Shown: positions 1-23,140 of the stretch, piece by piece | Numbering within the stretch: the stretch's first letter is position 1 | Layout: the number at the start of each line of letters is the position of its first letter | Origin: a virus | Lineage: Duplodnaviria > Heunggongvirae > Uroviricota > Caudoviricetes | Length of the DNA stretch: 23,140 nt | IMG/VR virus record: IMGVR_UViG_2869924733_000002 | Reading direction: 5' to 3' (one strand) | Translations under genes and position numbers: made by a program | Notes under the pieces: generated by a model | Seen by the model: only the letters and a program-made list of their open reading frames with translations | Told to the model about the DNA's origin: nothing | Database searches by the model: none

Positions 1-819
1 ATGTGTCAGGTATTTGGTGTATCCAGGAGCGGTTATTACAACTGGGTACAGCATGAACCCTCAGACAGAAAACAAAGTGATGAGCGGCTAAAACTGGAGA
101 TTAAGGTGGCACATATCCGCACTCGCGAAACATATGGAACCCGGCGGCTCCAGACGGAGCTGGCAGAGAATGGCATCATCGTTGGTCGTGACCGACAGGC
201 ACGTCTTCGTAAGGAGCTAAGGCTACGCTGTAAGCAGAAACGCAAGTTCAGAGCGACTACGAACCCGAACCACAATCTGCCAGTTGCGCCAAATCTGCTG
301 AACCAGACGTTCGCTCCTACAGCACCAAATCAGGTCTGGGTGGCGGACCTGACGTATGTTGCCACACAGGAGGGATGGTTGTACCTCGCTGGCATCAAAG
401 ATGTTTATACGTGCGAAATTGTCGGCTACGCCATGGGAGAGCGCATGACAAAAGAGCTGACAGGTAAAGCCCTGTTTATGGCGCTCAGGAGCCAGCGCCC
501 ACCTGCCGGGCTAATCCACCACTCTGATCGAGGTTCACAGTACTGCGCATACGATTACCGGGTCATACAGGAGCAGTCTGGTCTGAAAACATCAATGTCG
601 CGTAAAGGTAACAGTTACGACAACGCTCCGATGGAAAGCTTCTGGGGAACGCTGAAAAATGAGAGCCTGAGCCACTATCGTTTTAATAACCGGGATGAAG
701 CCATCTCAGTAATACGGGAATACATTGAGATTTTCTACAATCGTCAGCGTCGTCACTCTCGTCTGGGGAATATCTCCCCGGCAGCCTTCAGGGAAAAATA
801 TCATCAGATGGCTGCTTAA
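1..819 (+). CDS. IS3-family transposase OrfB (IS600-like, tentative); DDE integrase core
   Basis: 272-aa ORF with the IS3-family catalytic-core pattern (NQVWVADLTYV...HSDRGSQY...YDNAPMESFWGTLKNE...). Starts at the window edge, so orfA and the left end of the IS are outside the window. Family call is from motif memory, not a search. Confidence 0.85.
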   Translation: MCQVFGVSRSGYYNWVQHEPSDRKQSDERLKLEIKVAHIRTRETYGTRRLQTELAENGIIVGRDRQARLRKELRLRCKQKRKFRATTNPNHNLPVAPNLLNQTFAPTAPNQVWVADLTYVATQEGWLYLAGIKDVYTCEIVGYAMGERMTKELTGKALFMALRSQRPPAGLIHHSDRGSQYCAYDYRVIQEQSGLKTSMSRKGNSYDNAPMESFWGTLKNESLSHYRFNNRDEAISVIREYIEIFYNRQRRHSRLGNISPAAFREKYHQMAA

Positions 820-862
820 AAAAAGAACAAATGGTAGTGTCCGCTATTGCCAGTACACCTCA
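1..862 (+). mobile_element. IS3-family insertion sequence, right-hand portion (truncated by window start)
   Basis: Transposase ORF ends at 819. The sequence ending at 862 (ggtagtgtccgctattgccagtacacctca) reverse-complements to TGAGGTGTACTGG..., the TG...CA terminus typical of IS3-family inverted repeats. Exact end is approximate. Confidence 0.6.
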
Positions 863-996
863 CACGCCATAACGGACTATATCGTTGGATATTACAGCGC
901 ACTAAGACCGCACGAATATAACGGTGGGTTACCCCCAAACGAATCGGAAAATCGATACTGGAAAAACTCTAACTCGGTGGCCAGTTTTTGTTGACC
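863..996 (+). mobile_element. IS911-like 3' remnant (last ~43 codons of an OrfB plus terminal inverted repeat)
   Basis: In frame from 863: [43 protein letters not shown]-stop, recalled as an IS911-type OrfB C-terminus. 961-996 reverse-complements to TGAAGTGGTCAACAAAAACTGGCCACCGAGTTAGAG, an IS3-family-style terminal IR. The IS600-like element sits inside it. Confidence 0.55.
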
Positions 997-1512
997 ACTT
1001 CAATATGCAACGCCGGGTGGCATGGATAAACCCGGAAGAGAGTAAATCAAACCGCGCAATCGGCGTTGCGCTGAATGATACTGCATGTCGCGTTTTGAAA
1101 AAACAAATCGGGAATCATCACCGTTGGGTATTTGTGTACAAGGAAAGCTGTACCAAACCAGACGGAACGAAAGCGCCAACAGTAAGGAAGATGCGGTATG
1201 ACGCAAACAGTAAGGAAGATGCGGTATGACGCAAACACAGCCTGGAAAGCGGCGCTGAGACGAGCTGGTATTGATGATTTCAGATTTCACGACTTGAGAC
1301 ACACCTGGGCAAGTTGGCTGGTTCAAGCCGGAGTCCCGTTGTCAGGGTTACAGGAAATGGGTGGCTGGGAGTCTATCGAAATGATTCGTCGATATGCTCA
1401 CCTCGCGCCTAATCACCTTACCGAACACGCACGGCAAATAGACTCGATTCTGAACCCATCGGTCCCAAATTTGTCCCAGTCAAAAAATAAGGAAGGTACT
1501 AATGATGTGTAA
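997..1512 (+). pseudogene. Tyrosine recombinase (phage integrase) 3' fragment, truncated by IS insertion and frameshifted
   Basis: Begins directly after the IS911-like IR. Contains the catalytic-domain motifs [16 protein letters not shown] and [10 protein letters not shown] (H-x-x-R and the Tyr nucleophile). The frame switches between track ORFs 924..1229 and 1198..1512 at the 28-bp duplication. Confidence 0.8.
1179..1236 (+). repeat. Perfect 28-bp tandem duplication (2 copies) inside the integrase remnant
   Basis: cagtaaggaagatgcggtatgacgcaaa occurs at 1180-1207 and again at 1208-1235. 28 is not a multiple of 3, so it shifts the frame and produces the repeated peptide VRKMRYDAN in both track ORFs. 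Confidence 0.9.
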
Positions 1513-1738
1513 CTTATTGATTTTTGGGATAATAGGAACAATACACATAGGCGATAAGCTTTGTTTTTGTTGCCTTTTTTATTGTTCATTTTTTATAGAT
1601 ACCCCCAAAAGTACCCCCATATCTTTTTCCGCCCCTGAAATTTGGTTGTTATTCATACAGCATATCAGGCGGTAACGCTCTCCCTTTAACCCACTTATTG
1701 TATGATAGTGCTATCCCACAATAAGGAATCAGCCAGCC

Positions 1739-2098
1739 ATGAGAATGACCAGTCGCAAAAAAGAGATACTTAGCTACTTTGAACCGGATAACCTCGAATG
1801 GGTGACTGGTGAGATTGGTGCGCCGCCGTTCGATGTGTCGGGTGTGGCCTACCTGCTTCATGGCATGGTGTCGTTCGATAAGCGTCACCAGCTCGAATCA
1901 ACCCGGCGCACACTGGAAAGCATGGTTGCTGGTGGACTGCTTGAGCGGGTGACAGTGTATGAATCGCGCCAGATACGGCGCGGCGGTGATACTAACGCAA
2001 CGGTCGTGCGCTACGGTTTACCCGGTCAGTGCGCTGTTATGCGCGATACTGGCGGCGCTGACAACGCAATATCAGGTGAATACATGCGGGTCAGTTAA
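1739..2098 (+). CDS. Hypothetical protein (119 aa)
   Basis: ORF with an AGGA-type Shine-Dalgarno upstream (ataaggaatcagccagccATG) and a protein-like composition. Its 3' end overlaps the convergent gene 2091..2633 by 8 bp. No family recognised. Confidence 0.5.
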   Translation: MRMTSRKKEILSYFEPDNLEWVTGEIGAPPFDVSGVAYLLHGMVSFDKRHQLESTRRTLESMVAGGLLERVTVYESRQIRRGGDTNATVVRYGLPGQCAVMRDTGGADNAISGEYMRVS

Positions 2099-2633
2099 TA
2101 GCCTGCAATCTGTCGTTGATGCGGCTCAGGTCGTAAACCCGGCGTTCAATATCCAGCATCAGGAAATTGTGGATCTCGGCCTGCTCAGGATTATCAGACT
2201 CTCTGGCCTGTAATAGCAATTCATTGTAACCATGCAAGCCGCCTGAGTTTTCCGCCGGGGTGGTGCCTTTCCCACGCAGGCAGCTAATGGGCTGATTACT
2301 CGTATCGTGTGTTTGCTTCTCCAGCACAATGACGCAATCCCACCAGTCGCCAAAGTCATACGTGTAAACCAGCTTGTCACCCTCATTCTGGAGCGCCGCC
2401 CATAGTGGCGTGATTGCCGCGTTACCCATGCTTTCATCCTCACCCCATACGCGATACTCGCTACCTGGATCACCTTTACGCCCTTTCTCGAACATATACA
2501 GGTGTTCGTCATTCCAGCCAAAAGCTAACTGGATCACGGCATGAAGTTTACTAAAGGGGATTTGCTCTGGAACCAGCACACGCCGCCATATAGGTGGTTT
2601 GCTGTCTCGGATGGTTATCTTTAGCTGGTACAT
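2091..2633 (-). CDS. pRiA4b ORF-3-like family protein (plasmid/IS passenger protein of unknown function)
   Basis: 180-aa ORF with the recalled signature of this family (KITIRDSKPPIWRRVLVP...YTYDFGDWWDCVIVLE). Confidence 0.7.
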   Translation of the reverse strand: MYQLKITIRDSKPPIWRRVLVPEQIPFSKLHAVIQLAFGWNDEHLYMFEKGRKGDPGSEYRVWGEDESMGNAAITPLWAALQNEGDKLVYTYDFGDWWDCVIVLEKQTHDTSNQPISCLRGKGTTPAENSGGLHGYNELLLQARESDNPEQAEIHNFLMLDIERRVYDLSRINDRLQAIN

Positions 2634-2753
2634 GCAAATCCTGAATAAATGCGAATCGGAAGGATAACGATACTGACGTACTCACAATTCTGTAAAGGTG
2701 AATAAAGGAAATTTGCTTAATACGCATAAGTTACATGTGGAATAATCCCATAT

Positions 2754-2939
2754 CTACCTGCGCGGCGCTGGCTTCTTCCACTGGTAGGCAGGTGCTCGCA
2801 TCATTTCGCGGAACCTGTCGCGCCGGGCTATATCGGCATTAACTGATCGTTCTATCTCCCGTTGATCTGCCTGTGTAAGCTGGTGGCCTCCGTGCTCAAG
2901 TTTGGCGATGGTCAATAAGGCTATTTCGCGTGGTGTCAT
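2754..2939 (-). CDS. Small hypothetical protein (61 aa), paralog of 3750..3968
   Basis: MTPREIALLTIAKLEHGGHQLT... shares an almost identical N-terminal block with the product of 3750..3968 (TPREIELLTIAKLEHGGHQLS). GAGGG-type SD upstream. Function unknown. Confidence 0.55.
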   Translation of the reverse strand: MTPREIALLTIAKLEHGGHQLTQADQREIERSVNADIARRDRFREMMRAPAYQWKKPAPRR

Positions 2940-3236
2940 ACGTCATACCCTCTGGAAGGATGAAACACGCCCGGATTAAATTTCATTTTTCGCGGGTATA
3001 AAAAAACGATGGGGCGGGCAGTCCCGGATAGTCAGGGCTGTAGAGATTTGACTACCCCCTCCCCACTGGATTCAGGTTACTGCTATTCCGTTAAGCGCTG
3101 CTTACGGGGATAGCTGCGTTGTGATTTTGACCATTCAGGTCGCCGCTATTTCCTCACCGATTGGGTGCTACGCGCGCGCGTACTTGTCCCGAAATACCAG
3201 AAACCGCCAGCCAGAGGATGATTTCCCTCTGGTGGT

Positions 3237-3518
3237 CTACCTTTGCCTCTTGCCGCCATTTAACCGGAAGGCGTTACCGTTCGGTTGCGCTATCCCCATG
3301 CGGTGTTGCGTTTCGGTAACAGCTTTATGCAGGTCGCCAAATTCCTCAACCTTCACGGGCGGGCGCTTCACGTTCTCCAGACACGTTTCACGGCGGCGCT
3401 TTATCCATTCCCGATCATCGTCCTCGGTGCATAACAGCATGACTTCCATCCATCGTGCGGCAGCTCTCCGGTATAGCCCTTTTGACTCCAGCTCTTCAGC
3501 TTTCCTGTCCCTTATCAT
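3237..3518 (-). CDS. PerC-family transcriptional activator-like protein (93 aa)
   Basis: N-terminal block KAEELESKGLYRRAAARWMEVM matches the recalled PerC/Pch-family signature. Assignment is from memory of the family motif. Confidence 0.5.
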   Translation of the reverse strand: MIRDRKAEELESKGLYRRAAARWMEVMLLCTEDDDREWIKRRRETCLENVKRPPVKVEEFGDLHKAVTETQHRMGIAQPNGNAFRLNGGKRQR

Positions 3519-3554
3519 TTCTGCCTCTCAGATTATATAGATAAGCAAAAAGGT

Positions 3555-3675
3555 GTTGGTTCAGTTGGTTCAGTTGGTTCAATTTGTAAAGAGTATTGTT
3601 TTTAAAAGAATTATTCGCAAAAAGTGAACCAACACACCCCATTTTTGAACCAACAAAAAGAGGCCGTGAACCAAC
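3555..3675. repeat. Iteron cluster: GTTGGTTCA x3 in tandem plus three inverted copies (TGAACCAAC) at 21-bp spacing
   Basis: Tandem 9-mers at 3555-3563, 3564-3572, 3573-3581. Inverted copies at 3625-3633, 3646-3654, 3667-3675, each 21 bp apart. The same module is present in reverse orientation at 13139-13249. Confidence 0.8.
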
Positions 3676-3749
3676 ACGCCGTTTAAAAACCGCTAATTAT
3701 GAGGGACATCCACCAGCACAGGGCTTGTCTAGTGCTGGTTAGGTGCTGC

Positions 3750-3968
3750 TCACCGCGCACGGAGCGGCGCTGGTTTGCTCCAGCGATATGCGGGGCTGGT
3801 CATCATTTCGCGGTACCGCCTGGCTATTACAGGGCCCTCTGCCAGCTGGCGCCTTAATTCCCGCAGTTCTGCCGGGCTGAGCTGGTGGCCGCCATGCTCC
3901 AGCTTGGCAATGGTCAGCAGCTCGATTTCTCGTGGTGTCATGGATTCCCCTCTGATGGTGATCGGCAT
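3750..3968 (-). CDS. Small hypothetical protein (about 62-72 aa), paralog of 2754..2939
   Basis: Track ORF MPITIRGESMTPREIELLTIAKLEHGGHQLS...; the true start may be the internal Met at MTPREIELL. Confidence 0.55.
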   Translation of the reverse strand: MPITIRGESMTPREIELLTIAKLEHGGHQLSPAELRELRRQLAEGPVIARRYREMMTSPAYRWSKPAPLRAR

Positions 3969-4107
3969 TATATTGCTAGCCAGGGTGATTCTTCACTGGC
4001 CAGAGCCGTTGTGCGTGAAGTCTATGCGTGAACTCCATATGCTATGTGTTAAGTTACAGCTCAAAATGTCCTGTTCCGGTGGTAACTTTTTGGTAAACAG
4101 CGTTTTG

Positions 4108-4143
4108 GTGGATACCAACATGGATACCTCGCTTTTGGATACC
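4108..4143 (+). promoter_or_regulatory. Three direct repeats of TGGATACC upstream of the AlpA-like gene (putative operator)
   Basis: TGGATACC at 4108-4115, 4121-4128 and 4136-4143, 50-85 bp upstream of the ATG at 4193, in the divergent region between 3750..3968 and 4193..4378. Confidence 0.35.
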
Positions 4144-4192
4144 ACCCAAAGCCAGATTGTCACTATGCTTAATCTAAAGCAGAGGAGCCTCT

Positions 4193-4378
4193 ATGCGCCT
4201 TATCAAATTAAGCGAAGTCATGCTCAGAACGGGCTTCAAGAAAACGGCAATCTACTCATGGGTTAAGACGGGCACGTTTCCACAGCCAGTTAAAATTGGT
4301 AGATCAGCTAGATGGTCGCTTGAGGAGGTTGAAGCTTGGATCCAGAACAAACTTGATTCGCGGGCTGGCAACCAATGA
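4193..4378 (+). CDS. alpA: AlpA-family phage transcriptional regulator / excisionase-like protein
   Basis: 61 aa, MRLIKLSEVMLRTGFKKTAIYSWVKTGTFPQPVKIGRSARWSLEEVEAWI, the typical AlpA helix-turn-helix signature. SD AGAGGAG just upstream. Confidence 0.85.
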   Translation: MRLIKLSEVMLRTGFKKTAIYSWVKTGTFPQPVKIGRSARWSLEEVEAWIQNKLDSRAGNQ

Positions 4379-5342
4379 TTAGCTTTAATATCGAGTGGTG
4401 GATAGTCCATGGACAAGCTGATGGGCGCACTCGACGAAAACGATGCGCCAGGCGGACTGTGTCGCTCATAAACCGGGAGTTGGCCAGAGGACTTAGTTGT
4501 CCTTTGCAATTCTGCAGGTTCGCACGTGAAAGTAGCCAAAACCCTGCGAACCTGAGTGCAAACCTGCAACTGCGAACCACTGAGGTGGCCTCTCATAGCT
4601 GGTGGTCATACTGGATATTAATCAGGCCTGCCACAACCATAACAATCCATAACAGACGCATCGCACCAACAATTACTAATAGGTCCGCTCGCAACACTAA
4701 TTTTGACTAAGCCTGAACGCAATGCTCAGAAAGAACGAAGAATGGAATGAATCGTACCATCATGTTGCTCCATGATTTTTACGTTCAAGACAGTTGCTTA
4801 ATCTCGCCTCGCAATTCAGCCCCCTTGCCGTTATCGAGAAGTCTTTCTCCTTACGGTTAATGCTATCGGTCTTCATATTACCAGCAGCATACGCCATCCG
4901 ATTATTTCGATGCTACGCGCGCGTACTTGTCGCAAAATACCAGGCAAAGGCCAGATTCAGAACGTCGTGATAACCACCAGTACAACATGAGAGGTCATGT
5001 AACGCGATTTATCACACCAGATACATGTGATTGGTGTACCCGCATAAAACATCGTCATAGCGCGTCCTGTGCGCATATACGCCGATAATCAACACATCAC
5101 CACCACTCTGTCTCATGTAGAGAACAGTTTTATGGTATCCCCCCGCCATCGTGTGCATACTGGTCGGACGTAGTTGCAAAATTTTTTGCAACTGATACCC
5201 CTCGCGCGCGTACTTGTCTCGAAATTGGTGTTTTGCTGTGGCAGTGATATCAGAAAAATCTTCCTGTTTCACATAAAGCGGATATGCGCGTACTGTAACG
5301 GCCCCATCAACGGGGATCGGATTTGAAATCCCGACCCAAGCT

Positions 5343-5762
5343 ATGTACCAAATGCCATGTCTTGGATATATGATGATTGCCATTCTAAACAAAGCTAAAG
5401 GGAGGGTTGGTGTGAATGCTCAGGCTGTCATCATGGTTTTCCTTGGTCTGATTGTCGCAAAACTATATCCAGACTGGTGGAAAGGGGCATTAGCAACTGT
5501 CGCCATCTATTTGCTTTTATCCGTCGTTAAGCGATCGTTCGTTAAGACCGTAAATCAAGCAAAACGTTTCTCATTTAAGAATTTAATAAACTATATTACT
5601 GGGCTTATTTTTTGCCTTTCAATTTTGATCGCCTCAGCTTTTTTGCCCGTATCAATAGCTAATTTTTTTGGCGCACCATATGAGGTAGGTTATCTATTCT
5701 CTGTTTTTTGTCTTGTTCTTTCCCTTCTTTACCTATGGATGAGAGCAAAGAACAAAAATTAG
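5343..5762 (+). CDS. Small polytopic membrane protein, AT-rich (candidate superinfection-exclusion or immunity protein)
   Basis: Three to four long hydrophobic segments (VIMVFLGLIVAKL, LATVAIYLLLSVV, ITGLIFCLSILIASAFLPV, LFSVFCLVLSLLYLW). Likely true start is the in-frame GTG at 5412, 5 nt after GGAGGG at 5401-5406. Convergent with the end of the large operon. Confidence 0.55.
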   Translation: MYQMPCLGYMMIAILNKAKGRVGVNAQAVIMVFLGLIVAKLYPDWWKGALATVAIYLLLSVVKRSFVKTVNQAKRFSFKNLINYITGLIFCLSILIASAFLPVSIANFFGAPYEVGYLFSVFCLVLSLLYLWMRAKNKN

Positions 5763-5775
5763 CCATCCATGGCTA
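5751..5775 (-). terminator. Putative intrinsic terminator for the minus-strand operon
   Basis: On the minus strand, a TTAGCCATGGATGGCTAA hairpin (7-bp stem) is followed by TTTTTGT. It lies right after the stop of 5781..7879 and overlaps the stop codon of the convergent gene. Confidence 0.45.
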
Positions 5776-5780
5776 ACCAG

Positions 5781-7879
5781 TTATTGAGCTTCTTTTTGTG
5801 ATGCCTGTGCGACTCTGGTGAGCGATTGTGTGACCGTACTGATCGCTCTGTCATATGCTGTGCTACCTTTTGGCGTATTTGCCAGACGTAACAAGGCATT
5901 TCGTATAACAGGGCTTTCGTATGCCTTCGCTGCTCCGCCTACGGCACCAGCAGCAGGAACAACAAACGCAGCCGTTTTTAGCATCCCCGCTAATACTGCT
6001 GCGTTTATGATGCCACCACCAACTAACAATCCATAAAGCTGCTGACCATTTAAGTTTTGAACGTTCGCTTTTGCCGCGTGTCTTGTATCGTTGAGGTATT
6101 TAATAACGCCGTCCAGTTCCTTTCCATGTACGCCTTTAAAGAAAGTTGCTGATTGCTTCCTGTTCCGGTGTAACGCATTAATAAACTTCTCAACACTGAT
6201 ATTTCCAGACGGATCAGTCGCCTTATCTACAGCATTCTGAACTATGGCTGCTCGTGCGTTTTGCCTACCATTGTCATCCAGAAGCCTGTAAAGCTGAGAA
6301 CGTTCTGATGGGCTTTGGCTAAAAACGAGTTTTGTTACATCCTCAGGCGTGGCCTTGCCGCTGGCTATTGCCTTTTGAACGCGCGTTCTTCCCATCATGT
6401 CATTGAATTTAGACCATGAGCGATCAACCCTTGCCATATTAATGGCTTCGTCTGCTCCAAGATTTTTGGCTACGGCTTTTTTCATATCCGCCGTATATGC
6501 CTTGTAGATAATATCGCTGGCTTTCTGGAGCGTATCTTTATCAACAGTGTCAGATGACGCCATAAATCGCTTTCGAAGATCGGTTCTGTTTTCCCTCGCC
6601 AGACGCAGGTCATTTGGTCCGCTGGTGATATCGTCTTTAAATTGCTGCAAGACTTTTACCGCGGCTCTATCCTGAGATTTGCCCGGGCGGCTTAACACGG
6701 CAATCTGATTGTCGATAGCTTTTACCGTGTTTGAGAGATCGACAGGGGTATCCCCCATAGCGTCAATTATGCGGTTATATCGCTTTCCTGCTGCCTCAAT
6801 GAATTTTTGTTGCCCTTTAGTCGCAGATTCATAAAGCTGTTTATCAGAAATGCCACCCAGACCATCGCTAAATGTTCTGACTAAATTTTCTCGTGCTTGT
6901 TGTTGATTCAGCCGATTCTTACCGGTTCCAAAAAAAGGAACTCTTTCGCCTAATGTCTGAGCCTGACTCTGCATAAAGGTTTTATCTTTCAGCATGTCAC
7001 TGGTCATTAACGGCAGATTTCTTTCCGATGCAAAGTCGACAGCAGCCTTTGCTTCAGGCGACATATCACCACGAACAGCCCTCGAAACCGCACTCGCTGT
7101 ATTTTCCAGCCCCTTACCAATACCACCAATGCCAGCAGAAATTACCGTTTGTAACGGATCAATATCTTCTCCACCAGCAAGGCTGGTGGCTCCCTGTAGT
7201 GCTAAATCTGTAGCTGCTGATTTTCCTATAGCACCAAGCACCGTTCCAGCCCTGCCCACTGGTGTAAACGCCAACGCATTAGCAAGAAACGAAGTCAGGT
7301 CTTGCGGTGATAAACCCGGCTTGTTCAGGGCATAATCACCTGATGGCAGAGAAACGATAGTATTCCCCTTCTCATCCTGCCTTAATGTCGCCCCCATTCC
7401 CTGAAGAATCTTTTCCTGAGACGCGTCAGAGCCGAAAAGTTGAGACCATCCAGCCTTTAGGGCATCCATGCTTAGTGAGTTCAATTCTGGGGCAGAGGTG
7501 ACATTTTGCAGTCTCTCCATCTCTGGAGTCATTCGGCTTTCGCCTGTTATAGCATCGCGCATCGCAGCCCCAAGACTGGCTCCCTGTTCTGCTGAACGCT
7601 CAAGCCCCTCTCTTTGCTGAGTAGCTAACTTTGCATACCCTGACGCAAGAGAATTATCAGATGATGTATGTTGAATATTTTGAGTTGCTGATTGGGATCG
7701 GTCTATTTCATTCGTTGATGGTAGTGGATAGGCAGCATAAAAAGCCTGCTTAGCCTGCTCTACACTTTCTCCGGCTTGCGGGGCAACGACTTCATTGAAG
7801 TATTGCTCCTGAGCCTGCGCTTTTTGTTCTGGTGCTAACGCCTGATACTGTGGAGAGGCGATAACATCTTTCCATGCTT
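5781..7879 (-). pseudogene. Large alpha-helical protein (about 701 aa when reconstructed), cut from its start codon by an IS insertion; DNA-ejection/internal-virion-protein-like (tentative)
   Basis: Track ORF 5781..7562 stays open upstream to 7879. Removing the IS (7882-8797) and one TA copy joins it to ATG GC at 8800-8804, giving MAKAWKDVIASPQYQ... in frame with a TAATG overlap to the upstream gene. Has a hydrophobic Gly/Ala-rich segment near the C-terminus. Confidence 0.6.
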
Positions 7880-7941
7880 TAGGCTGTGTCCCTTAATCAT
7901 CTGAGCTATAGTAACTGTCTGTTTACACAACATATTGAACT

Positions 7942-8391
7942 ATGGCTCGCTACGACCTTCCCGATGAGGCATGGACCATCATCAAGCCCCTGTTACCTCC
8001 TGAACCCGCCACACCACGGGCCGGACGCCCATGGGCTGAGCACCGTAAAATCATCAATGGCATGTTCTGGGTGTTATGTTCCGGTGCACCATGGCGCGAT
8101 TTACCCGAACGATATGGGTCATGGAAAACTGTTTATAACCGCTTTAACCGATGGTCAAAGTCAGGCGTGATTAATATTATTTTCAACAGGTTGCTTTCGC
8201 TACTTGATGCAAACGGCTTTATTGACTGGTCTGCCACCGCGCTGGATGGCAGTAATATCCGGGCGCTGAAATGTGCCGCCGGTGCTCAAAAAAACATCCC
8301 GATATCGACGGAGATAATGGGCCGGGTCGCTCTCGCGGCGGTTTTGGCACCAAAATCCATCTGGCAACAGACGGAAGTGGCCTCCCGTTAA
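7942..8391 (+). CDS. IS5-family transposase OrfA (N-terminal part)
   Basis: MARYDLPDEAWTIIKPLLPP... is the N-terminal domain typical of two-ORF IS5-family transposases. Overlaps OrfB in the -1 frame. Confidence 0.8.
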   Translation: MARYDLPDEAWTIIKPLLPPEPATPRAGRPWAEHRKIINGMFWVLCSGAPWRDLPERYGSWKTVYNRFNRWSKSGVINIIFNRLLSLLDANGFIDWSATALDGSNIRALKCAAGAQKNIPISTEIMGRVALAAVLAPKSIWQQTEVASR

Positions 8392-8786
8392 ATATCGTGC
8401 TAAGCCCCGGACAAGCTCATGAAAGCCAGTTCGCGCAACGACTTCTGGACGGGATTGGCGTTCAGCGTCAGAACGGCAGCATGAAACGCCGTGGACATGC
8501 GGTACTGGCTGATAAAGCGTATTCAGGGCGCGCATTGCGCAACGAGCTGAAAAATAACGGTATAAAGGCAGTAATCCCCCGAAAGTCAAATGAGAAAATG
8601 GCATCGGATGGACGTGCACAGCTTGATCGTGATGCGTACTGCAATCGTAATGTCGTTGAACGGTGCTTTGGGCGGCTGAAAGAATATCGCCGCATCGCCA
8701 CGCGTTACGACAAAACGGCGAGAAATTACCTGGCGATGGTGAAACTGGGCTGCATCCGACTCTTTTATCAACGCTTACGTAATTAA
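8271..8786 (+). CDS. IS5-family transposase OrfB (DDE domain); probably expressed as an OrfAB fusion by -1 frameshift
   Basis: DDE-type motifs (GGFGTKIHLATDGSGLP..., DKAYSG, VERCFGRLKEYRRIATRYDK). An A7 run at 8288-8294 lies in the OrfA/OrfB overlap. Confidence 0.8.
   Translation: MCRRCSKKHPDIDGDNGPGRSRGGFGTKIHLATDGSGLPLNIVLSPGQAHESQFAQRLLDGIGVQRQNGSMKRRGHAVLADKAYSGRALRNELKNNGIKAVIPRKSNEKMASDGRAQLDRDAYCNRNVVERCFGRLKEYRRIATRYDKTARNYLAMVKLGCIRLFYQRLRN
8288..8294 (+). other. Candidate programmed -1 ribosomal frameshift heptamer (AAAAAAA) in the IS5-family transposase
   Basis: OrfA reads caa aaa aac; OrfB reads tca aaa aaa cat, shifted by -1 over the same A-run. Confidence 0.5.
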
Positions 8787-9887
8787 GGGACACAGCCTAG
8801 CCATTAATCACCCCATAGTGAAGAAAAGTTACTGCTGGCTGCTGGCTGTGATACCTGCTCAGATTGCGGCAATGTCTGCGACGAAGAAGAAGTTCCTCTG
8901 TCAACTGCTGAAATAACCCGCAAAGCATCATAAGCTCGACCAGAAGCAGCTTTCAGCGAATTGAACTGGTTTTCCATCTTCCGGCGCTTGGTATCAATGG
9001 TTTTTGTGGAGTCGCCAGGCTGAGGGAAATACATTTGATAATATTTTGACATTTCAGCAGGTGCGATAGCTGCCCCTGTTTCCTGACGGAGTATTGCCAT
9101 TATTGCGTCATTAGCATTAACAACGTATTGCTGCTCTGTTGGGCTGAGCGTTAAGTTAGCCAGCGTCCCATTACCCAAAGCATTATTAATGATCGCCACT
9201 CGCTGTGGGCTAAGCTGGTCTTTCAGTGTATCTATTGAATCAAGAGCATCCCTAACCCTGTATGCAAATCCAGCAGCTTTTTTAGCCCCTTCTGGCGACT
9301 TTTCCATGATCTTTTGGGCTGTTGGCAAAGCTATTGGACGAAACCCATCTCCAGATATTGGCTGGTTTAGTTTTCCCTGCTCTTCACTTCCGTCTGTGTA
9401 GTATTTTGTGACAGTGCCATCATCGTTTTCTCTAACACTCATTAATTTTTTGGCGTTTGTATTAATTCCAGCCGCTGCCGCAAATGCCGCCGCCCCCTCT
9501 GGATCCGCCTTTAACATTTGAGCGTACTGATTGTAATTCTGCATTGCTGCTGTTGGTGCATATGCTGACGTTAACGCATTTGCTCGGCTAATATCCTGCC
9601 CTCTCGCCTGAAGTGCTTCGCCAGCCTGATTGCTGCGGATTGTCTCTGCCAACTTGCCACGCTCAATATCCCGACCTTCCATTTGATCTTTGATATCGAA
9701 ATACTTCTCATGACCGAGAGAAAACAGTGCCATACTACCAGCAAGCCGCTGGAATCCCTGTGGATCATTAACATGCATTTCGGCAACAGACTCAGGAGAA
9801 ATTCCCAAGCGACGCATTTCATCTTCGTTATCTGCTATGAATTTTCCAAATGCCCCAGTTCCGAGCGAAGATGCGATTTGAGCACTA

Positions 9888-11040
9888 AATAGCTGCGCTT
9901 AATACCGCTACACTTTTGCCAGTCCATGTTTGCCTCCGGGGAATGGGCTGACGGTTTCCATAAAATGGCGAACTTTTTTCAACAGTTGCCACATTGAGCG
10001 GCACTGATGATTACGCGTTATTGTGTCGTGAAGTGCCTGCCATAGCCGTTCAACATGATTCACCCATGGCGAGTAAACCGGCTGATAAATGACCCTGAAC
10101 TTCGGGTTCTCCTTCAGCCAGCTCTGTGTTTCCCGGCTTTTGTGGATAATGTAGTTGTCCACGATCAGCGTGATGGTTTTCGCCCGACGGTATGTCGCTT
10201 TAAGCCGCTTCAGCAGGCTGATGAACAGCGCCGAACTTTTGCTGTTGCCGCCCACATAGCTGACTTTACCTGTCCCGCTGTGCAGCGCTCCGGCCAGATA
10301 ATATTTTTCATTCTGTCCCGGCGTGACCACCCGTTTTTGCTGTCCGCGCAGTTGCCAGTCCGCACCGATTTTGGGATGAAGATGGATATCCACTTCATCT
10401 TCATAAAAGACCGGATGCTCTGCGCTGCATTCGTCCAGTGCTTTATGGATTGCTGCCATCTTTTCATCTTTATGCGGGTCACGGATACGCAGAGTTGGCG
10501 CAGCCCTTCGCCACACAATCCCCGCAGACGGCAACCAGCGGCGAACGGTTCCGGCATTTAACTGGCAACCGGTTATCTCATTGATTTTTATTGCCAGCAG
10601 TTCTGTACTCCAGCGTGAACGCTGGTAGCCAAAGTCGCCGGGAGAATGTTTTACCAGCTCACGTAACAGTGTGCAGATATGCTCAAACGGCCAGCGACGG
10701 GCACGCCCGGCAGGTAATGATTTCAGTCCCTCAACACCCGACTGCGTGAACCAGTTAATCCAGCGTCCAACAGAGGAACGGGCGCAGCAGAGCGTTCTGG
10801 CAACGTCGCTGACACGGTCGCCCCGGTGCAGCATCAGCATGGCAGTCAGTCTGCGGGCATAATTTTTATCGTGTGTTTTATGGATGGCTTTCTGCATCAG
10901 GCGTCGTTCGTCACGGGAAATTGGTGCTATGATCGGCATTGCTCAGTCCGGTTGGTGATTTGTTTTGATTTGGCGATTGATCAGATCGCACAATCCGGGC
11001 TAAGTTCCCTCAAAATGATCTACTATTCCGCGCAGCTATT
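9888..11040 (-). mobile_element. IS630 (1153 bp) inserted at a CTAG target with TA duplication
   Basis: Terminal inverted repeats: aatagctgcgc at 9888-9898 and its reverse complement gcgcagctatt at 11030-11040. TA at 9886-9887 and 11041-11042. Length is exactly 1153 bp, matching the recalled IS630 size. Confidence 0.9.
9908..10939 (-). CDS. IS630-family transposase (343 aa)
   Basis: Full-length 343-aa ORF inside the IS630 boundaries, recognised as the Tc1/mariner-like IS630 transposase. Confidence 0.9.
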   Translation of the reverse strand: MPIIAPISRDERRLMQKAIHKTHDKNYARRLTAMLMLHRGDRVSDVARTLCCARSSVGRWINWFTQSGVEGLKSLPAGRARRWPFEHICTLLRELVKHSPGDFGYQRSRWSTELLAIKINEITGCQLNAGTVRRWLPSAGIVWRRAAPTLRIRDPHKDEKMAAIHKALDECSAEHPVFYEDEVDIHLHPKIGADWQLRGQQKRVVTPGQNEKYYLAGALHSGTGKVSYVGGNSKSSALFISLLKRLKATYRRAKTITLIVDNYIIHKSRETQSWLKENPKFRVIYQPVYSPWVNHVERLWQALHDTITRNHQCRSMWQLLKKVRHFMETVSPFPGGKHGLAKV

Positions 11041-11379
11041 TAGTCGCAAGATGACCAATAGAATTTCTCTGGTCGTCATCAATAAAGCCCATCCCTTTCT
11101 GAACGCTTTCAAATTCTTCTGGATACTCAGAAATAAGACTGCGCATTTTGTTTCTGTCTCCAGACTCAAAAGCCCCGGCATATGCTTTCTGAAACTCTGC
11201 TTTACGCTGTTGTTGACGTGCCTGCTGATTAATCTCAGCAACGCCTCTTAGCCCCTGTAGCGCCATTAAACCTACGTTTGGGTGCTGCTGATACTGCACA
11301 GGCTGAGGAACGGAAGAACGAGGAGCATTATCATTTTGCGGTGCCATGCTAGGCAGCCCGCCAAGTTGCCATGTCGCCA

Positions 11380-12057
11380 TTAGAATCCAAGCCCCCCAAC
11401 AAGACCAATAAGCCCACCACCAATAGCCCCGGCGACATTACCTATACCCGGAACAACGGAACCAAGTTGCGCACCCGCTAAAGCGCCTGATGCCGCCCCA
11501 CCAATACCACGCGCAAGACTGGATGGCTGCTGCGCCTGACCTGCACGAATAGCGCCAAGCCCCTGCAAGAGTTGCCCGGTATTATTGGCGTAGTTTTGCC
11601 CTGCTGTTGCCTGCCCTGATGCCGCATTCATCCCGACATTTAGCAGGTTTCCATAATTTTGCATTTGCCCACTGAGCCAATTGTTATAAAGCATGGGCGC
11701 AATGGAAGATAACTGGTTACTGGTAGCTGTTGAGCCAAGCCCCCCGGTAGCTTCTGCTGAGACAAGGTTCTGATAACGGGCCTGATCTGCCTGTGTTTTA
11801 TATAAACCAGAACCAAAGAAATCATTCGCGGCTTTATTCTGCCCTTCCAGAGTCATCAGTCCTTGCAGTTGTTGTAAAGCAGGCAATCCGACTTCTGCAT
11901 ACGGCTTGAGATTATTCATCACCGTATTCCACTGCTCGCGCTGCAAATCAATTGCCTGCTGCTGGGCCTTCGCCTGAGCTTTAGAGGCACCACCATCACC
12001 GCCTTTTTCGTATACGGCACGATTGAGATGTTTATGAGCTATATGGGTAATTAACAT
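11380..12057 (-). CDS. Hypothetical protein (225 aa) with Gly/Ala-rich glycine-zipper C-terminus; ejection-protein-like (tentative)
   Basis: C-terminal ...GIGGAASGALAGAQLGSVVPGIGNVAGAIGGGLIGLVGGLGF. Stop overlaps the next start (TAATG); start overlaps the upstream gene by 7 nt. Confidence 0.65.
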   Translation of the reverse strand: MLITHIAHKHLNRAVYEKGGDGGASKAQAKAQQQAIDLQREQWNTVMNNLKPYAEVGLPALQQLQGLMTLEGQNKAANDFFGSGLYKTQADQARYQNLVSAEATGGLGSTATSNQLSSIAPMLYNNWLSGQMQNYGNLLNVGMNAASGQATAGQNYANNTGQLLQGLGAIRAGQAQQPSSLARGIGGAASGALAGAQLGSVVPGIGNVAGAIGGGLIGLVGGLGF

Positions 12058-12512
12058 TCGCTGAATTCCTTATATTGTTGCCGAGTTAACTGATAAAGCG
12101 TTACGCCGACGGGTTTACCACATCTGATATAAGCATCATCAAGGTGACCAACACGGGTAGCGCCAAGCAAACGGATAATTGCCCGTCCATATTTCGTGGT
12201 GTCAGGAACCATAGTGATGCTGTTAAGGAATGGTGAGTTTTCGAGAAGCCATTTGCAGAATAATCGATGCCCTTGCAGTGCATATTCACCACGGAATCCG
12301 GGGTCGTACACCGCATGGCATTCAACAACGCTATGCCAGAAGTTACGCACTTCATGAACGCCAGCCAGCACTAATCCTTCGTAGATGCCGAGATATACCG
12401 CATCAGGCTTGATGTAGTACGTGTGCCCCGGCTCAACAATATTTTCGGTATTGCCTGGCTCGTTAAGAAAGGCCTGTAATCGCACAGGGTTATCAATAAA
12501 TTTTAGTTCCAT
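12051..12512 (-). CDS. Hypothetical protein (153 aa), first large gene of the operon
   Basis: ATG at 12512 lies 16 bp after the stop of the 53-aa ORF. Protein-like composition; no family recognised. Confidence 0.6.
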   Translation of the reverse strand: MELKFIDNPVRLQAFLNEPGNTENIVEPGHTYYIKPDAVYLGIYEGLVLAGVHEVRNFWHSVVECHAVYDPGFRGEYALQGHRLFCKWLLENSPFLNSITMVPDTTKYGRAIIRLLGATRVGHLDDAYIRCGKPVGVTLYQLTRQQYKEFSEC

Positions 12513-12528
12513 GCGATGCCATCCATTT

Positions 12529-12690
12529 TCACATACAGCCTGCCAGCGCCTTATCTATTAACCCTCGTGCAATTTCATGCAGAGTTGGCGCTACTCCAAT
12601 TCCTGATTTTTTACGCTGCTCTTCCTGAATTTTCTTTATCGCTTCCATTTGCTTCTCACTTATCAATACCGGCTTTACTGAAATAGCCAT
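12529..12690 (-). CDS. Small protein (53 aa), possible ribbon-helix-helix-type regulator
   Basis: Not in the ORF track (shorter than 60 aa). ATG at 12690 is preceded by AAGGGGG. Translation MAISVKPVLISEKQMEAIKKIQEEQRKKSGIGVAPTLHEIARGLIDKALAGCM has a short N-terminal strand followed by helices. Fold assignment is inference. Confidence 0.4.
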   Translation of the reverse strand: MAISVKPVLISEKQMEAIKKIQEEQRKKSGIGVAPTLHEIARGLIDKALAGCM

Positions 12691-13138
12691 AACGCCCCCT
12701 TATAACTGTATAAAACAACAGTTATTATAGTTTCACAAATCGCAATATTCATCATCGTAATTGCAGAATATGAAACAAATAGCACAAAAAAATGCCACCG
12801 CTCAGTAGCTGGTGGCGTCGTTCTGTGTGTCAGGTTTTGACAGGTTTTTTATGGACTCTAAAAACTATATTTATGGTGTCGCATTACTCTTCACGGCAGG
12901 CGCTTTTCAGTTCTGCCCTTGCTTCTGGCTCCATTGGTAATTTGATTCGCGATCAGCTATGCGGATGGTTTGCTGAACAGGCATAACAACTTCTCAGAGG
13001 CTGTTTTTTGAACTACGAAAATTTCGTAGTGCTCACTTTCAAAAACGTCACGCCCTTGTACACAGGATTTTACGAAAGTCTCGTAAAACACTCTCTGATG
13101 CCAGCCAGGTGTTGTGCGCATCAATTCAGTCACATTGT

Positions 13139-13249
13139 GTTGGTTCAAAATACCGTGTTGTTGGTTCAGTGTTGGTTCAATAAAAAGAATAAAATCCTTA
13201 TAAAACAATACCATTTACAAATTGAACCAACTGAACCAACTGAACCAAC
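13139..13249. repeat. Iteron cluster immediately 3' of the primase-helicase gene (crr/ori-like)
   Basis: GTTGGTTCA at 13139-13147, 13160-13168, 13171-13179, then TGAACCAAC x3 in tandem at 13223-13249. Reverse complement of the module at 3555-3675, including an identical core of about 45 bp. Confidence 0.8.
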
Positions 13250-13274
13250 ACCTTTTCTACGCACATGAAGAAGC

Positions 13275-16034
13275 TCATTCTTCAGATGAGTTATAATCTC
13301 CTGGCTGGTAATTGAGTACATAAACGTTTATTTGTCGTCCCTGAATACGTGGTGATTTTCTTTGGTATCCACGACCGCTGTTTGGTGGGGTTAGCATCCC
13401 GGCTTTTTTCAACACTTCAGCAAACTGTTTTGCGTTGAAACCACATGCGATCTCCTTTTCAAATGTGGCCGGGAATGTGTAGAAAATCATTGGGCTTTCG
13501 TCATGTTCTCCACGCTGACGGTATCCGGCTAAATCTTTGATGGGCAAATCTGCCGGGCTGTATGGAAATGGTGCAAAACGGCTAAGCCCATAGGCATTAA
13601 GAAATGCCTCCGTTTGTTCAATAATCTGCTGATGTTCTTTGTTACCTGTGCCGAACTCGCGCAACCATGCGTTATAGCTGTGCTGTATCGCATCACGGCA
13701 TGTCTGAGCATCCCAGCCTGTTACAACCTCGCCTAACAGCAATGCGGCCTCCAGAATGGCAAATCGCGCGGCTACACGGTGAACCTGCTCACCATAATCG
13801 GATGGGATCAGGTTTCTCCATCTGCTTTCGCAATCACGAACGGTTTTAATAGCCTGTTGCTGGTGGTCTGCCAGCCATTTAATCCACTCACGCCCGGCTG
13901 CGCCGTGGTGATGCTGGTAAGCGTCTTTCAGTGCGTCTGCGTGCTGTTTTCCGTTCTGGTAATCGTGAAAGCGTACTGCTTTACTCAACGGAATATTCAG
14001 CAGTCGCACCAGTTGCCCGGCTTTGGTTTTTCGCCCGGAAGTAGCGATAAATGTTTCTAAATCCATTTCTCCGGTGCTGATTGCCACTGTACGCCAGCGT
14101 TTTAGATCCCGGTTTCCACCATCTTTAGCGCCTTGCAGTTTCCCTACACCGTTAAATAACGCATAGGCAGACTGTGAAACGCTGACAGGATCAGCGCCCT
14201 GACCAACTTCATCAAGCGGCATTAGTCCGTCATTGTGGGCGGCGGCCTCATTTGCCAGCCCCAGCGCGGTTCCGTACCACGTCAGCCGCAGTAAATCAGG
14301 GTTGCCGTATAAGCTGCTCGCCACGTTTGCCGTGGTGGTCTTACCTGCGCTCGACTGCTCATAGAAATGAATGCCGAACCCGTCAGCGCCCACCAGCCCA
14401 ATCAATGGCGCTGCCAGTGCTGCGCCGATCCCGGTCATCATTGAATAGTTACCAAAGGCCAGACGCGCCACGTTATCACGCCAGCTTTTCGCGCTCCCTG
14501 AGACGGTATATCCGGCTGCGGCTGAGCTTCTCCCGCTGAACAGCACAGGATTTTCAGGTGTTCCGATGATTTCCCCATCAGGCATGATGTACGCTCCGCA
14601 TTGCCAGCCAGTGGCATGAGCAACACGCCACAATTCACGAGAGCCACTGCGTTGTAGCCAGTCTGCCAGTATTGCTCTGAGGCTGCTTTTGGTCGTGACA
14701 TTTACCCCACCAGCTTTAAGTGTGCGCCATCCTTCACGTTCACCAATATCAGCCAGTGGAATGGCAGCGGTTGTCGGCGTTTCAGAACCAAACGACAGCC
14801 AGCGAAGAATGAGATACTGGTCTTTATCGTCTCTGCCAGTACCGATAACGCTTAACGGAGAACATAACCAGCTTTCGTTATTGATGATTTCTCCACTCTG
14901 GCTGTCAGCTCTCGGAGATACCCAATAAATACCATCCTCGCGGCTTTCTATTCTTGGTTTCAGTGGGTCGGTATCCATAACCTTAAAATCGCTTCCCTCA
15001 ATGGTCTGTGGCTCCTGTTTCACGCCATTACCCTGTGGTTGGTACATTGACTTATTGAACGCTTCTGTGGCGCATTTAATGCCGTGTTTTTGGTGGTAAT
15101 CATTCCAGTCTGCTTTGTGATCTGTCGGGGGTAATGCCACCCATCCAGAAACAGATAAAGCTGCTTTTTCTGCTGCTATTCTCCCCGTGTTTTGTCTTCC
15201 TTCGCTGTGGTCGTTATCCGCAGCAATGATGATTTGTGCTGAAGGAAATTTATCCCGCAGTACCTGGGCGACATATAACAGGTTCCCGGCATCAATCGCC
15301 GCCACTGTCAGCGCCTCTGGACGAATTAAATGGGCAGATAATGCCGTTGCCAGCCCTTCTGCGATTAAGATGCTCTGTGTTGTTTCTGGCGCGTTTATGG
15401 CGTGATATGCCCCCCGCTTTGCTGAACCTGTCAGGAGTCTTTTTTCACCATGTGATGTAATAGTCTGTGCTGCTGTGACTGCGCCGGATTTATCCACCAG
15501 CGCCAGCAACAGAGATCCATCGGGCAACACGGGGAATGTAAAATCACCTACCCCTTTCGCAACCAGATAATCAGATTTGCCGTTTACAGCCTTTCTGCGC
15601 ATGTCATCAAACTGACGGGAAAACGTATCCCGTCTTTGTTGTTCGTCCTTCTCTGCCCTTTTCAGGCGCTCCTGTTCGCGTCGCTGGCGCTCGGTTTCCA
15701 GTTGTTCCCGTTTCTGGCTGGTGGCTTCTGGTGTTTCCGTTGTCCGGTAATCAATACCCAGAACATCAGCGGCAAGAAGCGCCGCCTCTGTTGTGTCGCA
15801 GTTATTTACGCGTTTAATTAAATCCAGCCCATCACCAGCGCCGCACTGATTACAGATGAAGCTACCGCGCCCGTTGTCATCGAACCGGAATCGATCTTTG
15901 CCCCCACATGCAGGGCAGGGAGCATGACGGCGCGGAGAGTCAGGGACATTTATGTTCAGGCAGCCCAGCACATGAGGCCAGTTGTTTTCAGACGCACTGA
16001 TAACCTGACGGATAAGATCAATGTTTCGCATCAC
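13275..16034 (-). CDS. P4 alpha-like bifunctional DNA primase-helicase
   Basis: 919 aa. N-terminal Cys-rich zinc-binding motif (CPACGGKDRF...CNQCG), primase-like acidic motif (IIIAADNDHSEG), then a P-loop (EQSSAGKTT) in the helicase part. Start is GTG at 16034 or ATG at 16031. Confidence 0.9.
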   Translation of the reverse strand: MMRNIDLIRQVISASENNWPHVLGCLNINVPDSPRRHAPCPACGGKDRFRFDDNGRGSFICNQCGAGDGLDLIKRVNNCDTTEAALLAADVLGIDYRTTETPEATSQKREQLETERQRREQERLKRAEKDEQQRRDTFSRQFDDMRRKAVNGKSDYLVAKGVGDFTFPVLPDGSLLLALVDKSGAVTAAQTITSHGEKRLLTGSAKRGAYHAINAPETTQSILIAEGLATALSAHLIRPEALTVAAIDAGNLLYVAQVLRDKFPSAQIIIAADNDHSEGRQNTGRIAAEKAALSVSGWVALPPTDHKADWNDYHQKHGIKCATEAFNKSMYQPQGNGVKQEPQTIEGSDFKVMDTDPLKPRIESREDGIYWVSPRADSQSGEIINNESWLCSPLSVIGTGRDDKDQYLILRWLSFGSETPTTAAIPLADIGEREGWRTLKAGGVNVTTKSSLRAILADWLQRSGSRELWRVAHATGWQCGAYIMPDGEIIGTPENPVLFSGRSSAAAGYTVSGSAKSWRDNVARLAFGNYSMMTGIGAALAAPLIGLVGADGFGIHFYEQSSAGKTTTANVASSLYGNPDLLRLTWYGTALGLANEAAAHNDGLMPLDEVGQGADPVSVSQSAYALFNGVGKLQGAKDGGNRDLKRWRTVAISTGEMDLETFIATSGRKTKAGQLVRLLNIPLSKAVRFHDYQNGKQHADALKDAYQHHHGAAGREWIKWLADHQQQAIKTVRDCESRWRNLIPSDYGEQVHRVAARFAILEAALLLGEVVTGWDAQTCRDAIQHSYNAWLREFGTGNKEHQQIIEQTEAFLNAYGLSRFAPFPYSPADLPIKDLAGYRQRGEHDESPMIFYTFPATFEKEIACGFNAKQFAEVLKKAGMLTPPNSGRGYQRKSPRIQGRQINVYVLNYQPGDYNSSEE

Positions 16035-16389
16035 CGTACCCCACGTGGTCTATAGCGTTTGCGATATGGCTAACCAGCATCTGCCACTTGGTTATTCCGT
16101 AATCAGTCAGCATGCCATCATTGTTTAGCCACATATCAAATTCAGCGGTTGTCGCAAGTTTCCACTTATCGCCGTGGACAGTCCTCATTGCTGGGTACAT
16201 GAATGCGCAAATCAGATCACAAACATCTGACGGCTTCAGAGATGTAGTAATGGTGCGTCCCTCTGGCGTCTGAATTGCCATTTTCTCTTCACCAGTAGAA
16301 TGAAGGTTATGAATCCACACAGCACCAGCAATCTTTGCCACCTGCTCTCCGATTGCGGAGCTAAGCGCCATTTCTGCATTTTCACGCAT
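16018..16389 (-). CDS. Hypothetical protein (123 aa)
   Basis: Strong SD (GGGAGG) before the ATG at 16389. Overlaps the primase start. Confidence 0.6.
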   Translation of the reverse strand: MRENAEMALSSAIGEQVAKIAGAVWIHNLHSTGEEKMAIQTPEGRTITTSLKPSDVCDLICAFMYPAMRTVHGDKWKLATTAEFDMWLNNDGMLTDYGITKWQMLVSHIANAIDHVGYGDAKH

Positions 16390-16723
16390 GAGAACCTCCC
16401 GCTACAGTTGCGCCCATGTCATTAACCATGCTTTGCCATATCTCACGCCCGACGTCAGTCAATCCGTCCTTAGTGACGCAACGCTCAAGAAGCTCGATCC
16501 CCACGGTTTCCCACTGCGGGTAGAACACTTTCATGGCTGCCAGTGTGTAGCTATCGATCAGGCTGCGAACGCCTTTTACTCCATTAACGATTTCCACACG
16601 TACGGCCTCGCCGTCCGCATCAACCATGAAATAGTCCCCGCCGCTGGTGGAGGTAATGTGGTTATACAGTGCCGACGCATACTTATTTGCCAGCGCATTC
16701 AGTCGGAAATTTTTAGTAATCAT
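16382..16723 (-). CDS. Hypothetical protein (113 aa)
   Basis: SD GAGGATGGAG before the ATG at 16723. Overlaps the downstream start by 8 nt. Confidence 0.6.
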   Translation of the reverse strand: MITKNFRLNALANKYASALYNHITSTSGGDYFMVDADGEAVRVEIVNGVKGVRSLIDSYTLAAMKVFYPQWETVGIELLERCVTKDGLTDVGREIWQSMVNDMGATVAGGSHA

Positions 16724-16733
16724 GGCTCCATCC

Positions 16734-17336
16734 TCAGTGCGTCACTGGTTCCGCTGGCATGCCGTTTTCATTCAGTTCAGCTATAAAGCTGTTGTGAAGT
16801 TCAGCAAGCGTTTCACGACCAAATGGAGTCAGTGCTCCTTGTTCCACATCCATCATGGCTCTGTAGAAAATGATGGCGCGTTCTGTGCCAGACTCGATGC
16901 CAAAACGTTCTATCATCGCTCCCTCAATGTTGTTTGCCATAGCGAGGCGCTCTGCTACTGGATACAGCGGCATGGCGACGATGCCGTTGGAATAAACAGC
17001 CACTTCGGAAGGATTGCCAGTATCATCAATGATGCTGACAGTGCCGTTTTCCTCTCTCATTTCCAGCATGAATACTGTTGCGATCAGCCATCTCCACATA
17101 ATGACGTTATGCTGTGATGTGTAATCGAAATATCCCTGGTTGCCGCCATCGGCAATAGCGAGATGTATTGACATACCTTCATCTGGTTTATCGTCATAAT
17201 CCCCGGCATCCAGACGATTTACGGCATCAATATATGAGACGGCCTCAACGCGTTCTGTCATGCCATCGTTGCTGCGGTACATGATGTTTACGCCGTCAGG
17301 CGTTGCTTCTGTATGGAAAGTTAAGAAATTATTCAT
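16734..17336 (-). CDS. Hypothetical protein (200 aa; track ORF 16734..17441 trimmed to the internal ATG)
   Basis: The ATG at 17336 (MNNFLTFHTE...) has an SD-like AGGCGAGG and avoids overlap with the upstream gene. The longer track start lacks an SD. Confidence 0.5.
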   Translation of the reverse strand: MNNFLTFHTEATPDGVNIMYRSNDGMTERVEAVSYIDAVNRLDAGDYDDKPDEGMSIHLAIADGGNQGYFDYTSQHNVIMWRWLIATVFMLEMREENGTVSIIDDTGNPSEVAVYSNGIVAMPLYPVAERLAMANNIEGAMIERFGIESGTERAIIFYRAMMDVEQGALTPFGRETLAELHNSFIAELNENGMPAEPVTH

Positions 17337-17550
17337 GTTTCGCCTCGCCTGAATGATTCTGTAACTCATATTTGCCCAACAATTCGTCCGCTTCCTGAAT
17401 AGCTTCTGGTACGCCATTGAGCAGTGACATAACCGCGCCAATCATTAACTTGTCTCTGTTGCTGGGGCTGGCCCCTTCAAGCCAGAACCCTAAAACAGTC
17501 TGAACCTGTTCGATGCGACATTGCGCTTCAATGAGCTGGATGTTGGTCAT
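17329..17550 (-). CDS. Small hypothetical protein (73 aa)
   Basis: SD GGAGAG before the ATG. Overlaps its neighbours by a few nt on both sides. Confidence 0.5.
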   Translation of the reverse strand: MTNIQLIEAQCRIEQVQTVLGFWLEGASPSNRDKLMIGAVMSLLNGVPEAIQEADELLGKYELQNHSGEAKHE

Positions 17551-17810
17551 TTCGCACTCTCCACATCGATTAAACCGATATCTATCAGGGAGGTAACTTT
17601 TTGTAGCCAGCTATTGATTACTGTCGCCTGTTCCCCGCCCACCGAGGGAACAATCTCATTCATCACATGAACCAGACCTGTGCGCGCTCTGGTAAGCCGT
17701 TCAGTCGCGCAATCTGCGGGAGTGAATGTGTCTGGATATGGCTCTTCACGCCCCAGCAATGATTCAATTTCCAGCTCACACGGATGACGATAAATTAAGT
17801 TGATATTCAT
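17547..17810 (-). CDS. Small hypothetical protein (87 aa)
   Basis: SD GGGGGTG before the ATG at 17810. Start overlaps the upstream stop. Confidence 0.5.
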   Translation of the reverse strand: MNINLIYRHPCELEIESLLGREEPYPDTFTPADCATERLTRARTGLVHVMNEIVPSVGGEQATVINSWLQKVTSLIDIGLIDVESAK

Positions 17811-18001
17811 TTTTCACCCCCAAGAATTACCAGCTCGGCACGGGCATCGTTAACCAAAGATGAGCACGCTTTAATCGCATCCACGACATCAGTAGCGTCC
17901 ATTTCTTCAGCCGAAAGACTGACAGCAACCAGGACAGCCGCTGCTTGCTCGATTAATTGAAGTGCGGACGTAAGGCGAGGGGTATTAATTGAGTTATTCA
18001 T
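17807..18001 (-). CDS. Small hypothetical protein (64 aa; track ORF 17807..18058 trimmed to the internal ATG)
   Basis: [23 protein letters not shown]... The ATG at 18001 is preceded by a G-rich SD. Confidence 0.45.
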   Translation of the reverse strand: MNNSINTPRLTSALQLIEQAAAVLVAVSLSAEEMDATDVVDAIKACSSLVNDARAELVILGGEK

Positions 18002-19061
18002 TGGTTGCCCCCGTTTTTCCTGGCATTTCGCCACCTTCCAGCAGGAAATGAACGTCACGAACGGCGAGATCCAATATCGCGAGTAACGCCTTCAGTCTTT
18101 CGTCTCGTGAGGGAGAGTTGCTCACCAGAATGTCGTTAATCACTTCTGTCAGTGTGATGATCTGGCTTGTGCGTTCGAGGGGATCCATATGCACATCGTA
18201 GGTTTTAATCATGTGCCACCTCCATGCGGATACGACCAGCAAAAAAGCAGATGTGATCGCGCACCAGAGAACGGCGAGCATCGCGTTCAGACTCGGCAGC
18301 AATATGATGAATTTTGGCGGTAATTGTCGGGCAATCGCGGCGAACTGCGGCGATAATCCAGATAAATTGCGGTTTTTGGGTAGTGGTAGTAGCCAGCATG
18401 TGGCAGCCTCCTTGTACTGGGAGTTCTTCCCACCACCGGAGCTGCGAAACTCGCTGGTGGTGGACTGAACAGAGTTCGCAGTACCGGCGTACAAGGAAAC
18501 CGGCCAGCCTTTCGGCTGCCCTGTCCAGCCCACCATAATTTTGCAAGCGACGCGGATTATAACCGCATCACTGAAAAAAGTGTGAGTCTGGCTAACGGCA
18601 CAAAAAAAGACGCTCGGCGCGTCATGTGTCGCCTCGTACATTTCCGGGCTGCGAAACCCGGCACCCGTTTTATGAGGTGCCTTATAACCATAAACCGTGT
18701 TGCCGCATAACGGCAAGCTCTTTTTTATGGACTCCGAAAACTCACTATTGGAAGCACCAGATGCACAATACATCGCGCTCATTTCGTTAACGTCGCGCGT
18801 GTGGACGAAGGTTTTTGTGGAGTCACTACGCGAGCAGAGAAAGCCATCTACGACCAGAAATTCTCTGGCGCAGCCGCCGACCTTCTCAACGCTAACACCA
18901 TCGACCGTAATTTCTGACATAGTTAAGGCATCCGCTCCCACCACCAGAAAATGATAAACTTTGCTTGTATCTGCTGTATTAATGCCAGACTTTGCTGTCA
19001 TATTGCTGGATTTTGGCGACATACCAGCCAGTGAAAATATCTTCTTCTGGACGGTTAGCAT
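17994..19061 (-). CDS. Gene with a strong start at 19061; the 355-codon open frame has an ambiguous 3' end (see findings)
   Basis: ATG at 19061 with GGAGGT SD, 1 nt after the upstream stop. The N-terminal 150 or so residues look protein-like. The frame then stays open through a terminator-like hairpin (18601-18623), a structured region and an internal SD+ATG at 18212 (MIKTYDVH..., 72 aa). Confidence 0.4.
18205..18399 (-). CDS. Small hypothetical protein (64 aa) in an alternative frame
   Basis: AAGGAGG sits 7 nt upstream of the ATG at 18399 ([19 protein letters not shown]...). Its stop overlaps the internal ATG at 18212. Confidence 0.4.
   Translation of the reverse strand: MLATTTTQKPQFIWIIAAVRRDCPTITAKIHHIAAESERDARRSLVRDHICFFAGRIRMEVAHD
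18601..18623 (-). terminator. Putative intrinsic terminator or attenuator inside the long open frame
   Basis: Minus strand: GACGC-GCCGA-GCGTC hairpin followed by TTTTTTT. A TGA in another frame sits just before it. Confidence 0.35.
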
Positions 19062-19237
19062 TTGTTAACCTCCGCGAACTCCTTCATGAAGCGCGCCAGC
19101 GGTTGTACGCATGGCGATTGATACCCGTCGCGATAAAACGTCACTCGGTTGTGAGACACGCTTTCGACAGTAACGAGTGCTCCGTGGGCATCCTTGTAGC
19201 GTTTTTGAGGTTGTGGTGTTCCTGTCGGCTTAAACAT
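19055..19237 (-). CDS. Small hypothetical protein (60 aa; track ORF 19055..19324 trimmed to the internal ATG)
   Basis: GGAGGTGG lies 4 nt upstream of the ATG at 19237 (MFKPTGTPQPQKRYKDAHG...). The longer track start would overlap the upstream gene by about 95 nt. Confidence 0.5.
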   Translation of the reverse strand: MFKPTGTPQPQKRYKDAHGALVTVESVSHNRVTFYRDGYQSPCVQPLARFMKEFAEVNKC

Positions 19238-20063
19238 GGACCACCTCCAGACGCTTAGCGAGCCAGCGTTGCGACAGGCGGGTGAGTTCTCCTTTGCGCT
19301 GCTCATATTCCATGCCCATATCAATTAACGTGATATTGGTGCTTTCGAGATATGAGAGGTGCTCAAGTTGTTCTGCGTTCATATGGTCGCGAGGTTCGCC
19401 AGAATAGCCATTTATCCGCGCCCACTGCTTAGCAGTTAGCCCACCAAGAACGATACGAGAAATCATATTGCTCTCGTTTGTGTAGTGGTGTTGCTGCGTC
19501 GTTTTCCCCTGCTCGGCACGGGCCATATTCAGCGCATCGCACATTGGCTTAAAGTTGTTTGCGGCACTGATACGGGCTTTTAGCTGGCGACGATAGCGGG
19601 CGGCGATTTCAGGAACGCTACGCTGTAATTCTTCCTCGCACTGGATGAAATAACGGCGGATAGCGCGACCCTGATCATTGCGTTCGATCATTGCCAGTTC
19701 TTTCGCCATTCCGACACTTAACAGATAGTCTTTGCCGGGTCTGCCAGACTGCTTAATCTTTCTGTAAGCCGCGCCATTCGGGCTTTTCCCCAAATTTGGG
19801 GAAATAGTTTTATGGACTGAGTAATCGTGCCCAATGGTGAAGTCATATTCAGAGATGCGATCAGTGATCCATGTAGAGAAGTCTTTTCCCACGCCCAACG
19901 CTTTGTGTAACGCTTTTGCGCTAACAATATTGGTTTCACGCCCACCGATATGACCAGGAATAACCGGGACAATTGCGGCAAATTCATTACCGTTAATTGT
20001 GCTCAGAGAGGCGTTCAGATGAGGGGCGGCCTCAGAAATTAATCTGCTTTTTTCGATGTTCAT
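19230..20063 (-). CDS. Phage antirepressor/regulatory protein-like (Ant/KilAC/Rha-type), 277 aa
   Basis: The block SAKALHKALGVGKDFSTWITDRI ... KDYLLSVGMAKELAMIERNDQGRAIRRYFIQ resembles recalled antirepressor signatures. SD GGAGA before the ATG. Confidence 0.55.
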   Translation of the reverse strand: MNIEKSRLISEAAPHLNASLSTINGNEFAAIVPVIPGHIGGRETNIVSAKALHKALGVGKDFSTWITDRISEYDFTIGHDYSVHKTISPNLGKSPNGAAYRKIKQSGRPGKDYLLSVGMAKELAMIERNDQGRAIRRYFIQCEEELQRSVPEIAARYRRQLKARISAANNFKPMCDALNMARAEQGKTTQQHHYTNESNMISRIVLGGLTAKQWARINGYSGEPRDHMNAEQLEHLSYLESTNITLIDMGMEYEQRKGELTRLSQRWLAKRLEVVHV

Positions 20064-20075
20064 TTTCAGTCTCCG

Positions 20076-20507
20076 TTAAGCGGCGTTAAACGCGTCCGGG
20101 TAGAGTTTCAGAATGTCGGCAATTTCCTGCTGAGAAAGTCCGTTGTGATCATTTATGTTCGCAAGATGGTTAATATGAGTGATCACTTTCAGAACATCAC
20201 CACGGCAGGAGAAACGGTAGCGAAGGTGTGTTCCGATACCATCAGGATTCTTTTCGTCGATACGCTCCAGAGTGATTCCAAGCTGGCGTTCTAACTCTGT
20301 TGCATAGTTACGACCAGAAGACAGACGGCAGTAGCGAAGAATGTCATTTTCTGTCCATCCCTCTATACCAGTACGCAGCATATAGACTCTGGCACGATGC
20401 TTTTTCGGTGTGCGCTTTGGTGCTTGAAGGGATTTTGTAAGGGGCGTAACATCAGATACGCGAATATCTGAATTAGCCGCCTGTAATGGGCGGTTTTTCT
20501 TATTCAT
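20076..20507 (-). CDS. Hypothetical protein (143 aa) with a basic N-terminus
   Basis: Start overlaps the AlpA stop as TAATG. No family recognised. Confidence 0.55.
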   Translation of the reverse strand: MNKKNRPLQAANSDIRVSDVTPLTKSLQAPKRTPKKHRARVYMLRTGIEGWTENDILRYCRLSSGRNYATELERQLGITLERIDEKNPDGIGTHLRYRFSCRGDVLKVITHINHLANINDHNGLSQQEIADILKLYPDAFNAA

Positions 20508-20704
20508 TACGCTACCTCGCCACGCGACTCAGCGATGCGCTGATTAATCCATTCTTCAATTTCACTTTCAATAAACGCAATTGATCGGCTTCCAATCTTT
20601 ACAGATTGAGGGAATCGCTGTTCTTTGATGAGCCGATAAATCCACGCTTTGCTGTAACCAGTACGGCGTTGAACCTCAGAAAGACGAATAAATGATTGAG
20701 ACAT
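20507..20704 (-). CDS. alpA: AlpA-family phage transcriptional regulator / excisionase-like protein
   Basis: 65 aa, MSQSFIRLSEVQRRTGYSKAWIYRLIKEQRFPQSVKIGSRSIAFIESEIEEWI. SD AGGAG upstream. Confidence 0.85.
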   Translation of the reverse strand: MSQSFIRLSEVQRRTGYSKAWIYRLIKEQRFPQSVKIGSRSIAFIESEIEEWINQRIAESRGEVA

Positions 20705-20822
20705 GTTTACTCCTATATTCTGTCATCTTCTTTAATGGACATCAGTAGACAGAAAGGAGATTAAACAAACCGGTGAATGGGTGATAGCGGATAAAAATAA
20801 AATATTTTTTTGAGAAGATTAT

Positions 20823-20857
20823 CCGCTTTGAAATACACAGTAGCGTATTCAAAGCGG
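20823..20857. promoter_or_regulatory. Imperfect inverted repeat (13/14-bp arms) upstream of alpA; putative operator
   Basis: CCGCTTTGAAATAC - acagtagc - GTATTCAAAGCGG. No adjacent T-run on either strand, so it does not look like a terminator. Confidence 0.3.
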
Positions 20858-20901
20858 AAATCGCGAAATTTACTTAAAACGTTTACGTAGGATTTTGCTT
20901 G

Positions 20902-21783
20902 CTATAAATCTCTACTCATTAAATCAGATATTTTTATCAAGCTCATTTCTCTGTCTTTGTTTACATAAAGCTGAAGCAAGCGGGTGTATCTCTCGCTTAT
21001 AGATTCAAGTGCAAAAGGCTTTATTGATTCCTTAATAGCCTGCGTATCTTTCGGATCATCACTAAAAACCAAGGCAGAAATCATCGGATTGCTCACTTCC
21101 TTACCTGACTTCTCACCCCAAATCAGCAGATCAACAATAGGTATCACTCTATTAGATATCAACTTCTGAAGGGTCTTTAATCCAATCCTTTTCTGAGCGA
21201 CATGCTCTCTCTCTGGTACTTTTAACTCTTTTCGCCATAGAGGTAGAAGGTGAGTCAGGCTGGTAATAATTTCGTCATCAGTGGCGTCATCTAAATCTAT
21301 AGAAACGAGTATGATGTTAGGGGAACAATTACTTAGGTTTCCAGTAACACTCGCAAGCATAGCGTTTGCCTTGAGGTAGCAATCCTCTTCGTCTCTTTTA
21401 AAAAAGCCTTGATCTATCGATGAGAAAGAGTACATGGCCAGCTCTGAAAATGTTACTGGACTAACCCCCATAGCTGAAGATAATGAGGGAAGATCATCGT
21501 ACTCATTTCTTAATGATGGGGCTTCATCATTTACTTTGCGAATAAATTCTTCGACCTCTTCCTCTTCTTCATTGAGAATGGTTAGGTTAGGATCGCCCGA
21601 AAAAATCCTTTCATATTTTATATCGTACTCTTCTTTGAATATAGCAGTGTCATCTTTTGCATGACGCAATAAAAAATCGCGCCACTCTAATTCTTGAATC
21701 AAGTCCGGCAAGGTTAAATCATTTAAAAATTCATAATTACTAATATCAAACCATGCTAAATCTTGTTTTTTGGCTCTCACCAT
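20902..21783 (-). CDS. Hypothetical acidic protein (293 aa), AT-rich cargo gene between integrase and alpA
   Basis: Visibly AT-richer than its neighbours. G-rich SD before the ATG at 21783. Acidic stretch ILNEEEEEVEEF. No recognisable family. Confidence 0.65.
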   Translation of the reverse strand: MVRAKKQDLAWFDISNYEFLNDLTLPDLIQELEWRDFLLRHAKDDTAIFKEEYDIKYERIFSGDPNLTILNEEEEEVEEFIRKVNDEAPSLRNEYDDLPSLSSAMGVSPVTFSELAMYSFSSIDQGFFKRDEEDCYLKANAMLASVTGNLSNCSPNIILVSIDLDDATDDEIITSLTHLLPLWRKELKVPEREHVAQKRIGLKTLQKLISNRVIPIVDLLIWGEKSGKEVSNPMISALVFSDDPKDTQAIKESIKPFALESISERYTRLLQLYVNKDREMSLIKISDLMSRDL

Positions 21784-21925
21784 ACGCCACCCCGCGCCCC
21801 TAATTCTGACGGCTATGCCAGCCCGTAGGGGTGTACGGGTTTTCGGGGATCAGCCTAGACATAGCCTATTCTTTGTTCGTCTACATAAGTCTACTACCAT
21901 TGCTTAACACGGTCTATTCATACAG

Positions 21926-23140
21926 TTAAGCTCGTTTCCCAAACGAACCATGAACAACGTTCTCCTCCTTCTCCAGCGCATCCATATAGTCGGCATACCA
22001 TTGAAGCATCTCCCGCCTTCCATCCAGATATTGCGCATGGTTGTATGTGCCACGAATTGAGTTCTTATCAACGTGAGCGAGCTGCGTTTCTATCCACGCG
22101 GTGTTATAGCCCTGCTCATGCAAAATCGTGCTCATAGTGTGCCGGAACCCATGACCAGTTACACGTCCAGCGTAGCCAATGCGCTTAAACACTTGGTTTA
22201 TGCTGGCCTCACTCATTGTTTTCCTTGGATCATTGCGCCCGGGAAACATAAGAGGGTAATTGCCTGTTATTTCTCTAATCTTCCCAATAAGCGAAAGAGC
22301 CTGATCAGACAATGGCACAATATGAGGCCGCCGCATTTTCATACGTGAAGCGGGTATCTCCCAGATAGCCTTGTTGAAATCAATTTCATCCCATAATGCG
22401 CCACGTAGTTCGCCAGTCCGCAAGCCGGTGATAATCAGTAGACGAGCCGCCATAACAACCAATGCGCTTCCTGAGTAACTGGACAATGCCTTGAAAAAAT
22501 CAGGTAATTCTTTAGCTGTAAGGAAAGGGTAATGATTAGATTCATGGCCTTGCATCGCGCTAGTAAGGTCTGGTGCAGGGTTATACTCTGCGCGACCAGT
22601 GACTATTGCATAGCGGAAAACTTCCCCGCACCGCTGCCTCACTTTTTTGGCTTTTTCTGTAGCACCGCGCCCCTCGATGCGCCGCAGCACATTCAGAAGT
22701 TCAAGTGGTTTGATTTCGGCGATTGGTTTTTTGCCAATGTAAGGGAACACATCTTTGTTGAAGGCTTCGAGGATGTCTGAAGCATAACCAGCAGACCATT
22801 TTTTTAATTTGCTGCTGTGCCACTCAAGGGCAATATCTTTGAAGGTGTTGTTTAACTGCGTTTCCCGGGCAATCTTTTCCTCTCGTTTCGCTTCCATCGG
22901 ATCGATACCACCAGCGATACCTCTTTTCGCATCTTCACGTTTTGCCCGAGCATCGGCTAGAGTAACCTCAGGATACACACCTAGTGCCAATAGCTTCTCT
23001 TTACCAGCTACACGATATTTAAGTCGCCAGTATTTACCTCCATTAGGTTTTACCAAGAGATACAAACCGCCACCATCGGCCAGCTTGTAAGCCTTCTCTT
23101 TTGGCTTGGCTGTGTCTATTTGACGGGCATTGAGTTTCAC
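21926..23140 (-). CDS. P4-type tyrosine integrase (N-terminal arm-binding domain plus catalytic domain), 5' end at the window edge
   Basis: N-terminus AKPKEKAYKLADGGGLYLLVKPNGGKYWRLKYRVAGKEKLLALGVYPEVTLADARAKR is the P4-integrase arm-binding signature. Catalytic region has HGFRHTMSTILHEQG and the HAQY tyrosine motif. The GTG at 23138-23140 is probably one codon short of the real start. Confidence 0.9.
   Translation of the reverse strand: MKLNARQIDTAKPKEKAYKLADGGGLYLLVKPNGGKYWRLKYRVAGKEKLLALGVYPEVTLADARAKREDAKRGIAGGIDPMEAKREEKIARETQLNNTFKDIALEWHSSKLKKWSAGYASDILEAFNKDVFPYIGKKPIAEIKPLELLNVLRRIEGRGATEKAKKVRQRCGEVFRYAIVTGRAEYNPAPDLTSAMQGHESNHYPFLTAKELPDFFKALSSYSGSALVVMAARLLIITGLRTGELRGALWDEIDFNKAIWEIPASRMKMRRPHIVPLSDQALSLIGKIREITGNYPLMFPGRNDPRKTMSEASINQVFKRIGYAGRVTGHGFRHTMSTILHEQGYNTAWIETQLAHVDKNSIRGTYNHAQYLDGRREMLQWYADYMDALEKEENVVHGSFGKRA

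Follow-up and report, generated by a model that had tools for sequence, protein, structure and literature searches.

The window, by which we mean the whole stretch of 23,140 nucleotides analysed here (IMG/VR record IMGVR_UViG_2869924733_000002), carries near its left end a PerC-like gene that lies beside a cluster of short repeats and between two small genes resembling each other. The initial annotation placed these three genes within 2754-3968 and interpreted them as a prophage-borne activator of host virulence held in a small recombining cassette. The layout raises the question of what kind of element these genes belong to, and of whether the flanking copies account for the position of the PerC-like gene. 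We conclude that the locus is most probably the accessory end, away from the integrase, of a phage-inducible chromosomal island (PICI) of the EcCIMP1 type, a satellite of phage Kapi1, and that this, together with the working model set out below as a whole, is the best explanation of the observations.

The carrier element

EcCIMP1 is a PICI of Escherichia coli MP1 that is mobilised by the P22-like phage Kapi1, and helper-dependent excision and transfer have been demonstrated for this island with its helper (Pick, Stadel & Raivio, ISME J 2025; PMC11773190). Three blocks of the window align to it: 1525-5337 at 99.4% nucleotide identity, with homology starting at 1525, 11220-20698 at 98.4%, and the integrase portion at 21950-23140, also at 98.4%. 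The att core TCCTATTATC, the same as that published for EcCIMP1 (PMC11773190), has one exact match in the window, at 1528..1537 on the minus strand, and marks the integrase-distal end of the island. The RefSeq accessions of the first small protein, smallA (WP_000188903.1), and of the PerC-like protein (WP_000617443.1) are common to MP1 and the window-like strains, and the primers published for the cloning of EcCIMP1_025 correspond to window positions 3518 and 3237, both ends of the PerC-like reading frame. A further correspondence is provided by alpA_1 (EcCIMP1_023; 4193..4378, plus strand), which encodes an AlpA/excisionase-like helix-turn-helix protein (Pfam Phage_AlpA, E=1.9e-13), is divergent from the second small gene, smallB, and agrees in place and orientation with the published description; the island does not need it, yet it is able to replace the Kapi1 excisionase (PMC11773190). 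On the strength of the identity blocks, the att core, the accessions, the primer matches and the alpA_1 correspondence, we read the window as one island, a variant of EcCIMP1 that extends from 1528 to beyond 23140. The carrier is thus a PICI, 99.4% identical to EcCIMP1 over 1525-5337, and not the prophage that had been supposed.

The gene content points in the same direction, with an integrase, alpA, a primase with an adjacent iteron origin, an att site, a length of about 20 kb and neither capsid nor lysis genes, as in EcCIMP1-type PICIs. The canonical alpA near the integrase gene would fall inside the 11220-20698 block that is homologous to MP1. Read along the minus strand, the order is primase, the primary iteron cluster (ori II), cargo of P22-type ejection proteins, smallB, a second iteron cluster (ori I), the PerC-like gene, smallA and a pRiA4b ORF-3 gene, while alpA_1 lies on the opposite strand between cargo and smallB. 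The primase/helicase of the island (13275..16034, minus strand; Zn-ribbon, Toprim_3 and DUF927) and the integrase at the right window edge (21926-23140) are accompanied by AntA, Ash and the cargo genes, the latter resembling P22 gp7/gp20. Next to smallA is the gene for the pRiA4b ORF-3 family protein (2091..2633, minus strand; PF07929, E=1.1e-42). The terminal block contains hyp119 (1739..2098, plus strand), which is convergent with the leftward genes and encodes a conserved 119-aa protein with no Pfam, NCBIfam or PADLOC match; hyp119 and the att core close the island end. A tRNA search of the window found none.

Both small genes, ori I, the PerC-like gene (EcCIMP1_025), alpA_1 (EcCIMP1_023), the att core, primase, Ash, AntA and integrase are common to the window and EcCIMP1. 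The two differ in their cargo, since the region at about 5337-11220 is a different variant with an IS630-type (DDE_3) transposase, in a DUF6387 gene that stands in place of EcCIMP1_002, and in the left neighbour of the island, which in the window is an IS3 element with an integrase fragment. With the IS630-type insertion in its cargo, the window copy may be impaired in transfer. EcCIMP1_002, called 'UvrB-like' in the paper, was considered as a third small paralog and is both unrelated and missing from the window. The small paralogs and the iterons go unmentioned in the same paper (PMC11773190). About 100 complete E. coli chromosomes contain a 3.3-kb region spanning the locus at more than 99% identity, and none of the phage records searched does.

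The PerC-like gene and the small paralogs

The 93-aa product of the PerC-like gene (3237..3518, minus strand), identical to EcCIMP1_025, matches Pfam PF06069 over profile positions 1-85 of 90 (E=3.7e-30, 104.5 bits, cutoff 22.6), which bears out its initial assignment to the PerC family. The virulence activation attributed to it does not hold. When carried on pTrc99A in Citrobacter rodentium, this exact reading frame silenced a LEE1-lux reporter in a dose-dependent manner, whereas perC of EPEC activates the same reporter (PMC11773190); the silencing was obtained by overexpression in a heterologous host. Activation of LEE1/ler, the function that gave the PerC family its name, is therefore not displayed by EcCIMP1_025 in the literature (PMC11773190). 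The authors of the EcCIMP1 study proposed an ANR-like action instead (PMC11773190). Residues 5-50 match the NCBIfam ANR model NF033650 (ANR_neg_reg) at E=1.6e-7 and 31.1 bits, below the curated cutoff of 32, a borderline score that appears compatible with a shared N-terminal module and with the authors' suggestion. We contend that 'PerC' should not be read here as 'virulence activator', as the sole effect tested for this protein is the opposite.

PerC homologs are frequent in Gram-negative PICIs (PMC11773190; PMC6092414). Those on plasmids and phages are about 35-57% identical to the protein of the window, often over the N-terminal half only, with the closest plasmid match reaching 66%. The gene is placed straight after the iteron cluster in the window and, among the related islands fetched, in L009, L047, L016 and L018; in L010, L013, L015, L019 and L020 it begins 11 nt past an SSB stop codon, and a Shine-Dalgarno sequence lies in between. 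These two settings indicate that PerC is a member of the replication-proximal region and no free-standing moron.

The two genes around it encode small basic proteins. The product of smallA (2754..2939, minus strand) is a 61-aa helical-hairpin protein annotated as 'hypothetical', and smallB (3750..3941, minus strand) is its 63-aa paralog, with a reading frame that can be extended to 3968 (72 aa). Both reading frames of the 61-72 aa range given in the initial annotation are present, though smallB is most likely 63 aa long and starts at 3941, because its homologs are uniformly 63 aa, a GAGGGG Shine-Dalgarno sequence (3952-3947) lies 5 nt upstream of the ATG at 3941, and the ATG at 3968 overlaps a TATAAT hexamer. 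The suspected paralogy holds well past the N-terminal block, with 62% identity across all 61 residues (BLASTP E=1e-26).

Given that smallB is annotated as 'none' at the matching position in many RefSeq genomes, that NCBI PGAP often skips it or calls an opposite-strand reading frame, and that neither small reading frame has a domain match, both could be taken for chance reading frames or for conserved DNA or RNA features of the origin region. We consider this barely credible. The length is constant at 61-63 aa over more than ten genera, a Shine-Dalgarno sequence stands at the correct spacing, and an Rfam search of 1400-5400 gave no match. Selection at the protein level is evident from a dN/dS of about 0.2 with saturated dS: between smallA and smallB, dN/dS is 0.14 and dS 2.4 (saturated), and the family median of dN/dS is 0.23 over 106 pairs. 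Within the N-terminal 21 codons of the pair, nine have synonymous differences. The AF2 model of smallA, built with 25 homologs, is of high confidence (pLDDT 91.8) and predicts a helical hairpin with helices at 3-16 and 23-47, followed by a conserved tail, PAYxWxKPAPRR; counted from the sequence, 13 K/R against 8 D/E give a net charge of about +5. As far as sequence comparison can establish, smallA and smallB are shown to be genuine protein-coding genes and ancient paralogs under purifying selection.

A word-indexed search recovered 115 clusters of 61-63 aa (fragments and extensions aside), all from Enterobacterales and all 'hypothetical'. A profile run exhaustively against 1.84 billion representatives gave 39 matches at E<=1e-3, short except for two giant proteins that are probably spurious, and found no longer or multidomain relatives. 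There was no informative match in Pfam, NCBIfam, PHROGs or PADLOC, the lone PHROGs match being phrog_7271 (function unassigned; E=2e-6), and a PDB sequence search and Foldseek against PDB and BFVD returned non-significant helical matches only (best E 1.4-1.6). No match was obtained by tblastn of smallA against 50,697 phage records, and a literature search by protein accession found nothing. These searches show, at the level of homology, an orphan family confined to Enterobacterales islands of this kind.

When one genome per species was scanned, 34 small-gene loci were obtained, onto which the proteins of the window were mapped. One arrangement keeps returning, with int followed by alpA, primase, ori, PerC, variable cargo, the small gene, in some cases pRiA4b, convergent hyp119 and the island end; it is shared by Kluyvera, Atlantibacter, Lonsdalea, Enterobacter, Cedecea, Shimwellia, Buttiauxella, Pantoea, Serratia, Erwinia and Rahnella. 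A primase lies no more than 10 kb from the small gene at 20/34 loci and hyp119 at 15/34, in each of the latter convergent with the small gene and downstream of it; over the same distance, a pRiA4b gene is found at 7/34, positioned after smallA. Two diverged small copies around PerC are seen in the E. coli EcCIMP1 type only, among the loci fetched.

This distribution bears on whether the small proteins are dedicated partners of PerC, for instance an anti-activator/adaptor pair, so that the trio would form one regulatory device. The genes neighbour one another in EcCIMP1-type islands and in L010-L013, L019, L020 and L023, and the proteins are small and helical throughout. We nevertheless hold such a device to be quite unlikely, as a PerC homolog lies within 10 kb at just 12/34 of the cross-genus loci, and many islands have 1.2-6 kb of cargo between PerC and the small gene, with PerC tightly coupled to the upstream SSB gene instead. 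Small genes of Leclercia and Pantoea occur without PerC altogether, and the two families have no profile similarity (hhalign probability 0.1%) and are unrelated.

Exchangeable blocks and the duplicated origin-like cluster

Under the interpretation proposed initially, PerC would be a virulence-activating moron in a cassette bounded by duplicates that serve as recombination substrates. The paralogs do stand in the same orientation on both sides of PerC, and PerC alleles have clearly been swapped among islands, the breakpoint lying some 84 nt inside the gene. The copies are, however, only about 69% identical at the nucleotide level and within the coding sequence only; their flanks are unrelated, and the flank alignment through which the idea was to be checked gave no DNA similarity. 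The nine synonymous differences in 21 codons and the dS of 2.4 indicate that there has been no recent gene conversion between smallA and smallB. Among 5,426 complete E. coli genomes, matches to a smallB probe are either at least 90% or 60-80% identical, with none between, and the lower class consists of cross-matches to smallA; the gap between the classes implies that these genomes have no A/B hybrid or intermediate alleles.

Natural variants also separate the parts of the supposed cassette. The numbers of genomes covering at least 80% of the respective probe were 338 for the smallA block, 328 for PerC, 154 for the smallB block and 103 for the whole 3.3 kb. NT1W22, GPEC1258 and D5 have primase, in some cases SSB, then PerC, smallA, pRiA4b and hyp119, without smallB, while fS58a lacks smallA and carries alpA_1, smallB, ori I, a different PerC allele and then a 254-aa gene that is unrelated. 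The alternative PerC allele has only the first ~84 nt and ori I in common with the window. L011 matches the window over 1694-3518 at 98%, with homology stopping at the PerC ATG, and Leclercia has 3548-4000 in common with it and nothing else. These comparisons show, at the level of aligned sequence, two exchangeable blocks, one with hyp119, pRiA4b, smallA and PerC (1694-3518) and the other with ori I and smallB (3548 to ~4000), and each small-gene copy belongs to a different one. Exchange between islands is frequent, judging by these alignments, and its junctions are at PerC and the origin, outside the small genes.

The layout around PerC thus results from modular recombination among related islands and not from a repeat-bounded cassette; flanking homology sufficient for recombination, or recombinase sites, as a mobile cassette of that kind has, were not found. 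With similarity that stops at the edges of the coding sequences, saturated dS, no hybrids, variants that separate the parts, block edges at the PerC ATG and ori I, and an EcCIMP1_025 that silences LEE1 (PMC11773190), the cassette with its virulence moron is highly improbable.

The iteron cluster noted beside PerC is present as described. Six exact copies of the octamer GAACCAAC occupy 3555-3675, in the interval that separates the smallB stop codon from the start of PerC, and the whole window contains 12 against 0.67 expected. The cluster, ori I (3548..3680), consists of three GTTGGTTCA at 9-nt spacing, an AT-rich spacer and three TGAACCAACA at 21-nt spacing. It aligns to the reverse complement of the primary cluster, ori II (13139..13249), immediately downstream of the primase gene, including a stretch of about 59 identical nucleotides, and so represents a second, inverted copy of the origin-type cluster of the island. 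On the other side of smallB, the divergent smallB/alpA_1 control region contains three direct repeats TGGATACC(A) (4109..4144, plus strand). In Leclercia L028, smallB is preceded by GGTATCCA x4, the same octamer as in the TGGATACC repeats of the window, and followed by a different iteron, TGGGATAA, in five copies.

Secondary GAACCAAC clusters are usually no more than 400 bp away from a small gene, as in the window (E. coli), Leclercia L005-8 and L027, Lonsdalea L016, Serratia oryzae L030 and Pantoea coffeiphila L026. The last of these is a serine-recombinase element without a primase in 20 kb, where a 1,251-bp unit of iterons, small gene and a convergent ribbon-helix-helix-like gene occurs twice in tandem. 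Cargo separates the two iteron clusters in L016 and L017, and they abut in L014, L015, L018 and L035; in the latter compact-origin islands the small gene is 1.4-6 kb away from the iterons. A smallA that is 100% identical occurs in L010 and L012 with a different primase and without a GAACCAAC cluster, which argues against sequence-specific iteron binding.

Working model and known systems

Consensus scans of 2750-4200 called no promoter or terminator. A TATAAT hexamer at 3967..3972 (minus strand), 25 nt upstream of the ATG at 3941, is a candidate -10 element for a smallB transcript, read directly from the sequence, and was missed by the scan because its -35 element is weak. A second hexamer, TATAAT at 3537-3532, was considered as a PerC promoter and is doubtful, as it is 13 nt from the ATG and too near to it to keep the Shine-Dalgarno sequence in the transcript.

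In our working model, a leftward smallB transcript would start at about 3960 from the candidate promoter at ~3972-3967, read through ori I into PerC and probably continue into smallA and pRiA4b. The PerC-like protein would modulate other regulators or H-NS-silenced promoters as a small protein of the ANR/PerC type. The small proteins would be basic binding adaptors in the life cycle of the satellite itself, possibly tied to the secondary origin, and our guess favours a role there, in replication control or incompatibility, over one in host virulence.

A bolder form of this idea can be put forward as a rather unlikely speculation, namely that the direct-repeat operator, the small gene and the iteron cluster form a self-standing replication-control or incompatibility module, that the hairpins are a new class of origin-associated satellite regulators, and that the two paralogs provide EcCIMP1 with two specificities. 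The settings in which the putative module is seen vary, being beside PerC in the window, free of a primase in Leclercia and in tandem in the Pantoea serine-recombinase element.

The locus is ordinary and largely known, since the element and its PerC-like gene have already been published (PMC11773190). Modest new leads come from the orphan small-protein family and from the inverted second copy of the origin, both absent from the literature searched. The satellites concerned are the abundant and poorly understood 'Type C' PICIs, which have no recognisable packaging genes, and should the small proteins affect replication, incompatibility or the exploitation of helpers, the satellite biology of Enterobacterales would gain a component.

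Several known systems resemble parts of the locus. The PerC-like protein is similar to the ANR family (AraC negative regulator, Aar-like) in its residues 5-50 and in its repressing phenotype; it differs in being 93 aa long, with a conserved C-terminal half that is missing from the 54-position ANR model. With PerC of the EPEC pEAF plasmid and Pch of EHEC prophages it has the full-length PF06069 match in common, including the N-terminal motif LExKGLYRRAAxRWxEV, whereas its gene is carried by a satellite beside an origin copy and silences LEE1 instead of activating it. Phage P4 has ori and crr as a separated pair with one primase, and the two separated clusters of the window, served by one primase, recall that arrangement. 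By analogy, a module of the kind speculated upon above would resemble P4 Cnr/crr or iteron titration of the plasmid incA type. P4 details are also alluded to in the description of PICI origins, which comprise two sets of iterons around an AT-rich region in a canonical place after the primase gene (PMC6092414). Both clusters of the window, in each of which the two iteron sets are opposed, have the layout of these Gram-negative PICI origins, exemplified by the pri-rep-ori region of EcCICFT073 (Fillol-Salom et al. 2018, PMC6092414), and the island is set apart from them by the second of its two predicted origins, an inverted copy 9.5 kb away from the first.

Iteron clusters in the window and in other genera

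Two inverted copies of the island's origin-type iteron cluster, each with six GAACCAAC octamers, are located at 3548-3680 and 13130-13260 of the window, where they bracket the cargo at a separation of 9.5 kb and have an identical stretch of ~59 nt in common. Two inverted iteron clusters are not mentioned in the paper on the satellite EcCIMP1 (PMC11773190). In other genera, versions of the iteron cluster are split, abutting, or primase-less. In the Pantoea coffeiphila locus (L026 9500-12200), a 1,251-bp unit adjoining a large serine recombinase occurs twice in tandem, and a primase is absent from the 20 kb around it. Each copy comprises a GAACCAAC iteron cluster along with two genes, one of the small family and the other convergent and coding for a 142-aa ribbon-helix-helix-like protein.

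Genes and repeats around smallB, alpA_1 and PerC

RefSeq/PGAP calls are inconsistent over the region of the small-family gene smallB and the AlpA-like gene alpA_1 (window 3750-4380) as well as in two further loci (L001 16403-16871 and L046 11402-11560). SmallB is often left uncalled, or an overlapping plus-strand ORF is called instead (WP_233142077.1), and alpA_1 is annotated with a length of 159 bp, whereas the ORF with the full AlpA domain match has 186 bp. The intergenic region between the two genes harbors three direct repeats of TGGATACC(A) (window 4109-4144), located 49-84 bp ahead of the alpA_1 start codon (ATG), and the TGGATACC octamer also occurs four times upstream of smallB in Leclercia (L028 9739-9795). 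These repeats may represent an operator for either an AlpA-like protein or the small protein.

In many related islands, the SSB stop codon (...FDDEAPF*) is separated from the PerC start by an 11 nt gap with an intervening GGGAG Shine-Dalgarno sequence (L010 6294-6310; L013 ~8500; L015 ~4050; L019 ~8320; L020 ~1800), an arrangement which suggests that PerC is translationally coupled to the replication module.

Cargo, island ends and comparison with MP1

An IS630-type transposase with DDE_3 and HTH domains (window 9908-10939) adjoins a P22 injectosome translocase-like gene that is present as a C-terminal fragment (8804-9817), and thus the ejection-protein cargo appears to be interrupted in the window copy.

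Left of the att core (window 1-1537), a neighbouring island persists as a remnant, with an IS3-family orfB at 1-819 and, at 1198-1512, a fragment covering the C-terminus of a tyrosine integrase. The latter overlaps a second ORF (924-1229), and the same 10-residue stretch is found in both, suggesting a short duplication or a frameshift. This left neighbour is unlike the one in MP1, the E. coli carrier of EcCIMP1. At the opposite end, a DUF6387 gene (20902-21783) lies between the integrase gene and the MP1-homologous block starting at ~20698, whereas in MP1 the position corresponding to 20698-21950 is filled by EcCIMP1_002 (71 aa), the gene mis-annotated as 'UvrB-like'.

Follow-up and report, generated by a model that had tools for sequence, protein, structure and literature searches.

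Small-terminase-like repeat blocks in an EcCIMP1-type island as candidate packaging signals for P22-like helper phages

Locating the packaging signal of a pac phage is notoriously difficult. P22-like phages have their pac site within the terS gene, and that of Sf6 is reported, from work by Leavitt et al. in 2013, to be in the portion of gene 1 that codes for the DNA-binding domain. The P22 pac site, in the accounts that PMC9611059 and PMC8022706 give of Wu, Sampson & Casjens 2002, is a 22-bp asymmetric site in gene 3 (terS), and its known function is recognition by TerS for directional headful packaging. Packaging signals are also mimicked by satellites, namely P4 and SaPIbov5 (cos), EfCIV583, and the Vibrio PLE (bioRxiv 10.1101/2024.04.22.590561). 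These carry a short stretch identical to the packaging signal of the helper, and their own packaging specificity is incomplete, so that the helper terminase packages the satellite. The phage-inducible chromosomal island (PICI) EcCIMP1 is without terminase genes and its packaging mechanism has been called unclear (Pick, Stadel & Raivio 2025, PMC11773190). Its helper is the P22-like phage Kapi1; the transduction is Kapi1-dependent and reported to be very low, and a chromosomal marker is not transduced (PMC11773190).

Three repeat blocks inside the island

The window, by which we mean the whole stretch of 23,140 nucleotides that was analysed, contains an EcCIMP1-family PICI as judged by its sequence: the att core, the gene order, the PerC-like gene, alpA_1 and the helper Kapi1 all correspond. 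Positions 1525-5337 are 99.4% identical to E. coli MP1, which has all three copies of the block too, and the repeats go unmentioned in PMC11773190. The two islands diverge between 5337 and 11220, and unlike MP1 the window island has an additional 293-codon ORF near alpA. Since the att core marks the distal end of the island, all three copies lie inside the mobile element. No terS-like ORF was found in the ORF lists or annotations of the window. The features in this part are:

1528-1537, minus strand: att core TCCTATTATC, distal end of the EcCIMP1-type PICI, with the boundary as published for EcCIMP1 (PMC11773190)
3171-3214, minus strand: copy 1, Sf6/HK620/Kapi1-type pac-like block, core TTTCGGGACAAGTACGCG at 3194-3177, with the exact 16-mer
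3214-3206, minus strand: extended terS-like flank of copy 1, CTGGCTGGC, from the alignment to terS
3237-3518, minus strand: PerC-family regulator gene, homologue of EcCIMP1_025 (Pfam PF06069, E = 3.7e-30)
4916-4958, minus strand: copy 2, Sf6/HK620/Kapi1-type pac-like block, CG tract 2 bp shorter than in copy 1
5203-5230, minus strand: copy 3, Sf6/HK620/Kapi1-type pac-like block, core TTTCGAGACAAGTACGCG at 5224-5207
5236-5266, minus strand: P22/IME10-type pac-like unit GGAAGATTTTTCTGATATCAC, sense orientation, directly upstream of copy 3, from the comparison with terS
5343-5762, plus strand: membrane-protein ORF

The three same-orientation copies claimed in an earlier note on this DNA were borne out. 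An exact 16-mer, CGCGCGCGTACTTGTC, is found at 3173, 4916 and 5203, always on the plus strand, with 0 expected from 100 dinucleotide shuffles, and the 28-nt repeat family (3173-3200, 4916-4943 and 5203-5230) has an identity of 82-93%. The similar flanks that had been described for copies 1 and 2 are also present, with shared sequence on both sides, and copy 2 is a paralogue of copy 1 across about 75 nt. The blocks lie as had been described in relation to the PerC-family gene and the membrane-protein ORF; copy 1 begins about 42 nt past the stop codon of the former.

The perfect 16-bp palindrome GTACGCGCGCGCGTAC that had been reported is absent. The sequence of copy 1 is CTACGCGCGCGCGTAC, in which 14 bp, TACGCGCGCGCGTA, are palindromic; copy 2 has a 12-bp palindrome, and copy 3 has (CG)4 only. 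What stays invariant across seven contexts is the asymmetric TTT.G.GACAAGTACGC.CG.G, and neither the palindrome nor the CG tract is invariant. The conserved core on the minus strand, TTTCGnGACAAGTACGCG, is asymmetric. The similarity is mainly outside the CG tract, which upholds the block against the objection that only this tract is alike. Binding sites for a protein, as suggested in the earlier note, remain a fitting description in a broad sense, but a dimeric regulator that reads a palindrome (AlpA or PerC) is not indicated, because the conserved core is asymmetric.

Copy 3 has a truncated DUF4222 gene on its upstream side, an arrangement as in related PICI leaders, and it matches the leader box of L119 exactly over 24 nt. 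In P0029 the intact DUF4222 N-terminus is fused upstream. L010, L037, L040 and L085 become homologous to the window again exactly at 4907, where the copy 2 block has its edge.

All copies read F(R/C)DKYAR on the minus strand, copy 1 in frame after the PerC stop. A protein-coding repeat (F-R-D-K-Y-A-R) was nevertheless rejected: the PerC profiles end at the annotated stop, many relatives have a TAA stop in that frame (GACAAGTAAGCG), and single long ORFs run through the units in different frames. Copy 3 lies within a 126-codon minus-strand ORF called in some annotations. This ORF behaves as spurious: it has close relatives only (E. coli, Salmonella), these are inconsistent in length and frame, and it gave no family match, so that a coding role was rejected. 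A structured RNA was rejected as well, as the Rfam covariance models gave no match in the block region, or anywhere in 2600-5800 up to E = 5, except one chance-level IRES. Scans for promoter and terminator consensus sequences showed no excess over shuffles and nothing at the blocks.

Correspondence with small-terminase genes

The block core is equal to nt 172-189 of the Kapi1 terS gene, TTTCGCGACAAGTACGCG, with 17/17 specified bases, and nowhere else in the 39.4 kb of Kapi1 is the match as good (of 22 positions 4 are mismatched, as compared to 7 for the runner-up). With blastn-short, copies 1 and 3 each match these nucleotides at 17/18, and in copy 2 window positions 4933-4920 match terS nt 176-189 at 14/14. 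For copy 1 the alignment to terS extends over about 45 nt, covering R-W-L-A....F-R-D-K-Y-A. That the block is a copy of a segment of the helper phage's small-terminase gene lay beyond the view of the earlier note.

In Kapi1-type terS the block corresponds to the codons F-R-D-K-Y-A. Their position is homologous to that of the 22-bp pac site mapped in P22, and it is on this homology that the pac-equivalent placement for the Sf6/HK620/Kapi1 class rests. The P22 pac sequence, GAAGATTTATCTGAAGTCGTTA, encodes R-E-D-L-S-E-V-V, which aligns with H-E-D-F-R-D-K-Y of Kapi1 TerS, and the site is annotated within gene 3 in OQ031658.1. In its 3' half the block has GCGCGCG where Kapi1 terS has GAAGG, and the CG-rich version was found in no enterobacterial phage of the GenBank collection. 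Recognition by the Kapi1 TerS is therefore not guaranteed.

When seven terS genes were compared to the whole window by blastn-short, matches appeared only at pac-equivalent segments and in one P22-type fragment, that is at the three copies, 12828-12866, 18720-18742 and 18827-18913. The units further into the island are:

12828-12866, minus strand: second pac-like cluster, a T176-type unit (12848-12828) fused to a T147b-type unit (12866-12845)
18720-18742, minus strand: T147-type pac-like unit AGTTTTCGGAGTCCATAAAAAAG, 23/23 to T147 terS nt 143-165 (blastn-short)
18804-18913, plus strand: captured P22/IME10-type terS fragment of about 110 nt, a pac-like unit (18804-18834) plus 77 nt of downstream coding sequence

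In the same type of search the T176-type unit matches T176 terS nt 119-139 at 20/21, and the T147b-type unit matches T147b terS nt 143-164 at 22/22. Their cluster follows the primase gene and its origin-like repeats. In the early leader the T147-type unit adjoins the isrK promoter at its -35, and it is common to up to 39 PICI leaders, in the sense orientation only. The unit at 5236-5266 agrees with the IME10 terS pac-equivalent at 21/31 and with the P22 type at 20/31, 0 being expected in shuffles. The pac-like part of the 18804-18913 fragment scores 22/31; beyond it, 77 nt are 89.6% identical to SEN22 terS 288-364, and 69 nt are 94.2% identical to IME10 terS 312-380. The fragment is antisense to the PICI genes and is found in 14 related PICIs. 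The minus strand carries all three copies as well as the units at 12828-12866 and 18720-18742, and one P22-type fragment is inverted. This opposite orientation of one P22-type unit counts against a role in packaging.

Of 78 related PICIs, 47 have the box at a fixed place in the early leader, and always in the sense orientation. It follows the upstream ORF by 73-259 nt (with three outliers) and precedes icd by 385-585 nt, mostly 385-456. The upstream ORF is DUF4222 in most of them, and AntA or an ORF without identification in the rest. The blocks are accordingly not plain recombination scars, which had been one suggestion, and the other, a small repeat family, is valid in a broad sense. An att site or a scar from tandem integration was rejected too, the real att core being at 1528 and the blocks internal to the island. 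A scan of 185,579 species genomes gave 18 matches, about what chance would give, so that the block is not a REP, ERIC or IS terminus. The few true relatives were in Serratia and Buttiauxella satellites, and the E. coli copies are within this island family only.

In the related PICIs the boxes are embedded in arrays of P22-type, Sf6-type and T147-type units. These leader arrays were identified by visual inspection and by comparison to terS, as TRF detected no tandem repeats in the leaders, the units being too degenerate. Where phage DNA and many PICI leaders have 12-mers in common, these belong to small parts of terS, and mostly to its pac-equivalent segment. The main runs are found in up to 39 islands, all in the sense orientation; fewer leaders have some further terS 12-mers, of which one is antisense. 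Controls from terL, the portal gene and the upstream region gave sporadic matches only, on both strands and in at most 3 islands. A threshold of 18/22 was too noisy, the islands being related, and stricter scans and blastn-short were used instead. Looser matching (18/20) gave some chance-like matches to other Kapi1 regions, which recur across many related islands because these are not independent of one another.

The unit variants match the TerS variants. Island blocks with GACCAG pair with the TerS variant FRDQYAK, and units with TTTAGAGTCC pair with the variant EFLESIKKG. When a P22-type unit from Buttiauxella was compared to 50,697 phage genomes, 9/10 matches were in E. coli P22-like terS genes, at gene positions 268-298, which is the pac location.

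Packaging and alternative roles

The likeness of the blocks to terS, which is limited to the pac-equivalent segment, their conservation at a fixed position in related islands, and the pairing of variants are the observations from which we infer that the blocks may bind TerS and be used in packaging. Our preferred reading, to which we would give a probability of roughly 0.65, is that the three blocks are mimics of the pac site for the Sf6/HK620/Kapi1-class TerS of P22-like phages, and are likely the packaging signal of the island. After excision and replication of the island, the helper TerS would bind the blocks on island concatemers and recruit TerL, which would cut near them, and headful packaging would then proceed in one direction. 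It is proposed that all copies have one orientation because headful packaging is unidirectional.

It is also conceivable that the blocks act mainly as decoys, which by binding the small terminase of the helper would titrate or misdirect it, as interference with helper packaging or as a defence against P22-like phages. The terS sequence evidence is identical for both roles, which are not mutually exclusive, and multiple copies with mimics of several TerS classes would suit a sponge. EcCIMP1 is also reported to aid superinfection immunity against Kapi1, and it is transduced only rarely; this very low transduction is a point against the packaging role. The near-uniform orientation of the units, however, matters for directional packaging and not for titration. 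Furthermore, Kapi1 transduces the island specifically and the chromosomal marker not at all, so some packaging signal must exist. A role mainly as decoy is for these reasons unlikely.

Slightly less likely still is that the blocks are relics with no present role, fragments of terS left by recombination with helpers or by decayed satellite leaders. The region is a patchwork in which ORFs are called in inconsistent frames, mosaic breakpoints lie at or near the blocks, copy 3 adjoins the truncated DUF4222 gene, and the leader of the window does contain a terS fragment of about 110 nt. But out of four terS types only the pac-equivalent 18-30 nt survive, and random decay would not have spared just this segment. 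Although their flanks diverge completely, many diverged islands also have the units in tandem, with a single orientation and a fixed position, and the blocks are intact where the adjacent modules have been swapped.

The least probable alternative is an array of operators or iterons, bound by an island regulator or replication protein (AlpA, the PerC-like protein or the primase) for control of the isrK/C4 early promoter or of replication, with the likeness to terS secondary: same-orientation arrays do stand directly upstream of the isrK promoter in related islands, the last unit touching the -35, and the Serratia block adjoins an origin-like iteron cluster, but the three window copies are not beside any isrK-type promoter, the TGTTGGTTCA iterons, which follow the primase gene and recur at 3545-3690, are a separate and far better origin candidate, on which origin iterons were rejected for the blocks, and an island regulator would leave unexplained both the exact identities of 22-25 nt to three unrelated terS types and the matching of unit variants with TerS variants.

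The packaging reading can be extended to the other units. With the mimics at 12828-12866 and 18720-18742 and the P22-type fragment at 18804-18913, the island could serve as a key ring for several types of helper. We put the chance at about even that EcCIMP1-type islands keep such a modular ring of intragenic pac sites from several TerS classes (P22/IME10, Sf6/HK620/Kapi1, the 147-aa class and the 176-aa class), by which one satellite could use many helpers. This would explain why most island strains are without a Kapi1-like prophage. It would also be a concrete and testable answer to how EcCIMP1-type islands, which are common in E. coli and have no terminase or capsid genes, are packaged. If the reading is true, the satellite arrays show to the base pair where the pac sites of these TerS classes are, and give candidate pac sites of 18-25 bp each for three TerS classes of P22-like phages.

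Comparison with known systems

The block resembles the P22 pac site in being short and asymmetric and in having a homologous position in terS, and the P22-type units of the islands match that site and its 3' flank at 24/30. The three copies differ from it in being of the Sf6/HK620/Kapi1 class, and in lying outside any terS gene, three times, in a satellite that has no terminase. In related islands the block is found between the upstream operon and isrK-C4-icd, which is reminiscent of the P4 immunity leader (PLE promoter, seqA, CI RNA) and of other Gram-negative PICIs with C4/isrK, and isrK has been equated with seqA and C4 with CI (PMC10111431). An RNA target of the P4 seqA type would covary with the C4 loop. 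The block shows no such covariation, since islands whose blocks are identical have widely differing C4 loops, and an antisense target for C4/CI was for that reason rejected. In the window, unlike in the related leaders, isrK and C4 are a long way from the three copies.

Among the satellites that mimic packaging signals, the PLE mimic is 14 bp identical to the helper pac, and in the EcCIMP1-type island the corresponding stretches are 17-25 nt. No description of satellite arrays that mimic several classes of TerS was found in the literature. Unlike in P4, SaPIbov5, EfCIV583 and PLE, the site mimicked by the EcCIMP1-type island is intragenic, inside terS, and it is present in several copies, and the island and its relatives carry mimics, set in arrays, for no fewer than four TerS specificity classes.

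The block and the island that carries it

The earlier note had described three same-orientation copies of a GC-alternating block, and these are confirmed, as an exact 16-mer, CGCGCGCGTACTTGTC, was found at 3173, 4916 and 5203, always on the + strand (3 observed, 0 expected from 100 dinucleotide-preserving shuffles). The copies form a 28-nt family (copy 1, 3173-3200; copy 2, 4916-4943; copy 3, 5203-5230), and copies 1 and 2 do share additional flank on either side. The perfect 16-bp palindrome reported in the same note is one base off; in copy 1 the palindrome is the 14-bp CTACGCGCGCGCGTAC, while the CG tract of copy 3 is no more than (CG)4. An alignment of the three copies with four relatives from other contexts gave the invariant columns TTT.G.GACAAGTACGC.CG.G in the minus-strand reading, an asymmetric core outside which the flanks did not align. 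An alternating GCGCGCG 3' of GTAC (e.g. 3171-3180) is kept in many islands.

The window starts in paoD and a yagP remnant. Everything from 1528 onward belongs to a phage-inducible chromosomal island (PICI) of the EcCIMP1 type, with the published att core TCCTATTATC at 1528-1537. Positions 1525-5337 are 99.4% identical to E. coli MP1, where all three copies are present too. The order on the minus strand is integrase, int-alpA RNA, AlpA, a 143-aa ORF, AntA antirepressor and DUF4222, then isrK, C4 RNA, Icd-like protein, TOPRIM/DUF927 primase and P22-like ejection-protein genes. The distal part, after these, holds alpA_1 (4193-4378, +), two small paralogues, a PerC-like gene (3237-3518) and the gene of a pRiA4b ORF-3 family protein (PF07929). 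EcCIMP1 excises and is transduced solely with the P22-like helper phage Kapi1, its transduction being reported as low; terminase and capsid genes were not found, and the packaging mechanism was termed unclear (Pick et al., PMC11773190).

An extra 293-codon ORF between alpA and integrase (20902-21783, minus) is without counterpart in the MP1 EcCIMP1, from which the window's island also differs at 5337-11220, between copy 3 and the genes for ejection proteins. The small paralogues, both minus-strand ORFs (2754-2939, 61 aa; 3750-3968, 72 aa), have a spacing of 1002 nt and 72-77% DNA identity; neither matched a Pfam family, and their PHROG matches were all weak. A stretch of ~95 nt (4704-4798) is 94-96% identical to DNA annotated as IS110-family (RNA-guided) transposase or 'putative zinc ribbon protein' genes; matches so annotated were the majority in a spread sample from the 2,568 E. 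coli genomes matching a 3.1-kb query. The minus-strand RNAs at 18453-18540 (C4 antisense RNA), 18603-18680 (isrK) and 21798-21865 (int-alpA RNA) all exceed the Rfam gathering thresholds. Within a long ORF, the region of isrK and C4 is covered by the Pfam 'Ash protein family' model, suggesting that the family in part represents translated RNA genes.

Correspondence to small terminase genes

The pac site (packaging recognition site) of P22-like phages lies within terS, the small terminase gene, and in P22 it is a 22-bp GAAGATTTATCTGAAGTCGTTA (PMC9611059; PMC8022706), annotated in OQ031658.1. The small terminase (TerS) of Kapi1 (MT813197) is identical to that of HK620, and TTTCGCGACAAGTACGCG at nt 172-189 of Kapi1 terS agrees with the block core at 17/17 specified bases. 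This is the best match to the block in the whole Kapi1 genome, with 4 mismatches/22 as compared to 7 for the runner-up. The P22 pac encodes R-E-D-L-S-E-V-V, the aligned counterpart of which in Kapi1 TerS is H-E-D-F-R-D-K-Y. Because the core matches Kapi1 terS and these residues align, the block copies the segment of the helper terS that is pac-equivalent by homology to the P22 site. In copies 1 and 2 the likeness to Sf6-class terS extends over ~45 nt, including CTGGCTGGC, which corresponds to the W-L-A codons. For the block's CG-rich 3' half, no counterpart was found in Kapi1 terS, in any enterobacterial terS examined or in deposited enterobacterial phages.

When seven terS genes were compared with the entire 23,140-base window (blastn-short), the output consisted of the following sites only, including two weaker secondary alignments on T147-type (147-aa class) sites.

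Matches of terS genes in the window (position, strand, terS segment, identity)
3177-3194 (copy 1), minus: Kapi1 nt 172-189, 17/18
4920-4933 (copy 2), minus: Kapi1 nt 176-189, 14/14
5207-5224 (copy 3), minus: Kapi1 nt 172-189, 17/18
18720-18742, minus: 147-aa class nt 143-165, 23/23
12845-12866, minus: 147b nt 143-164, 22/22
12828-12848, minus: 176-aa class nt 119-139, 20/21
18827-18913, plus: P22/IME10-type nt 288-380, 77 nt at 90%; 69 nt at 94%
12845-12858, secondary: 147-aa class nt 151-164, 14/14
18720-18743, secondary: 147b nt 142-165, 22/24

Positions 12828-12866 (minus) hold a second pac-like cluster, a 176-aa-class unit fused to a 147b-class unit, ~270 nt after origin-like repeats and just ahead of a strong terminator-like hairpin. 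The P22/IME10-type terS fragment at 18804-18913 (plus), ~110 nt, is made up of a pac-like unit (18804-18834) and 77 nt at 90-94%. This early-leader fragment runs antisense to the genes of the island and is common to 14 related islands. Another P22/IME10-type unit (5236-5266) is directly upstream of copy 3.

There are two origin-like clusters, each with TGTTGGTTCA three times, an AT-rich spacer and TGAACCAAC three times. One (13135-13245) comes immediately after the primase stop, and the other (3545-3690), inverted relative to it, lies between the 72-aa ORF and PerC. The arrangement recalls the P4 ori/crr, and in the Serratia loci L089 and L095 the pac-like block adjoins such a cluster.

Arrays of units in related islands

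Among 78 related IMG/VR loci, retrieved via the Icd-like protein, the block (counted as present at <=6 mismatches/22) was found in 47, in sense orientation in every case. Its position is fixed, 73-259 nt past the upstream ORF and 385-585 nt (mostly 385-456) ahead of icd; the upstream ORF is DUF4222 in most loci (73-259 nt) and AntA or an unidentified ORF in the others, with three outliers. The leaders, between the upstream operon and isrK-C4-icd, consist of degenerate units of ~27-36 nt arrayed in one orientation, the final one contacting the -35 of the isrK promoter. Since the units are read in differing frames inside single long 'Ash family' ORFs, they are DNA features and not protein repeats. 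No homology beyond the block was detectable between the window copies and the related leaders. The homology of four loci (L010, L037, L040, L085) to the window restarts at 4907, the block edge, and such mosaic breakpoints are compatible with an exchange of units as modules.

Other units correspond to other TerS types. The 'Type A' units (GAAGGTTTTTCTGAAGTCACTACGCGAG) agree at 24/30 positions with the P22 pac site and its 3' flank, and a search with one of them in 50,697 phage genomes gave ten matches, nine of which fell at positions 268-298 of the terS gene in E. coli P22-like phages. We also compared 79 terS genes adjoining Kapi1-like terL (large terminase) genes. Those of the 147-aa class (..EFSESIKKG..) have a 25-nt exact stretch in common with up to 39 leaders, and those of the 176-aa class (..LSKPDI..) share TGTCAAAACCTG with 31. 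Island blocks with GACCAG correspond to the FRDQYAK variant of TerS, and units with TTTAGAGTCC to the EFLESIKKG variant. As controls, terL, portal and upstream sequences gave sporadic shared 12-mers only, in <=3 islands and on both strands. The classes occur in varying combinations in 66 distinct leaders (Sf6-type 36, 147-type 31, 176-type 29; P22-type 2 sense and 12 antisense), and 13 leaders have none of the four.

A putative role in packaging

Judged from sequence, the three copies are putative pac-site mimics for the Sf6/HK620/Kapi1 class of TerS, and their most likely role is recognition by the helper TerS for packaging of the island. The helper TerS would recognise the copies on island concatemers, TerL would then cut, and directional headful packaging would proceed toward lower window coordinates, which the common orientation of the copies fits. 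In MP1 the island measures 19,963 bp, roughly half the 39.4 kb of Kapi1, and we infer that this also fits headful packaging. The main weaknesses of the pac-mimic reading include the CG-rich 3' half, without match in Kapi1 terS, and the low reported transduction of EcCIMP1. Less probably, the copies could be decoys for TerS, inert relics, or an operator or iteron array.

Other explanations were rejected. A coding motif was considered, since the minus strand of the copies translates as F(R/C)DKYAR and copy 1 follows the PerC stop in frame. PerC profiles, however, extend no further than the annotated stop codon, and many relatives have a TAA within the FRDKYAR frame. The 126-codon ORF around copy 3 (5012-5392, minus; a hypothetical protein in some RefSeq annotations) matched no family and has only close relatives, whose lengths and frames vary; a truncated DUF4222 gene makes up its 5' part (P0029 comparison), and it looks spurious. 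The C4 loop is highly variable among islands with identical blocks, and the block is therefore not a target of C4/CI RNA. An Rfam search of the region gave nothing, and promoter and terminator consensus sites were not above shuffle expectation, with none at the blocks. Against a dispersed repeat, a pattern scan gave 18 matches in 185,579 species (one genome each), about the chance number; a few of these, in Serratia and Buttiauxella, are true relatives.

Packaging-signal mimicry is an established trait of the satellites P4, SaPIbov5, EfCIV583 and PLE, the last with a 14-bp pac mimic (bioRxiv 10.1101/2024.04.22.590561). No earlier description of a case like the present one was found in the literature searched. 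The putative mimicry here would be new in three ways: the mimicked site is the intragenic pac of P22-like phages, the islands concerned are of a family that had lacked an explanation for its packaging, and the mimics are multi-copy arrays spanning several TerS classes.

Follow-up and report, generated by a model that had tools for sequence, protein, structure and literature searches.

Inverted iteron modules as probable paired origin units of a PICI-type satellite at Escherichia coli thrW, with accessory genes between them

INTRODUCTION

In the SaPIs and other phage-inducible chromosomal islands (PICIs), the origin of replication directly follows the 3' end of rep or pri-rep and consists of opposed iteron sets around an AT-rich region. 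The initiator is an MCM-like helicase that loads itself and recognizes the iterons through its C-terminal winged helix (PMC9371898; PMC6092414). PICIs have an accessory region downstream of pri (PMC11364771), and some of those in E. coli carry PerC variants (PMC6092414). We compared the window, by which we mean the whole 23,140-bp stretch of DNA analysed here, with SaPIbov1, SaPI1, SaPI5 and E. coli EcCICFT073. Like the origins of these systems, the two repeat modules of the window (left, M2; right, M1) both consist of opposed short iterons flanking an AT-rich spacer; the presumed initiator, PriRep, is likewise a DUF927 helicase with a predicted C-terminal winged-helix iteron reader, and, as in SaPI5, a primase is fused to Rep. 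The window differs from them in that there are two complete units, which form a dyad in most relatives and lie 0.2-9.6 kb apart here and in ~12 other elements, and in that the 9-mer iterons keep to one arrangement, with three copies in tandem and three phased. With respect to position, M1 begins 25 bp after the pri-rep stop codon, whereas M2 is 9.6 kb off, although the counterpart of M2 is adjacent in ~27 compact relatives. We found no description of a duplicated, inverted PICI origin with the accessory region inside it in the papers searched.

The P4 system offers a second comparison. In the P4 record, crr (4291-4590) directly follows the alpha gene (4636-6969) and ori (9086-9809) lies 4.7 kb away; both contain the same type 1 repeats, and crr is a pair of direct 120-bp repeats. 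As in P4, the same iteron is found in the window in two clusters kilobases apart and in mixed orientations, one just past the primase-helicase gene, the other next to a gene of the AlpA/Vis family. The N-terminal primase domain is homologous to that of P4, and the window has a P4-type integrase, a C4/CI-like RNA and an int-alpA RNA. The helicase part, in contrast, is of the DUF927/SaPI Rep type and not of the P4 alpha type, and the P4 core genes psu, delta and sid had no match among the window ORFs scanned. The type 1 repeat of P4 is TGTTCACC, which differs from the window iteron, TGAACCAAC. Both P4 sites, ori and crr, are reportedly required in cis, a result ascribed to Flensburg and Calendar in 1987 and to Ziegelin and Lanka in 1995; the single-module relatives found here suggest that, unlike in P4, the second site is dispensable. 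Iteron plasmids (R6K with alpha, beta and gamma; P1, F and RK2 with handcuffing) also have several repeat clusters for the same initiator, which can pair by looping, but their initiator family is unrelated (RepA/Pi type versus helicase-initiator).

By the criteria that Fillol-Salom et al. are said to have set in 2018, Gram-negative PICIs contain no phage structural or lytic genes and are ~10-15 kb in length. The window resembles these elements in having int, alpA, pri-rep and ori in this order and in one direction, with thrW as the att site (Fillol-Salom et al. 2018). The element departs from the canonical PICI in its size, which is at least 21.6 kb, and in its P22-like gp14-, gp7-, gp20- and gp16-like genes, whose functions concern phage DNA delivery. 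Because of this large size and these DNA-delivery genes, we refer to the element as PICI-type and not as a canonical PICI.

RESULTS

All copies of the iteron motif lie in two inverted modules

The motif GTTGGTTCA occurs 12 times in the window, compared to 0.10 copies expected from 100 shuffles and a maximum of one copy in any shuffle, and all 12 copies are confined to two inverted modules. Thus, a sequence-only reading of this DNA, which had described the same iteron module twice in opposite orientations, is borne out on this point. Each module has three tandem and three phased exact 9-mers, on opposite strands, around a 43-bp spacer (Table 1); the GC content of the spacers is 16% and 21%, versus a window mean of 48%. 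The motifs AAAACAA and CTTTACAAAT are common to the AT-rich spacers of M2 and M1 and are conserved. The gene contexts are also those described earlier, with M1 after the primase-helicase gene and M2 upstream of PerC: M2 ends 36 bp upstream of the PerC ATG and is 24 bp from the operon of small ORFs and second alpA on its other side.

Alignment of the two modules showed that the likeness between them is unevenly distributed. The longest identical inverted stretch is 43 nt (3548-3590 is the reverse complement of 13214-13256), and it is part of inverted arms of 65 nt (3548-3612 and 13192-13256) that are 91% complementary. In the phased half, the match between M2 and M1 is limited to the 9-mers; the spacers differ, and the M1 copy is 10 bp shorter. 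The earlier description of one module as the reverse complement of the other therefore holds for the 43-nt core and the 65-nt arms, but in the phased half only for the 9-mers themselves.

A dispersed repeat of the REP or IS type, which had been named as the finding that would speak against an origin, does not account for the modules: 12/12 copies are in the two modules, and in the matching E. coli genomes the motif is found at a median of 2 places. Roughly 600 E. coli genomes carry the two modules. A related locus (L001) has one stray motif copy in 41 kb. We also rejected the idea that the module arms are the ends of an IS, since each of the window's two IS elements has separate inverted repeats. 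Sigma-70 scans around both modules gave no promoter-like sites, terminator scans gave nothing above background at the modules, and an Rfam search gave no RNA family at M1 or M2. Elsewhere in the window, a 28-nt motif, CGCGCGCGTACTTGTCnCGAAATACCAG, is present in three direct copies (3173-3200, 4916-4943 and 5203-5230) with no homology beyond ~35 nt.

Table 1. Coordinates of the principal features of the window
Feature	Position	Strand	Basis or remarks
Truncated attR core GATAATAGGA	1528-1537	.	Reverse complement of thrW 3' end TCCTATTATC; distal element end
Conserved right arm	1739-2939		o61 2754-2939 (-); pRiA4b ORF-3 family gene 2091-2633 (-); o119p 1739-2098 (+)
PerC-family regulator gene	3237-3518	-	Pfam PF06069, E 3.7e-30; immediately downstream (- strand) of M2
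Left module M2, putative distal origin unit	3548-3675	.	Repeats; collinearity with second half of relatives' compact origins
M2 tandem 9-mers	3555, 3564, 3573 (3555-3581)	+	
M2 AT-rich spacer	3582-3624		43 bp, 21% GC
M2 phased 9-mers	3625-3633, 3646-3654, 3667-3675	-	Exactly 21 bp apart
Accessory DNA between putative origin units	3690-13098	.	~9.4 kb; breakpoints from alignment to compact origins and TGCCAGCC at 13099
Second AlpA-family gene	4193-4378	+	Pfam PF05930, E 1.9e-13; RefSeq: HTH regulator
Right module M1, putative primase-proximal origin unit	13139-13256	.	Repeats; same module 3' of primase in relatives
M1 phased 9-mers	13139-13147, 13160-13168, 13171-13179	+	21 and 11 bp apart
M1 AT-rich spacer	13180-13222		43 bp, 16% GC
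M1 tandem 9-mers	13223, 13232, 13241 (13223-13249)	-	
PriRep primase-helicase	13275-16034	-	919 aa; presumed initiator
PriRep C-terminal domain	13278-13862		aa 725-919; predicted iteron binder
alpA	20507-20704	-	Pfam
DUF6387 gene	20902-21783	-	Pfam
P4-type integrase	21926-23140	-	Pfam; thrW-proximal end of element (20507-23140)

Both modules lie within one element at thrW

The window represents an E. coli island of the PICI type at tRNA-Thr (thrW), in which the genes are ordered int, alpA, pri-rep, origin and PerC when read on the minus strand, with AntA, an 'Ash' ORF and several small ORFs between alpA and PriRep on the same strand. In L001, the tRNA-Thr gene lies directly beyond the integrase. 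At the other end, the right arm of the window aligns with that of a Lonsdalea locus (L012) through o119p up to TTCCTATTATC, and the two diverge inside the 19-bp att core; we therefore placed a truncated attR at 1528-1537. The core appeared only by the L012 alignment, as searches of the window for a thrW att copy with exact 14-mers and by local alignment found nothing. Similarity to other E. coli islands starts at ~1509-1528. The element spans ~1528 to beyond 23140, and is ~19.5 kb long minus its two IS elements.

The borders are seen most completely in L012. Here the thrW 3' end is directly repeated over 19 bp, at 2911 and at 20558, and between the two copies lie a single int, PriRep, M1, cargo of 5.8 kb, M2, o61, pRiA4 and o119p. 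Two other relatives, L023 and L039, have direct repeats of 52 bp and 21 bp, respectively, just past o119p.

Outside attR (1-1512), the window begins with the 3' part of an IS3-family transposase gene (1-819). A tandem duplication of 28 bp follows at 1174-1229, and 1198-1512 encodes a C-terminal piece of a different integrase, for which a 71%-identical homologue is present inside an Enterobacter locus (L003). This left end differs from all of the best-matching E. coli islands, which can be aligned only from ~1509. We considered K-12 CP4-6 as a second element and rejected it, since no homologues of IntF or yagJ-N are present in the window; the fragment at 1198-1512 is not IntF-like and lies outside attR.

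Relatives have compact or split origins

We mapped iterons and homologous genes in 77 loci around PriRep relatives, using one genome per species. A module of the M1 type is found right after the primase stop codon in nearly all full-length relatives. In ~27 of them (e.g. L003, L005, L007, L023, L045), a second, inverted half is directly adjacent, giving a dyad of ~300 bp, while in ~12 the second half is 0.2-9 kb away (L012, L019, L020, L025, L034, L037, L054, L059, L060, L061, L048, L041). The split layout is found in at least 8 genera, with the iterons conserved. Further compact forms were found in E. coli and in a Klebsiella record; the latter was the sole match in a search of a phage database and has a related compact origin after its PriRep homologue. 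Eleven relatives show M1 alone within 10 kb of downstream sequence; therefore the second unit is probably not essential, and these single-module relatives suggest that M2 is helpful instead.

If M1 of the window (to GGCTGGCA, ~13099) is joined to M2 (from ~3690), the product is collinear with the compact origins of L023, L045, L003 and L005, and this collinearity includes the AT-rich spacer and the flank ACACCTTTTTGCTTAT. The PerC gene follows the compact origin in L007, L009, L005, L011 and L003, and the order origin, (PerC), o61, pRiA4, o119p, attR is alike in L007, L009, L012 and L045, and in L023 without pRiA4. From the collinearity with compact origins and the borders of the element, we conclude that M1 and M2 are inside one element.

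This result bears on two proposals of the sequence-only reading, that M2 is an orphan origin that could be used in trans or that it is a recombination scar between two elements. The first is contradicted by the presence of M2 in the same integrated element as the primase gene, between attR and int, and by the ~27 relatives in which its counterpart adjoins the primase-proximal module and is followed by PerC, o61, pRiA4 and o119p as here. The second is at odds with the recurrence of the split layout in ~12 related elements of other genera and with L012, where both modules and a single int lie between the 19-bp att repeats.

The DNA between the modules contains o53, the P22-like gp14-, gp7-, gp20- and gp16-like genes and two IS, and, on the plus strand, the second alpA and small ORFs; an IS-free version of the interval is ~7.5 kb (L001; strain CFSAN061761). 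Frequent inversion of the interval by way of the inverted modules was rejected because the window and its best E. coli island matches are collinear and because o53 always points away from the primase-proximal module. The two inner iterons are opposite in orientation between compact and split second halves, and the spacers are too diverged to trace a small inversion.

Every split example belongs to one iteron class, GAACCAAC, and co-variation of both modules across iteron classes was seen only where the modules are adjacent. A Serratia oryzae locus (L056) has a distal GAACCAAC-type module at 17860-18008, yet its primase-proximal iterons are TGGGATAA. In L012, L019, L020, L025 and L059, the stretch from the second module to a conserved leftward gene (~145 aa) contains tandem GTAAGACAnnGTAAGACA; this motif looks like a candidate for a separate operator.

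One E. coli genome, O111:H- 11128 (L079), carries at 12640-16663 a block of o119p, pRiA4, o61, PerC, the left module, alpA and o139p; the 1.2 kb of it that we compared, around PerC and the left module, matches the window at 100% identity. The block is in a rearranged thrW region without a primase gene, right module or P22-like genes, and its left module is an orphan in the true sense. In principle, this copy could be fired in trans by a related satellite that has the same iteron specificity.

The iterons of the left module are conserved

Among nine split elements from different genera, the iteron columns of M2 are 94% identical to the window, compared to 54% for the other M2 columns. Judged by this pattern, which is the signature of selection on a binding site, the M2 iterons are under purifying selection. 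All six 9-mers of the window M2 are perfect, and the exact 21-bp spacing of the phased copies, to which the sequence-only reading had drawn attention, is retained in L054, L059, L019 and L025; one or two exact iterons have been lost in the second modules of L012, L020 and L025.

The AT-rich spacers of M2 modules are 62-88% alike among themselves, versus 65% for the window M2 and its own M1. Since M2 spacers are closer to other M2 spacers than to M1, the two units are old paralogues that have been separately maintained. Concerted evolution or gene conversion between M1 and M2 was rejected, as second modules cluster together and not with their own partners, and M2 is not a recent copy of M1, as it is nearer to other left modules than to its partner. 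Both the selection on its iterons and this affinity argue against M2 as a scar of recombination between elements.

The surroundings of M2 contain further duplicates. A paralogue of o61 (3750-3968, minus strand) is 62% identical to o61 and lies on the strand opposite to a 52-aa ORF (3699-3857, plus strand), a homologue of which adjoins the second module in Leclercia (L054). The second alpA, 44% identical to the main alpA, points away from M2, past this small ORF. The o61 paralogue, the second alpA and the mismatched distal module of L056 hint at a mosaic history, and mosaic recombination may have been the original source of the split layout.

PriRep combines two kinds of replication protein

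PriRep has a zinc ribbon (aa 35-70), a Toprim domain (aa 222-319) and a DUF927 helicase domain (aa 366-644). Its N-terminal ~350-360 aa are 33% identical to the P4 alpha primase (E 2e-41), and no significant similarity to PriRep was found in P4 alpha beyond the primase domain (from ~aa 360). The DUF927 part matches the replication initiator of a staphylococcal pathogenicity island (PDB 8tch, E 4e-12) as well as the Cch helicase, and the fold of the C-terminal domain is predicted to resemble that of the SaPI Rep C-terminal domain. Thus, with a P4-like primase N-terminus and a SaPI-Rep-like DUF927 part, PriRep is a fusion of both.

We compared residues between iteron classes in 38 PriRep relatives, of which 24 sequences belong to the GAACCAAC class and 5 to the AGACAACA class. 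All of the columns that fully separate these two classes (8/8) are at aa 824-911 of 919, and for the ACGGGTTA class, 20 of the 23 separating columns are at aa 821-904. The clearest class difference is RGYQRKSPRI versus RGYQGRV-RE, in which QRKSPRI occupies aa ~891-897. However, the region that codes for the C-terminal domain is 30-300 bp from the iterons, so near that linkage alone could yield the association between domain and iteron class. We infer from these comparisons that PriRep probably binds the 9-mers. The view that the iteron arrays are a replication origin belonging to the adjacent primase-helicase, also put forward in the sequence-only reading, is supported by the comparisons made here.

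Accessory genes and RNAs of the island

The cargo includes a P22-like block on the minus strand (5781-12690) with o53, a gp14-like DUF2824 gene (12051-12512), a gp7-like gene (11380-12057), and gp20-like and gp16-like genes. An IS with a DUF4096 ORF (7880-8799; inverted repeats 7880-7906 and 8773-8799) truncates the gp16-like gene, the product of which is 593 aa here versus 701 aa in strain CFSAN061761, and an IS630-family element (9884-11044; inverted repeats 9884-9904 and 11024-11044; transposase 9908-10939) splits the gp20-like gene. As both of these genes are broken by IS elements, the element may be inactive in this strain.

The same slot in relatives holds other genes of the phage tail or injection type, for tape-measure-domain proteins, a 600-aa protein with an SLT-transglycosylase domain and another protein that weakly matches a baseplate hub; relatives also have Beta_protein (PF14350) and Fic genes. 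It seems unusual for satellites to carry tail or injection genes from phages of different types, and such genes may act as decoys, as interference factors or as replacements of helper parts.

Rfam matches to a C4 antisense RNA (18453-18540, 81 bits) and an isrK RNA (18603-18680, 69 bits), both on the minus strand, fall within 17994-19061, a 355-aa ORF with the annotation 'Ash family protein', and overlap its Pfam Ash match; this annotation may stem from translation of an RNA-immunity locus of the P4 CI or P1 c4 type. A third Rfam match, to int-alpA RNA, is at 21798-21865 on the minus strand, between int and the DUF6387 gene.

DISCUSSION

We consider it probable, at roughly 0.6, that M1 and M2 each form a complete origin unit bound by PriRep within a single satellite and that M2 serves as a cis-linked second origin or auxiliary site. 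In this model, which is drawn from sequence comparisons, both modules belong to one PICI-type satellite integrated at thrW, and each would be a complete origin unit in which TGAACCAAC iterons are opposed around a 43-bp spacer that acts as the melting site. The C-terminal winged-helix domain of PriRep would read the iterons, and PriRep, as a hexameric helicase, would load itself at the modules. The units are direct neighbors after pri-rep in most relatives, and in the lineage of the window the accessory region (7.5 kb plus two IS) lies in between; the two iteron sites of P4, ori and crr, offer a precedent for such a layout. M1 would then be the canonical origin after pri-rep, and M2 would fire as a second origin or assist M1; M2 might also affect the adjacent PerC and alpA promoters.

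A further step, more tentative and in our judgment somewhat unlikely, is that a dyad origin works with its halves up to ~9 kb apart because PriRep bound at both units pairs them by looping, in analogy to P4 ori and crr, so that the accessory hotspot would be deliberately embedded in the origin.

M2 might instead be mainly a transcriptional operator, at which PriRep or another protein of the element controls the promoters of PerC and of the small ORFs and second alpA, with no role in replication. We regard this as improbable. It is true that M2 takes up the whole intergenic space between divergently arranged genes, but it also keeps the full anatomy of an origin, including the two spacer motifs that it has in common with M1. 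Closeness to the PerC promoter is not conserved, as PerC starts 65-540 bp beyond the second half in compact relatives, and no sigma-70-like promoter was found at 3200-4000. In five split relatives, another tandem motif (GTAAGACA twice) and a conserved gene that reads leftward adjoin the second module, which does give the impression of a regulatory hub, and the 11 relatives with M1 alone apparently manage with one module.

It is still less probable that M2 is a functionless and slowly decaying relic of an ancestral dyad origin, so that only the primase-proximal module matters. Relatives in which no second module is detectable within 10 kb, and the exact iterons missing from the second modules of L012, L020 and L025, would be expected of such a relic; the six perfect 9-mers of the window M2, the difference in conservation between iteron and spacer columns across genera and the kept 21-bp phasing would not.

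We give least weight to the proposal that M2 is an orphan origin from a second related element, left by a tandem insertion or as a recombination scar and usable only in trans, for which one could cite the duplicated neighbours (o61 paralogue and second alpA), the integrase fragment at 1198-1512, the PerC and left-module block of O111:H- 11128 without any primase gene and the mismatched iterons of L056, but against which stand the genes left of M2, which are the canonical right arm after the compact origin in relatives, the single int and single att pair around both modules in L012, the end of the window right arm at a thrW-type att core with the integrase fragment outside, the conserved iterons of the split layout in at least 8 genera and the greater closeness of M2 to other left modules than to M1, hence no recent copy. 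If, as we favor, M1 and M2 are two halves of the origin of one satellite, parted by accessory genes, M2 is neither an orphan nor the leftover of a second element. A false lead is thereby removed, and the window is left without a second element and without a trans-acting orphan origin.

The accessory region after pri was already known; what appears to be new is its location inside a duplicated, inverted PICI origin. PICI and SaPI origins have been described as one unit of iterons, AT-rich region and iterons after rep, while the origin of the family described here is duplicated and inverted and tolerates kilobases between its halves. If the distal unit is active, the borders of satellites and the 'orphan' iteron sites in E. 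coli islands need to be re-read, and PICIs would have a counterpart to the long-known and poorly understood requirement of P4 for ori and crr. Activity of the distal unit would also make it testable whether accessory and anti-phage genes placed inside the origin gain in dosage on induction. If, in addition, the two units do pair by looping, the cargo would be flanked by two initiation sites that fire both inward and outward and would be amplified first on induction, and it would be exchangeable as a cassette by recombination at the conserved modules.

Follow-up and report, generated by a model that had tools for sequence, protein, structure and literature searches.

The window (the whole stretch analysed, 23,140 nt) is an Escherichia coli chromosomal island, and stretches 100% identical to it are found in several complete genomes. 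As the initial annotation had claimed, it holds a gene for a predicted membrane protein on the plus strand that faces the minus-strand gp16 gene at the 3′ end of an ejection operon (gp14-gp7-gp20-gp16). The features at this junction are as follows.

5012..5383, minus strand: divergent neighbour ORF, WP_001444474.1, 123 aa; context, outside the cassette
5362..5411, plus strand: shared upstream expression region, near-identical before four different cassettes
5400-5406, plus strand: strong Shine-Dalgarno (SD) sequence GGGAGGG, 5 nt ahead of the GTG at 5412
5412..5762, plus strand: coding sequence of the 116-aa protein (the exchangeable cassette), GTG start, TAG stop
5757..5778, minus strand: terminator-like hairpin of the ejection operon, 9-bp stem, 4-nt loop, U-rich tail
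5781..7882, minus strand: gene for a P22 gp16-type ejection (DNA transfer) protein; an insertion sequence (IS) at 7883-8797 separates its first codons

The coding sequence sits within a longer plus-strand ORF (5343..5762), and the initial annotation gave the protein a size of 116-139 aa, a range that brackets the true value of 116 aa. The gene has 116 codons in 12 of the 12 homologous genes compared, and the in-frame stretch 5′ of the GTG is short and unrelated between contexts. The 139-aa reading is therefore an artefact of ORF extension, and the 129-aa RefSeq model WP_000560496.1 is likewise over-extended. The start codon is GTG in six of seven loci checked (ATG in L028), and AAGGAGG stands at the position of the Shine-Dalgarno sequence in Edwardsiella, Yersinia and other E. 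coli contexts. Comparison of homologues gave dN/dS values of 0.13-0.5 without indels, so the protein is under purifying selection; the reading frame is kept even relative to the Yersinia copy, where dS reaches 1.2-1.3. The ORF is a real gene. A chance ORF with no function might be argued from the missing database family match and from the disagreement of annotation pipelines over the start codon, but the exact length of every homologue compared, the selection on the frame, the conserved ribosome-binding site (RBS) and the 13 cluster representatives with a conserved motif recovered by profile search make that reading hardly conceivable.

The gene has a GC content of 0.379, against 0.471 for gp16 and 0.483 for the whole window, which bears out the lower GC noted earlier. 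The gap at third codon positions is smaller (GC3 0.368 versus 0.409 in gp16), so that the AT-richness comes partly from amino-acid composition. A recent acquisition, which had been read from the low GC, is in keeping with the AT-richness but is only weakly favoured, because GC3 differs less than GC and because the gene and the adjacent gp16 have diverged together in E. coli, Edwardsiella and Yersinia.

The gp16-type protein belongs to phrog_770 and matches P22 gp16 at 30% identity along 478 aa (E 1e-53). Only 18 nt separate its stop codon (5781-5783) from the TAG at 5760-5762, and the latter lies inside the hairpin at 5757-5778, just as first described. On the minus strand the stem end and the T-rich tail together read TTTTTGTTCTTT. 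At -11 kcal/mol (z -1.56) the hairpin is of modest stability, and it is conserved across genera in E. coli, Edwardsiella and Yersinia loci.

On the other side of the gene, the region 5362..5411 precedes not only the 116-aa gene but also sieA-like, secreted-protein and P0022-like cassettes. Within it, TGnCATTCT at 5378-5386 resembles an extended -10 box, and some 25-33 nt 5′ of the start codon such a TGn extended -10-like element is conserved. A promoter scan of the sequence 5′ of the gene did not yield a strong sigma-70 consensus promoter, and we tentatively regard the TGn element as the putative promoter of the cassette, which would put the start of transcription about 17-20 nt 5′ of the GTG. 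The first codons of the divergent ORF WP_001444474.1 overlap this region; the ORF is frameshifted in two other loci (L012 and L016) and has no family match in Pfam, PHROGs, PADLOC or NCBIfam scans. Its C-terminal part may loosely resemble RelE/ParE-type toxins.

Kyte-Doolittle hydropathy reveals four hydrophobic segments in the 116-aa protein. An AlphaFold2 model built from 13 family members places helices at residues 3-18, 22-50, 55-85 and 90-115 with a pLDDT of 72.9; an earlier AlphaFold2 model was poorer (pLDDT 58.6). Hydropathy and model thus agree on four helices, in line with the transmembrane (TM) segments expected from the initial annotation, and the protein is predicted to span the membrane several times. 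The loop between helices 2 and 3 carries a charge of +5 and the C-terminal tail +3, and the remaining two loops carry 0 and -1; from this positive-inside pattern an N-in/C-in topology is predicted. The protein would accordingly be a four-TM inner-membrane protein with its termini and the basic helix 2-3 loop in the cytoplasm and the loops containing YPDWW and GAPYEVG in the periplasm. Conservation is highest in TM1 and the LGLIVAKLYPDWW stretch that follows it (periplasmic loop 1) and in TM3, and lowest in the cytoplasmic loop and the C-terminal tail.

A set of variant proteins (L009 4505-4945, P0020, P0022, P0036, P0042 and P0043) keeps the TM1 motif (I/V)IIILLGLIVAKLYP while the remainder of the protein differs. 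The N-terminal motif of these variants is conserved at the protein level despite many synonymous DNA differences, and the set pairs with another gp16 type, phrog_6704. P0020 has a Bax1-I Pfam match below threshold (23.8 bits against a cut-off of 34.1). Judged by their sequences, these variants point to a modular protein in which constraint falls on the first helix.

The family has few members. Among 1.84 billion representative proteins, a profile search returned 13 matches only; the named members come from Escherichia, Salmonella, Edwardsiella and Yersinia and are labelled 'hypothetical' or 'prophage protein'. A scan of GTDB species representatives added one doubtful 33% match in a Bacteriovoracaceae MAG (L011). 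Searches of 50,697 sequenced phage records with tblastn and megablast did not find the gene, which is therefore known only from prophages and islands. Scans of the protein against NCBIfam, PHROGs and PADLOC gave nothing significant (in PADLOC no match at E<=1), nor did a Pfam scan, made with a copy that did not contain the SieA model PF26849 and so did not test for SieA. A PDB sequence search returned no match, Foldseek searches of the pLDDT 72.9 model against BFVD and PDB returned nothing better than E 0.8, and a literature search that included protein accessions found no paper mentioning the protein.

The genomic position nevertheless recalls a well-known exclusion gene. SieA is a 162-164-aa inner-membrane protein that alone suffices to block DNA injection, and escape mutations from it map to gp16 and gp20; its gene is invariably located between genes 16 and 9 (Leavitt et al., 2024; PMC10883804). 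In P22, sieA is on the opposite strand, 22 nt past gene 16 (BK000583), so the arrangement given in the initial annotation is correct. Both sieA and the 116-aa gene are convergent on gene 16, both are found, in complete prophages, in the interval from gene 16 to the tailspike gene, and both are AT-rich genes with a GTG start for small multi-pass membrane proteins, predicted as such for the 116-aa one. The proteins themselves differ. SieA types A, B and C have 162-212 aa and a conserved C-terminal, cytoplasmic FxRYPxEAxxFNK motif, whereas the 116-aa protein has neither the motif nor a soluble segment, and its conserved residues fall in TM1 and the predicted periplasmic loops rather than in a cytoplasmic tail as in SieA.

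Sequence comparison gives the same picture. BLASTP of the 116-aa protein against P22 SieA yields E 0.95, and hhalign of the family alignment gives a probability of 0.6% against SieA type A and 0.08% against the type B protein of HS1. Since the Pfam copy did not contain the SieA model, the profile phrog_7745 ('SieA-like') was used with positive controls: it detects P22 SieA (9e-109) and HS1 SieA (6.5e-21) and misses the 116-aa protein and three distant relatives even at E<=10. The FxRYPxEAxxFNK-type motif is present in P22 SieA, HS1 SieA and the cassette protein of locus L035, and is absent from the 116-aa sequence and its family consensus. Membership of the SieA family is rejected on these grounds, with no homology to SieA types A or B. 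Nor did a relation to Imm-type families, which the initial annotation had put forward for comparison, come to light, as there was no PHROG or PADLOC match. More broadly, BLASTP, hhalign, PHROG, PADLOC and Foldseek found no sequence, profile or fold similarity to any exclusion protein.

Other P22-like phages offer looser parallels. HkcB (in HK620, CUS-3 and epsilon34) and ORF14 of phage N7 are also encoded convergently on a gp16 homologue and are membrane-anchored proteins of about 100 aa (PMC2629481); hkcB is AT-rich (GC 0.33) and N7 ORF14 less so (0.436). Both differ from the 116-aa protein, to which they have no similarity, in having a single N-terminal TM segment followed by a coiled-coil or soluble domain. 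In CUS-3 (L068 604-927) HkcB has 107 aa, an N-terminal TM segment and a coiled coil, and in N7 (L027 5782-6102) ORF14 has 106 aa and an N-terminal TM segment; each gene is convergent on gp16. Since these phages are P22-like and lack sieA, a membrane protein at this site seems to be typical of the group as a whole. The proposed action would also resemble in principle that of HK97 gp15 and T4 Imm-type proteins, small prophage- or phage-encoded inner-membrane proteins that block genome entry (literature as cited within PMC10883804). The 116-aa protein is unrelated to them in sequence, with no PHROG or PADLOC match. HK97 gp15 and the T4 Imm-type proteins act on long-tailed or T-even phages and are found in other genomic contexts.

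The closest link between the 116-aa gene and sieA comes from sister loci. With the C-terminal 300 aa of the window's gp16 as query, 33 IMG/VR loci were retrieved and their convergent neighbour was scored. The slot is occupied by the 116-aa family in 18 of the 33 loci, a 204-aa four-TM protein in three, a secreted phrog_2651 protein in four, an N7-ORF14-like single-TM protein in three, a lipoprotein in one and a C-terminally anchored coiled-coil protein in one; the last three hold nothing convincing. Two loci with the 204-aa protein (L035 and L041) match the window at 99.5-99.8% identity from gp16 to position 5761, in the stop codon, and at about 97% leftwards from 5415, one codon past the GTG; between these breakpoints they encode the 204-aa protein instead of the 116-aa one. 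The 204-aa protein is 34% identical to HS1 type B SieA (BLASTP E 2e-9), with NRYPGEAR conserved, reaches an hhalign probability of 93.7% against SieA type A, and has phrog_7745 as its sole PHROG match (E 4e-4). By these sequence comparisons it is a genuine SieA homologue.

Homology to the sister loci that carry sieA or the secreted-protein gene breaks at 5415-5417 and at 5761-5763. A common SD-GTG heads the 116-aa gene, the sieA homologue, the secreted-protein cassette and the P0022-type variant cassette, and one hairpin ends both the 116-aa gene and the sieA homologue. Given these shared signals and breakpoints at the codon edges, we conclude that coding sequences are swapped codon-precisely under identical expression signals, and that the 116-aa gene and sieA are exact allelic alternatives in one slot. 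Among complete E. coli genomes, sampled ones without the 116-aa gene show homology that stops at 5761 or 5763, followed by a sieA-like gene (WP_032328543.1) or a secreted-protein gene (WP_016231257.1).

Low GC is common to the occupants. The values are 0.379 for the 116-aa gene, 0.332 for the sieA-like gene of L035, 0.337 for P22 sieA, 0.363 for HS1 sieA, 0.330 for hkcB of CUS-3 and 0.436 for N7 ORF14, so that most occupants are AT-rich against 0.44-0.50 in gp16. Because this property extends to P22 sieA, the AT-richness of the 116-aa gene fits a moron-type cassette. The gene has the marks of a moron: it lies on the strand opposite to the late operon, has deviant GC and a terminator, and is an exchangeable unit; its promoter is tentative.

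The secreted-protein cassettes were seen at L045, L054, L064, L067 and L070. They have the same RBS and GTG and encode phrog_2651 proteins of about 105-130 aa with a Sec signal peptide, a conserved ECW motif close to the start of the mature protein and ...GKVxxKC at the C-terminus. The secreted protein may be a periplasmic exclusion factor.

The pairing with gp16 holds across the family. In every one of about 40 loci examined in detail, a gp16 gene adjoins the family member, even at identities as low as about 28-38%, and in a tblastn marker survey the gene was convergent on the same type of gp16 in 22 of 22 loci, with 23-24 nt between match ends and no SieA A or B match in any of the 22. The distant relatives P0037, P0041 and P0038 (about 28-38% identical) are convergent on a phrog_770 gp16 gene, and the P0022 variant is likewise convergent on a gp16 gene. 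Some carriers have portal, scaffold, coat, gp4/gp10 and tailspike genes and are complete P22-like prophages, for example L005-L008 in E. coli and L004 in Yersinia; in these the 116-aa gene takes the position of sieA, between gp16 and tailspike. Other carriers are primase-bearing islands like the window, for example in Edwardsiella (L003). Among 5426 complete genomes of E. coli, this gp16 type occurs in 453 and the 116-aa gene in 229; carriers include ABU 83972 and the blood isolate SF-088, which has a remnant of a K1-type endosialidase tailspike.

In the E. coli prophages L005-L008 (7764-9945), genes for an S9 peptidase, a DUF805 protein and a ClpP-like protein precede the 116-aa gene on the same strand. 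These four genes may form a moron or defence operon in the interval between gp16 and tailspike.

The remaining features of the island in the window are the following.

7883-8797: IS, 915 nt, precisely at the junction of genes 20 and 16, where an overlap of 3 bp is apparent
9888-11040: IS630-family element, 1153 nt, inside gp20
11380-12057, minus strand: gp7
12051-12512, minus strand: gp14/DUF2824
13275-16034, minus strand: TOPRIM/DUF927 primase
21926-23140, minus strand: integrase

The minus strand of the island also carries AntA/B-type and Ash-type genes, together with gp20 and gp16. The P22 ejection module (gp14, gp7, gp20, gp16) supplies its sole virion genes, and no terminase, portal, coat or tail gene is present in the island (window 5781-23140). 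The same architecture is found in L003, L012-L014, L017, L031 and L070, which include Edwardsiella (primase 78% identical) and a metagenome contig. By its gene content the island resembles a phage satellite, or an integrative element, equipped with ejection proteins of its own; a literature search found no paper on satellites with ejection proteins. In a sister genome the island adjoins tRNA-Thr and proA.

To the left of the element, at 1-3600 of the window and 1-17400 of the sister genome L001, are genes of CP4-6/CP4-57-type islands: a YkfI/YafW toxin-antitoxin pair, an antirestriction gene, and RadC/JAB, PerC and AlpA-like HTH genes. Further left, L001 has a heat-resistance locus (hdeD-GI, trx-GI, kefB-GI, psiE-GI). 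With CP4-type genes and this locus alongside, several islands are stacked at tRNA-Thr; no att repeat of tRNA-Thr was found within 37 kb in L001.

The two IS insertions, to judge from their positions, inactivate the ejection operon in the window copy. Here and elsewhere the 116-aa gene is intact where ejection genes are broken or gone. In L001 an IS66 interrupts gp16 instead, and the gene is again intact. In the P22-like prophage remnant of SF-088 (L033 9032-9361) it is intact beside an IS-truncated gp16. In E. coli O111:H8 (L034 8974-9363) it survives at the edge of an island remnant from which gp16 is deleted; the homology runs out within the terminator hairpin, and ykgL follows as the next gene.

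Together, these observations describe an AT-rich, self-contained cassette of the moron type. It takes up the sieA slot in P22-like prophages and in the primase-bearing islands derived from them, ends in the terminator of the ejection operon and would be transcribed against the late operon. The 116-aa family is an uncharacterised, non-homologous occupant of the sieA slot, and it probably acts as an exclusion factor at the level of the envelope. As to what it does there, we tentatively favour, without great confidence, a sieA-like role in which the protein blocks DNA delivery by P22-like phages at the inner membrane. We hypothesize that the resident element makes the 116-aa protein, and that this protein, at the cytoplasmic membrane or in the periplasm, hinders delivery of incoming P22-like DNA through the gp20/gp16 conduit. 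Contact might be made through the conserved periplasmic loops, whereas the conserved motif of SieA is cytoplasmic. A sieA-like job is the most likely one because sieA and this gene replace one another coding sequence for coding sequence under the same signals. The slot also holds unrelated genes (phrog_2651, lipoprotein, HkcB, N7 ORF14-like), so position alone is not functional proof, and it could be a general landing site for morons.

The main competing explanation takes up this last point: the gene would be a moron or defence cassette with some other action, such as membrane-depolarising abortive infection, activity against a different phage group or lysogenic conversion, and would share the slot with sieA merely because this site is a recombination hotspot where expression signals are already in place. 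Small envelope proteins of at least six unrelated kinds occupy the slot, Abi-family and toxin genes lie nearby in some contexts, and relatives have weak, sub-threshold holin and Bax1-I-like profile matches. Yet members down to about 28-38% identity are always gp16-linked, the swap with true sieA is exact, and those slot occupants whose function has been tested, SieA types A and B, all block injection (PMC10883804); we consider another action possible, though doubtful. One of the weak matches just mentioned, that of P0009 to Phage_holin_3_6 (E 0.076; 13.5 bits against a cut-off of 28.4), would together with the small multi-TM build of the protein suit a holin or antiholin. A lysis-related role is very improbable nonetheless, as the gene lies outside the lysis cassette of P22-like prophages, antisense to the late operon and with no adjacent endolysin, is kept in elements that have no lysis genes, and has no significant family match.

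The initial annotation had raised a pore-former/immunity arrangement as an alternative, in which the protein would guard its producer against the membrane activity of gp16, or assist gp16, as a partner of the element's own ejection proteins. The gene does adjoin gp16 and has co-diverged with it across genera, and gp16 associates with membranes (PMC10883804). A dedicated partner is hard to reconcile, however, with gp16 proteins of identical C-terminal 300 aa that pair with sieA, a secreted protein or nothing, or with phage N7, whose gp16 is 67% identical and which has no 116-aa gene. We disfavour this arrangement as improbable because the partners of gp16 vary in this way, because the gene outlives a deleted or truncated gp16, and because its convergent orientation means that the two are not co-transcribed.

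Exclusion of P22-like phages at the inner membrane remains our preferred reading, and it can be extended to the slot as a whole. The end of the ejection operon may be a socket for exclusion cassettes, in which at least four unrelated proteins each sabotage the gp20/gp16 conduit, although in this general form we regard the proposal as unlikely. One fixed promoter, RBS, GTG and terminator would accept SieA, the four-helix family, the phrog_2651 protein and the P0022-type protein. The four-helix family would then block injection by a new mechanism, recognising the conduit by its periplasmic YPDWW and GAPYEVG loops, and the socket would move together with the ejection module, on an island that resembles a satellite and encodes ejection proteins itself.

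The position of SieA and its injection block were already known; what is new here is a family in the sieA slot without SieA homology. The way in which SieA stops the ejection-protein conduit of P22 is a standing question, and there is the added difficulty that SieA types with little in common act against phages whose gp16 and gp20 also differ widely (Leavitt et al., 2024; PMC10883804). Another membrane protein in this socket, unrelated to SieA and far smaller, would open a separate approach to conduit blocking, as would two further cassettes, and a comparison of the cassettes' target ranges would indicate which parts of gp16 and gp20 are vulnerable. Because the gene is common, occurring in 229 of 5426 complete E. 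coli genomes, it could influence which hosts are open to P22-like phages used in therapy or typing. The slot also offers an example of how prophage defence hotspots trade whole coding sequences at codon-precise boundaries.

Follow-up and report, generated by a model that had tools for sequence, protein, structure and literature searches.

P22-type ejection-protein genes in an EcCIMP1-like satellite: a putative operon for satellite DNA delivery

Ejection-gene homologues in an IS-interrupted operon

The window analyzed here is the whole 23,140-nt stretch of the IMG/VR virus record IMGVR_UViG_2869924733_000002, whose minus strand carries an operon that starts with a 53-aa leader ORF (12529..12690) and continues with homologues of P22 gp14 (DUF2824; 153 aa, 12051..12512), gp7 (225 aa, 11380..12057), gp20 and gp16, the first two assigned by Pfam, PHROG and BLASTP. 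The gp20 homologue is split into a 5' fragment (codons 1 to about 113, 11041..11380), delimited by alignment to the IS-free locus L003, and a 3' fragment (8804..9887), which is 100% identical to L003 over 1090 nt. Between them, also on the minus strand, lies an IS630-family element (9888..11040; 1153 bp, 2-bp target duplication), whose transposase at 9908-10939 contains DDE_3 and HTH domains. An IS5-family element on the plus strand (7883..8797; 915 bp, 3-bp duplication; ORFs with DUF4096 and DDE_Tnp_1 domains) is inserted after codon 2 of the gp16 homologue, whose intact gene starts at 8804 and encodes 701 aa, and whose remainder occupies 5781..7882; a terminator-like hairpin on the minus strand (5757..5778) directly follows its stop codon. 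In silico excision of both IS elements and their target duplications restored a 473-aa gp20 and a 701-aa gp16, both matching the proteins of IS-free E. coli EM03-18-08 at 100%, and the reconstructed gp16 was identical to that of L003. Because of the two insertions the ejection module is dead in the window; as other copies are also broken (a frameshift in strain 6409, IS66 in 22AR0118), its loss is tolerated in the host.

A preliminary description of this DNA had listed minus-strand ORFs of 53, 153, 225, about 473 and about 701 aa, and these were borne out. It had also proposed coupling at every junction, which holds for 7/20 and 20/16 (TAATG) and for 14/7 (7-nt overlap), whereas the 53-aa ORF and gene 14 are separated by a 16-nt gap. 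Composition counts agree with its picture of three large cysteine-free, Ala/Gln/Gly-rich proteins (no Cys; A 13-15%, Q 7-11%, G 8-16%), and the glycine zipper that it placed at the end of the 225-aa protein is seen as a Gly-rich, zipper-like C-terminal tail.

The suggested resemblance to the P22 ejection module was upheld by profile and pairwise searches. The gp14 homologue matched Pfam DUF2824 (1.5e-61) and PHROG 651 (1e-66), with 23% identity to P22 gp14 (BLASTP, E 2e-8) and 84% to gp14 of the helper phage Kapi1. The gp7 homologue matched Pfam P22_gp7 (1.9e-72) and PHROG 598 and is 56% identical to P22 gp7 (BLASTP, E 5e-54), with which it aligns across E|KGG, the site of OpdA cleavage in P22 gp7 (PMC8402733). 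The intact 473-aa gp20 matched Pfam Inj_translocase (3.9e-58) and PHROG 917 (2.5e-112), while gp16 matched PHROG 770 ('DNA transfer protein', 2.5e-163) and P22 gp16 (30% identity over 478 aa, BLASTP E 5e-53), and an identical 701-aa product carries a precomputed match to PF26808 (Phage_P22_gp16). The P22 products of genes 14, 7, 20 and 16 have 151, 229, 471 and 609 aa, respectively, so the sizes given in the preliminary description for the last three (about 230, 470 and 610) were correct. These comparisons identify the four genes as homologues of P22 gp14, gp7, gp20 and gp16, arranged as in the phage.

The satellite element and its relatives

The operon lies in a unit of ~19.7 kb at tRNA-Thr that is bounded by precise att repeats, the left boundary being the core GATAATAGGA at 1528..1537, in agreement with the published EcCIMP1 core TCCTATTATC (PMC11773190). 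Its minus strand encodes a P4-type primase-helicase with Zn-ribbon, Toprim and DUF927 domains (13275..16034), next to a putative origin formed by an iteron cluster (13139..13249; GTTGGTTCA, 3 direct and 3 inverted copies); the iteron motif gave 17 matches, compared with 5.4 expected, and a second cluster is found at 3555-3675. A P1/P4-type immunity RNA locus occupies 18453..18680 on the minus strand and consists of a C4 antisense RNA (18453-18540) and an isrK RNA (18603-18680), which scored 81 and 69 bits in Rfam and so exceeded the gathering thresholds. The control end (19230..23140, minus strand) comprises an AntA/B antirepressor (19230-20063), AlpA (20507-20704), a DUF6387 protein, an int-alpA RNA and, at the window edge, a tyrosine integrase (21926-23140). 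Neither the window nor the complete element of related genomes contains genes for capsid, portal, terminase, tail or lysis, in line with the earlier remark that head and tail genes are missing nearby, and nothing resembling TerS, Rpp, Ppi or Sid emerged from family scans. A 139-aa multi-pass membrane ORF (5343..5762, plus strand) is convergent with gp16 at the position of P22 sieA; it showed no similarity to SieA and no family match, and together with gp16 it shares 93% nucleotide identity across 2.27 kb with a P22-like prophage in strain HS13-1.

EcCIMP1 is a phage-inducible chromosomal island (PICI) of E. coli MP1 described by Pick, Stadel & Raivio (ISME J 2025; PMC11773190), who showed experimentally that it excises, circularizes and is transduced only when the P22-like phage Kapi1 acts as helper. 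Both elements occupy the tRNA-Thr site between proA and yagU with an identical att core, and both have the order int, alpA, antA/B, ash/C4, primase, 53-aa ORF, gp14, gp7, gp20, gp16, alpA_1, PerC and PRiA4_ORF3. The 53-aa protein, PerC and PRiA4_ORF3 share accessions with MP1/EcCIMP1, and integrase, gp14 (98% aa identity) and gp7 (~100%) differ by a few residues. In contrast, gp20 and gp16 of the window represent another allele pair (gp20 with 48% identity over the N-terminal 188 aa only; the 701-aa gp16 without a BLASTP match to the 906-aa, SLT-domain gp16 of EcCIMP1), the gene after gp16, at the sieA-like position, differs, and the window module, unlike that of EcCIMP1, is inactivated by the two IS. 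The host element is thus an EcCIMP1-like PICI, a satellite of P22-like (Lederbergvirus) phages at tRNA-Thr. Of the two origins offered in the preliminary description, the satellite-like one is favored by the precise att repeats and a backbone near-identical to that of an experimentally mobilized element, and the prophage remnant was rejected, the ~19.7-kb island being att-bounded and its sibling transduced by Kapi1. The EcCIMP1 genes had been named "DNA transfer"/DUF2824 proteins, with a packaging role guessed by the authors, and were not identified as the P22 ejection set (PMC11773190).

P22 and Sf6 share with the satellite the four protein families, their order, translational coupling and a convergent membrane gene after gene 16; however, their cluster lies within a long late operon, after the tail-needle gene 26 and among head and tail genes, whereas the satellite cluster comes after primase and origin and is equipped with a promoter of its own, a LexA-like box and the extra 53-aa ORF. 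P4 resembles the satellite in its integrase, alpha-like primase-helicase, C4/CI-type immunity RNA and AlpA, and its ori/crr arrangement in the two separated iteron clusters, but no scan gave a match to sid, delta or psu, the satellite depends on a P22-like podovirus rather than P2 as helper, and its cargo consists of ejection proteins instead of capsid-size determinants. Helper-dependent excision and transfer and the int-alpA-primase core are common to the satellite, classical PICIs/SaPIs and capsid-forming PICIs; all of them steal helper packaging by a pac or cos signal, for which a pac-like 22-mer is the candidate here. Known PICIs carry TerS, Rpp, Ppi or capsid genes. To our knowledge, and in the literature searched, no PICI has been described as encoding a DNA-ejection apparatus.

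The operon also recurs in elements that differ in integrase and site (yicC-dinD), in replicase (DUF5906) and in their gp20/gp16 alleles, and some satellites, unlike P22/Sf6, retain exactly gp20 and gp16 from the ejection set. All four ejection genes are full length in three satellites with primase identities of only 69-80%, where dS is >1 and dN/dS 0.04-0.09 for the genes of the module; between L003 and L004, dN/dS was 0.29 for gp20, 0.14 for gp16 and 0.23 for the primase. Strong purifying selection thus keeps the module in diverged satellites, and gp20+gp16 allele pairs have been swapped between satellites; neither observation was found in the searchable literature. The N-terminal ~210-250 aa form the conserved part of satellite gp20, and the E-protein alleles of the satellites are strongly divergent from the alleles carried by co-resident or known helpers.

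Promoter region, leader ORF and a candidate packaging signal

On the minus strand, the promoter region (12706..12729) consists of a -10 element (TATAAT, 12729-12724) and the only CTGT-N8-ACAG palindrome of the window (12721-12706), followed by a Shine-Dalgarno sequence and the ATG of the 53-aa ORF. The -10 element and palindrome are invariant across six satellites that cannot be aligned in their upstream flanks. The palindrome resembles a LexA box, and LexA may bind it; as a single pattern match, it could alternatively be an operator for the 53-aa protein. That the E operon has a promoter of its own with a LexA-box-like site has no counterpart in the searchable literature. A terminator-like hairpin with a T-run (12794..12809, minus strand), kept in diverged satellites, separates the primase/ori region from the E operon.

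The leader ORF, 53 or 57 aa long, precedes the E genes in every variant (dN/dS 0.13), and its satellite-specific region was found in 592 out of 5426 complete genomes of E. coli. The preliminary description had listed the ORF in one series with the ejection genes; it does belong to the operon, but it falls outside the phage module because no match was found among 50,697 phage records, and on this basis it is taken as satellite-specific. Neither Pfam, PHROG nor NCBIfam gave a match. Its AF2 model has an extended N-terminus followed by two helices, for which no Foldseek match was obtained and which, in our own reading, is a candidate ribbon-helix-helix fold.

Two copies of a 22-mer are present in every element variant. 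Copy A (AGTTTTCGGAGTCCATAAAAAA; 18721..18742, minus strand) is identical to nt 143-164 of terS in P22-like phages (BLAST match to terS of L005 and L009), and copy B (12845..12866, minus strand; 2 mismatches) lies just upstream of the terminator and operon promoter. The 22-mer occurs in >100 IMG/VR phage terS genes, in a motif-based scan that carries ascertainment bias, and is absent from Kapi1. Its position and conservation make it a candidate pac mimic, also new to the searchable literature; much of its conservation in terS could stem from the conserved peptide KFSESIKK.

Possible roles of the operon

We consider it rather probable that the region is the E-protein operon of an EcCIMP1-type PICI and serves satellite DNA delivery, and we infer a function in the virion. 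The operon is placed downstream of the satellite primase and origin, behind its own promoter and the 53-aa ORF; upon SOS induction, with a resident helper prophage induced as well, the LexA-box promoter would fire, and satellite E-proteins would enter helper procapsids via their conserved N-terminal domains, the parts through which E-proteins bind procapsids (PMC8402733). Satellite concatemers would be packaged by the headful mechanism, starting at the 22-mer that would mimic the helper pac, and in the next cell satellite gp7, gp20 and gp16 would build the trans-envelope conduit for DNA entry. P22 virions function with foreign E-protein sets, in which gp16 and gp20 are needed as a matched pair and gp7 is exchangeable, and SieA-escape mutations locate to gp16 and gp20 (PMC10883804). 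Swaps of matched gp20+gp16 pairs would change the range of recipients that can be entered, such as cells protected by SieA-type exclusion. Counting against this reading, EcCIMP1 transduction by Kapi1 is very low, and Kapi1 titers from induced lysogens are the same with or without EcCIMP1 (PMC11773190); with Kapi1 as helper, the module brings no visible benefit.

It is unlikely that the operon serves superinfection exclusion by decoy, in which resident E-proteins, or the membrane ORF alone, would spoil conduit assembly by an incoming P22-like phage and protect both host and satellite. Mismatched gp16/gp20 are non-functional in P22 (PMC10883804) and the membrane ORF occupies the sieA position, but E-proteins usually act from outside the cell after ejection rather than from the cytoplasm, and the candidate LexA box would hold the operon off without induction. 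Moreover, the sieA-like position is taken by another gene in EcCIMP1. Interference with the helper, whose virions would become less infectious through competing or mismatched satellite E-proteins, seems quite improbable: the unchanged Kapi1 titers speak against it, and particles with satellite DNA would be poisoned too, even though satellites commonly hamper helpers, P22 particles are non-infectious when only one partner, gp16 or gp20, is foreign (PMC10883804), and the satellite alleles are far from those of helpers.

The role in packaging or capsid morphogenesis proposed by Pick et al., by which helper packaging would be redirected to the satellite, is very unlikely. Packaging genes of other PICIs do occupy the position downstream of the primase (PMC11773190), and PHROGs labels the gp14 family 'head morphogenesis', but P22 can assemble and package DNA without the homologues, which act at the stage of DNA entry (PMC10883804, PMC8402733), and no protein of the TerS, Rpp, Ppi or Sid type came out of the scans. 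That the genes are a functionless leftover of a degraded P22-like prophage beside a P4-type island, as their disrupted copies and the 93% identity of part of gp16 and the neighboring ORF to a complete prophage might suggest, is highly improbable and contradicted already at the family level by the enclosing att boundaries, the operon's own promoter and satellite-only leader ORF, the recurrence of the architecture with different integrases and replicases, intact ORFs with low dN/dS (0.04-0.09) at saturated dS, and the mobility of the sibling element (PMC11773190).

The ejection-protein operon and its inactivation in the window

The minus-strand operon runs from 12690 to 5781 as laid out in the preliminary description, and comprises a 53-aa ORF (12529-12690), a 153-aa ORF (12051-12512), a 225-aa ORF (11380-12057) and two further genes interrupted by insertion sequences, which were placed by aligning the window with IS-free relatives. 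An IS630-family element of 1153 bp (9888-11040, 2-bp duplication) follows approximately codon 113 of the fourth gene, and an IS5-family element of 915 bp (7883-8797, 3-bp duplication) follows codon 2 of the fifth. Once both elements are removed, proteins of 473 and 701 aa are regained that match those of E. coli EM03-18-08 exactly; with its two insertions, the copy in the window is dead. The tight coupling proposed for every junction was found from the second gene onwards (a 7-nt overlap between the 153-aa and 225-aa ORFs, and TAATG at the two following junctions), whereas a 16-nt gap separates the 53-aa ORF from the next gene. The composition of the three large proteins, free of cysteine and rich in Ala, Gln and Gly, was as described.

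Three different insertion sequences, of the IS600/IS3, IS5 and IS630 families, lie within 23 kb (1-1000, 7883-8797 and 9888-11040), a pattern found in no complete E. coli genome of the collection. The window may come from a Shigella-like, IS-rich strain.

All four proteins downstream of the 53-aa ORF are homologues of the ejection proteins (E-proteins) of phage P22, as had been proposed from order, size and composition. The 153-aa protein matched Pfam DUF2824 (1.5e-61) and PHROG 651, with 23% identity to P22 gp14 by BLASTP (E 2e-8); the 225-aa protein matched P22_gp7 (1.9e-72) and PHROG 598, with 56% identity to gp7 (E 5e-54); and the restored 473-aa protein matched Inj_translocase (3.9e-58) and PHROG 917, with 38% identity to gp20 over the N-terminal 239 aa (E 6e-45). 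The restored 701-aa protein was assigned to gp16 by PHROG 770 (2.5e-163), by BLASTP (30% identity over 478 aa, E 5e-53) and by the precomputed match to PF26808 (Phage_P22_gp16) on record for an identical product, because the Pfam copy used here does not contain a gp16 family and P22 gp16 itself scores nothing in it. The order 14-7-20-16 and its tight coupling are those of P22 and Sf6, and the P22 proteins measure 151, 229, 471 and 609 aa in that order, in line with the sizes given in the preliminary description, whose observation and interpretation both hold. A close relative was not detected among sequenced phages, the best matches being 53% identical for gp20 (APSE) and 66% for gp16 (phage N7), and neither sequence searches of the PDB with all four proteins nor an NCBIfam scan returned any match. 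In satellites carrying the module, the N-terminal procapsid-binding part of gp20 is conserved while its remainder is variable, and the OpdA-cleavage region of gp7 is also kept, which is indirect evidence that the proteins may be built into procapsids and ejected as a DNA conduit. The gp16 of the E. coli MP1 island EcCIMP1 (906 aa; 13481-16201 of the MP1 locus) begins with an SLT lytic-transglycosylase domain that is absent from the 701-aa allele.

Upstream of the operon, a terminator, a -10 element (TATAAT), a CTGT-N8-ACAG palindrome, an SD sequence and the 53-aa ORF follow one another in this order, and a terminator is also present after gp16. The palindrome resembles a LexA box and lies directly after the -10 element (12706-12729). 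It occurs once in the window, a count that is not significant in itself (at least one match in 25 of 100 shuffles), and neither it nor the -10 element varies among six satellites in which the sequence further upstream is no longer alignable. This suggests that the operon may be under direct SOS control; the palindrome could instead be an operator of the 53-aa protein. Phage genomes gave only short, unrelated matches when searched for a source of this upstream region in a lambdoid late promoter or a qut-like site.

A 139-aa multi-pass membrane ORF (5343-5762) converges on gp16 exactly at the position of sieA in P22. It was rejected as a SieA homologue, since only position and membrane character match: the BLASTP E value was 0.95 and the SieA motif FxRYPxEAxxFNK (PMC10883804) is absent. 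Family searches with this ORF and tblastn against phage records found no similarity. Over 2.27 kb, the 139-aa ORF and gp16 together share 93% identity with a complete P22-like prophage in strain HS13-1, which indicates recent exchange.

The island and its relatives

The DNA of the window is of E. coli chromosomal type, and in IS-free genomes the module lies inside a 19.7-kb unit adjoining proA and bounded by a repeat of the tRNA-Thr 3' end. In the EM03-18-08 island, the att core GATAATAGGA is present at both ends of this unit, and the left core is found at 1528-1537 of the window. The island encodes a P4-type integrase, AlpA with an int-alpA RNA motif, an AntA/B antirepressor, C4 and isrK RNAs, a primase with Zn-ribbon, Toprim and DUF927 domains, two iteron clusters, PerC and a second AlpA-like gene. 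As had been noted for the neighbourhood of the module, head genes and tail genes are absent, and no capsid, portal, terminase or lysis genes were found either, in the window or in the complete islands of its IS-free relatives. The element has the core features of a Gram-negative PICI of the EcCIMP1 type (int, alpA and primase sharing an orientation, a length of about 10-20 kb, flanking att repeats and a fixed site), to which the usual lack of structural genes applies only loosely, because P22 virions contain gp7, gp20 and gp16. An integrase, an alpha-like primase, alpA and a C4/CI-like RNA are also shared with P4; assignment to the P4-like satellites was rejected, as no Pfam-scanned ORF matched the Sid, Delta or Psu families.

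EcCIMP1 has been described as a 19,963-bp element in tRNA-Thr between proA and yagU with the att core TCCTATTATC, which excises and circularises only in the presence of the P22-like phage Kapi1 and is transduced by it at low frequency (PMC11773190). Its copy in the MP1 chromosome has the same gene order as the island studied here and shares accessions for the 53-aa protein, PerC and PRiA4_ORF3, while its gp14 (98%) and gp7 (about 100% amino acid identity to the window-type copies) have different accessions. The identity of these genes as gp14, gp7, gp20 and gp16 is absent from that report and from the one further paper in which EcCIMP1 is mentioned. Of the two origins considered in the preliminary description, prophage remnant or satellite, the second is thus borne out by an island with att boundaries of EcCIMP1 type, and the element is an IS-inactivated new variant of this described island type. 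The message of the window itself is therefore modest, and the interest lies in what an ejection apparatus encoded by a satellite would do.

Several lines of evidence indicate that the module belongs to the satellites. In P22, the cluster follows the tail-needle gene 26 among head and tail genes of the late operon, whereas in the island it is preceded by the primase, iterons, a terminator, its own promoter and the 53-aa ORF. The same operon and leader recur where the island has a different integrase and site (between yicC and dinD), a different replicase (DUF5906) or different alleles of gp20 and gp16; two island variants carry gp20 and gp16 only. The 53-aa ORF had no match among 50,697 phage records, and its single-sequence AF2 model gave no fold match. 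With its leader region in 592 of 5426 complete E. coli genomes (~11%), the island family is common, and one member is experimentally tractable. Its breadth outside E. coli was assessed from IMG/VR contigs of unknown host, because a scan of species-representative genomes gave one Escherichia locus only. Three IMG/VR satellites whose primases are only 69-80% identical to that of the window have all four E genes at full length, and pairwise comparison of these satellites gave dN of about 0.1 and dN/dS of 0.04-0.09, with dS saturated (>1). Between the thrW and yicC types, dN/dS was 0.29 for gp20, 0.14 for gp16 and 0.23 for the primase.

A candidate packaging signal and the possible role in delivery

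Two direct copies of a 22-mer are present in every island variant. In the window, copy A (18721-18742) is identical to nt 143-164 of a P22-like small terminase gene (terS), and copy B (12845-12866), with two mismatches, lies just upstream of the operon. The pac site of P22 is itself a 22-bp sequence inside terS (annotated in the P22 record). Copy A corresponds to the terS sequence of complete P22-like phages, and AGTTTTCGGAGTCCATAAAAAA occurs in terS of the HS13-1 prophage, of vB_EcoP-720R6 and of pEM03-18-08_2 (NZ_CP063485.1), a 39,096-bp "plasmid" that is a complete P22-like phage genome with a motif-type terS. Strain EM03-18-08 therefore harbours both an intact island and this phage.

The 22-mer was found in more than 100 phage terS genes of IMG/VR, some with only 38-72% protein identity, in a scan that is biased because it selects for the motif. 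A TerS-based locus search was unfit as an unbiased test, because it returned only 99-100% identical copies, and five distant TerS homologues were used instead. Among the four checked, CCATAAAAA with an ATA codon at this spot was present in three (Pseudomonas, Acinetobacter and Riemerella phages) and absent from the Vibrio phage. ATA is a rare codon in E. coli and Pseudomonas. Kapi1 has an Sf6-type TerS without the motif, and EcCIMP1 shares no DNA with Kapi1 terS, the sole shared DNA being in gp14. This fits the very low transduction by Kapi1 and the occurrence of a Kapi1-like prophage in only 2 of 21 EcCIMP1 strains (PMC11773190). Taking the terS identity, its absence from Kapi1 and the published transfer data together, the 22-mer is a candidate pac mimic that would point to helpers other than Kapi1, and these analyses may offer an explanation for the poor mobilisation of EcCIMP1 by its published helper.

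Phage satellites are known to pirate capsids, tails and packaging enzymes. If a satellite supplied the machinery for DNA entry itself, satellite-helper biology would gain a new level, at which delivery rather than assembly is controlled. By analogy with P22, the most economical model would be that the satellite makes its own E-proteins upon helper induction, that these are built into helper capsids, and that in the next cell they serve as the conduit through which DNA enters; swapping of alleles would change the range of permissive recipients. In P22, the N-terminal parts recruit each E-protein independently to procapsids (PMC8402733); complete foreign E sets are functional, gp16 has to be matched with gp20 whereas gp7 may be replaced singly, and the determinants of escape from SieA exclusion lie in the C-terminal parts of both gp16 and gp20 (PMC10883804).

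Among the alternatives to this delivery model, the satellite E-proteins could have a decoy or exclusion role, or they could poison the helper. A packaging role of the module was the suggestion of the EcCIMP1 authors, who labelled the genes as "DNA transfer" or DUF2824 (PMC11773190). The weakest reading, a functionless remnant, is contradicted at the level of the family, although the copy in the window is indeed dead.

The delivery model can be extended to a tentative and, on balance, doubtful proposal. EcCIMP1-type satellites would carry a portable, SOS-timed ejection apparatus, whose own matched gp20 and gp16 (with or without gp14 and gp7), loaded into stolen P22-like capsids, would decide which cells are entered, notably helper lysogens or cells with SieA-type protection. 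Alleles would be exchanged with phages in an arms race, and the duplicated 22-mer would be a pac mimic whose efficient helpers are P22-like phages with a KFSESIKK-type TerS and not Kapi1, which would explain the very low experimental transfer. For the role of the ejection apparatus in satellites, testable leads come from the selection acting on the module, the swapping of alleles in pairs, the promoter with its LexA-like site and the pac-like 22-mer.

Other features of the island

The iteron GTTGGTTCA occurs three times directly and three times inverted in each of two clusters (13139-13249 and 3555-3675). One cluster comes after the primase stop codon and the other is next to PerC, an arrangement that recalls the ori/crr pair of P4. 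In the accessory region of the yicC-site variant, an AbiD-family abortive-infection gene (12707-13669 of that locus) occupies the position that corresponds to PRiA4_ORF3 and unknown ORFs in the variant of the window; it was the sole PADLOC match, and the accessory ORFs of the window gave none. A 28-nt repeat, CGCGCGCGTACTTGTC.CGAAATACCAG, is present in three copies at the accessory end of the island (10174-10201, 11917-11944 and 12204-12231 of the EM03-18-08 locus; about 3180, 4920 and 5210 of the window). In addition, the ORF annotated as "ash family protein" (17994-19061) has Rfam C4 (18453-18540) and isrK (18603-18680) beneath its Pfam Phage_ASH match, and the annotated protein may be an RNA locus read as coding sequence. 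The ash locus of MP1 is followed by an Icd-like ORF, similar to the c4-icd arrangement of P1.

Follow-up and report, generated by a model that had tools for sequence, protein, structure and literature searches.

The window analysed here, a stretch of 23,140 nucleotides of viral DNA (IMG/VR record IMGVR_UViG_2869924733_000002), carries an insertion sequence (IS) at the head of a long minus-strand open reading frame (ORF) of 593 codons. A first-pass annotation, made from the letters alone, had proposed that the IS separates a 701-aa gene from its start codon. This raises the question of which gene was interrupted, in what kind of element it lies, and whether the 593-aa ORF is still a gene or only the remains of one.

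Results and discussion

The interrupted frame and its empty site

On the minus strand the sequence across the insertion reads TAATGGCTA, then the IS, then TAAAGCATGG, with ATG at 8804-8802, GC at 8801-8800 and TA at 8799-8798. Excision of 7882-8799 gives ATG GCT AAA GCA TGG..., that is MAKAWKDV..., and 701 open codons in phase with the 593-aa ORF. The proposal that ATG GC, taken across the IS and one TA, rejoins the frame is thus borne out, and the restored sequence has an exact counterpart in E. coli. The ATG and the stop codon of the upstream ORF (8806-8804) overlap at base 8804 to form TAATG, as the first reading had it; the same overlap is found in phage Sf6. The IS had been placed three codons into the 701-aa gene. 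It does lie in that gene, but the target TA occupies nucleotides 6-7 of the coding sequence, at the border of codons 2 and 3.

Six or more complete E. coli chromosomes contain the empty site, as reconstructed over 1200 bp, at 100% identity, and the reconstruction is covered to 80% or more in 315 of 5,426 complete E. coli genomes. In one of these relatives, E. coli CFSAN061761 (L001), PGAP annotates a 701-aa CDS (WP_001585370.1) with a 1-nt overlap with an upstream 473-aa 'phage DNA ejection protein'. When the window was aligned with L001, just two large interruptions appeared, the IS at the gene start, identified below as ISSfl7, and a second IS, of the IS630 type, in the upstream gene. With the occupied site as query (7600-9100), no place in the 5,426 complete E. 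coli genomes was covered to 80% or more, and the species-representative genomes gave no match for either the insertion junction or the IS end. The features of the locus are collected in Table 1.

Table 1 Features of the interrupted cassette in window coordinates
Feature	Position	Strand	Comment
ISSfl7-type IS5-family insertion sequence, 916 bp	7882-8797	+	transposase opposite in strand to the interrupted gene
Left terminal inverted repeat, GGCTGTGTCCCTTAAT	7882-7897		16 bp
Right terminal inverted repeat, ATTAAGGGACACAGCC	8782-8797		16 bp
TA target-site duplication, left copy	7880-7881		single TA in the empty site of L001
TA target-site duplication, right copy	8798-8799		
Transposase, 281 aa (predicted)	7942-8786	+	ORFs 7942-8391 and 8271-8786; -1 frameshift at A AAA AAC (8289-8295)
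gp16-like gene body, CDS nucleotide 6 to stop	5781-7881	-	start codon gone
Residual 593-aa ORF from internal Met109	5781-7562	-	weak GGGG 5 nt upstream
Orphaned native start	8775-8804	-	Shine-Dalgarno-like GGGGTGA and ATG; 9-codon stub MARLCPLIT, then stop
gp20-like gene, C-terminal part	8804-9887	-	Pfam Inj_translocase; 100% identical to L001
Callable 337-aa ORF in gp20-like C-terminal part	starts at internal ATG 9817	-	
IS630, 1153 bp	9888-11040	-	TA duplication (flanks 9886-87, 11041-42); 343-aa transposase co-oriented with the operon
gp20-like gene, N-terminal part	11041-11380	-	
gp7-like gene, intact	11380-12057	-	Pfam P22_gp7, E=1.9e-72
gp14-like/DUF2824 gene, intact	12051-12512	-	Pfam DUF2824, E=1.5e-61

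The insertion sequence

The inverted repeats of the IS match perfectly for 16 bp; extended to 27 bp so as to take in the flanking TA, they are 85% complementary. Side-by-side comparison of five copies (the window copy and four others) showed TA duplicated in every case at a YTAR target; because all five agree, the ends of the element are fixed and TAG and CTA, which were considered as alternative duplications, are excluded. The target used in the interrupted gene was TTAG.

The assignment to the IS5 family made at first reading was upheld by three sources. The NCBIfam profile transpos_IS5_3 (NF033580, cut-off 110 bits) scored 135.2 and 173.3 bits on the two overlapping transposase ORFs, Pfam returned DUF4096 and DDE_Tnp_1, and the window IS shares 99.9% identity with copies annotated by PGAP as 'IS5-like element ISSfl7 family transposase'. 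Over all 916 bp the ISSfl7 reference copies are 99.2-99.9% identical to it and share its inverted repeats, its TA duplication in YTAR and its frameshifted transposase. PGAP annotates a joined CDS with 'programmed frameshift' at equivalent coordinates in four of them (L014, L016, L017 and L018), and the 281-aa protein is accordingly a product of a predicted -1 frameshift between the two ORFs. Programmed -1 frameshifting of a two-ORF transposase is typical of the IS427 group in the ISfinder groupings. The one private substitution of the window copy is a T at 8640, where four others have C, which changes Arg to Cys. In the Y(2)R(3)E(6)K signature of IS4/IS5 transposases, we take the altered residue to be the one directly after the Tyr; this copy may be impaired for transposition.

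Copies at 99.2-99.9% identity were found in 13 enteroinvasive-type E. coli records. One related genome holds 32 chromosomal ISSfl7 copies, and the element interrupts many unrelated genes, yfaL and espL1 among them. Shigella accounts for 130 of the 175 plasmid records that match the IS; 139 plasmid records are at least 99% identical to the window copy, again mostly from Shigella and with virulence plasmids as the main setting. The copy on pCP301, a plasmid of S. flexneri 2a, is the same element, although its depositors labelled it ISSfl1 ORF1/ORF2. Disruption of genes by ISSfl7 has been reported before, as in fimD::ISSfl7 of S. boydii CIP52-54 (PMC4374849).

The interrupted gene is a P22 gp16 homologue

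PHROG 770 ('DNA transfer protein') matched the restored protein with E=9e-155; with the 593-aa ORF the alignment began only at profile position 60. A tblastn search aligned query residues 1-700 with Sf6 gp13, gene 16 of ST64T and the 'DNA injection protein' of phage L (E 1e-75 to 1e-78), and the closest phage homologue was N7 ORF13, with 66% over residues 69-701. The precomputed Pfam tag is PF26808, Phage_P22_gp16. A profile search of the 701-aa protein against local copies of Pfam and NCBIfam gave no match, so that the identification rests on PHROGs, tblastn and the precomputed tag. By these homologies the interrupted gene is identified as a homologue of P22 gp16 and Sf6 gp13, the final gene of a gp14-gp7-gp20-gp16 cassette. 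Full-length homology, the 14-7-20-16 gene order and the overlap with the gene 20 stop are common to the phage genes and the island gene. The P22 and Sf6 genes sit in phages, whereas their homologue here sits in a capsid-less island, is mosaic and is interrupted. In P22, gp16 is packaged in virions, is ejected and helps DNA to cross the inner membrane (PMC10461980).

The first 40 residues of Sf6 gp13 are identical to those of the restored protein and its gene has the same stop/start overlap, GATTAATGGCT. N7 ORF13 carries a different N-terminal module ahead of the conserved AAMRDA(I/V)TGESRMTPEMERL block, and the equivalent of Met109 is internal. Comparison with IS-free homologues had been put forward as the check on the native start, and none of those examined begins at Met109; all begin far upstream. 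The restored protein (5781-8804) is itself a mosaic, residues 1-56 being nearly identical to Sf6 gp13 and residues ~75-701 resembling N7 ORF13 (66%); the DNA for residues 1-56 is ~96% identical to that of Sf6- and HF4s-type phages.

The element that carries the cassette

The genes of the element run in the order integrase, AlpA, AntA, DUF4222, Ash, TOPRIM/DUF927 primase, ejection-protein cassette, HTH, PerC and PRiA4_ORF3, and within the window the island is without capsid, tail or lysis genes. Over 1525-5337, 11220-20698 and 21950-23140 (~14.5 kb) it matches EcCIMP1 of E. coli MP1 with 98.4-99.4% identity; the MP1 island has the same gene order, including the DUF2824, gp7-like, gp20-like and gp16-like genes. 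The window from 1525 to 23140 is therefore assigned to the EcCIMP1 family of phage-inducible chromosomal islands (PICIs), in the thrW/proA-yagU region; backbone and site were judged from the annotations of L001 and L020 together with the identity to EcCIMP1, the tRNA-Thr lying outside the window. In the IS-free relative L001, PerC and PRiA4 have the same protein sequences as in MP1. The window island differs from that of MP1 in two respects. The mosaic segment 5337-11220, which holds the gp16-like gene, most of the gp20-like gene and a 139-aa membrane ORF, belongs to another allele; at the gp16 position MP1 has a 906-aa 'lytic transglycosylase domain' protein. The window island also carries two IS insertions.

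Kapi1, a P22-like phage, acts as helper for EcCIMP1, inducing and transferring it (ISME J 2025, PMC11773190), and for DUF2824 and the 'DNA transfer' genes its authors only propose packaging or morphogenesis roles (PMC11773190). A search of the literature on phage satellites and ejection proteins found nothing relevant. The P22-type gp14-gp7-gp20-gp16 cassette occupies the position of the packaging genes in other PICIs, and in hundreds of E. coli genomes a capsid-less island of this kind retains intact genes for ejection proteins.

Two further features of the island were noted. A 65-bp inverted repeat is present at 3548-3612 (+) and 13193-13256 (-), the copies being 92% identical; in each, an AT-rich stretch follows three tandem GTTGGTTCA units. 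One copy immediately precedes a small ORF and the ejection-protein operon, and the other points to ORF 3775-4266 and the AlpA-like HTH gene; the island may use the repeat as a common regulated promoter or operator. The 139-aa ORF (5343-5762, +) is hydrophobic, converges on the end of the gp16-like gene, occupies the position of sieA in P22 and had no PHROG match.

A second insertion in the gp20-like gene

An addition to the earlier reading of the locus is that IS630 also interrupts the upstream gp20-like gene, after approximately codon 113. Removal of this IS gives a 473-aa ORF identical to the L001 allele. With 9650-11300 as query, no place in the complete E. coli genomes was covered to 80% or more. 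Genes 20 and 16 of P22 are both required for infectious virions, and truncation of P22 gp20 by 33 residues at its C-terminus already abolishes function (PMC10461980).

Compared with the intact L001 alleles, the restored gp16-like gene has a single synonymous change in 2106 nt and the restored gp20-like gene has no change in 1422 nt, so that both events are dated as recent.

Effect on expression

The frame of the gp16-like gene body is closed by a stop codon 12 nt inside the IS, and from there no in-frame ATG, GTG or TTG occurs before Met109 at 7562, which substantiates the earlier claim that the gene has been cut off from its start. The native start now yields only the stub and the remaining codons are startless until Met109; for this reason the gp16-like gene is interpreted as a null allele, a pseudogene. 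The first reading had also supposed that translation coupled to the upstream gene was probably abolished. Since IS630 splits the gp20-like gene, ribosomes from the native start of that gene could not reach the coupling site, so that coupling would be doubly compromised. The gp16-like and gp20-like genes as they stand in the window are thus most likely both null alleles, with expression presumably lost.

The right IS junction had been suggested as the site for a transcript check. The gene runs from right to left, however, and it is therefore the window-left junction, at 7882, that matters for read-out into the gene body. A standard promoter scan found nothing on the minus strand at the left end of the IS, its overall counts being those expected of shuffled sequence, and no outward sigma-70-like promoter at this end reached 9 of 12 matches. 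With relaxed settings one outward 8/12 site was found (TAAACA-18-GATGAT, 7925-7896, -), no better than background. A terminator-like hairpin on the minus strand (8375-8356) was not used as evidence, because the terminator scan counts likewise match shuffled sequence. Given the 8/12 site and the weak GGGG before Met109, trace synthesis of the 593-aa fragment may occur.

A stronger form of this idea would be that an outward or hybrid promoter of the IS drives an active truncated protein from Met109, one that could, for instance, disturb the ejection machinery of P22-like phages entering the cell. The body of the ORF is indeed intact, with its single synonymous change, and the outward site and the GGGG 5 nt before Met109 would be in keeping with such a reading. 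Recency alone, however, accounts for the intactness, because the gp20-like fragment has likewise accumulated no changes, and the standard promoter scan gave no minus-strand site at the IS end, its overall counts matching the shuffled expectation. Among the 108 residues lost is the 56-residue N-terminal module, shared almost unchanged with Sf6 gp13, and every homologue examined has Met109 at an internal position. Moreover, the same 593-aa remnant has been produced elsewhere by unrelated IS66-family insertions and deletions, which suggests decay rather than design. An active truncated product is accordingly considered very unlikely.

Disruptions in other strains

These other events come from genomes of the E. 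coli group, in which the gp16-like gene was independently disrupted somewhere in its first 108 codons. IS66-family insertions (L002, L005 and L007) lie at two sites, at L001 coordinates ~9308-9317 and ~9392-9399, and two deletions (L003 and L004) fuse the body of the gene to upstream island genes. They were retrieved with the 593-aa ORF as query, so that only events of this kind were retrievable; the idea of an insertion hot spot in the first 108 codons was rejected on this ground. The disruptions are read from these sequences as decay of the locus.

They also bear on whether the double IS inactivation was selected, loss of the module benefiting the host or the island, for example by removal of a toxic membrane-active protein or by a changed interplay with the helper phage. 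Two independent IS insertions in neighbouring genes of one cassette would be in keeping with selection, as would the further independent disruptions in other strains. The latter, however, came from the 593-aa query and carry its ascertainment bias, and against them stand the 315 complete E. coli genomes in which the junction is intact. The 32 ISSfl7 copies of one related genome, with many unrelated genes hit, are typical of drift in IS-expanded lineages. Selection for loss of the module is for these reasons thought highly improbable.

Reality and spread of the occupied allele

Three short contigs (L011-L013, 1137-1231 bp) are bounded by the IS630 end and the right end of ISSfl7, and both junctions are exact in them. 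On these independent contigs the ISSfl7 junction reads TAATGGCTA followed by GGCTGTGTCCC, and one double-junction contig is present in at least 20 samples. The junction sequence of the occupied allele is TGATTAATGGCTAGGCTGTGTCCC. As both junctions recur on short contigs from many samples, the occupied allele is real and marks a sequenced lineage. IS elements are a common cause of misassembly, but a collapsed or misplaced repeat can practically be dismissed as the origin of the junction in view of the clean TA duplication, the exact match to the empty site and the identical junctions on independent short-read contigs from many samples.

Conclusions

The preferred reading, to which we give a probability of about 90%, is that a recent ISSfl7 insertion produced a null allele of the gp16-like gene, which together with the IS630 insertion represents neutral decay. 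ISSfl7, a known element of Shigella and enteroinvasive E. coli, would have transposed into TTAG at nucleotides 6-7 of the gene, leaving the ribosome-binding site and ATG on a stub of 9 codons with its stop within the IS. For the other 699 codons there is no in-frame start until Met109, giving a null allele and a pseudogene. With the gp20-like gene broken separately by IS630, the ejection-protein module would be dead in this lineage. Both insertions are most likely the result of neutral, IS-driven decay in an IS-rich genome that is probably Shigella-like; its IS content, together with the absence of the allele from the complete genomes labelled E. coli and from the species-representative genomes, would point to one labelled Shigella.

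Larger claims could be built on the cassette. It might be a module that gives hijacked P22-like virions the island's own DNA-delivery proteins, or that disturbs the helper phage, with the present lineage a double knock-out; alternatively, the 593-aa remnant might be expressed and exclude P22-like phages in a dominant-negative manner. Such claims must be regarded as distinctly unlikely. ISSfl7, the gp16 family, the EcCIMP1-type island and this kind of gene loss are all known already, and what the locus holds is most likely an ordinary null allele.

For annotation, the locus is to be recorded as one 701-aa pseudogene and not as a 593-aa gene. The double ISSfl7/IS630 junction, being common to many isolates, is usable as a lineage marker. 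By itself the insertion is of little weight, since it adds another pseudogene made by an IS to a probably Shigella-like genome that is rich in them. The lineage could nevertheless serve as a ready-made knock-out of the gp20-like and gp16-like genes of an EcCIMP1-type island and so help to test the role of ejection proteins in a phage-parasitic island.

Follow-up and report, generated by a model that had tools for sequence, protein, structure and literature searches.

A conserved A7 run in the orfA/orfB overlap of an ISSfl7 copy as a probable programmed recoding site

The window analysed here is a 23,140-nt stretch of DNA from a Caudoviricetes virus record (IMGVR_UViG_2869924733_000002) and carries a complete copy of the insertion sequence ISSfl7, lodged in a P22-like prophage with minus-strand genes at 5781-7562 and 8804-9817 (Table 1). 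The terminal inverted repeats of the element match at 16/16 of their outermost positions and at 21/25 overall. When the IS and one TA (7882-8799) were removed and 7481-7881 was joined to 8800-9200, the resulting 802 nt matched, at 100% identity, uninterrupted P22-like prophages of several E. coli genomes, the matched site being where a gene annotated 'injection protein' meets one annotated 'phage DNA ejection protein'. This identity sets the bounds of the element at 7882-8797, establishes that the duplicated target is the 2-bp TA and shows that the element arrived by transposition. The insertion point lies directly 3' of the stop codon of a gp20-like gene, at a junction that is common in its intact form in E. 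coli prophages, and two codons into a gp16-like 'DNA ejection protein' gene on the minus strand (ATGGCTA/AAGCA..., the slash marking the insertion). Since the IS parts the gp16-like gene from its start codon, this gene is presumably inactivated.

Further mobile elements lie in the same window. An IS630-family element with 21-nt inverted repeats (9884-11044), whose DDE_3 transposase ORF of 343 aa occupies 9908-10939 on the minus strand, interrupts the gp20-like (Inj_translocase) ejection-protein gene, and the prophage has thus been hit by at least two IS elements. The first 819 nt of the plus strand (1-819) encode an IS3-family OrfB (rve integrase core, HTH_21) that is cut by the window start, so that the orfA/orfB frameshift site of that element would fall outside the window; another A7 run, at 818-824, overlaps the end of this OrfB. 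A P4-like satellite/integrative module on the minus strand (13275-23140) adjoins the P22-like remnant.

Table 1 Features of the ISSfl7 copy and of the adjoining P4-like module
Feature	Position	Strand	Remarks
TA target-site duplication, left copy	7880-7881		empty-site reconstruction
Complete ISSfl7, IS5 family	7882-8797	+	916 bp; 99.6-99.9% identical to E. coli/Shigella copies
Left terminal inverted repeat, GGCTGTGTCCCTTAAT...	7882-7906	+	first 16 nt perfect
orfA	7942-8391	+	149 aa; DUF4096 DNA-binding part and first catalytic Asp (D102)
OrfAB transposase	7942-8786	+	281 aa; conceptual join(7942..8292, 8292..8786)
orfB frame (-1 relative to orfA)	8256-8786	+	fusion residues 118-281; D191, E240, Y-R-E-K signature
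A7 run	8288-8294	+	8289-8294 the same in 47/47 distinct relatives; 8288 is A in 45/47
In-phase slippery heptamer A_AAA_AAC	8289-8295	+	P-site AAA 8290-8292, A-site AAC 8293-8295
Right terminal inverted repeat	8773-8797	+	first 16 nt perfect
TA target-site duplication, right copy	8798-8799		empty-site reconstruction
DUF927/Toprim primase	13275-16034	-	P4-like module
Ash-family protein	17994-19061	-	P4-like module
C4 antisense RNA	18453-18540	-	P4-like module
isrK RNA	18603-18680	-	P4-like module
int-alpA RNA	21798-21865	-	P4-like module
Integrase	21926-23140	-	P4-like module

Copies of the element are found on E. coli chromosomes and on Shigella and E. coli plasmids, where they are annotated as 'IS5-like element ISSfl7 family transposase', and the copy on S. 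flexneri pCP301 (AF386526) bears the name 'ISSfl1 ORF1/ORF2'. ISSfl7, or 'ISSfl1', is the same element as the window copy and differs from it in the insertion site and one codon. At the nucleotide level the window copy departs from the chromosomal copy of E. coli RMDEC364 at a single position (8640) and from the pCP301 copy at four. Residue 234 of the transposase is Cys in the window, pCP301 and S. sonnei copies, Arg in RMDEC364 and more distant relatives, and Lys in the aligned single-ORF relatives; it adjoins the Y-R-E-K signature without being part of it. The exact window OrfA is annotated in Shigella sonnei as 'ISSfl1 ORF1' and the exact 281-aa fusion sequence is annotated there as well, while in RefSeq (PGAP) the CDS of the RMDEC364 copy, WP_086020927.1, is joined from two pieces and labelled 'programmed frameshift'. 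The ORFs, inverted repeats and TA duplication of the window copy are intact and its proteins are identical to those of copies on other replicons, and it is fair to call the copy intact in appearance and potentially active. A sigma-70 promoter scan of the IS returned nothing convincing in its left end.

The stop codon of orfA lies at 8389-8391, and the -1 frame is open from 8256, with its first ATG at 8271 and its stop at 8784-8786. The two frames therefore overlap by 136 nt (8256-8391), and the A7 run falls inside this overlap. A preliminary description of the DNA had placed an A7 run at 8288-8294 in the overlap of OrfA with an OrfB in the -1 frame, and the window coordinates and reading frames bear out both statements. 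The part of orfA 3' of the shift site is a tail of 32 codons that is translated only without a shift.

Reading orfA through the AAA at 8290-8292 and then stepping one base back yields OrfAB, which matches the NCBIfam model NF033580 (IS5 family transposase) over its full length with 316 bits against a cut-off of 110. Its Pfam matches are to PF13340 (DUF4096, residues 6-80) and PF01609 (DDE_Tnp_1, residues 98-271), the latter spanning the frame junction at residues 117/118, and full-length IS5-family transposase models are matched only by the fusion. Aligned with three single-ORF relatives the fusion is collinear and has no gap at residues 117/118; the nearest gap, of 4-5 columns, lies just 3' of the junction, where the window protein slightly exceeds the relatives in length. 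Residues invariant with respect to the single-ORF relatives are D102, encoded by orfA, and D191, Y233, R236, E240 and K247, encoded by orfB, and the Y-2-R-3-E-6-K signature of IS5-type DDE transposases is present. As D102 is encoded in OrfA and D191 and E240 in OrfB, only the fusion can be the transposase, and from the division of the triad it can be predicted that OrfA or OrfB alone is catalytically incompetent. The complete DDE triad of IS427-group elements is likewise found only in the fusion (PMC3281130).

The AAAAAAA run is bounded by C8287 and C8295, and the window reads CGGTGCTCAAAAAAACATCC at 8280-8299. The zero-frame codons around the run, with the phase set by the orfA start, are GCT CAA AAA AAC, and A_AAA_AAC is a canonical -1 heptamer of the X_XXY_YYZ type in the correct zero-frame phase. 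On its own the motif is not unusual in the window, since AAAAAAAC occurs twice on both strands together against an expectation of 1.57, the second and last instance being at 3000-3007 (+), and the plus strand holds six A7 runs. Within the overlap about 0.005 occurrences of AAAAAAAC and about 0.035 of A7 are expected by chance. The significance of the A7 run thus derives from its placement in the ORF overlap and its strict conservation among relatives, not from its rarity.

Eighty related loci emerged from a scan in which each species was represented by one genome, the source genera including Symbiopectobacterium, Klebsiella (sp. WOUb02), Phytobacter, Enterobacter, Mixta, Photorhabdus, Erwinia and Brenneria; plasmid-borne relatives from Citrobacter, Serratia, Klebsiella and Pantoea share 79-86% DNA identity with the window copy. 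Nearly all relatives read ...GCN CAA AAA AAC AT... and have orfB in the -1 frame. In an alignment of 47 distinct full-length relatives from many genera (~79-99% DNA identity), all four bases are seen at the orfA-frame third positions 8277, 8283 and 8286, and the third positions 8262, 8268 and 8280 vary too. Third positions on the flanks of the run take 3-4 bases, whereas at 8289 and 8292, where CAG and AAG would encode the same amino acids, all 47 sequences have A; 8290-8294 are invariant, C8295 is kept in 45/47, and the third-position entropy shows a local dip at 8289-8315. The frozen synonymous positions 8289 and 8292 beside freely varying third positions indicate that the run is under purifying selection at the nucleotide level.

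The A7C motif is found beside a conserved upstream anchor in 81 of 90 related loci, and in 34 of these 81 both parts of the gene are intact at the lengths of the window copy (117 + 164 codons). A single genome contains ten copies of one sequence type without a difference among them, a sign that the two-frame form has multiplied recently, and in one E. coli genome the two-frame element occupies 36 places. Taken together, the intact two-part loci, the ten identical copies and the 36 places argue that the two-frame form is the proliferating form. Variants of run length or motif are rare (A8 in L023, A6 in L049 and a missing C in E. coli R32) and occur in truncated copies or in copies already annotated as pseudogenes, the A8 locus L023 itself being truncated. 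The programmed -1 frameshifting proposed in the preliminary description finds support in the A-run frozen across the 47 relatives, in the multiplied two-frame copies and in the RefSeq note. The continued activity that the description derives from it may be expected from the intact ORFs, inverted repeats and TA duplication.

Several of the related loci have peculiarities of their own. Nine copies in Klebsiella sp. WOUb02 (L014-L022) share an extra one-base frameshift in orfA, at about 858-952 of each locus and upstream of an intact A7C, and are nevertheless multi-copy, which suggests either that intact copies mobilise them in trans or that recoding takes place a second time. In Symbiopectobacterium a palindromic insert of about 95 nt lies directly 3' of the slippery site in L011, L012, L025 and L083, and further downstream in L024 and L081. 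It has the ends TATAGCCAA(C/G)CGAC...GTCGCTT(A/G)GCTATA and looks like a miniature inverted-repeat element that landed inside the IS. Two loci in unrelated taxa, L026 from a Martelella alba assembly and L029 from a Methylococcaceae MAG, encode proteins 92-96% identical to those of the enterobacterial IS, reflecting either recent horizontal transfer or contamination. In L026 a TAA replaces the CAA just before the A-run, and orfA would end at the shift site.

Among more distant relatives from Alpha-, Beta- and Gammaproteobacteria, Actinomycetota and Bacillota, most tblastn matches at 30-45% protein identity are in two pieces. Of the nine two-piece elements that were fetched, eight have a -1 split at the position homologous to that of ISSfl7, which falls between ...AAGA(K/Q)K and ...GRSRGG, and in six of these eight an obvious slippery run rich in A or G is seen at the split. 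These runs include A_AAA_AAG in ISKpn12, A8 in ISLpl3, runs of the AAAAAG/GGGGGG types in alphaproteobacterial elements and G_GGG_GGA in Brucella and Paracoccus. The comparison with IS427-group elements put forward in the preliminary description favours its reading. IS427-group elements captured in traps, and hence functional, are two-ORF elements in which a frameshift motif is conserved (PMC3281130), and one element of the group is tabulated with a +1 shift (PMC3196728). ISPst8 on a P. aeruginosa plasmid (L091) needs a +1 (or -2) shift at GGGAAAAAGGGGG, around position 525-545, and its annotated CDS is 853 nt long (1 mod 3), so that both shift directions occur in this IS5 subgroup.

Relatives with a single uninterrupted transposase ORF had been named in the preliminary description as the finding that would turn the split into a mutation. 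Such relatives do occur: ISSpu10 and one element each from Acinetobacter and Rhizobium have 36-45% protein identity, and ISPha1 is described as a natural single-ORF member of the IS427 group (PMC3281130). Of the former, the two that were inspected at the DNA level have ordinary codons and no homopolymer at the site. They are distant cousins with a different solution and do not make the window copy a mutant.

With the observed anatomy, phase, nucleotide-level conservation and collinearity of the fusion as a basis, the A7 run is very probably the programmed recoding site of ISSfl7. It is proposed that most ribosomes would translate orfA to its stop codon and produce a 149-aa DNA-binding protein without two of the three catalytic residues, and that a small fraction would shift by -1 on A_AAA_AAC and thereafter read the orfB frame as far as 8786. 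The shifted product, the 281-aa OrfAB, would be the sole carrier of the D102-D191-E240 triad and hence the transposase, and an abundant OrfA combined with a rare OrfAB would keep transposition rare. This is the standard logic of IS1 and IS3 elements (PMC5009743), by analogy with which OrfA probably acts as a regulator. A tandem ribosomal shift predicts Asn118 in the fusion (junction ...AGAQK-N-HPDIDGDNGPGR), while an A8 transcript or a P-site-only slip predicts Lys118. Judging from the sequence comparisons the recoding is rather likely to be mainly ribosomal. It may be inferred that the shift originates on the ribosome and not in transcription, and its efficiency and the role of OrfA are deduced in the same way; a search of the literature found no direct frameshift experiment on ISSfl7, IS427-group or IS5-family elements.

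Stimulatory elements for -1 frameshifting, in the form of an upstream Shine-Dalgarno (SD) sequence or a hairpin or pseudoknot 5-9 nt downstream, are common and not obligatory, and neither was found at this site. Predicted folds of the 50 nt at 8296-8345 (z = +0.24) and of the 100 nt at 8296-8395 (z = -0.59) are no better than those of shuffled sequences, RNAalifold on 16 diverse relatives gives a weak consensus (-12.6 kcal/mol with a covariation term of -0.78), and Rfam has no match inside the IS at E<=5. A hairpin formed by GGUUUUGG and CCAAAAUC in the window copy was rejected as a stimulator because it is broken in Symbiopectobacterium relatives. The only upstream SD-like element is a GGNG 4 nt before the heptamer, which was likewise dismissed since its wobble base is variable and it lies too close. 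A spacing of 4 nt is too short for -1 stimulation, as known from dnaX and IS911. In E. coli reporters A_AAA_AAC is one of the weaker A-rich heptamers and hardly responsive to stimulators, with -1 frameshifting of 0.16% without a stimulator, 0.19% with that of IS911 and 0.74% with that of IS3 (PMC4066793, Table S3). With no stimulatory RNA element evident, the efficiency of the shift is expected to be low, on the order of 0.1-1% as in IS1.

Over the length of the transposase gene, third codon positions vary least among the 47 relatives at 8336-8366, 45-75 nt downstream of the run, a stretch that coincides with a conserved part of the OrfA tail (..VLAPKSIW..); the tail is always 32 codons long. 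Dual coding with this tail appears to be the simplest explanation, simpler than an RNA element, because the tail is invariant in length and conserved there, and 8336-8366 was accordingly set aside as a separate element.

The rival explanation that survives best, though we hold it to be unlikely, is that RNA polymerase adds an A on the A7/T7 run and so brings orfA and orfB into frame, either alone or together with ribosomal slippage. Homopolymeric A/T runs are prone to slippage by RNA polymerase and several IS elements exploit this property (PMC1088944; PMC5009743). In an E. coli reporter that is blind to mechanism, frame-shifted product reached 10% with an A7 cassette (PMC3711429), and AAAAAAA is avoided in all three phases of E. 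coli genes, possibly owing to slippage (PMC4066793). The +1 members of the wider group (ISPst8; PMC3196728) also belong on this side, as mixed directions hint at transcriptional realignment (PMC3711429). However, the runs documented as productive consist of nine, arguably eight, A's (PMC1088944; PMC3711429), and whereas a realignment site calls for 8-9 or more A/T, the run here has seven and is fixed in relatives. Close relatives keep seven A's followed by C, in one phase and with one direction of shift, and the single A8 and the single A6 among ~81 loci are damaged copies. The A_AAA_AAG (with six A's) and G_GGG_GGA of distant relatives are moreover classical ribosomal heptamers that are too short for the polymerase. 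It would be surprising if the fusion arose mainly by polymerase slippage on A7, or else if 8336-8366 were an unrecognised distal regulatory RNA element. If polymerase slippage were true, the A7 would be shorter than any run shown to be productive in enterobacteria.

Two further explanations are both very improbable. In the first the switch would lie in the DNA, replication slippage between A7 (off) and A8 (on) producing the transposase in a subpopulation of cells. Homopolymer runs are hypermutable, and one A8 and one A6 variant are indeed present among the relatives, but these are 2 of ~81 loci and degenerate copies, the run is fixed at seven across genera, and an A8 copy would leave no separate OrfA. 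In the second, OrfB would be made from the ATG at 8271 and work unfused with OrfA, as might be read from this start codon in the -1 frame and from the older pCP301 annotation, which lists ORF1 and ORF2 separately. There is, however, no convincing ribosome-binding site 5' of 8271, the catalytic triad is divided between the ORFs while the fusion is collinear with single-ORF transposases, and separate proteins would give the run no reason for its synonymous-site conservation. Least credible of all is the plain mutation, in which a single-ORF ancestor lost a base from an A8 and left the window copy a dead pseudogene: single-ORF relatives (ISSpu10, the Acinetobacter and Rhizobium elements and, from the literature, ISPha1; PMC3281130) and the A8 of L023 can be cited in its favour, but this reading was rejected on the sequences of close and distant relatives alike, because the single-ORF relatives are just 36-45% identical and the two inspected are without a homopolymer, L023 is truncated, close relatives of many genera share A7C, the -1 layout and the frozen synonymous sites, the same two-frame sequence recurs within genomes (at as many as 36 places in an E. 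coli genome), and the window insertion retains its TA duplication.

A programmed shift at the A7 run, rather likely mainly ribosomal, is the preferred reading. The site is already known, as the window holds a copy of a catalogued IS, the recoding is part of the RefSeq annotation and the two-ORF layout of the IS5 subgroup is described in the literature. For annotation this means that orfA and orfB should be treated as one recoded transposase gene and not as a pseudogene or as two hypothetical genes. The window copy is to be listed as a potentially mobile ISSfl7 whose insertion has presumably inactivated the ejection-protein gene of a P22-like prophage. For the biology of recoding the locus brings nothing new, and it serves as a reminder that frameshifting in the IS5 family rests on comparative inference.

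ISSfl7 can be set beside three known groups of elements. It has the features of the IS5 family, namely a DDE-type transposase, a length of 800-1000 bp with inverted repeats, a target duplication of 2-4 bp, typically TA, and overlapping -1 ORFs with a motif, and IS5 is among the IS families that use frameshifting (PMC5009743). Within the family its features agree with those of the IS427 group as tabulated in PMC3281130, so that by these features it would be classed as IS427-like. Members of that group such as IS1248, ISPpa2 and ISPaes1 of Paracoccus resemble it in their length of 830-870 bp, mostly 2-bp duplications and short inverted repeats (PMC3281130), but share only ~30-45% protein identity with it, and their motifs are mostly A/G-rich (AAAAG/GGGGGG types) instead of A7C. 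In the IS3 family (IS911, IS150, IS2, IS600) an OrfA regulator is likewise accompanied by an OrfAB transposase that depends on -1 slippage at an A-rich heptamer. This heptamer is usually A_AAA_AAG or A_AAA_AAA, followed by a hairpin or pseudoknot and in some cases preceded by an SD, and such IS3-type stimulators were not found in ISSfl7. According to PMC3281130, trans-frame proteins had been demonstrated only for IS1 and IS3, and the shift of IS1 is proven by experiment whereas that of ISSfl7 is deduced from sequence comparison. IS1 belongs to an unrelated transposase family (IS1 vs IS5/DDE_Tnp_1) and has six A's where ISSfl7 has seven. Its insA/insB' pair nonetheless offers the closest parallel in mechanism, as it uses A_AAA_AAC in the same phase and fuses a DNA-binding ORF to a catalytic ORF in the -1 frame (PMC4066793; PMC3281130), with no established stimulator and at low efficiency (PMC4066793).

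Follow-up and report, generated by a model that had tools for sequence, protein, structure and literature searches.

IS630 in a predicted gp20-type ejection gene on a probable EcCIMP1-family satellite island of Shigella dysenteriae

The 23,140-nt stretch of DNA analysed here (IMG/VR record IMGVR_UViG_2869924733_000002, hereafter the window) contains an insertion sequence with a piece of coding sequence on either side. The locus raises the question of whether the two flanks were once a single gene and, if so, what that gene encoded, on what kind of mobile element it lay, and whether its operon was still functional when the insertion arrived. A preliminary description, made from the letters alone, had proposed that an IS630 copy interrupts a 473-codon gene and can be reversed exactly, that the insertion is recent, and that the operon was functional until then. 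The element, its target and the identity of the flanks are borne out by the comparisons reported below; the statements on age and on operon function are revised. Coordinates of the features are collected in Table 1.

Table 1. Features of the interrupted cassette, the two insertion sequences and the island end, in window coordinates
Feature	Position	Strand	Remarks
att core, TCCTATTATC on minus strand, right end of island	1528..1537	(-)	same core and homology boundary as EcCIMP1
gp16-like ejection-protein gene, codon 3 to stop	5781..7881	(-)	Pfam Phage_P22_gp16; first 7 nt (ATGGCTA) at 8798-8804, beyond ISSfl7
ISSfl7 (IS5 family), 916 bp	7882..8797	(+)	TA duplicated at 7880-7881 and 8798-8799
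ISSfl7 transposase frames, two, overlapping	7942-8391 and 8271-8786		NCBIfam transpos_IS5_3
gp20-like gene, 3' part, codons 114-473 + stop	8804..9887	(-)	
TA target-site duplication, left copy	9886..9887	(.)	
IS630 copy, 1153 bp	9888..11040	(-)	co-oriented with interrupted gene
Left terminal inverted repeat of IS630, AATAGCTGCGCTTAATA	9888..9904	(.)	
IS630 transposase, 343 aa, open frame intact	9908..10939	(-)	NCBIfam transpos_IS630 and Pfam DDE_3/HTH
Right terminal inverted repeat of IS630, TATTCCGCGCAGCTATT	11024..11040	(.)	
TA target-site duplication, right copy	11041..11042	(.)	
114-aa ORF from truncated gp20-like gene	11036-11380	(-)	junction-specific product ...GHLATK
gp20-like gene, 5' part, codons 1-113	11041..11380	(-)	reads ...GHLAT+K, TAG stop in IS end
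gp7-like ejection-protein gene, 225 aa, intact	11380..12057	(-)	Pfam P22_gp7; stop overlaps gp20-like start (TAATG)
DUF2824 gene, 153 aa, intact	12051..12512	(-)	first in cassette

The IS630 copy and its reversal

Over its positions 1-1153 the element shares 99.5-99.8% nucleotide identity (best, 99.8%) with annotated copies, the references being RefSeq copies named 'IS630-like element IS630 family transposase'. Its transposase scores 258.5 bits against the NCBIfam model transpos_IS630 (cut-off 100) and 86 bits against Pfam DDE_3, with HTH_23/29/32 matches at the N-terminus. The locus reads ...GAGCAC-TA-(AATAGCTGCGC...GCGCAGCTATT)-TA-GTCGCAAG..., the part in parentheses being IS630, and the ends inside the element pair at 11 of 11 bases and then at 15 of 17. 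A repeat finder reports a longer inverted repeat (9884-9904 versus 11024-11044, 21 nt, 90%), which runs 4 nt past IS630 because the CTAG target is itself palindromic. Edges, transposase and 99.8% identity all agree with the original identification of the element as a 1153-bp IS630 with a TA duplication in CTAG.

The edges can also be read from copies elsewhere. In three other IS630 copies, located at unrelated E. coli loci and differing from the present copy by 2-5 substitutions, homology to the window stops at the identical two bases, and each copy is flanked as cTA|IS|TAg. Loci other than the present one thus confirm both the edges and the CTAG/TA rule. The copy in the window likewise matches IS630 of Shigella sonnei (IS630/Tc1/mariner family) in its length of 1153 bp, in its single 343-aa DDE_3 transposase with an N-terminal HTH, in its short terminal inverted repeats, and in the use and duplication of the TA of CTAG; nothing of substance separates the two, the host here being S. 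dysenteriae and not S. sonnei.

Target choice follows the same rule. The reconstructed gene contains 66 TA dinucleotides, yet only two CTAG sites, and CTAG occurs nine times in the whole window, as against about 27 (Markov) to about 90 (base composition) expected. With CTAG so scarce and TA so plentiful in the target, the site is attributable to the known preference of IS630 and not to chance. That preference was described by Tenzen & Ohtsubo (1991), as cited in PMC2170065 and PMC6811581. A closely comparable case is the insertion of IS630 into fliC of S. sonnei (Nat Commun 2019, PMC6811581), which involves the same element, the same motif and, likewise, a gene inactivation that marks a lineage in Shigella. 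The fliC case differs in gene and species, and no subsequent IS-mediated deletion is seen at the present locus.

Excision in silico of IS630 together with one TA leaves CACTAGTC / GAGCACTAGTCGCAAG and a single reading frame, 473 codons long before its stop (1422 nt in all). The intact allele in E. coli reads CACTAGTC at the insertion site, and the restored gene is 100% identical in nucleotide sequence, over all 1422 nt, to the intact genes encoding WP_001585369.1 (473 aa, 'phage DNA ejection protein'). Exact matches were found in at least 17 E. coli chromosomes among those listed, and 260 records match at 99% or more. Since these intact homologues span both flanks as one frame, the flanks belong to a single gene and not to two, which was the point that alignment to uninterrupted homologues had been proposed to check. 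With 0 differences in 1422 nt from the intact E. coli copies, the proposal that the interrupted gene bears no other lesion is upheld as well.

The reversal thus holds exactly on paper: excision restores CACTAGTC and the single 473-codon gene. As a natural event it is another matter. IS630-family elements transpose by cut-and-paste, and enzymatic excision is for that reason not expected to regenerate CTAG cleanly or to restore the gene. E. coli and Shigella are not known to have end-joining, and a precise loss of IS630 would take slippage across a 2-bp repeat. The claim that the insertion can be reversed exactly is consequently best kept as a valid reconstruction whose natural occurrence would be unlikely.

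The interrupted gene and its cassette

The protein encoded by the restored gene matches Pfam PF16928 (Inj_translocase) with 197.2 bits (cut-off 29.7) over residues 34-213, a domain that IS630 cuts in two, with truncation after residue 113. It also matches PHROG 917 over its full length (E = 2.5e-112), a family labelled 'released from the phage upon host infection'. In tblastn searches, gene 20 of phage P22 aligned at 37.7% identity over residues 1-223, and the only full-length phage match was the 'DNA/protein translocase' of APSE (53% over 93% of the length); across the phage collection searched, no phage carried a protein more than 60% identical. By these homologies, the interrupted gene is a predicted P22 gp20-type DNA-ejection protein gene. 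It shares with the ejection (E) proteins P22 gp20 and Sf6 gp12 the Inj_translocase domain and the place between gp7-like and gp16-like genes. It differs from P22 gp20 in that the 38% identity covers the N-terminal half only, and in being borne by a satellite that lacks capsid and tail genes. Many database entries for the family, as seen in the cluster of the 3' fragment, are marked 'partial', and some pipelines call the protein an 'acyltransferase', apparently a wrong name for a gp20-type ejection protein that has spread between entries.

The cassette runs in the order DUF2824, gp7-like, gp20-like and gp16-like, so that the interrupted gene stands third among four. The overlapping stop and start codons (TAATG) point to a tight, translationally coupled four-gene operon. 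The gp7-like gene is an exact nucleotide match to its copy in E. coli 6409. The gp16-like gene, which follows the interrupted one, carries an insertion of its own, found by aligning the window to an intact island copy. This second element shares 99.9% identity with a copy annotated as 'IS5-like element ISSfl7', has the inverted ends GGCTGTGTCCCTTAAT, and sits after nucleotide 7 (ATGGCTA|) of the gp16-like gene, at codon 2/3. After its removal, the gp16-like gene runs to 2106 nt (701 aa), with one mismatch and no indel relative to WP_001585370.1. A look-up of the 693-aa gp16-like fragment found no entry on record.

From this arrangement we infer that IS630 would abolish the function of the gp20-like protein and would be polar on the downstream gp16-like gene, and that the insertions were presumably neutral. 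For annotation, two corrections are useful: the fragments at 8804-9887 and 11041-11380 should be recorded as one pseudogene, and the neighbouring gene as disrupted too.

The island that carries the cassette

The whole of the window from 1528 to 23140 corresponds to a phage-inducible chromosomal island (PICI) of the EcCIMP1 family. The att core TCCTATTATC coincides with the boundary of homology, and the tRNA-side end of the island lies just beyond the window. E. coli copies of the island that are 99.9% identical to it, about 20 kb long, are located at tRNA-Thr/proA. Its genes comprise an integrase, AlpA, an antirepressor, Ash, a TOPRIM/DUF927 primase, the four ejection-type genes, a second AlpA-like gene, PerC and PRiA4_ORF3. 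Capsid, tail and lysis genes are absent from the island, as judged from the annotations of the near-identical E. coli copies together with Pfam labels. A full P22-like prophage was considered as the context and ruled out on this absence and on the PICI match.

EcCIMP1 of E. coli MP1 is a PICI mobilised by phage Kapi1, and its authors put the ejection-type genes forward as no more than candidates for a part in packaging or transfer (ISME J 2025, PMC11773190). The island backbone in the window is 98.4-99.4% identical in nucleotide sequence to that element. The two share the att core and the gene order int, alpA, antirepressor, ash, primase, DUF2824/'DNA transfer' genes, alpA_1, PerC and PRiA4_ORF3. 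The family site lies in tRNA-Thr between proA and yagU, and the E. coli relatives of the present island are likewise integrated next to proA/tRNA-Thr. They depart from each other in the int-alpA spacer and in the ejection-gene segment: the ejection genes of EcCIMP1 in MP1 encode 439 and 906 aa, as opposed to 473 and 701 aa here, and represent a different allele, and of the two only the copy in the window shows a DUF6387 gene added between int and alpA, along with the two IS insertions. Helper-phage-dependent excision and transfer have been demonstrated for EcCIMP1 with Kapi1. On these comparisons the operon is assigned to a phage satellite (PICI) of the EcCIMP1 family, and not to a phage or prophage. 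The satellite encodes P22-type gp7/gp20/gp16-like ejection proteins without capsid or tail genes.

With both insertion sequences taken out in silico, none of the annotated island genes has an indel relative to the intact E. coli genes, and most are exact matches. IS630 and ISSfl7 are therefore the island's only lesions. Against E. coli 6409, the 19.5 kb that remain without the insertion sequences show about 10 substitutions (about 99.95% identity) and a 1-base frameshift, the latter being a lesion in 6409.

Several further features of the window were noted. Rfam matches above the gathering score were obtained for C4 antisense RNA, isrK and int-alpA RNA at 18453-18540 (-), 18603-18680 (-) and 21798-21865 (-), respectively; the first two lie within or beside the ash gene, which suggests that the island has a P4-like RNA immunity region. 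An inverted repeat pair at 3548-3658 and 13135-13256 (65 nt at 91% plus an adjoining 39 nt) contains many iterons of the GTTGGTTCA type, and one of its arms lies directly downstream of the primase gene. We take this arrangement to resemble the ori/crr arrangement of satellite P4, by analogy with which the pair may be the replication origin of the island. The slot between integrase and alpA that holds the DUF6387 gene (293 aa, 20902-21783, minus strand) is variable: E. coli 6409 has the gene, whereas EcCIMP1 of MP1 and CFSAN061761 lack it. This slot may be a position for accessory or defence cargo. Past the island end, in window positions 1-1512, an IS3-family transposase orfB that the window edge truncates (1-819) is followed by a short IS tail and, at 1198-1512, by a C-terminal fragment of another tyrosine integrase; this fragment contains a tandem duplication (about 28 bp, near 1181-1236). 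The segment has the appearance of what is left of an adjacent island, a situation also seen in MP1.

Lineage, order of the insertions and recurrent lesions

The window is 100% identical to CP027027.1; a search of the literature for the accession numbers returned no mention. The left and the right IS630 junction are both present in three NCBI assemblies and also in contigs built from the short reads of at least 20 runs, and a 1137-bp contig reaching from an IS630 end to an ISSfl7 end recurs in at least 20 samples. In principle, the placement of IS630 could stem from the collapse or misjoining of a repeat during long-read assembly, and one of the two complete assemblies (L002) does contain numerous single-base indels of the kind left by uncorrected long reads. 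Such an origin is extremely improbable, given that independent short-read assemblies reproduce both junctions, with contigs that stop a few bases inside IS630 on one side, that the 1137-bp contig is bounded by the ends of both elements in so many samples, and that the TA duplication is perfect. An assembly artefact was accordingly rejected, and the insertion is treated below as genuine.

The 114-aa product specific to the junction has entries from the three NCBI assemblies and from several sequencing runs, and the allele ending in ...GHLATK is held in RefSeq as WP_241553131.1 [Shigella dysenteriae]; attribution to this species rests on the RefSeq protein name of the junction-specific allele. 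Among 5,426 complete E. coli genomes, neither IS630 nor ISSfl7 was found at its respective site. In a set with a single genome for each species, exact scanning for the IS630 junction returned no match, and a protein-based scan returned one species representative with the intact gene at 100%. Because the junction is shared by many isolates and is so named in RefSeq, the insertion can be regarded as fixed in a lineage of Shigella dysenteriae. Its description as recent needs to be qualified in this light. The insertion is young, as the island remains about 99.95% identical to that of E. coli 6409, but it cannot be called private to one strain, being present in many isolates. Both insertions postdate the split of the island from its near-identical E. 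coli copies and in that sense are recent, though fixed.

The proposal that the operon was functional until IS630 arrived is not supported by the comparison. The next gene, gp16-like, has its own ISSfl7, and every assembly with the IS630 junction that reaches far enough also has the ISSfl7 junction. As either insertion may have come first, functionality up to the IS630 event does not follow. ISSfl7 could have entered the gp16-like gene first, in which case the operon was already defective and IS630 a neutral event in a dead cassette; we regard this sequence of events as a serious possibility that falls just short of probable. It would fit with the position of ISSfl7 at codon 2/3 of the adjacent gene, with the joint occurrence of both elements in all assemblies reaching that far, and with the fact that no IS630-only state was seen among the 5,426 complete E. 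coli genomes or in exact-protein look-ups (the latter made with the 324-aa and 337-aa versions of the 3' fragment). Set against it, an ISSfl7-only state was equally missing from those 5,426 genomes, though one in draft assemblies would have escaped the look-ups.

Individual contigs considered as examples of IS630 alone were discarded. L016 has another IS end at window position 9870, L012, L013 and L015 have deletions, and L014 starts too far downstream to inform. In L016, at positions 1-28, the different IS-like end joins window position 9870 within the same gp20-like gene, 17 bp from the IS630 site; we take this end to resemble the IS629/IS3-family terminal repeat TGAACCGCCCCGGGAATCCTGGAGAC. 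The deletions, at about 5951-6001 in L012 and L013 and about 3491-3850 in L015, remove the 5' part of the gp20-like gene. Lesions were also seen in the gp16-like gene of E. coli, which is split by IS66 in strains EC26 and 22AR0118 and has a 1-bp frameshift in strain 6409.

These observations bear on a further reading, namely that selection, rather than neutral decay, favours loss of the ejection cassette, for example if it is costly or interfering without a helper phage. Two insertion sequences within about 3.5 kb of an otherwise fully intact island of about 20 kb would be in keeping with such selection, as would the independent lesions elsewhere (the other IS end in L016, the deletions in L012, L013 and L015, the IS66 insertions and the 6409 frameshift). 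However, the cassette holds two of the nine CTAG sites of the window, which makes IS630 there unsurprising; most E. coli copies are intact, as the 260 records at 99% or more attest; and the very many IS copies in Shigella genomes lead one to expect double hits. We judge selection for loss to be unlikely, and the wider idea that inactivation repeatedly strikes the ejection cassette of EcCIMP1-type satellites in lineages of Escherichia and Shigella to be, if anything, slightly more doubtful.

Our preferred account is one of ordinary insertion and decay. A standard IS630, moving by cut-and-paste with its DDE transposase, would have entered one of the two CTAG sites in a 473-codon gp20-type gene, part of a four-gene cassette on an EcCIMP1-family island presumably integrated at tRNA-Thr next to proA, in a S. 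dysenteriae lineage. The protein would be truncated within its conserved Inj_translocase domain, with a probable polar effect downstream, and the gp16-like gene would have been knocked out separately by ISSfl7. Both insertions would then reflect the typical IS expansion and gene decay of Shigella, after divergence from the E. coli copies of the island. As a whole, from the CTAG target and the EcCIMP1-family island to the S. dysenteriae host and the second hit by ISSfl7, we hold this account to be very probably correct. Its components are all known already, namely IS630 with its target preference, the gp20 and EcCIMP1 families, and the decay that insertion sequences drive in Shigella, and the disrupted allele is present in public annotation.

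The weight of the locus is accordingly limited to that of a clean, verifiable example of the IS630 CTAG rule, and the pair of IS630 and ISSfl7 provides a lineage marker for a Shigella dysenteriae clone. Should the cassette prove after all to be lost recurrently, this would suggest that the satellite's ejection proteins are costly or counter-selected in hosts without a helper phage, and would bear on why the satellite carries ejection proteins of its own. For the recently described EcCIMP1 family itself, the locus indicates a satellite that is present in Shigella and decaying there.

Follow-up and report, generated by a model that had tools for sequence, protein, structure and literature searches.

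The window, as we call the whole stretch of 23,140 nucleotides analysed here, carries at its right edge the gene of a P4-type integrase, which reads inward from the thrW side and is followed on the minus strand by a DUF6387 cargo gene, alpA, an AntA-like gene, overlapping small genes and the gene of a 919-aa primase-helicase, matching every item listed in a first-pass annotation made from the letters alone. That annotation counted about ten coupled small genes; nine to ten lie between AlpA and the primase, with stops and starts overlapping by 1-17 nt. The features of this half are the following:

21926..23140, minus strand: P4-type tyrosine integrase (Arm-DNA-bind_3, Phage_int_M and Phage_integrase domains)
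21798..21865, minus strand: int-alpA RNA motif (Rfam RF02996, 46.7 bits, cut-off 35.8)
20902..21783, minus strand: DUF6387 cargo gene in a low-GC segment (GC 39-42%)
20507..20704, minus strand: AlpA (Pfam Phage_AlpA, E = 9e-20)
19055..20507, minus strand: 'Bro zone' with a DUF4222 protein, an AntA/AntB-type protein and a 143-aa protein
19230..20063, minus strand: the AntA/AntB-type protein
17994-19061, minus strand: Ash-family region inside an ORF
18453..18680, minus strand: P4-type immunity RNA region within the Ash-family ORF
18453-18540, minus strand: C4 (CI-like) RNA (Rfam, 81.1 bits, gathering cut-off 45)
18603-18680, minus strand: isrK (seqA-like) RNA (Rfam, 69 bits, cut-off 50)
16018..18001, minus strand: six overlapping small genes (123, 113, 200, 73, 87 and 64 aa), no assigned function
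13275..16034, minus strand: primase-helicase, 919 aa (Zn_Ribbon_Prim, Toprim_3 and DUF927; phrog_1139, E = 1e-178)
13139..13249: proximal iteron array, a PICI-type origin with two iteron sets around an AT-rich spacer

Over 39 nt the immunity RNA region shares 90% identity with that of P4, and the order of the six small genes is kept in relatives. The iteron, the 9-mer GTTGGTTCA, occurs 12 times in the window versus 0.10 copies expected by chance. In the proximal array three plus-strand copies (at 13139, 13160 and 13171) precede the AT-rich spacer, and three tandem minus-strand copies (13223-13249) follow it, their end lying 26 nt away from the stop of the primase gene. Published PICI origins are built alike, with one set of iterons on either side of an AT-rich region (PMC6092414). 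Primase and iterons had been proposed to form one replicon, and this is borne out: the N-terminal 359 aa of the primase are 33% identical to P4 alpha, and relatives have other iteron words (GTTGTCTCA, GTCGGTTCA, ACGGGTTAC) in the same fixed layout. The iteron cluster reported directly 3' of the primase gene is present, but it is not the only one. A distal array at 3555-3675, with six further copies, is its mirror image (three tandem GTTGGTTCA, an AT-rich spacer, then three inverted copies 21 nt apart). This module of about 150 nt is kept in 6 genera between unrelated flanks.

Late cassette and right-end genes

Between integrase and iterons there are no virion genes, as the first-pass annotation held. 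For the rest of the element this is not true, since P22-type virion genes begin 630 nt beyond the proximal iterons:

12051..12512, minus strand: P22 gp14 homologue (Pfam DUF2824, E = 2e-61; phrog_651)
11380..12057, minus strand: P22 gp7 ejection protein (Pfam P22_gp7, E = 2e-72)
11036..11380, minus strand: P22 gene 20-type ejection protein, N-terminal part (phrog_917, E = 5e-37)
9888..11040, minus strand: IS630 within gene 20 (99.8% identical to annotated IS630)
8804..9887, minus strand: P22 gene 20-type ejection protein, C-terminal part (phrog_917, Pfam Inj_translocase)
7883..8797, plus strand: ISSfl7-like IS of the IS5 family, with terminal inverted repeats (99.9% identical to annotated ISSfl7-family copies)
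5781..7882, minus strand: P22 gene 16-type ejection protein (phrog_770, E = 9e-155)
5343..5762, plus strand: 139-aa predicted membrane protein, no assigned function, in a segment differing from EcCIMP1
4193..4378, plus strand: alpA_1, a second AlpA-family gene, Xis-like (Pfam Phage_AlpA, E = 2e-13)
3555..3675: distal iteron array, ending 37 nt upstream of perC
3237..3518, minus strand: PerC-family regulator (Pfam PerC, E = 4e-30)
2091..2633, minus strand: PRiA4_ORF3-family protein, an accessory gene kept at the relatives' right end (Pfam PF07929, E = 1e-42)
1739..2098, plus strand: h119, a conserved right-end gene of 119 aa
1528..1537: attR core GATAATAGGA, far boundary of the element

The late cassette of the window copy is defective, because IS630 splits gene 20 and the ISSfl7-like IS, which lies at codon 2-3 of gene 16, separates this gene from its start; the remaining gene 16 frame, about 700 codons long, stays open. 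Both insertions are absent from an IS-free copy (L001), in which the two parts of gene 20 are continuous and each of genes 14, 7, 20 and 16 forms an intact ORF, gene 16 encoding 701 aa. A cassette of the same type occurs in a PICI of Leclercia whose integrase is unrelated, and a gene 20-gene 16 pair is found in another E. coli PICI, beside dinD. On these three grounds the cassette belongs to the island. No capsid-morphogenesis, terminase or Rpp-type packaging genes were found in the element, so that the contiguous capsid or terminase genes named beforehand as evidence against a satellite are not present; neither was a pac- or cos-like match to P4 or to the P22-like phage Kapi1. A sieA homologue was not found beside the ejection genes, and the 139-aa membrane protein has no Pfam or PHROG match, no phage homologue by tblastn and no described SieA motif.

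Boundaries and identity of the element

EcCIMP1 of E. coli MP1 is a 19,963-bp PICI located at thrW (tRNA-Thr), with the att core TCCTATTATC. It excises and circularises depending on AlpA and Int, and is transduced only with its helper phage, the P22-like Kapi1, at very low frequency even in MP1 (Pick, Stadel & Raivio, ISME J 2025; PMC11773190). The MP1 element leaves as a single circle of this size, late cassette included (PMC11773190). The published core matches the window core at 1528-1537, read there directly as its reverse complement, and an E. coli locus (PigCaeca_2) shows AATGGTGC-GATAATAGGA at the position equivalent to attR. In two relatives (L007, L012) TCCTATTATCGGCAC is repeated about 200 nt past h119, the last gene. 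h119 also precedes attR in L005, L009 and L065 (91-95% identity in the five).

No tRNA gene lies within the 23,140-nt window. As the first-pass annotation expected, the tRNA and att site are just outside: thrW and attL were placed from 99-100% identical E. coli loci, in which thrW starts 166 bp beyond the integrase start. The direct repeat to be sought inside the window is the core at 1528-1537, and because it sits there the element measures about 21.8 kb (about 19.7 kb without its two IS elements), from 1528 to about 180 bp past 23140. The earlier end at the iterons has thus to be given up: the element is twice as long, and 13139-23140 is only the integrase-proximal half of a PICI. To the left of the 10-bp core, a foreign int remnant of the SfII/SfIV/SfV type and IS600 now stand in place of the attR flank.

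The backbone shows 98.4-99.4% nucleotide identity to EcCIMP1 over 1525-5337, 11220-20695 and 21950-23140, and Pri (99.6%), Int (97.8%), gp7 (99.6%) and PerC (100%, EcCIMP1_025) are close to identical to the MP1 proteins. By sequence, the element is therefore of an already known kind, a copy of the EcCIMP1-like PICI described earlier. We are confident that it represents an EcCIMP1-type PICI that sits at the tRNA-Thr gene thrW and is a satellite of phages like P22 (Lederbergvirus). The suggestion of an integrative satellite with its own replicon is right, and agrees with the behaviour of EcCIMP1, whose backbone is 98-99% identical. Helper dependence, excision and packaging of the window copy are carried over by analogy from the MP1 element. 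Among 5426 complete E. coli genomes, 357 contain the primase/gene 14 junction. SatelliteFinder rules rate such elements as 'Type C' PICIs only.

The layout is the four-zone plan of Gram-negative PICIs. The integration zone consists of int, the int-alpA RNA motif, a swappable cargo gene and alpA, the 'Bro' zone of the AntA-type protein and the P4-like CI/seqA immunity RNA, and the replication zone of the primase-helicase and the iteron origin. The late zone holds P22 genes 14-7-20-16, followed by the mirrored second iteron array, the Xis-like AlpA_1, the PerC-like regulator and PRiA4_ORF3.

Concerning the course of events, helper induction would switch on alpA, the master regulator of EcCIMP1, AlpA and Int would excise the island at the TCCTATTATC core, and the circle would move in helper particles at low frequency, as shown for the near-identical MP1 copy (PMC11773190). 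The primase-helicase probably binds to the GTTGGTTCA iterons and opens the AT-rich spacer, the C4/isrK RNA pair may hold the early operon off at rest, as in P4, and the island's ejection proteins with their gp14 partner may enter helper procapsids. In MP1 the island can do without alpA_1, which helps excision of the helper Kapi1, and the PerC-like EcCIMP1_025 repressed LEE1 in C. rodentium (PMC11773190).

Comparison with known satellites and alternative explanations

With EcCIMP1 the element shares the thrW site, the att core, the gene order and 98-99% nucleotide identity over int, alpA to primase, ori, genes 14 and 7, alpA_1, perC and PRiA4. In contrast, gene 20 is 48% identical, over its N-terminus only, gene 16 is unrelated (701 aa here, a 906-aa SLT-bearing protein in EcCIMP1), the next gene also differs, AlpA is 76% identical and the window copy has two IS insertions. 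The DUF6387 gene, absent from EcCIMP1, takes the place of EcCIMP1_002, and 20696-21949 has no nucleotide match to MP1. The four genes and their order are those of the P22 ejection module, carried here by a satellite and not by a phage. Gene 20 C-terminus and gene 16, the variable part among island copies, are also what is reported to vary most among P22-like phages and to carry the mutations that escape SieA (Leavitt et al.; PMC10461980). gp14 and gp7 are 83% and 58% identical to Kapi1; the helper's other alleles are highly diverged (gp20 26-34%, gp16 <=24% or undetectable).

EcCICFT073 and EcCIEDL933, from which EcCIMP1 is phylogenetically distant (PMC11773190), likewise have an inward int beside att, AlpA, unidirectional genes, a primase followed by a two-iteron-set origin around an AT-rich region, and PerC-like accessory genes (Fillol-Salom et al. 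2018; PMC6092414). Unlike them, the window element lacks capsid-morphogenesis and Rpp-type packaging genes, and has podoviral ejection genes in its late zone and a second, distal iteron array. The four zones, the immunity RNAs found by C4 and isrK models and a dynamic late zone that takes its genes from helper prophages agree with the PICIs of Tommasini, Mageeney & Williams (2023; PMC10111431). That study covers lambdoid late genes and fis, hpt or prophage-embedded sites, and leaves tape measure and ejection genes unmentioned; the set captured here comprises DNA-delivery genes of a P22-like phage, at thrW.

The first-pass annotation left the choice between P4-like and PICI-type; in its helper-exploitation module the element is not a P4-family satellite. 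A satellite of the strict P4 family would parasitise a P2-like myovirus by Sid/Psu capsid remodelling, Delta/Epsilon cross-activation and a P2-type cos. Integrase (42% identical to P4 Int over full length, 50% to Kapi1 Int), Vis/AlpA (39% to P4 ORF88), the C4 and isrK immunity RNAs, the Ash region, the Zn-ribbon-Toprim primase half of alpha and two clusters of one iteron, like P4 ori and crr, one of them lying, as crr does, directly 3' of the primase gene, all resemble P4. However, tblastn with P4 Sid, Delta, Psu, Epsilon, Gop, Beta and cII gave no match in the window, nor did cos. Moreover, the helicase/origin-binding half is DUF927 and not D5_N-DUF5906-Pox_D5, the iteron word is unlike the P4 type 1 repeat, the late genes are of podovirus type, and the reference copy has a P22-like phage, not P2, as its proven helper. 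We regard this reading as the least probable of all. Scarcely more credible is a fusion remnant, in which a P22-like prophage and a P4-like island lay in tandem at thrW and a deletion joined the origin to gene 14, leaving the ejection genes as dead prophage DNA. P22-type and Sf-type phages do use thrW, the Sf-type int fragment adjoins attR, and genes 14-7-20-16 stand in exact P22 order up to the P22 late operon end, with an Xis-like gene next in opposite orientation, as in P22-like genomes. Yet the cassette lies inside the att-delimited element, before perC, PRiA4 and h119, the right-end genes of cassette-less relatives, and in MP1 it leaves with the excised circle, for which the attP junction is already reported. 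The intact ORFs of L001, the junction in 357 genomes and the recurrence in the Leclercia and dinD PICIs also speak against it, as does a published argument for late-gene capture by PICIs over the fusion hypothesis (PMC10111431).

An EcCIMP1-type PICI thus remains our preferred reading, and within it the state of the window copy has to be considered. Int, alpA, the primase, the origin and the attR core look intact, as does the distal array. The copy may have lost transfer, given two IS-disrupted late genes and the foreign int remnant and IS600 abutting attR. It may even be a relic that is decaying and can no longer move, and that persists, if it does, because of its regulators and cargo (the PerC-like repressor, the DUF6387 protein) and not as a working satellite; we hold this possibility to be real though rather unlikely. 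The IS load would suggest a Shigella-like genome, in which decay of this kind is frequent; against a relic stand the intact parts, the dispensability of alpA_1 in MP1 and the only putative necessity of the late cassette.

The family plan int-alpA-AntA-Ash-small genes-pri-ori-(ssb)-perC...PRiA4-h119-attR is found in dozens of Enterobacterales species. Possibly new at the family level is that relatives in many genera carry, downstream of the primase, genes for tape-measure, ejection or baseplate-hub proteins; five further genera have such genes between two conserved iteron arrays.

An EcCIMP1-type island at thrW

By sequence comparison, the element is an already known EcCIMP1-type PICI, and the window holds an IS-damaged allelic variant of it. 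EcCIMP1, the PICI of E. coli MP1, is a 19,963-bp element at a tRNA-Thr gene between proA and yagU with the att core TCCTATTATC; besides integrase and primase genes it has two AlpA genes, Ash, PerC, an antirepressor and 'DNA transfer' genes (Pick, Stadel and Raivio, ISME J 2025, PMC11773190). For the MP1 copy, helper-dependent behaviour has been established experimentally with the P22-like phage Kapi1: excision and circularisation occur only in Kapi1 lysogens and are stronger after mitomycin C, alpA and int are required for excision, and Kapi1 transduces the element at low frequency (PMC11773190). Moreover, the PerC-like protein of EcCIMP1 represses LEE1, and its alpA_1 aids the excision of Kapi1 (PMC11773190). 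The P22-type 'DNA transfer' genes were left as hypothetical proteins in that work, and the origin was not discussed (PMC11773190).

Nucleotide identity between the window and the MP1 locus is 99.4% in 1525-5337, 98.4% in 11220-20695 and 98.4% in 21950-23140; at the protein level it is 99.6% for Pri, 97.8% for Int and 100% for PerC. Two segments of the window have no nucleotide match in MP1, namely 20696-21949 with the DUF6387 cargo gene and 5338-11219 with most of gene 20, gene 16 and a membrane protein gene. The window-type gp20 matches MP1 gp20 at the N-terminus only (48%), and gp16 is unrelated between the copies (701 aa in the window type; the MP1 protein has 906 aa and an SLT domain). The junction of primase and gene 14 is found in 357 of 5426 complete E. 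coli genomes, and window-type gene 16 in 398 genomes at 92-100% identity. The finding as posed is the re-discovery of a characterised satellite; its main value is a corrected annotation, in which the real boundaries and the IS damage are set, the immunity RNAs are recognised as P4-like and the 'DNA transfer' genes as P22-type.

In a complete-genome comparison, window 1509-23140 is 99% identical to the IS-free thrW island of E. coli PigCaeca_2 (locus L001) except for two insertions, 7883-8797 and 9888-11040. Here thrW, a tRNA-Thr(CGU) adjoining proA, lies 166 bp past the integrase start, a distance seen in loci 99-100% identical to the window; no tRNA gene was found in the window itself. The integrase gene reads inward beside a specific att site, as in Gram-negative PICIs; attL itself lies beyond the window and is visible in related loci only. 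A tRNA and att site just outside the window, as proposed in the first-pass annotation, are borne out by these loci. Its placement of the far end at the iterons has to be revised, since late genes continue past them to an attR core, GATAATAGGA, at 1528-1537. This 10-bp core, the direct repeat that had been looked for inside the window, matches the published TCCTATTATC. PigCaeca_2 reads AATGGTGC-GATAATAGGA at the equivalent position, and in thrW islands of Enterobacter and Lonsdalea the tRNA 3' end TCCTATTATCGGCAC is repeated about 200 nt past a 119-aa gene. Because the attR core and the att repeats of PigCaeca_2 and the relatives fall at the same place, we take the element to extend from 1528 to about 180 bp past the window, a length of about 21.8 kb (about 19.7 kb once the IS elements are subtracted). 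Searches requiring at least 12 identical bases did not recover attR in the E. coli loci owing to the degeneracy of the repeat, with one base deleted in L001 and only the 10-bp core retained in the window; it was recognised by reading the sequence beside the conserved last gene.

Left of attR, the window contains:

1-819, IS600-type orfB
924-1512, plus strand, C-terminal integrase remnant, 92% identical to the integrases of SfII/SfIV/SfV/phi458

The frame of the remnant is broken by a 28-bp tandem duplication (1174-1237). The remnant ends 15 nt short of the attR core; therefore a second thrW-targeting element formerly stood here in tandem.

Early genes, origin and late genes

The integrase, AlpA, antirepressor-like protein, small genes, primase-helicase and iterons of the first-pass annotation are all found at 13139-23140, and its integrative satellite with an own replicon was right in kind. 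From the right edge leftwards, the early half contains:

21926-23140, minus strand, tyrosine integrase, 404 aa (Arm-DNA-bind_3, Phage_int_M and Phage_integrase domains)
21798-21865, minus strand, int-alpA RNA motif (Rfam RF02996, 46.7 bits), immediately past the stop of the integrase gene
inward after the integrase, minus strand, genes for a DUF6387 protein, AlpA, a 143-aa protein and an AntA/AntB-type protein
20507-20704, minus strand, AlpA of this series, a regulator downstream of int as in PICIs
then, minus strand, a DUF4222 protein gene, an Ash-family region and six more small overlapping genes
18603-18680, isrK RNA (Rfam, 69 bits, above cut-off)
18453-18540, C4 RNA (Rfam, 81 bits, above cut-off)
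13275-16034, minus strand, primase-helicase, 919 aa (Zn_Ribbon_Prim, Toprim_3 and DUF927 domains)
13139-13249, proximal iteron array, starting 26 nt past the primase stop: three tandem GTTGGTTCA, an AT-rich spacer and three inverted copies

The 9-mer GTTGGTTCA occurs 12 times in the window versus 0.10 expected. A primase followed by an origin with two iteron sets around an AT-rich region is found in Gram-negative PICIs, and the layout of the proximal array is the published PICI origin organisation (PMC6092414). The DUF6387 gene lies within a low-GC segment (20696-21949, GC 39-42%) between int and alpA; since this segment has no counterpart in EcCIMP1, the int-alpA interval looks like a swappable cargo slot.

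Past the origin, the late half contains:

12051-12512, gene 14 homologue (DUF2824)
11380-12057, gene 7 homologue (P22_gp7)
11036-11380 and 8804-9887, gene 20 homologue in two pieces (Inj_translocase)
5781-7882, gene 16 homologue (phrog_770)
4193-4378, second AlpA-family gene (alpA_1)
3555-3675, distal iteron array, a mirror of the proximal array
3237-3518, PerC-family gene, followed by a PRiA4_ORF3 gene and the 119-aa gene

Between gene 16 and alpA_1 lies the membrane protein gene. From int to perC all genes are on the minus strand with the exception of alpA_1, this 139-aa membrane gene and the transposase gene of an IS5-family element. We rejected the membrane gene as a sieA, as it has no phage homologue and no SieA motif.

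Two insertions damage this copy. An IS630 element (9888-11040) splits gene 20, and an ISSfl7-like element of the IS5 family (7883-8797) sits at codon 2-3 of gene 16, leaving about 700 open codons without a start. In the IS-free copy, genes 14, 7, 20 and 16 are intact at 153, 225, 473 and 701 aa. No damage is apparent in the window in int, alpA, the primase, either iteron array or the attR core. In PigCaeca_2 (L001 12145-13960), gene 16 is annotated by RefSeq as a pseudogene that is incomplete; an open frame of 701 codons runs from 13960 to 11858, so the flag probably arose because the reference proteins used for comparison are longer. A terminator-like hairpin with a T-run (12794-12809, minus strand) separates the proximal array from a 53-aa ORF and gene 14, and the stretch 12400-13350 showed no sigma-70-like promoter.

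Relation to P4, P22-like phages and other PICIs

The assignment to a P4-type element in the first-pass annotation holds for one part of the island. The integrase is of the P4 type (42% identical to P4 Int), AlpA is 39% identical to P4 ORF88, and CI-RNA-type immunity is shared, as the C4 and isrK Rfam models pick up the P4 CI and seqA immunity RNAs (PMC10111431). By Pfam and tblastn, primase residues 1-359 are 33% identical to residues 5-339 of alpha, which is the Zn-ribbon-Toprim half; the C-terminal half of alpha, however, consists of D5_N, DUF5906 and Pox_D5, whereas the window protein has DUF927. Two clusters of one iteron are also common to both, P4 having crr directly 3' of alpha and ori elsewhere. 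Tblastn of P4 proteins found no homologue of Sid, Psu, Delta, Epsilon, Gop, Beta or cII in the window, and the P4 cos region gave no significant match to indicate a P2-type cos. Strict P4 membership fails on sid, psu, delta, epsilon and cos, all absent. Thus, the early, immunity and primase parts are P4-related and the helper-exploitation part is not.

The lack of virion genes between integrase and iterons, as given in the first-pass annotation, is borne out; past the iterons lie the P22 genes 14, 7, 20 and 16, and capsid and terminase genes were not found in the window. Apart from these four homologues the window has no P22-like content: terminase, portal, scaffold, coat, tail-accessory, tailspike, lysis and CI/Cro genes were not found in it. 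The sole nucleotide match between the window and Kapi1 is 11923-12512; blastn with the full Kapi1 genome and the P4 cos region gave no match outside genes 14 and 7, and a pac or cos mimic was rejected. An origin of genes 14-16 by fusion with a prophage is contradicted by the att boundaries, the published excision product and the independent occurrences. Neither are the other PICI types a match. For a cf-PICI, capsid, portal, protease, head-tail connector and small terminase genes are missing among the window ORFs, and the insertion site is chromosomal thrW, between proA and the yagU/pao region, and not a helper-prophage late gene as in HE-PICIs. The small size and, in searches of the window ORFs, the absence of lysis, capsid and terminase genes are those of PICIs, the ejection-protein genes being the sole virion functions. 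The element belongs with the Gram-negative PICIs, for which a four-zone plan (Integration, Bro, Replication, Late) and the capture of late genes have been described previously (PMC10111431).

Split origins and DNA-delivery genes among relatives

We surveyed one genome per species bearing the primase (77 loci) by ORF calls and profile hits. The usual order is int, (cargo), alpA, 143-aa gene, AntA, Ash, small genes, primase, origin, often ssb, and perC, and in several relatives the right end consists of PRiA4 and the 119-aa gene. The iteron words vary (GTTGGTTCA, GTTGTCTCA, GTCGGTTCA, ACGGGTTAC) while the layout is constant, which supports the iterons as candidate initiator binding sites. Many relatives have a compact origin of about 300 bp whose far end, immediately before the next gene, is an inverted tandem triplet. 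This far part stands apart as an array of its own, 5-9.6 kb downstream, in Escherichia, Cedecea, Rosenbergiella, Chimaeribacter, Pantoea and Serratia; there it has three iterons spaced 21 nt apart, followed by an AT-rich spacer, three iterons in inverted tandem and a box resembling TTATATATA. The distal module of about 150 nt is kept in all six genera with unrelated flanks; by analogy, it may be similar to P4 crr. Just upstream of it, two direct copies of GTAAGACAG/GTAAGACA are present in four genera (L059 19650-19690, L019 19925-19965, L020 21535-21575 and L025 21730-21770 of the fetched loci) and absent in Escherichia, and could serve as a further binding site.

Virion DNA-delivery proteins are among those encoded between the arrays in the other five two-array genera, and DNA-delivery genes occupy the same position downstream of the primase in relatives that lack a distal array:

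12 loci, full-length tape-measure proteins (858-1136 aa), each preceded by a 108-aa gene
5-6 loci, SLT-bearing 'lytic tail' or tape-measure-like proteins
3 loci, baseplate hub
Escherichia, Leclercia and Pectobacterium, P22-type ejection proteins
4 loci, another podoviral internal-virion set (phrog_1044, 992, 3003 and 684)

Among 90 large ORFs downstream of and co-oriented with the primase, Pfam identified SLT in 7, TMP_3 in 6, a hub in 3, and portal, capsid and large terminase in 2 each. By approximate count, about 27 of 45 species-level relatives have a tape-measure, ejection or hub gene in the late zone, and capsid, portal or terminase genes are rare. The delivery gene is clearly within the element in att-delimited L012 of Lonsdalea and in L005, L021 and L034, where it lies upstream of the conserved right-end genes; EcCIMP1 excises together with its cassette (PMC11773190). 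Right boundaries are proven for a minority of loci, among tape-measure bearers these four and the two-array loci. In most tape-measure-bearing relatives no attR repeat of at least 12 bases was found within the fetched 10-kb flank, and attR there lies past this flank or has a repeat of less than 12 bases. A Leclercia island whose integrase is unrelated and whose primase is only 68% identical nevertheless has the MP1-type cassette (gp20 88%, gp16 84%). At dinD, a different integration site, a related PICI of E. coli strain 779 (L082, NZ_CP086220.1 3785599-3809700) carries a gene 20-gene 16 pair, an Abi-family gene and PerC, and lacks genes 14 and 7.

The delivery-cargo pattern across the family is shown by this survey. 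In the searchable open-access literature we found no report of it and no published satellite encoding tape-measure or ejection proteins. What it serves is a more speculative matter. Leavitt et al. found genes 16 and 20 to be the most variable of the E-protein genes and SieA-escape mutations to lie in C-terminal regions of gp16 and gp20 (PMC10461980). Identity of the island proteins to those of Kapi1 is 83% for gp14, 58% for gp7, 26-34% for gp20 and at most 24% or undetectable for gp16. Since they diverge where genes 20 and 16 vary and SieA escape maps, we infer that the satellite could supply its own conduit plus an assembly partner, one possible benefit being to enter cells excluding the helper's conduit. 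As a general rule this is tentative and, in our estimate, rather improbable: the lineage with a Toprim-DUF927 primase and mostly GTTGGTTCA-type iterons would systematically carry delivery proteins of the helper's morphotype, and not capsid or packaging genes, as the satellite's own conduit in transducing particles, divergent in the gene 20/16 region under SieA-type exclusion and allowing entry into cells including helper lysogens that bar the helper conduit. Such proteins may comprise P22-type ejection proteins with gp14, other podoviral internal virion proteins, tape-measure proteins with the 108-aa partner, and baseplate hubs. If true, an own DNA-delivery conduit would give satellites a new way of exploiting or escaping their helpers and could account for the unexplained superinfection phenotype reported for EcCIMP1. 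Beyond the re-annotation, an origin that is one of two mirrored arrays bracketing the late zone, in a layout conserved in six genera, and delivery-gene late zones in over half of the species-level relatives could matter more; the split origin and the family-wide DNA-delivery cargo are the parts worth following up.

Some loci deserve separate mention. In a distant relative from Serratia fonticola (L046 18602-20314, primase 52% identical) a large terminase gene lies about 6 kb downstream of the primase; this gene, and the portal and capsid matches in two loci overall, may belong to cf-PICI-like members or to neighbouring prophages. L004 (CACSKA010000004.1), a typical enterobacterial island member with a primase 78% identical, is on an assembly labelled Chryseobacterium sp., which suggests contamination or mislabelling. 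Table 1 of PMC13612085 lists 16.5-kb PICIs of Enterobacter cloacae having AntA, Icd and PerC with 'VirB/VirD4 T4SS components'; these calls may be lytic-transglycosylase or tape-measure genes, because genes of the SLT/tape-measure type are present in the surveyed Enterobacter relatives.

Follow-up and report, generated by a model that had tools for sequence, protein, structure and literature searches.

The window analysed here, a stretch of 23,140 nucleotides from a Caudoviricetes virus record (IMGVR_UViG_2869924733_000002), contains an open reading frame of 355 codons which remains free of stop codons while it runs through a terminator hairpin, a gene in another frame and an internal start site. 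The question raised by this locus is why such a frame stays open. The initial annotation had left the choice between a real long protein, a frameshift and a GC-rich structured RNA lacking stops by luck.

The long open frame and its start

The frame extends over 17994..19061 (-), and all the elements that the initial annotation had placed in it were found at their positions. Its product of 355 aa bears the RefSeq name 'ash family protein' (WP_000958750.1). The ATG start codon (19061-19059) is preceded by a strong Shine-Dalgarno sequence, GGAGG at 19073-19069, as had been noticed earlier, and it overlaps, as ATGcTAA, the TAA stop codon (19057-19055) of the upstream DUF4222 gene (19055..19237 (-)). 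From this arrangement, the long ORF is probably translationally coupled to the DUF4222 gene. With a per-codon stop probability of 0.047, the probability that the frame is open by chance was 4e-8, and none of 20000 dinucleotide shuffles of the frame remained open. Over the N-terminal 115 codons, the long frame contains no stop versus 6 and 8 in the other two frames.

RNA elements within the frame

On the same strand, the long frame includes a predicted promoter, an isrK-like leader, a C4 RNA, a seqC target, an Icd-like gene and a 72-codon gene. The predicted internal promoter (18687..18716 (-)), analogous to PLE of P4, consists of a -35 box TTGCCG (18716-18711), a spacer of 18 nt and a -10 box TATGGT (18692-18687), the latter being 6 nt away from the 5' end of the isrK-like leader (18680). 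It matches the consensus at 8 of 12 positions and was not reported by a generic promoter scan; both blocks are conserved, without change of position, in 58 unique loci, and the P4 counterpart, TTGCCT-18-TATAGT-6, occupies the same position. A promoter scan of the gap upstream of alpA gave no match.

The isrK-like leader RNA (18603..18680 (-); Rfam RF01394, 69 bits versus a gathering score of 50) corresponds to the seqA region of P4 followed by an intrinsic terminator. The seqA heptamer TTCGCAG (18655-18649) lies in the loop of its second hairpin. The hairpin followed by seven T residues that had been recognized from the sequence was recovered by the terminator scan, with a stem at 18623-18609 and then the T run.

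Next to a spacer (18541..18602 (-)), whose sequence and length vary among loci while it stays in phase and without stops in the long frame, the C4 antisense RNA, a homologue of the P4 CI RNA, was located at 18453..18540 (-) (Rfam RF01695, 81 bits versus a gathering score of 45). In the window, this element is stop-free in every frame. Its predicted fold has a minimum free energy of -45.8 kcal/mol (z = -4.9), and the covariation of its stems (97.9% of cells paired, 14 of 27 pairs compensatory) was not equalled by any of 500 shuffles. The single-stranded segment after the second hairpin of C4 carries the seqB heptamer CTGCGAA (18481-18475), which is complementary both to seqA and to seqC (TTCGCAG, 18448-18442). 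The latter belongs to the seqC target and icd leader (18400..18452 (-)), in which the 3' part of seqC is paired with the icd Shine-Dalgarno sequence AAGGAGG (18413-18407) in a predicted stable hairpin (fold z = -3.3). In 75 of 89 loci, representing at least 12 specificity types, the reverse complement of seqB was found in the isrK of the same locus and at +56, while a match between seqB and non-cognate isrK/+56 combinations occurred once in 979. A scan of contigs with a 15-base GC-rich C4 pattern returned almost exclusively chance matches in high-GC genomes.

Downstream of these RNAs, the ORF of 64 aa noticed in a second frame behind AAGGAGG (18205..18399 (-)) was identified as an Icd-like gene, homologous to P4 kil (NCBIfam NF033153, 70.4 bits versus a cut-off of 25; P4 kil itself, 76 bits). 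Its frame differs from that of the long ORF. The internal start site was likewise recovered: GGAGGTGG (18223-18216), with an ATG behind it at 18212, is the Shine-Dalgarno sequence of a 72-codon gene (17994..18212 (-)) which makes up, in frame, the last section of the long ORF. The long frame translates this start site as WRWHM.

Conservation of the open frame across loci

The frame was followed in 99 unique loci picked by their RNA hairpin pattern, 89 of which contain isrK. The long frame was open across C4 in 95 of the 99, whereas the other frames were open there in 11 and 30, and it covered both isrK and C4 in 83 of the 89, although such locus counts overstate independence because the loci are phylogenetically related. 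The analysis of the variable spacer still holds when clustered: among 20 clusters (<80% identity), no stop was present in the long frame versus 9-10 in each other frame. Furthermore, the classes of isrK-C4 spacing differ only by multiples of three. An apparent reading of isrK in different phases according to the spacing class was rejected, since it resulted from an alignment artefact in the T run and the phase of the peptide motif was identical. Among the 83 continuous frames, 79 have a start codon that lies 5' of the internal promoter; in 57 of these 79, the start is coupled to the stop of the upstream ORF. The continuous frame is absent from 6 of the 89 loci and is thus not obligatory.

Comparison with known immunity regions

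In the account of P4 given in PMC10111431, the immunity region has the order PLE - seqA - cI (CI RNA) - seqC, and the genes eta and kil are nested in it. The equivalence of isrK with seqA and of C4 with CI is stated in PMC3632133 and PMC4825925. In P4, C4 lies at 8507-8420 and isrK at 8692-8615, within a 199-aa open run ending in the Icd-like kil. The window shares with P4 the order and strand of the elements, the Rfam matches to isrK and C4, the three-way complementarity of seqA, seqB and seqC, and the position of the internal promoter, predicted in the window. In both, the long frame begins upstream of this promoter, coupled to the preceding gene, and an Icd-like kil lies downstream. However, kil is the in-frame end of the 199-aa eta in P4, whereas icd is out of frame in the window, where the frame reaches 355 codons and ends in a nested, unrelated ORF of 72 aa. 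The start is 385 nt upstream of isrK in the window versus 79 nt in P4, the extra 5' DNA of the window carries a pac-like terminase fragment, and seqB is CTGCGAA instead of TTCTCAC. The P4 immunity region was reportedly also the subject of studies by Sabbattini (1995) and Briani (2000).

In the immI operon of P1 and P7, the order is c4 antisense RNA - icd - ant, and C4 RNA is processed from the transcript of its targets. The window resembles this operon by a C4-family antisense RNA placed immediately before an icd gene for a cell-division inhibitor; it differs by the isrK/seqA leader and terminator that precede C4, and by its antirepressor-type gene (antA), which is upstream and not downstream as in P1/P7. 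In the window, moreover, the cassette as a whole lies in a long frame that is very probably translated.

In the isrK-orf45-anrP region of Salmonella Gifsy-1, expression of the distal genes depends on an interplay between RNAs (PMC4825925). Gifsy-1 likewise has an isrK-family leader, with short terminated and long read-through isoforms, and a C4-like RNA (STnc1160) downstream. In Gifsy-1, in contrast, the small RNA activates the translation of an antiterminator, a long ORF across the locus is not described (PMC4825925), and the downstream genes differ.

The E. coli PICI EcCIMP1 has the gene order int, alpA, antirepressor, 'Ash family protein', primase (PMC11773190). The island in the window has the same order and may be called EcCIMP1-like.

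Proposed role of the open frame

Taking these data together, we consider it likely that the window contains the immunity region of a P4-like / PICI satellite (an EcCIMP1-like island), that the 355-codon frame is its eta, and that selection acts on the openness of this frame and not on its peptide. The underlying mechanism is already known and the locus adds minor variations to it. In the summary that PMC10111431 gives of Forti et al. (1999), translation of P4 eta on transcripts of an upstream promoter reportedly prevents termination.

By analogy, transcripts initiated at the internal promoter would end at the terminator or be processed to CI RNA, and they would remain untranslated through the region, because the start codon is upstream of them. 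Pairing of seqB of the CI RNA with seqA and seqC would force early termination, so that the replication genes stay off. Upon induction of the helper, the upstream alpA operon would fire and ribosomes would start at 19061, crossing the leader, the terminator, C4 and seqC. Their transit would prevent RNA structures, antisense pairing and Rho from halting transcription, and the operon would be read through. We infer from the P4 system that translation of the long frame prevents (Rho-dependent) termination and renders transcripts from the upstream promoter insensitive to immunity. As ribosome transit would be needed for read-through, selection would keep the frame open whatever the peptide. One stretch of DNA would then combine a promoter with two RNA genes, the target of an antisense RNA and an open frame selected for its translatability.

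The peptide and the Pfam family Phage_ASH

A different reading is that the frame encodes a genuine multi-domain protein of an Ash family or Bro network, acting as regulator or antirepressor, in which the RNAs are merely embedded. At 45-84% identity, the ORF is shared by E. coli, Klebsiella, Raoultella and Pluralibacter, and it matches PHROG families labelled 'transcriptional repressor' as well as Pfam PF10554 (Phage_ASH; 99.2 bits versus a gathering threshold of 26, aa 124-232), which is treated as a Bro-network domain in PMC10111431. Its N-terminal 115 codons, free of stops, have a dN/dS below 1 (0.27-0.85, from few substitutions) and may encode a weakly constrained peptide.

However, the conserved blocks are the promoter, isrK, C4 and seqC. 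Over codons 116-221, corresponding to the promoter and RNA cassette, dN/dS was 1.0-1.1, in contrast to 0.1-0.3 in the flanking genes, which are 98-100% identical. The peptide encoded by the spacer is not conserved, the identity of the C-terminus changes between islands, and the N-terminus is partly the antisense strand of a terminase fragment. The AlphaFold2 model of the 355-aa product, built on a shallow alignment of 30 sequences, had a mean pLDDT of 33.7; the values were below 50 for residues 1-299 and 24-33 over codons 116-221, and the 72-codon part was the sole section above 50. A PDB search with this product gave no match. The 'repressor' label can be traced to the legacy cI ORF of P4, in which the immunity factor is an RNA. 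Such a protein is thus unlikely. A conserved full-length protein of 355 aa, which the initial annotation had named as the observation that would go against it, was not found: the frame measures 279-505 codons among islands, with a plastic 3' end, and no synonymous excess was detected over its central third.

The Pfam match itself can be understood from its limits. The PF10554 profile spans the promoter, isrK, the spacer, C4 and seqC (18692..18366 in the window), its boundaries coincide with the promoter and RNA elements, and the dN/dS and pLDDT values over this segment are not those of a protein domain. The window ORF shares with this family the score of 99 bits and the RefSeq name, yet the profile depicts a translated regulatory cassette and not a folded domain. 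This matters in practice: thousands of enterobacterial genomes have an 'ash family protein' (PF10554) annotation, and the family also serves as the 'epsilon' marker for P4-like satellites. In PMC8628076, PF10554 is used as a marker of P4 epsilon, the helper derepression protein. We rejected this equivalence: P4 epsilon matches PF25738 (170 bits), and in P4 PF10554 matches the legacy 'cI' ORF. The satellite-detection marker used as 'epsilon' in fact picks up the immunity cassette. In addition, the locus accounts for the switching of pipelines between two kinds of call, PGAP annotating identical DNA either as 'ash family protein' or, incompatibly, as a pseudogene with an Icd-like protein.

The 3' end of the frame

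Under the P4 arrangement, icd is the in-frame end of the long ORF. This is the case in the sister island L246, in which the long ORF stops at the icd stop and the counterpart of the 72-codon gene is separate (3333..3551). P4-type loci, with icd nested in frame, number 53, versus 5 of the window type, and the two types differ by an indel of 1-2 nt in the spacer between the icd Shine-Dalgarno sequence and its ATG. With icd moved to another frame by this small indel, the long ORF misses the icd stop and continues through icd and the 72-codon gene. Depending on the island, the long ORF ends in Icd, in the 72-aa gene, in a 64-aa gene or in an integrase-like gene.

Over icd, the frame is probably extended passively, its openness being near the passive expectation. 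Selection for openness across icd in the window type was rejected, because the +1 frame of icd is already without stops in 29 of 43 P4-type loci (67%). The frameshift proposed from the sequence survives as an evolutionary indel relative to P4, but neither as a sequencing error nor as a demonstrated programmed event; by inspection, no slippery motif that could shift ribosomes from the long frame into icd was present between C4 and the icd ATG.

These observations could also be taken to mean that eta has decayed, the frameshift having broken the eta-kil nesting and left a defective anti-termination and a meaningless extra length. The P4 arrangement is indeed the majority, the difference is minute, and the extension is no more open than expected passively. 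Nevertheless, the part that matters in P4, from the start through seqC, is intact, ribosomes would still cross the whole region, and the window type has recurred by independent indels (a loss of 1 nt in L153, a gain of 2 nt in the window) and has representatives in several genera as well as in about 480 E. coli genomes. Decay is accordingly an improbable explanation.

A spurious ORF, in which gene callers would have joined by accident a structured RNA and an alternative frame of icd without stops, is very improbable in spite of the two RNA genes inside, the stop-free C4, the often open icd +1 frame and the inconsistent PGAP calls, because one specific frame, and not the others, is kept open in 83 of 89 loci; chance openness is moreover minimal (4e-8; none of the shuffles), the indels come in multiples of three around a variable spacer with zero stops, the start has a strong Shine-Dalgarno sequence and is coupled to the upstream gene, and eta translation in P4 is, as summarised in PMC10111431, an experimental precedent. 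For the same reason, the view of the ORF and of Phage_ASH as purely spurious translations of RNA was rejected.

The three answers initially considered are thus partly supported, each being right in part and none alone. Structured RNAs, isrK and C4 of Rfam, do lie inside the frame, but their stop-free state is not accidental and the region, at 50.6% GC, is not GC-rich. The frame is very probably translated, as is P4 eta, although dN/dS of about 1 over the cassette and a pLDDT of 34 speak against a real long protein.

The N-terminal extension and a pac-like fragment

About 300 extra nt at the 5' end of the frame contain an antisense copy of a pac region. Within codons 50-85 and antisense to the long ORF, a fragment of 107 nt of a P22-type small terminase gene (gene 3) was located at 18807..18913 (+). 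Over these 107 nt, it is 87-88% identical to the part of gene 3 that bears pac; it starts with base 1 of the 22-bp pac site and matches positions 4-110 of P22-pbi AF527608 (feature 'pac site'). The pac-like 22-mer itself (18807-18828 (+), GAAGGTTTTTGTGGAGTCACTA) departs from the pac core AAGATTTATCTG, with agreement at 9 of the 12 positions in the core and at 16 of the 22 in total; it has 1 mismatch to the published pseudo-pac regular expression (PMC10996546).

We tentatively suggest that PF10554 represents no protein family in the ordinary sense but a translated RNA cassette kept open solely for ribosome transit, and that the long 5' extension derives from a captured P22-type pac region, a combined reading that we regard as possible. 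If it is true, capture of pac would enable helpers with a terminase of the P22 gp3 type to package an island that lacks one, and this would answer how EcCIMP1-like PICIs get packaged. Kapi1, the helper phage of EcCIMP1, was rejected as the source of the fragment, since its terS is of a different type from the pac-like fragment of the window and has no similarity to it. The window and Kapi1 share a stretch of 590 bp that is 81% identical.

The 355-codon frame and the RNA genes within it

The 355-codon open reading frame that the initial annotation had placed at 17994..19061 (-) was found as described, with an ATG start and, seven bases 5' of it, the GGAGG that makes up the strong Shine-Dalgarno sequence noted there. 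The preceding gene, DUF4222, ends in a TAA stop that this ATG overlaps. The other features reported inside the frame were equally present: a terminator hairpin with its T7 run (stem 18623-18609), an internal GGAGGTGG-ATG at 18212, which the long frame reads as WRWHM, and an alternative-frame 64-aa ORF (18399..18205) with AAGGAGG upstream. Contrary to the suggestion of GC-rich structured RNA, the region contains 50.6% GC and is thus not GC-rich. At this composition, a run of 355 codons would be open by chance with a probability of 4e-8, and 20000 dinucleotide shuffles gave no open frame.

The genomic setting is a phage satellite island, with the gene order integrase, AlpA, AntA/B antirepressor, DUF4222, long ORF, small genes and primase-helicase. 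A stretch of about 590 bp (11923-12512) is 81% identical to positions 27948-28536 of Kapi1 (Kapi1_055/056, head-morphogenesis-like proteins), the helper phage of the E. coli PICI satellite EcCIMP1, and therefore supports an EcCIMP1-like identity of the island.

Searches against Rfam identified two RNA genes inside the long ORF and on its strand. The isrK match covers 18680-18603 (-) and scores 69 bits against a gathering score of 50; the C4 antisense RNA, at 18540-18453 (-), scores 81 bits against 45. The terminator is the 3' hairpin and U run of isrK, and the 64-aa ORF encodes an Icd-like cell-division inhibitor (NF033153, 70 bits). The C4 fold agrees with the Rfam model (-45.8 kcal/mol, z = -4.9). 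Among 51 distinct sequences, 97.9% of the stem cells were paired, versus 30-48% when the partner was slid; compensatory changes were seen at 14 of 27 pairs, and none of 500 shuffles came up to these values.

In 75 of 89 loci, the heptamer that follows C4 hairpin 2 (seqB) is perfectly reverse-complementary to a sequence in the isrK hairpin-2 loop of its own locus and to another at +56 downstream. Only 1 in 979 non-cognate combinations was complementary, and there are at least 12 specificity types among the cognate matches. The seqB of the window is CTGCGAA (18481-18475), with TTCGCAG at seqA in isrK (18655-18649) and at seqC, before icd (18448-18442). A predicted internal promoter lies at a fixed, conserved position; it reads TTGCCG-18-TATGGT, then 6 nt to the isrK 5' end, its P4 counterpart being TTGCCT-18-TATAGT-6. 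The icd leader (18400-18452, -) is predicted to fold into a stable hairpin (-24.8 kcal/mol, z = -3.3) that pairs the Shine-Dalgarno of icd with the 3' part of seqC. This pairing suggests that icd is translated in dependence on CI pairing or on the transit of ribosomes.

Further upstream, an Rfam match to int-alpA RNA (21798-21865, -; 46.7 bits, gathering score 35.8) sits between the integrase and DUF6387 genes, 5' of the alpA operon, the would-be source of ribosomes entering the long frame.

Conservation of the open frame without constraint on the peptide

To avoid frame bias, loci were picked from viral contigs by a pattern that describes C4 hairpin 2 at the RNA level; this yielded 99 unique cores. 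Across C4, the long frame was open in 95 of the 99 loci, versus 11 and 30 for the other two frames; across the whole isrK-C4 span, the corresponding numbers were 78, 0 and 3. An isrK-like element was present in 89 loci, in 83 of which the long frame covered both RNAs. The isrK-C4 spacing classes differ by multiples of three, and the encoded motif A.YDAP keeps the same phase throughout them. The spacer itself is barely conserved in sequence; it carries no stop in the long frame and 9-10 in each of the others (20 clusters below 80% identity). The start codon lies 5' of the internal promoter in 79 of the 83 loci and adjoins the stop of an upstream ORF in 57. Selection keeps the long frame open. 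These results contradict a reading of the long ORF, and of the Pfam family Phage_ASH with it, as spurious translations of RNA.

The encoded peptide is without such constraint. Between sister islands, the flanking genes are 98-100% identical, with dN/dS of 0.1-0.3, whereas codons 116-221 are about 70% identical with dN/dS of 1.0-1.1; this segment therefore looks like a swapped immunity module free of amino-acid constraint. Likewise, the promoter-isrK-C4-seqC cassette (18400-18716, compared with islands L244 and L247) is only about 70% identical between islands with flanking genes at 98-100%, and it seems that the immunity module is swapped whole, in the manner of lambdoid-phage immunity regions. 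AlphaFold2 (30-sequence alignment) gave a mean pLDDT of 33.7 and a pTM of 0.22; residues 1-299 were below 50, the nested 72-aa gene alone reaching 54-72. No solved structure matching the product was found.

A P4 eta-class frame

In P4 (NC_001609), isrK (8692-8615) and C4 (8507-8420) lie within a 651-nt open run; counted from 'MMM', it has 199 codons, the last 65 of which are Icd-like (76 bits). The window has the same layout of isrK, C4, long open frame and Icd-like gene, and what Forti and colleagues reportedly described for P4 eta and kil agrees with the P4 layout seen here.

The two RNAs have been described as structural homologues of P4 elements, isrK of seqA and C4 of the CI RNA (PMC3632133, PMC4825925). 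According to the summary of Forti et al. 1999 (J Bacteriol 181:5225) in PMC10111431, Kil is a shortened form of Eta; Eta in its full length is made solely from an upstream late promoter, its translation being coupled to the alpA homologue, and Eta translation prevents termination. This known mechanism probably accounts for the 355-codon frame, which joins the P4 eta class as a further member, carried by a PICI-type island.

By analogy with P4, transcripts from the internal promoter would remain untranslated across the cassette. They would either be stopped by the isrK terminator or give rise to CI/C4 RNA, whose pairing with seqA and seqC would enforce termination. Transcripts from the upstream alpA operon would carry ribosomes from 19061 across the whole cassette; their transit would keep the terminator from forming, the antisense RNA from pairing and Rho from gaining access, so that the replication genes would be expressed. 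Ribosome transit could also free the icd Shine-Dalgarno, presumably sequestered in the seqC hairpin, for initiation. The eta of the window has a shifted icd junction and a 5' extension with a pac-like fragment.

The icd junction and the 3' end

In 53 loci, icd is nested in the long frame as in P4. In five (the window, its near-twin L001, L153, L147 and L167), the two do not share a frame and the long frame reads straight across icd. The cause is a short insertion or deletion between the SD and the ATG of icd: L153 differs from L149 by -1 nt, and the window has +2 nt. The sister island L246, with flanks near-identical to those of the window, has the P4 arrangement: its long ORF reaches the icd stop after 279 codons and is separate from the 72-aa gene, whereas in the window this gene forms the in-frame end. 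Of 43 unique P4-type icd sequences (loci L124-L243), 29 have no stop in the +1 frame, which carries a mean of 0.47 stops versus 2.7 in the +2 frame. Since this frame is usually open already, survival of the long frame across icd calls for no special explanation. Such openness is present even where there is no known requirement for it.

The 3' end is plastic: the icd stop in P4-type loci, just past icd in L153, the stop of the 72-aa gene in the window, and the stop of the next gene (417 codons) in L249. In the viral contigs L147 and L167, the eta-like frame differs from that of icd, which it crosses, but coincides with that of an integrase-like gene of about 330 aa, at whose end it stops (about 490-505 codons).

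The 5' extension and a pac-like fragment

The start codon of the window lies 385 nt 5' of isrK; the median is 79 nt, equal to the P4 value. Codons 1-115 contain no stop, versus 6 and 8 in the other frames. Their dN/dS is 0.27-0.85, from few changes, and variable sites fall 18/9/19 by codon position, third positions not being dominant.

Antisense to this N-terminal part, a 107-nt fragment (18807-18913, +) is 87-88% identical to a P22-type small-terminase gene. The match begins with base 1 of the 22-bp pac site; in the P22 record itself, it runs from position 4, where the annotated feature is 'pac site'. The island 22-mer (18807-18828, +), GAAGGTTTTTGTGGAGTCACTA, has 16 of 22 positions in common with pac and differs by one mismatch from the published pseudo-pac regular expression. 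Among islands, it contains 1 variable site, compared with 18 in the remaining 85 nt (about 20% variation). According to the EcCIMP1 paper (PMC11773190), similar islands are without terminase genes and are packaged by an unknown mechanism. The fragment may be a captured packaging signal for a terminase-less island; if so, the helpers to profit from it would be those whose terminase is of the P22 gp3 type. Kapi1, whose terS is of a different type, showed no similarity to the fragment.

Annotation of the cassette

The chief practical lesson concerns annotation, as pipelines are inconsistent on identical DNA. In most genomes, RefSeq names the whole 355 codons 'ash family protein'; in a genome differing by one base over the ORF, it gives instead an 'ash' pseudogene and an Icd-like protein. 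Such incompatible RefSeq/PGAP labels separate islands L001 (NZ_CP169023) and L002 (NZ_CP010371), and likewise affect L249, L250 and L251. The pseudogene type at times adds a 'DNA-packaging protein' pseudogene, with the 355-codon frame intact in all; whatever the PGAP label, it was intact in all seven close islands looked at.

Phage_ASH (PF10554) matches aa 124-232 (99 bits), that is 18692..18366, a span made up of the internal promoter, isrK, the spacer, C4 and the icd leader. In P4 (NC_001609), a comparison of 8168..8584 and 7888..8175 showed that it matches the legacy 'cI gene product / transcriptional repressor' ORF over the CI RNA. PF10554 is not P4 epsilon, the real epsilon protein being PF25738. 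The 'Ash family protein' of PF10554 is the translated immunity cassette. In PMC8628076, P4-like satellites are detected with this family as the 'epsilon (Ash)' marker; as it matches the 'cI' ORF and not epsilon, what this marker detects is in fact the immunity cassette.

The same isrK-C4 cassette was also observed in Stx-converting and other lambdoid phages (e.g. LC567823, KU927493, NC_028449 and LC710661), under ORFs labelled antirepressor, regulatory protein, transcriptional regulator or hypothetical protein; the RNAs themselves are annotated in few of those records.
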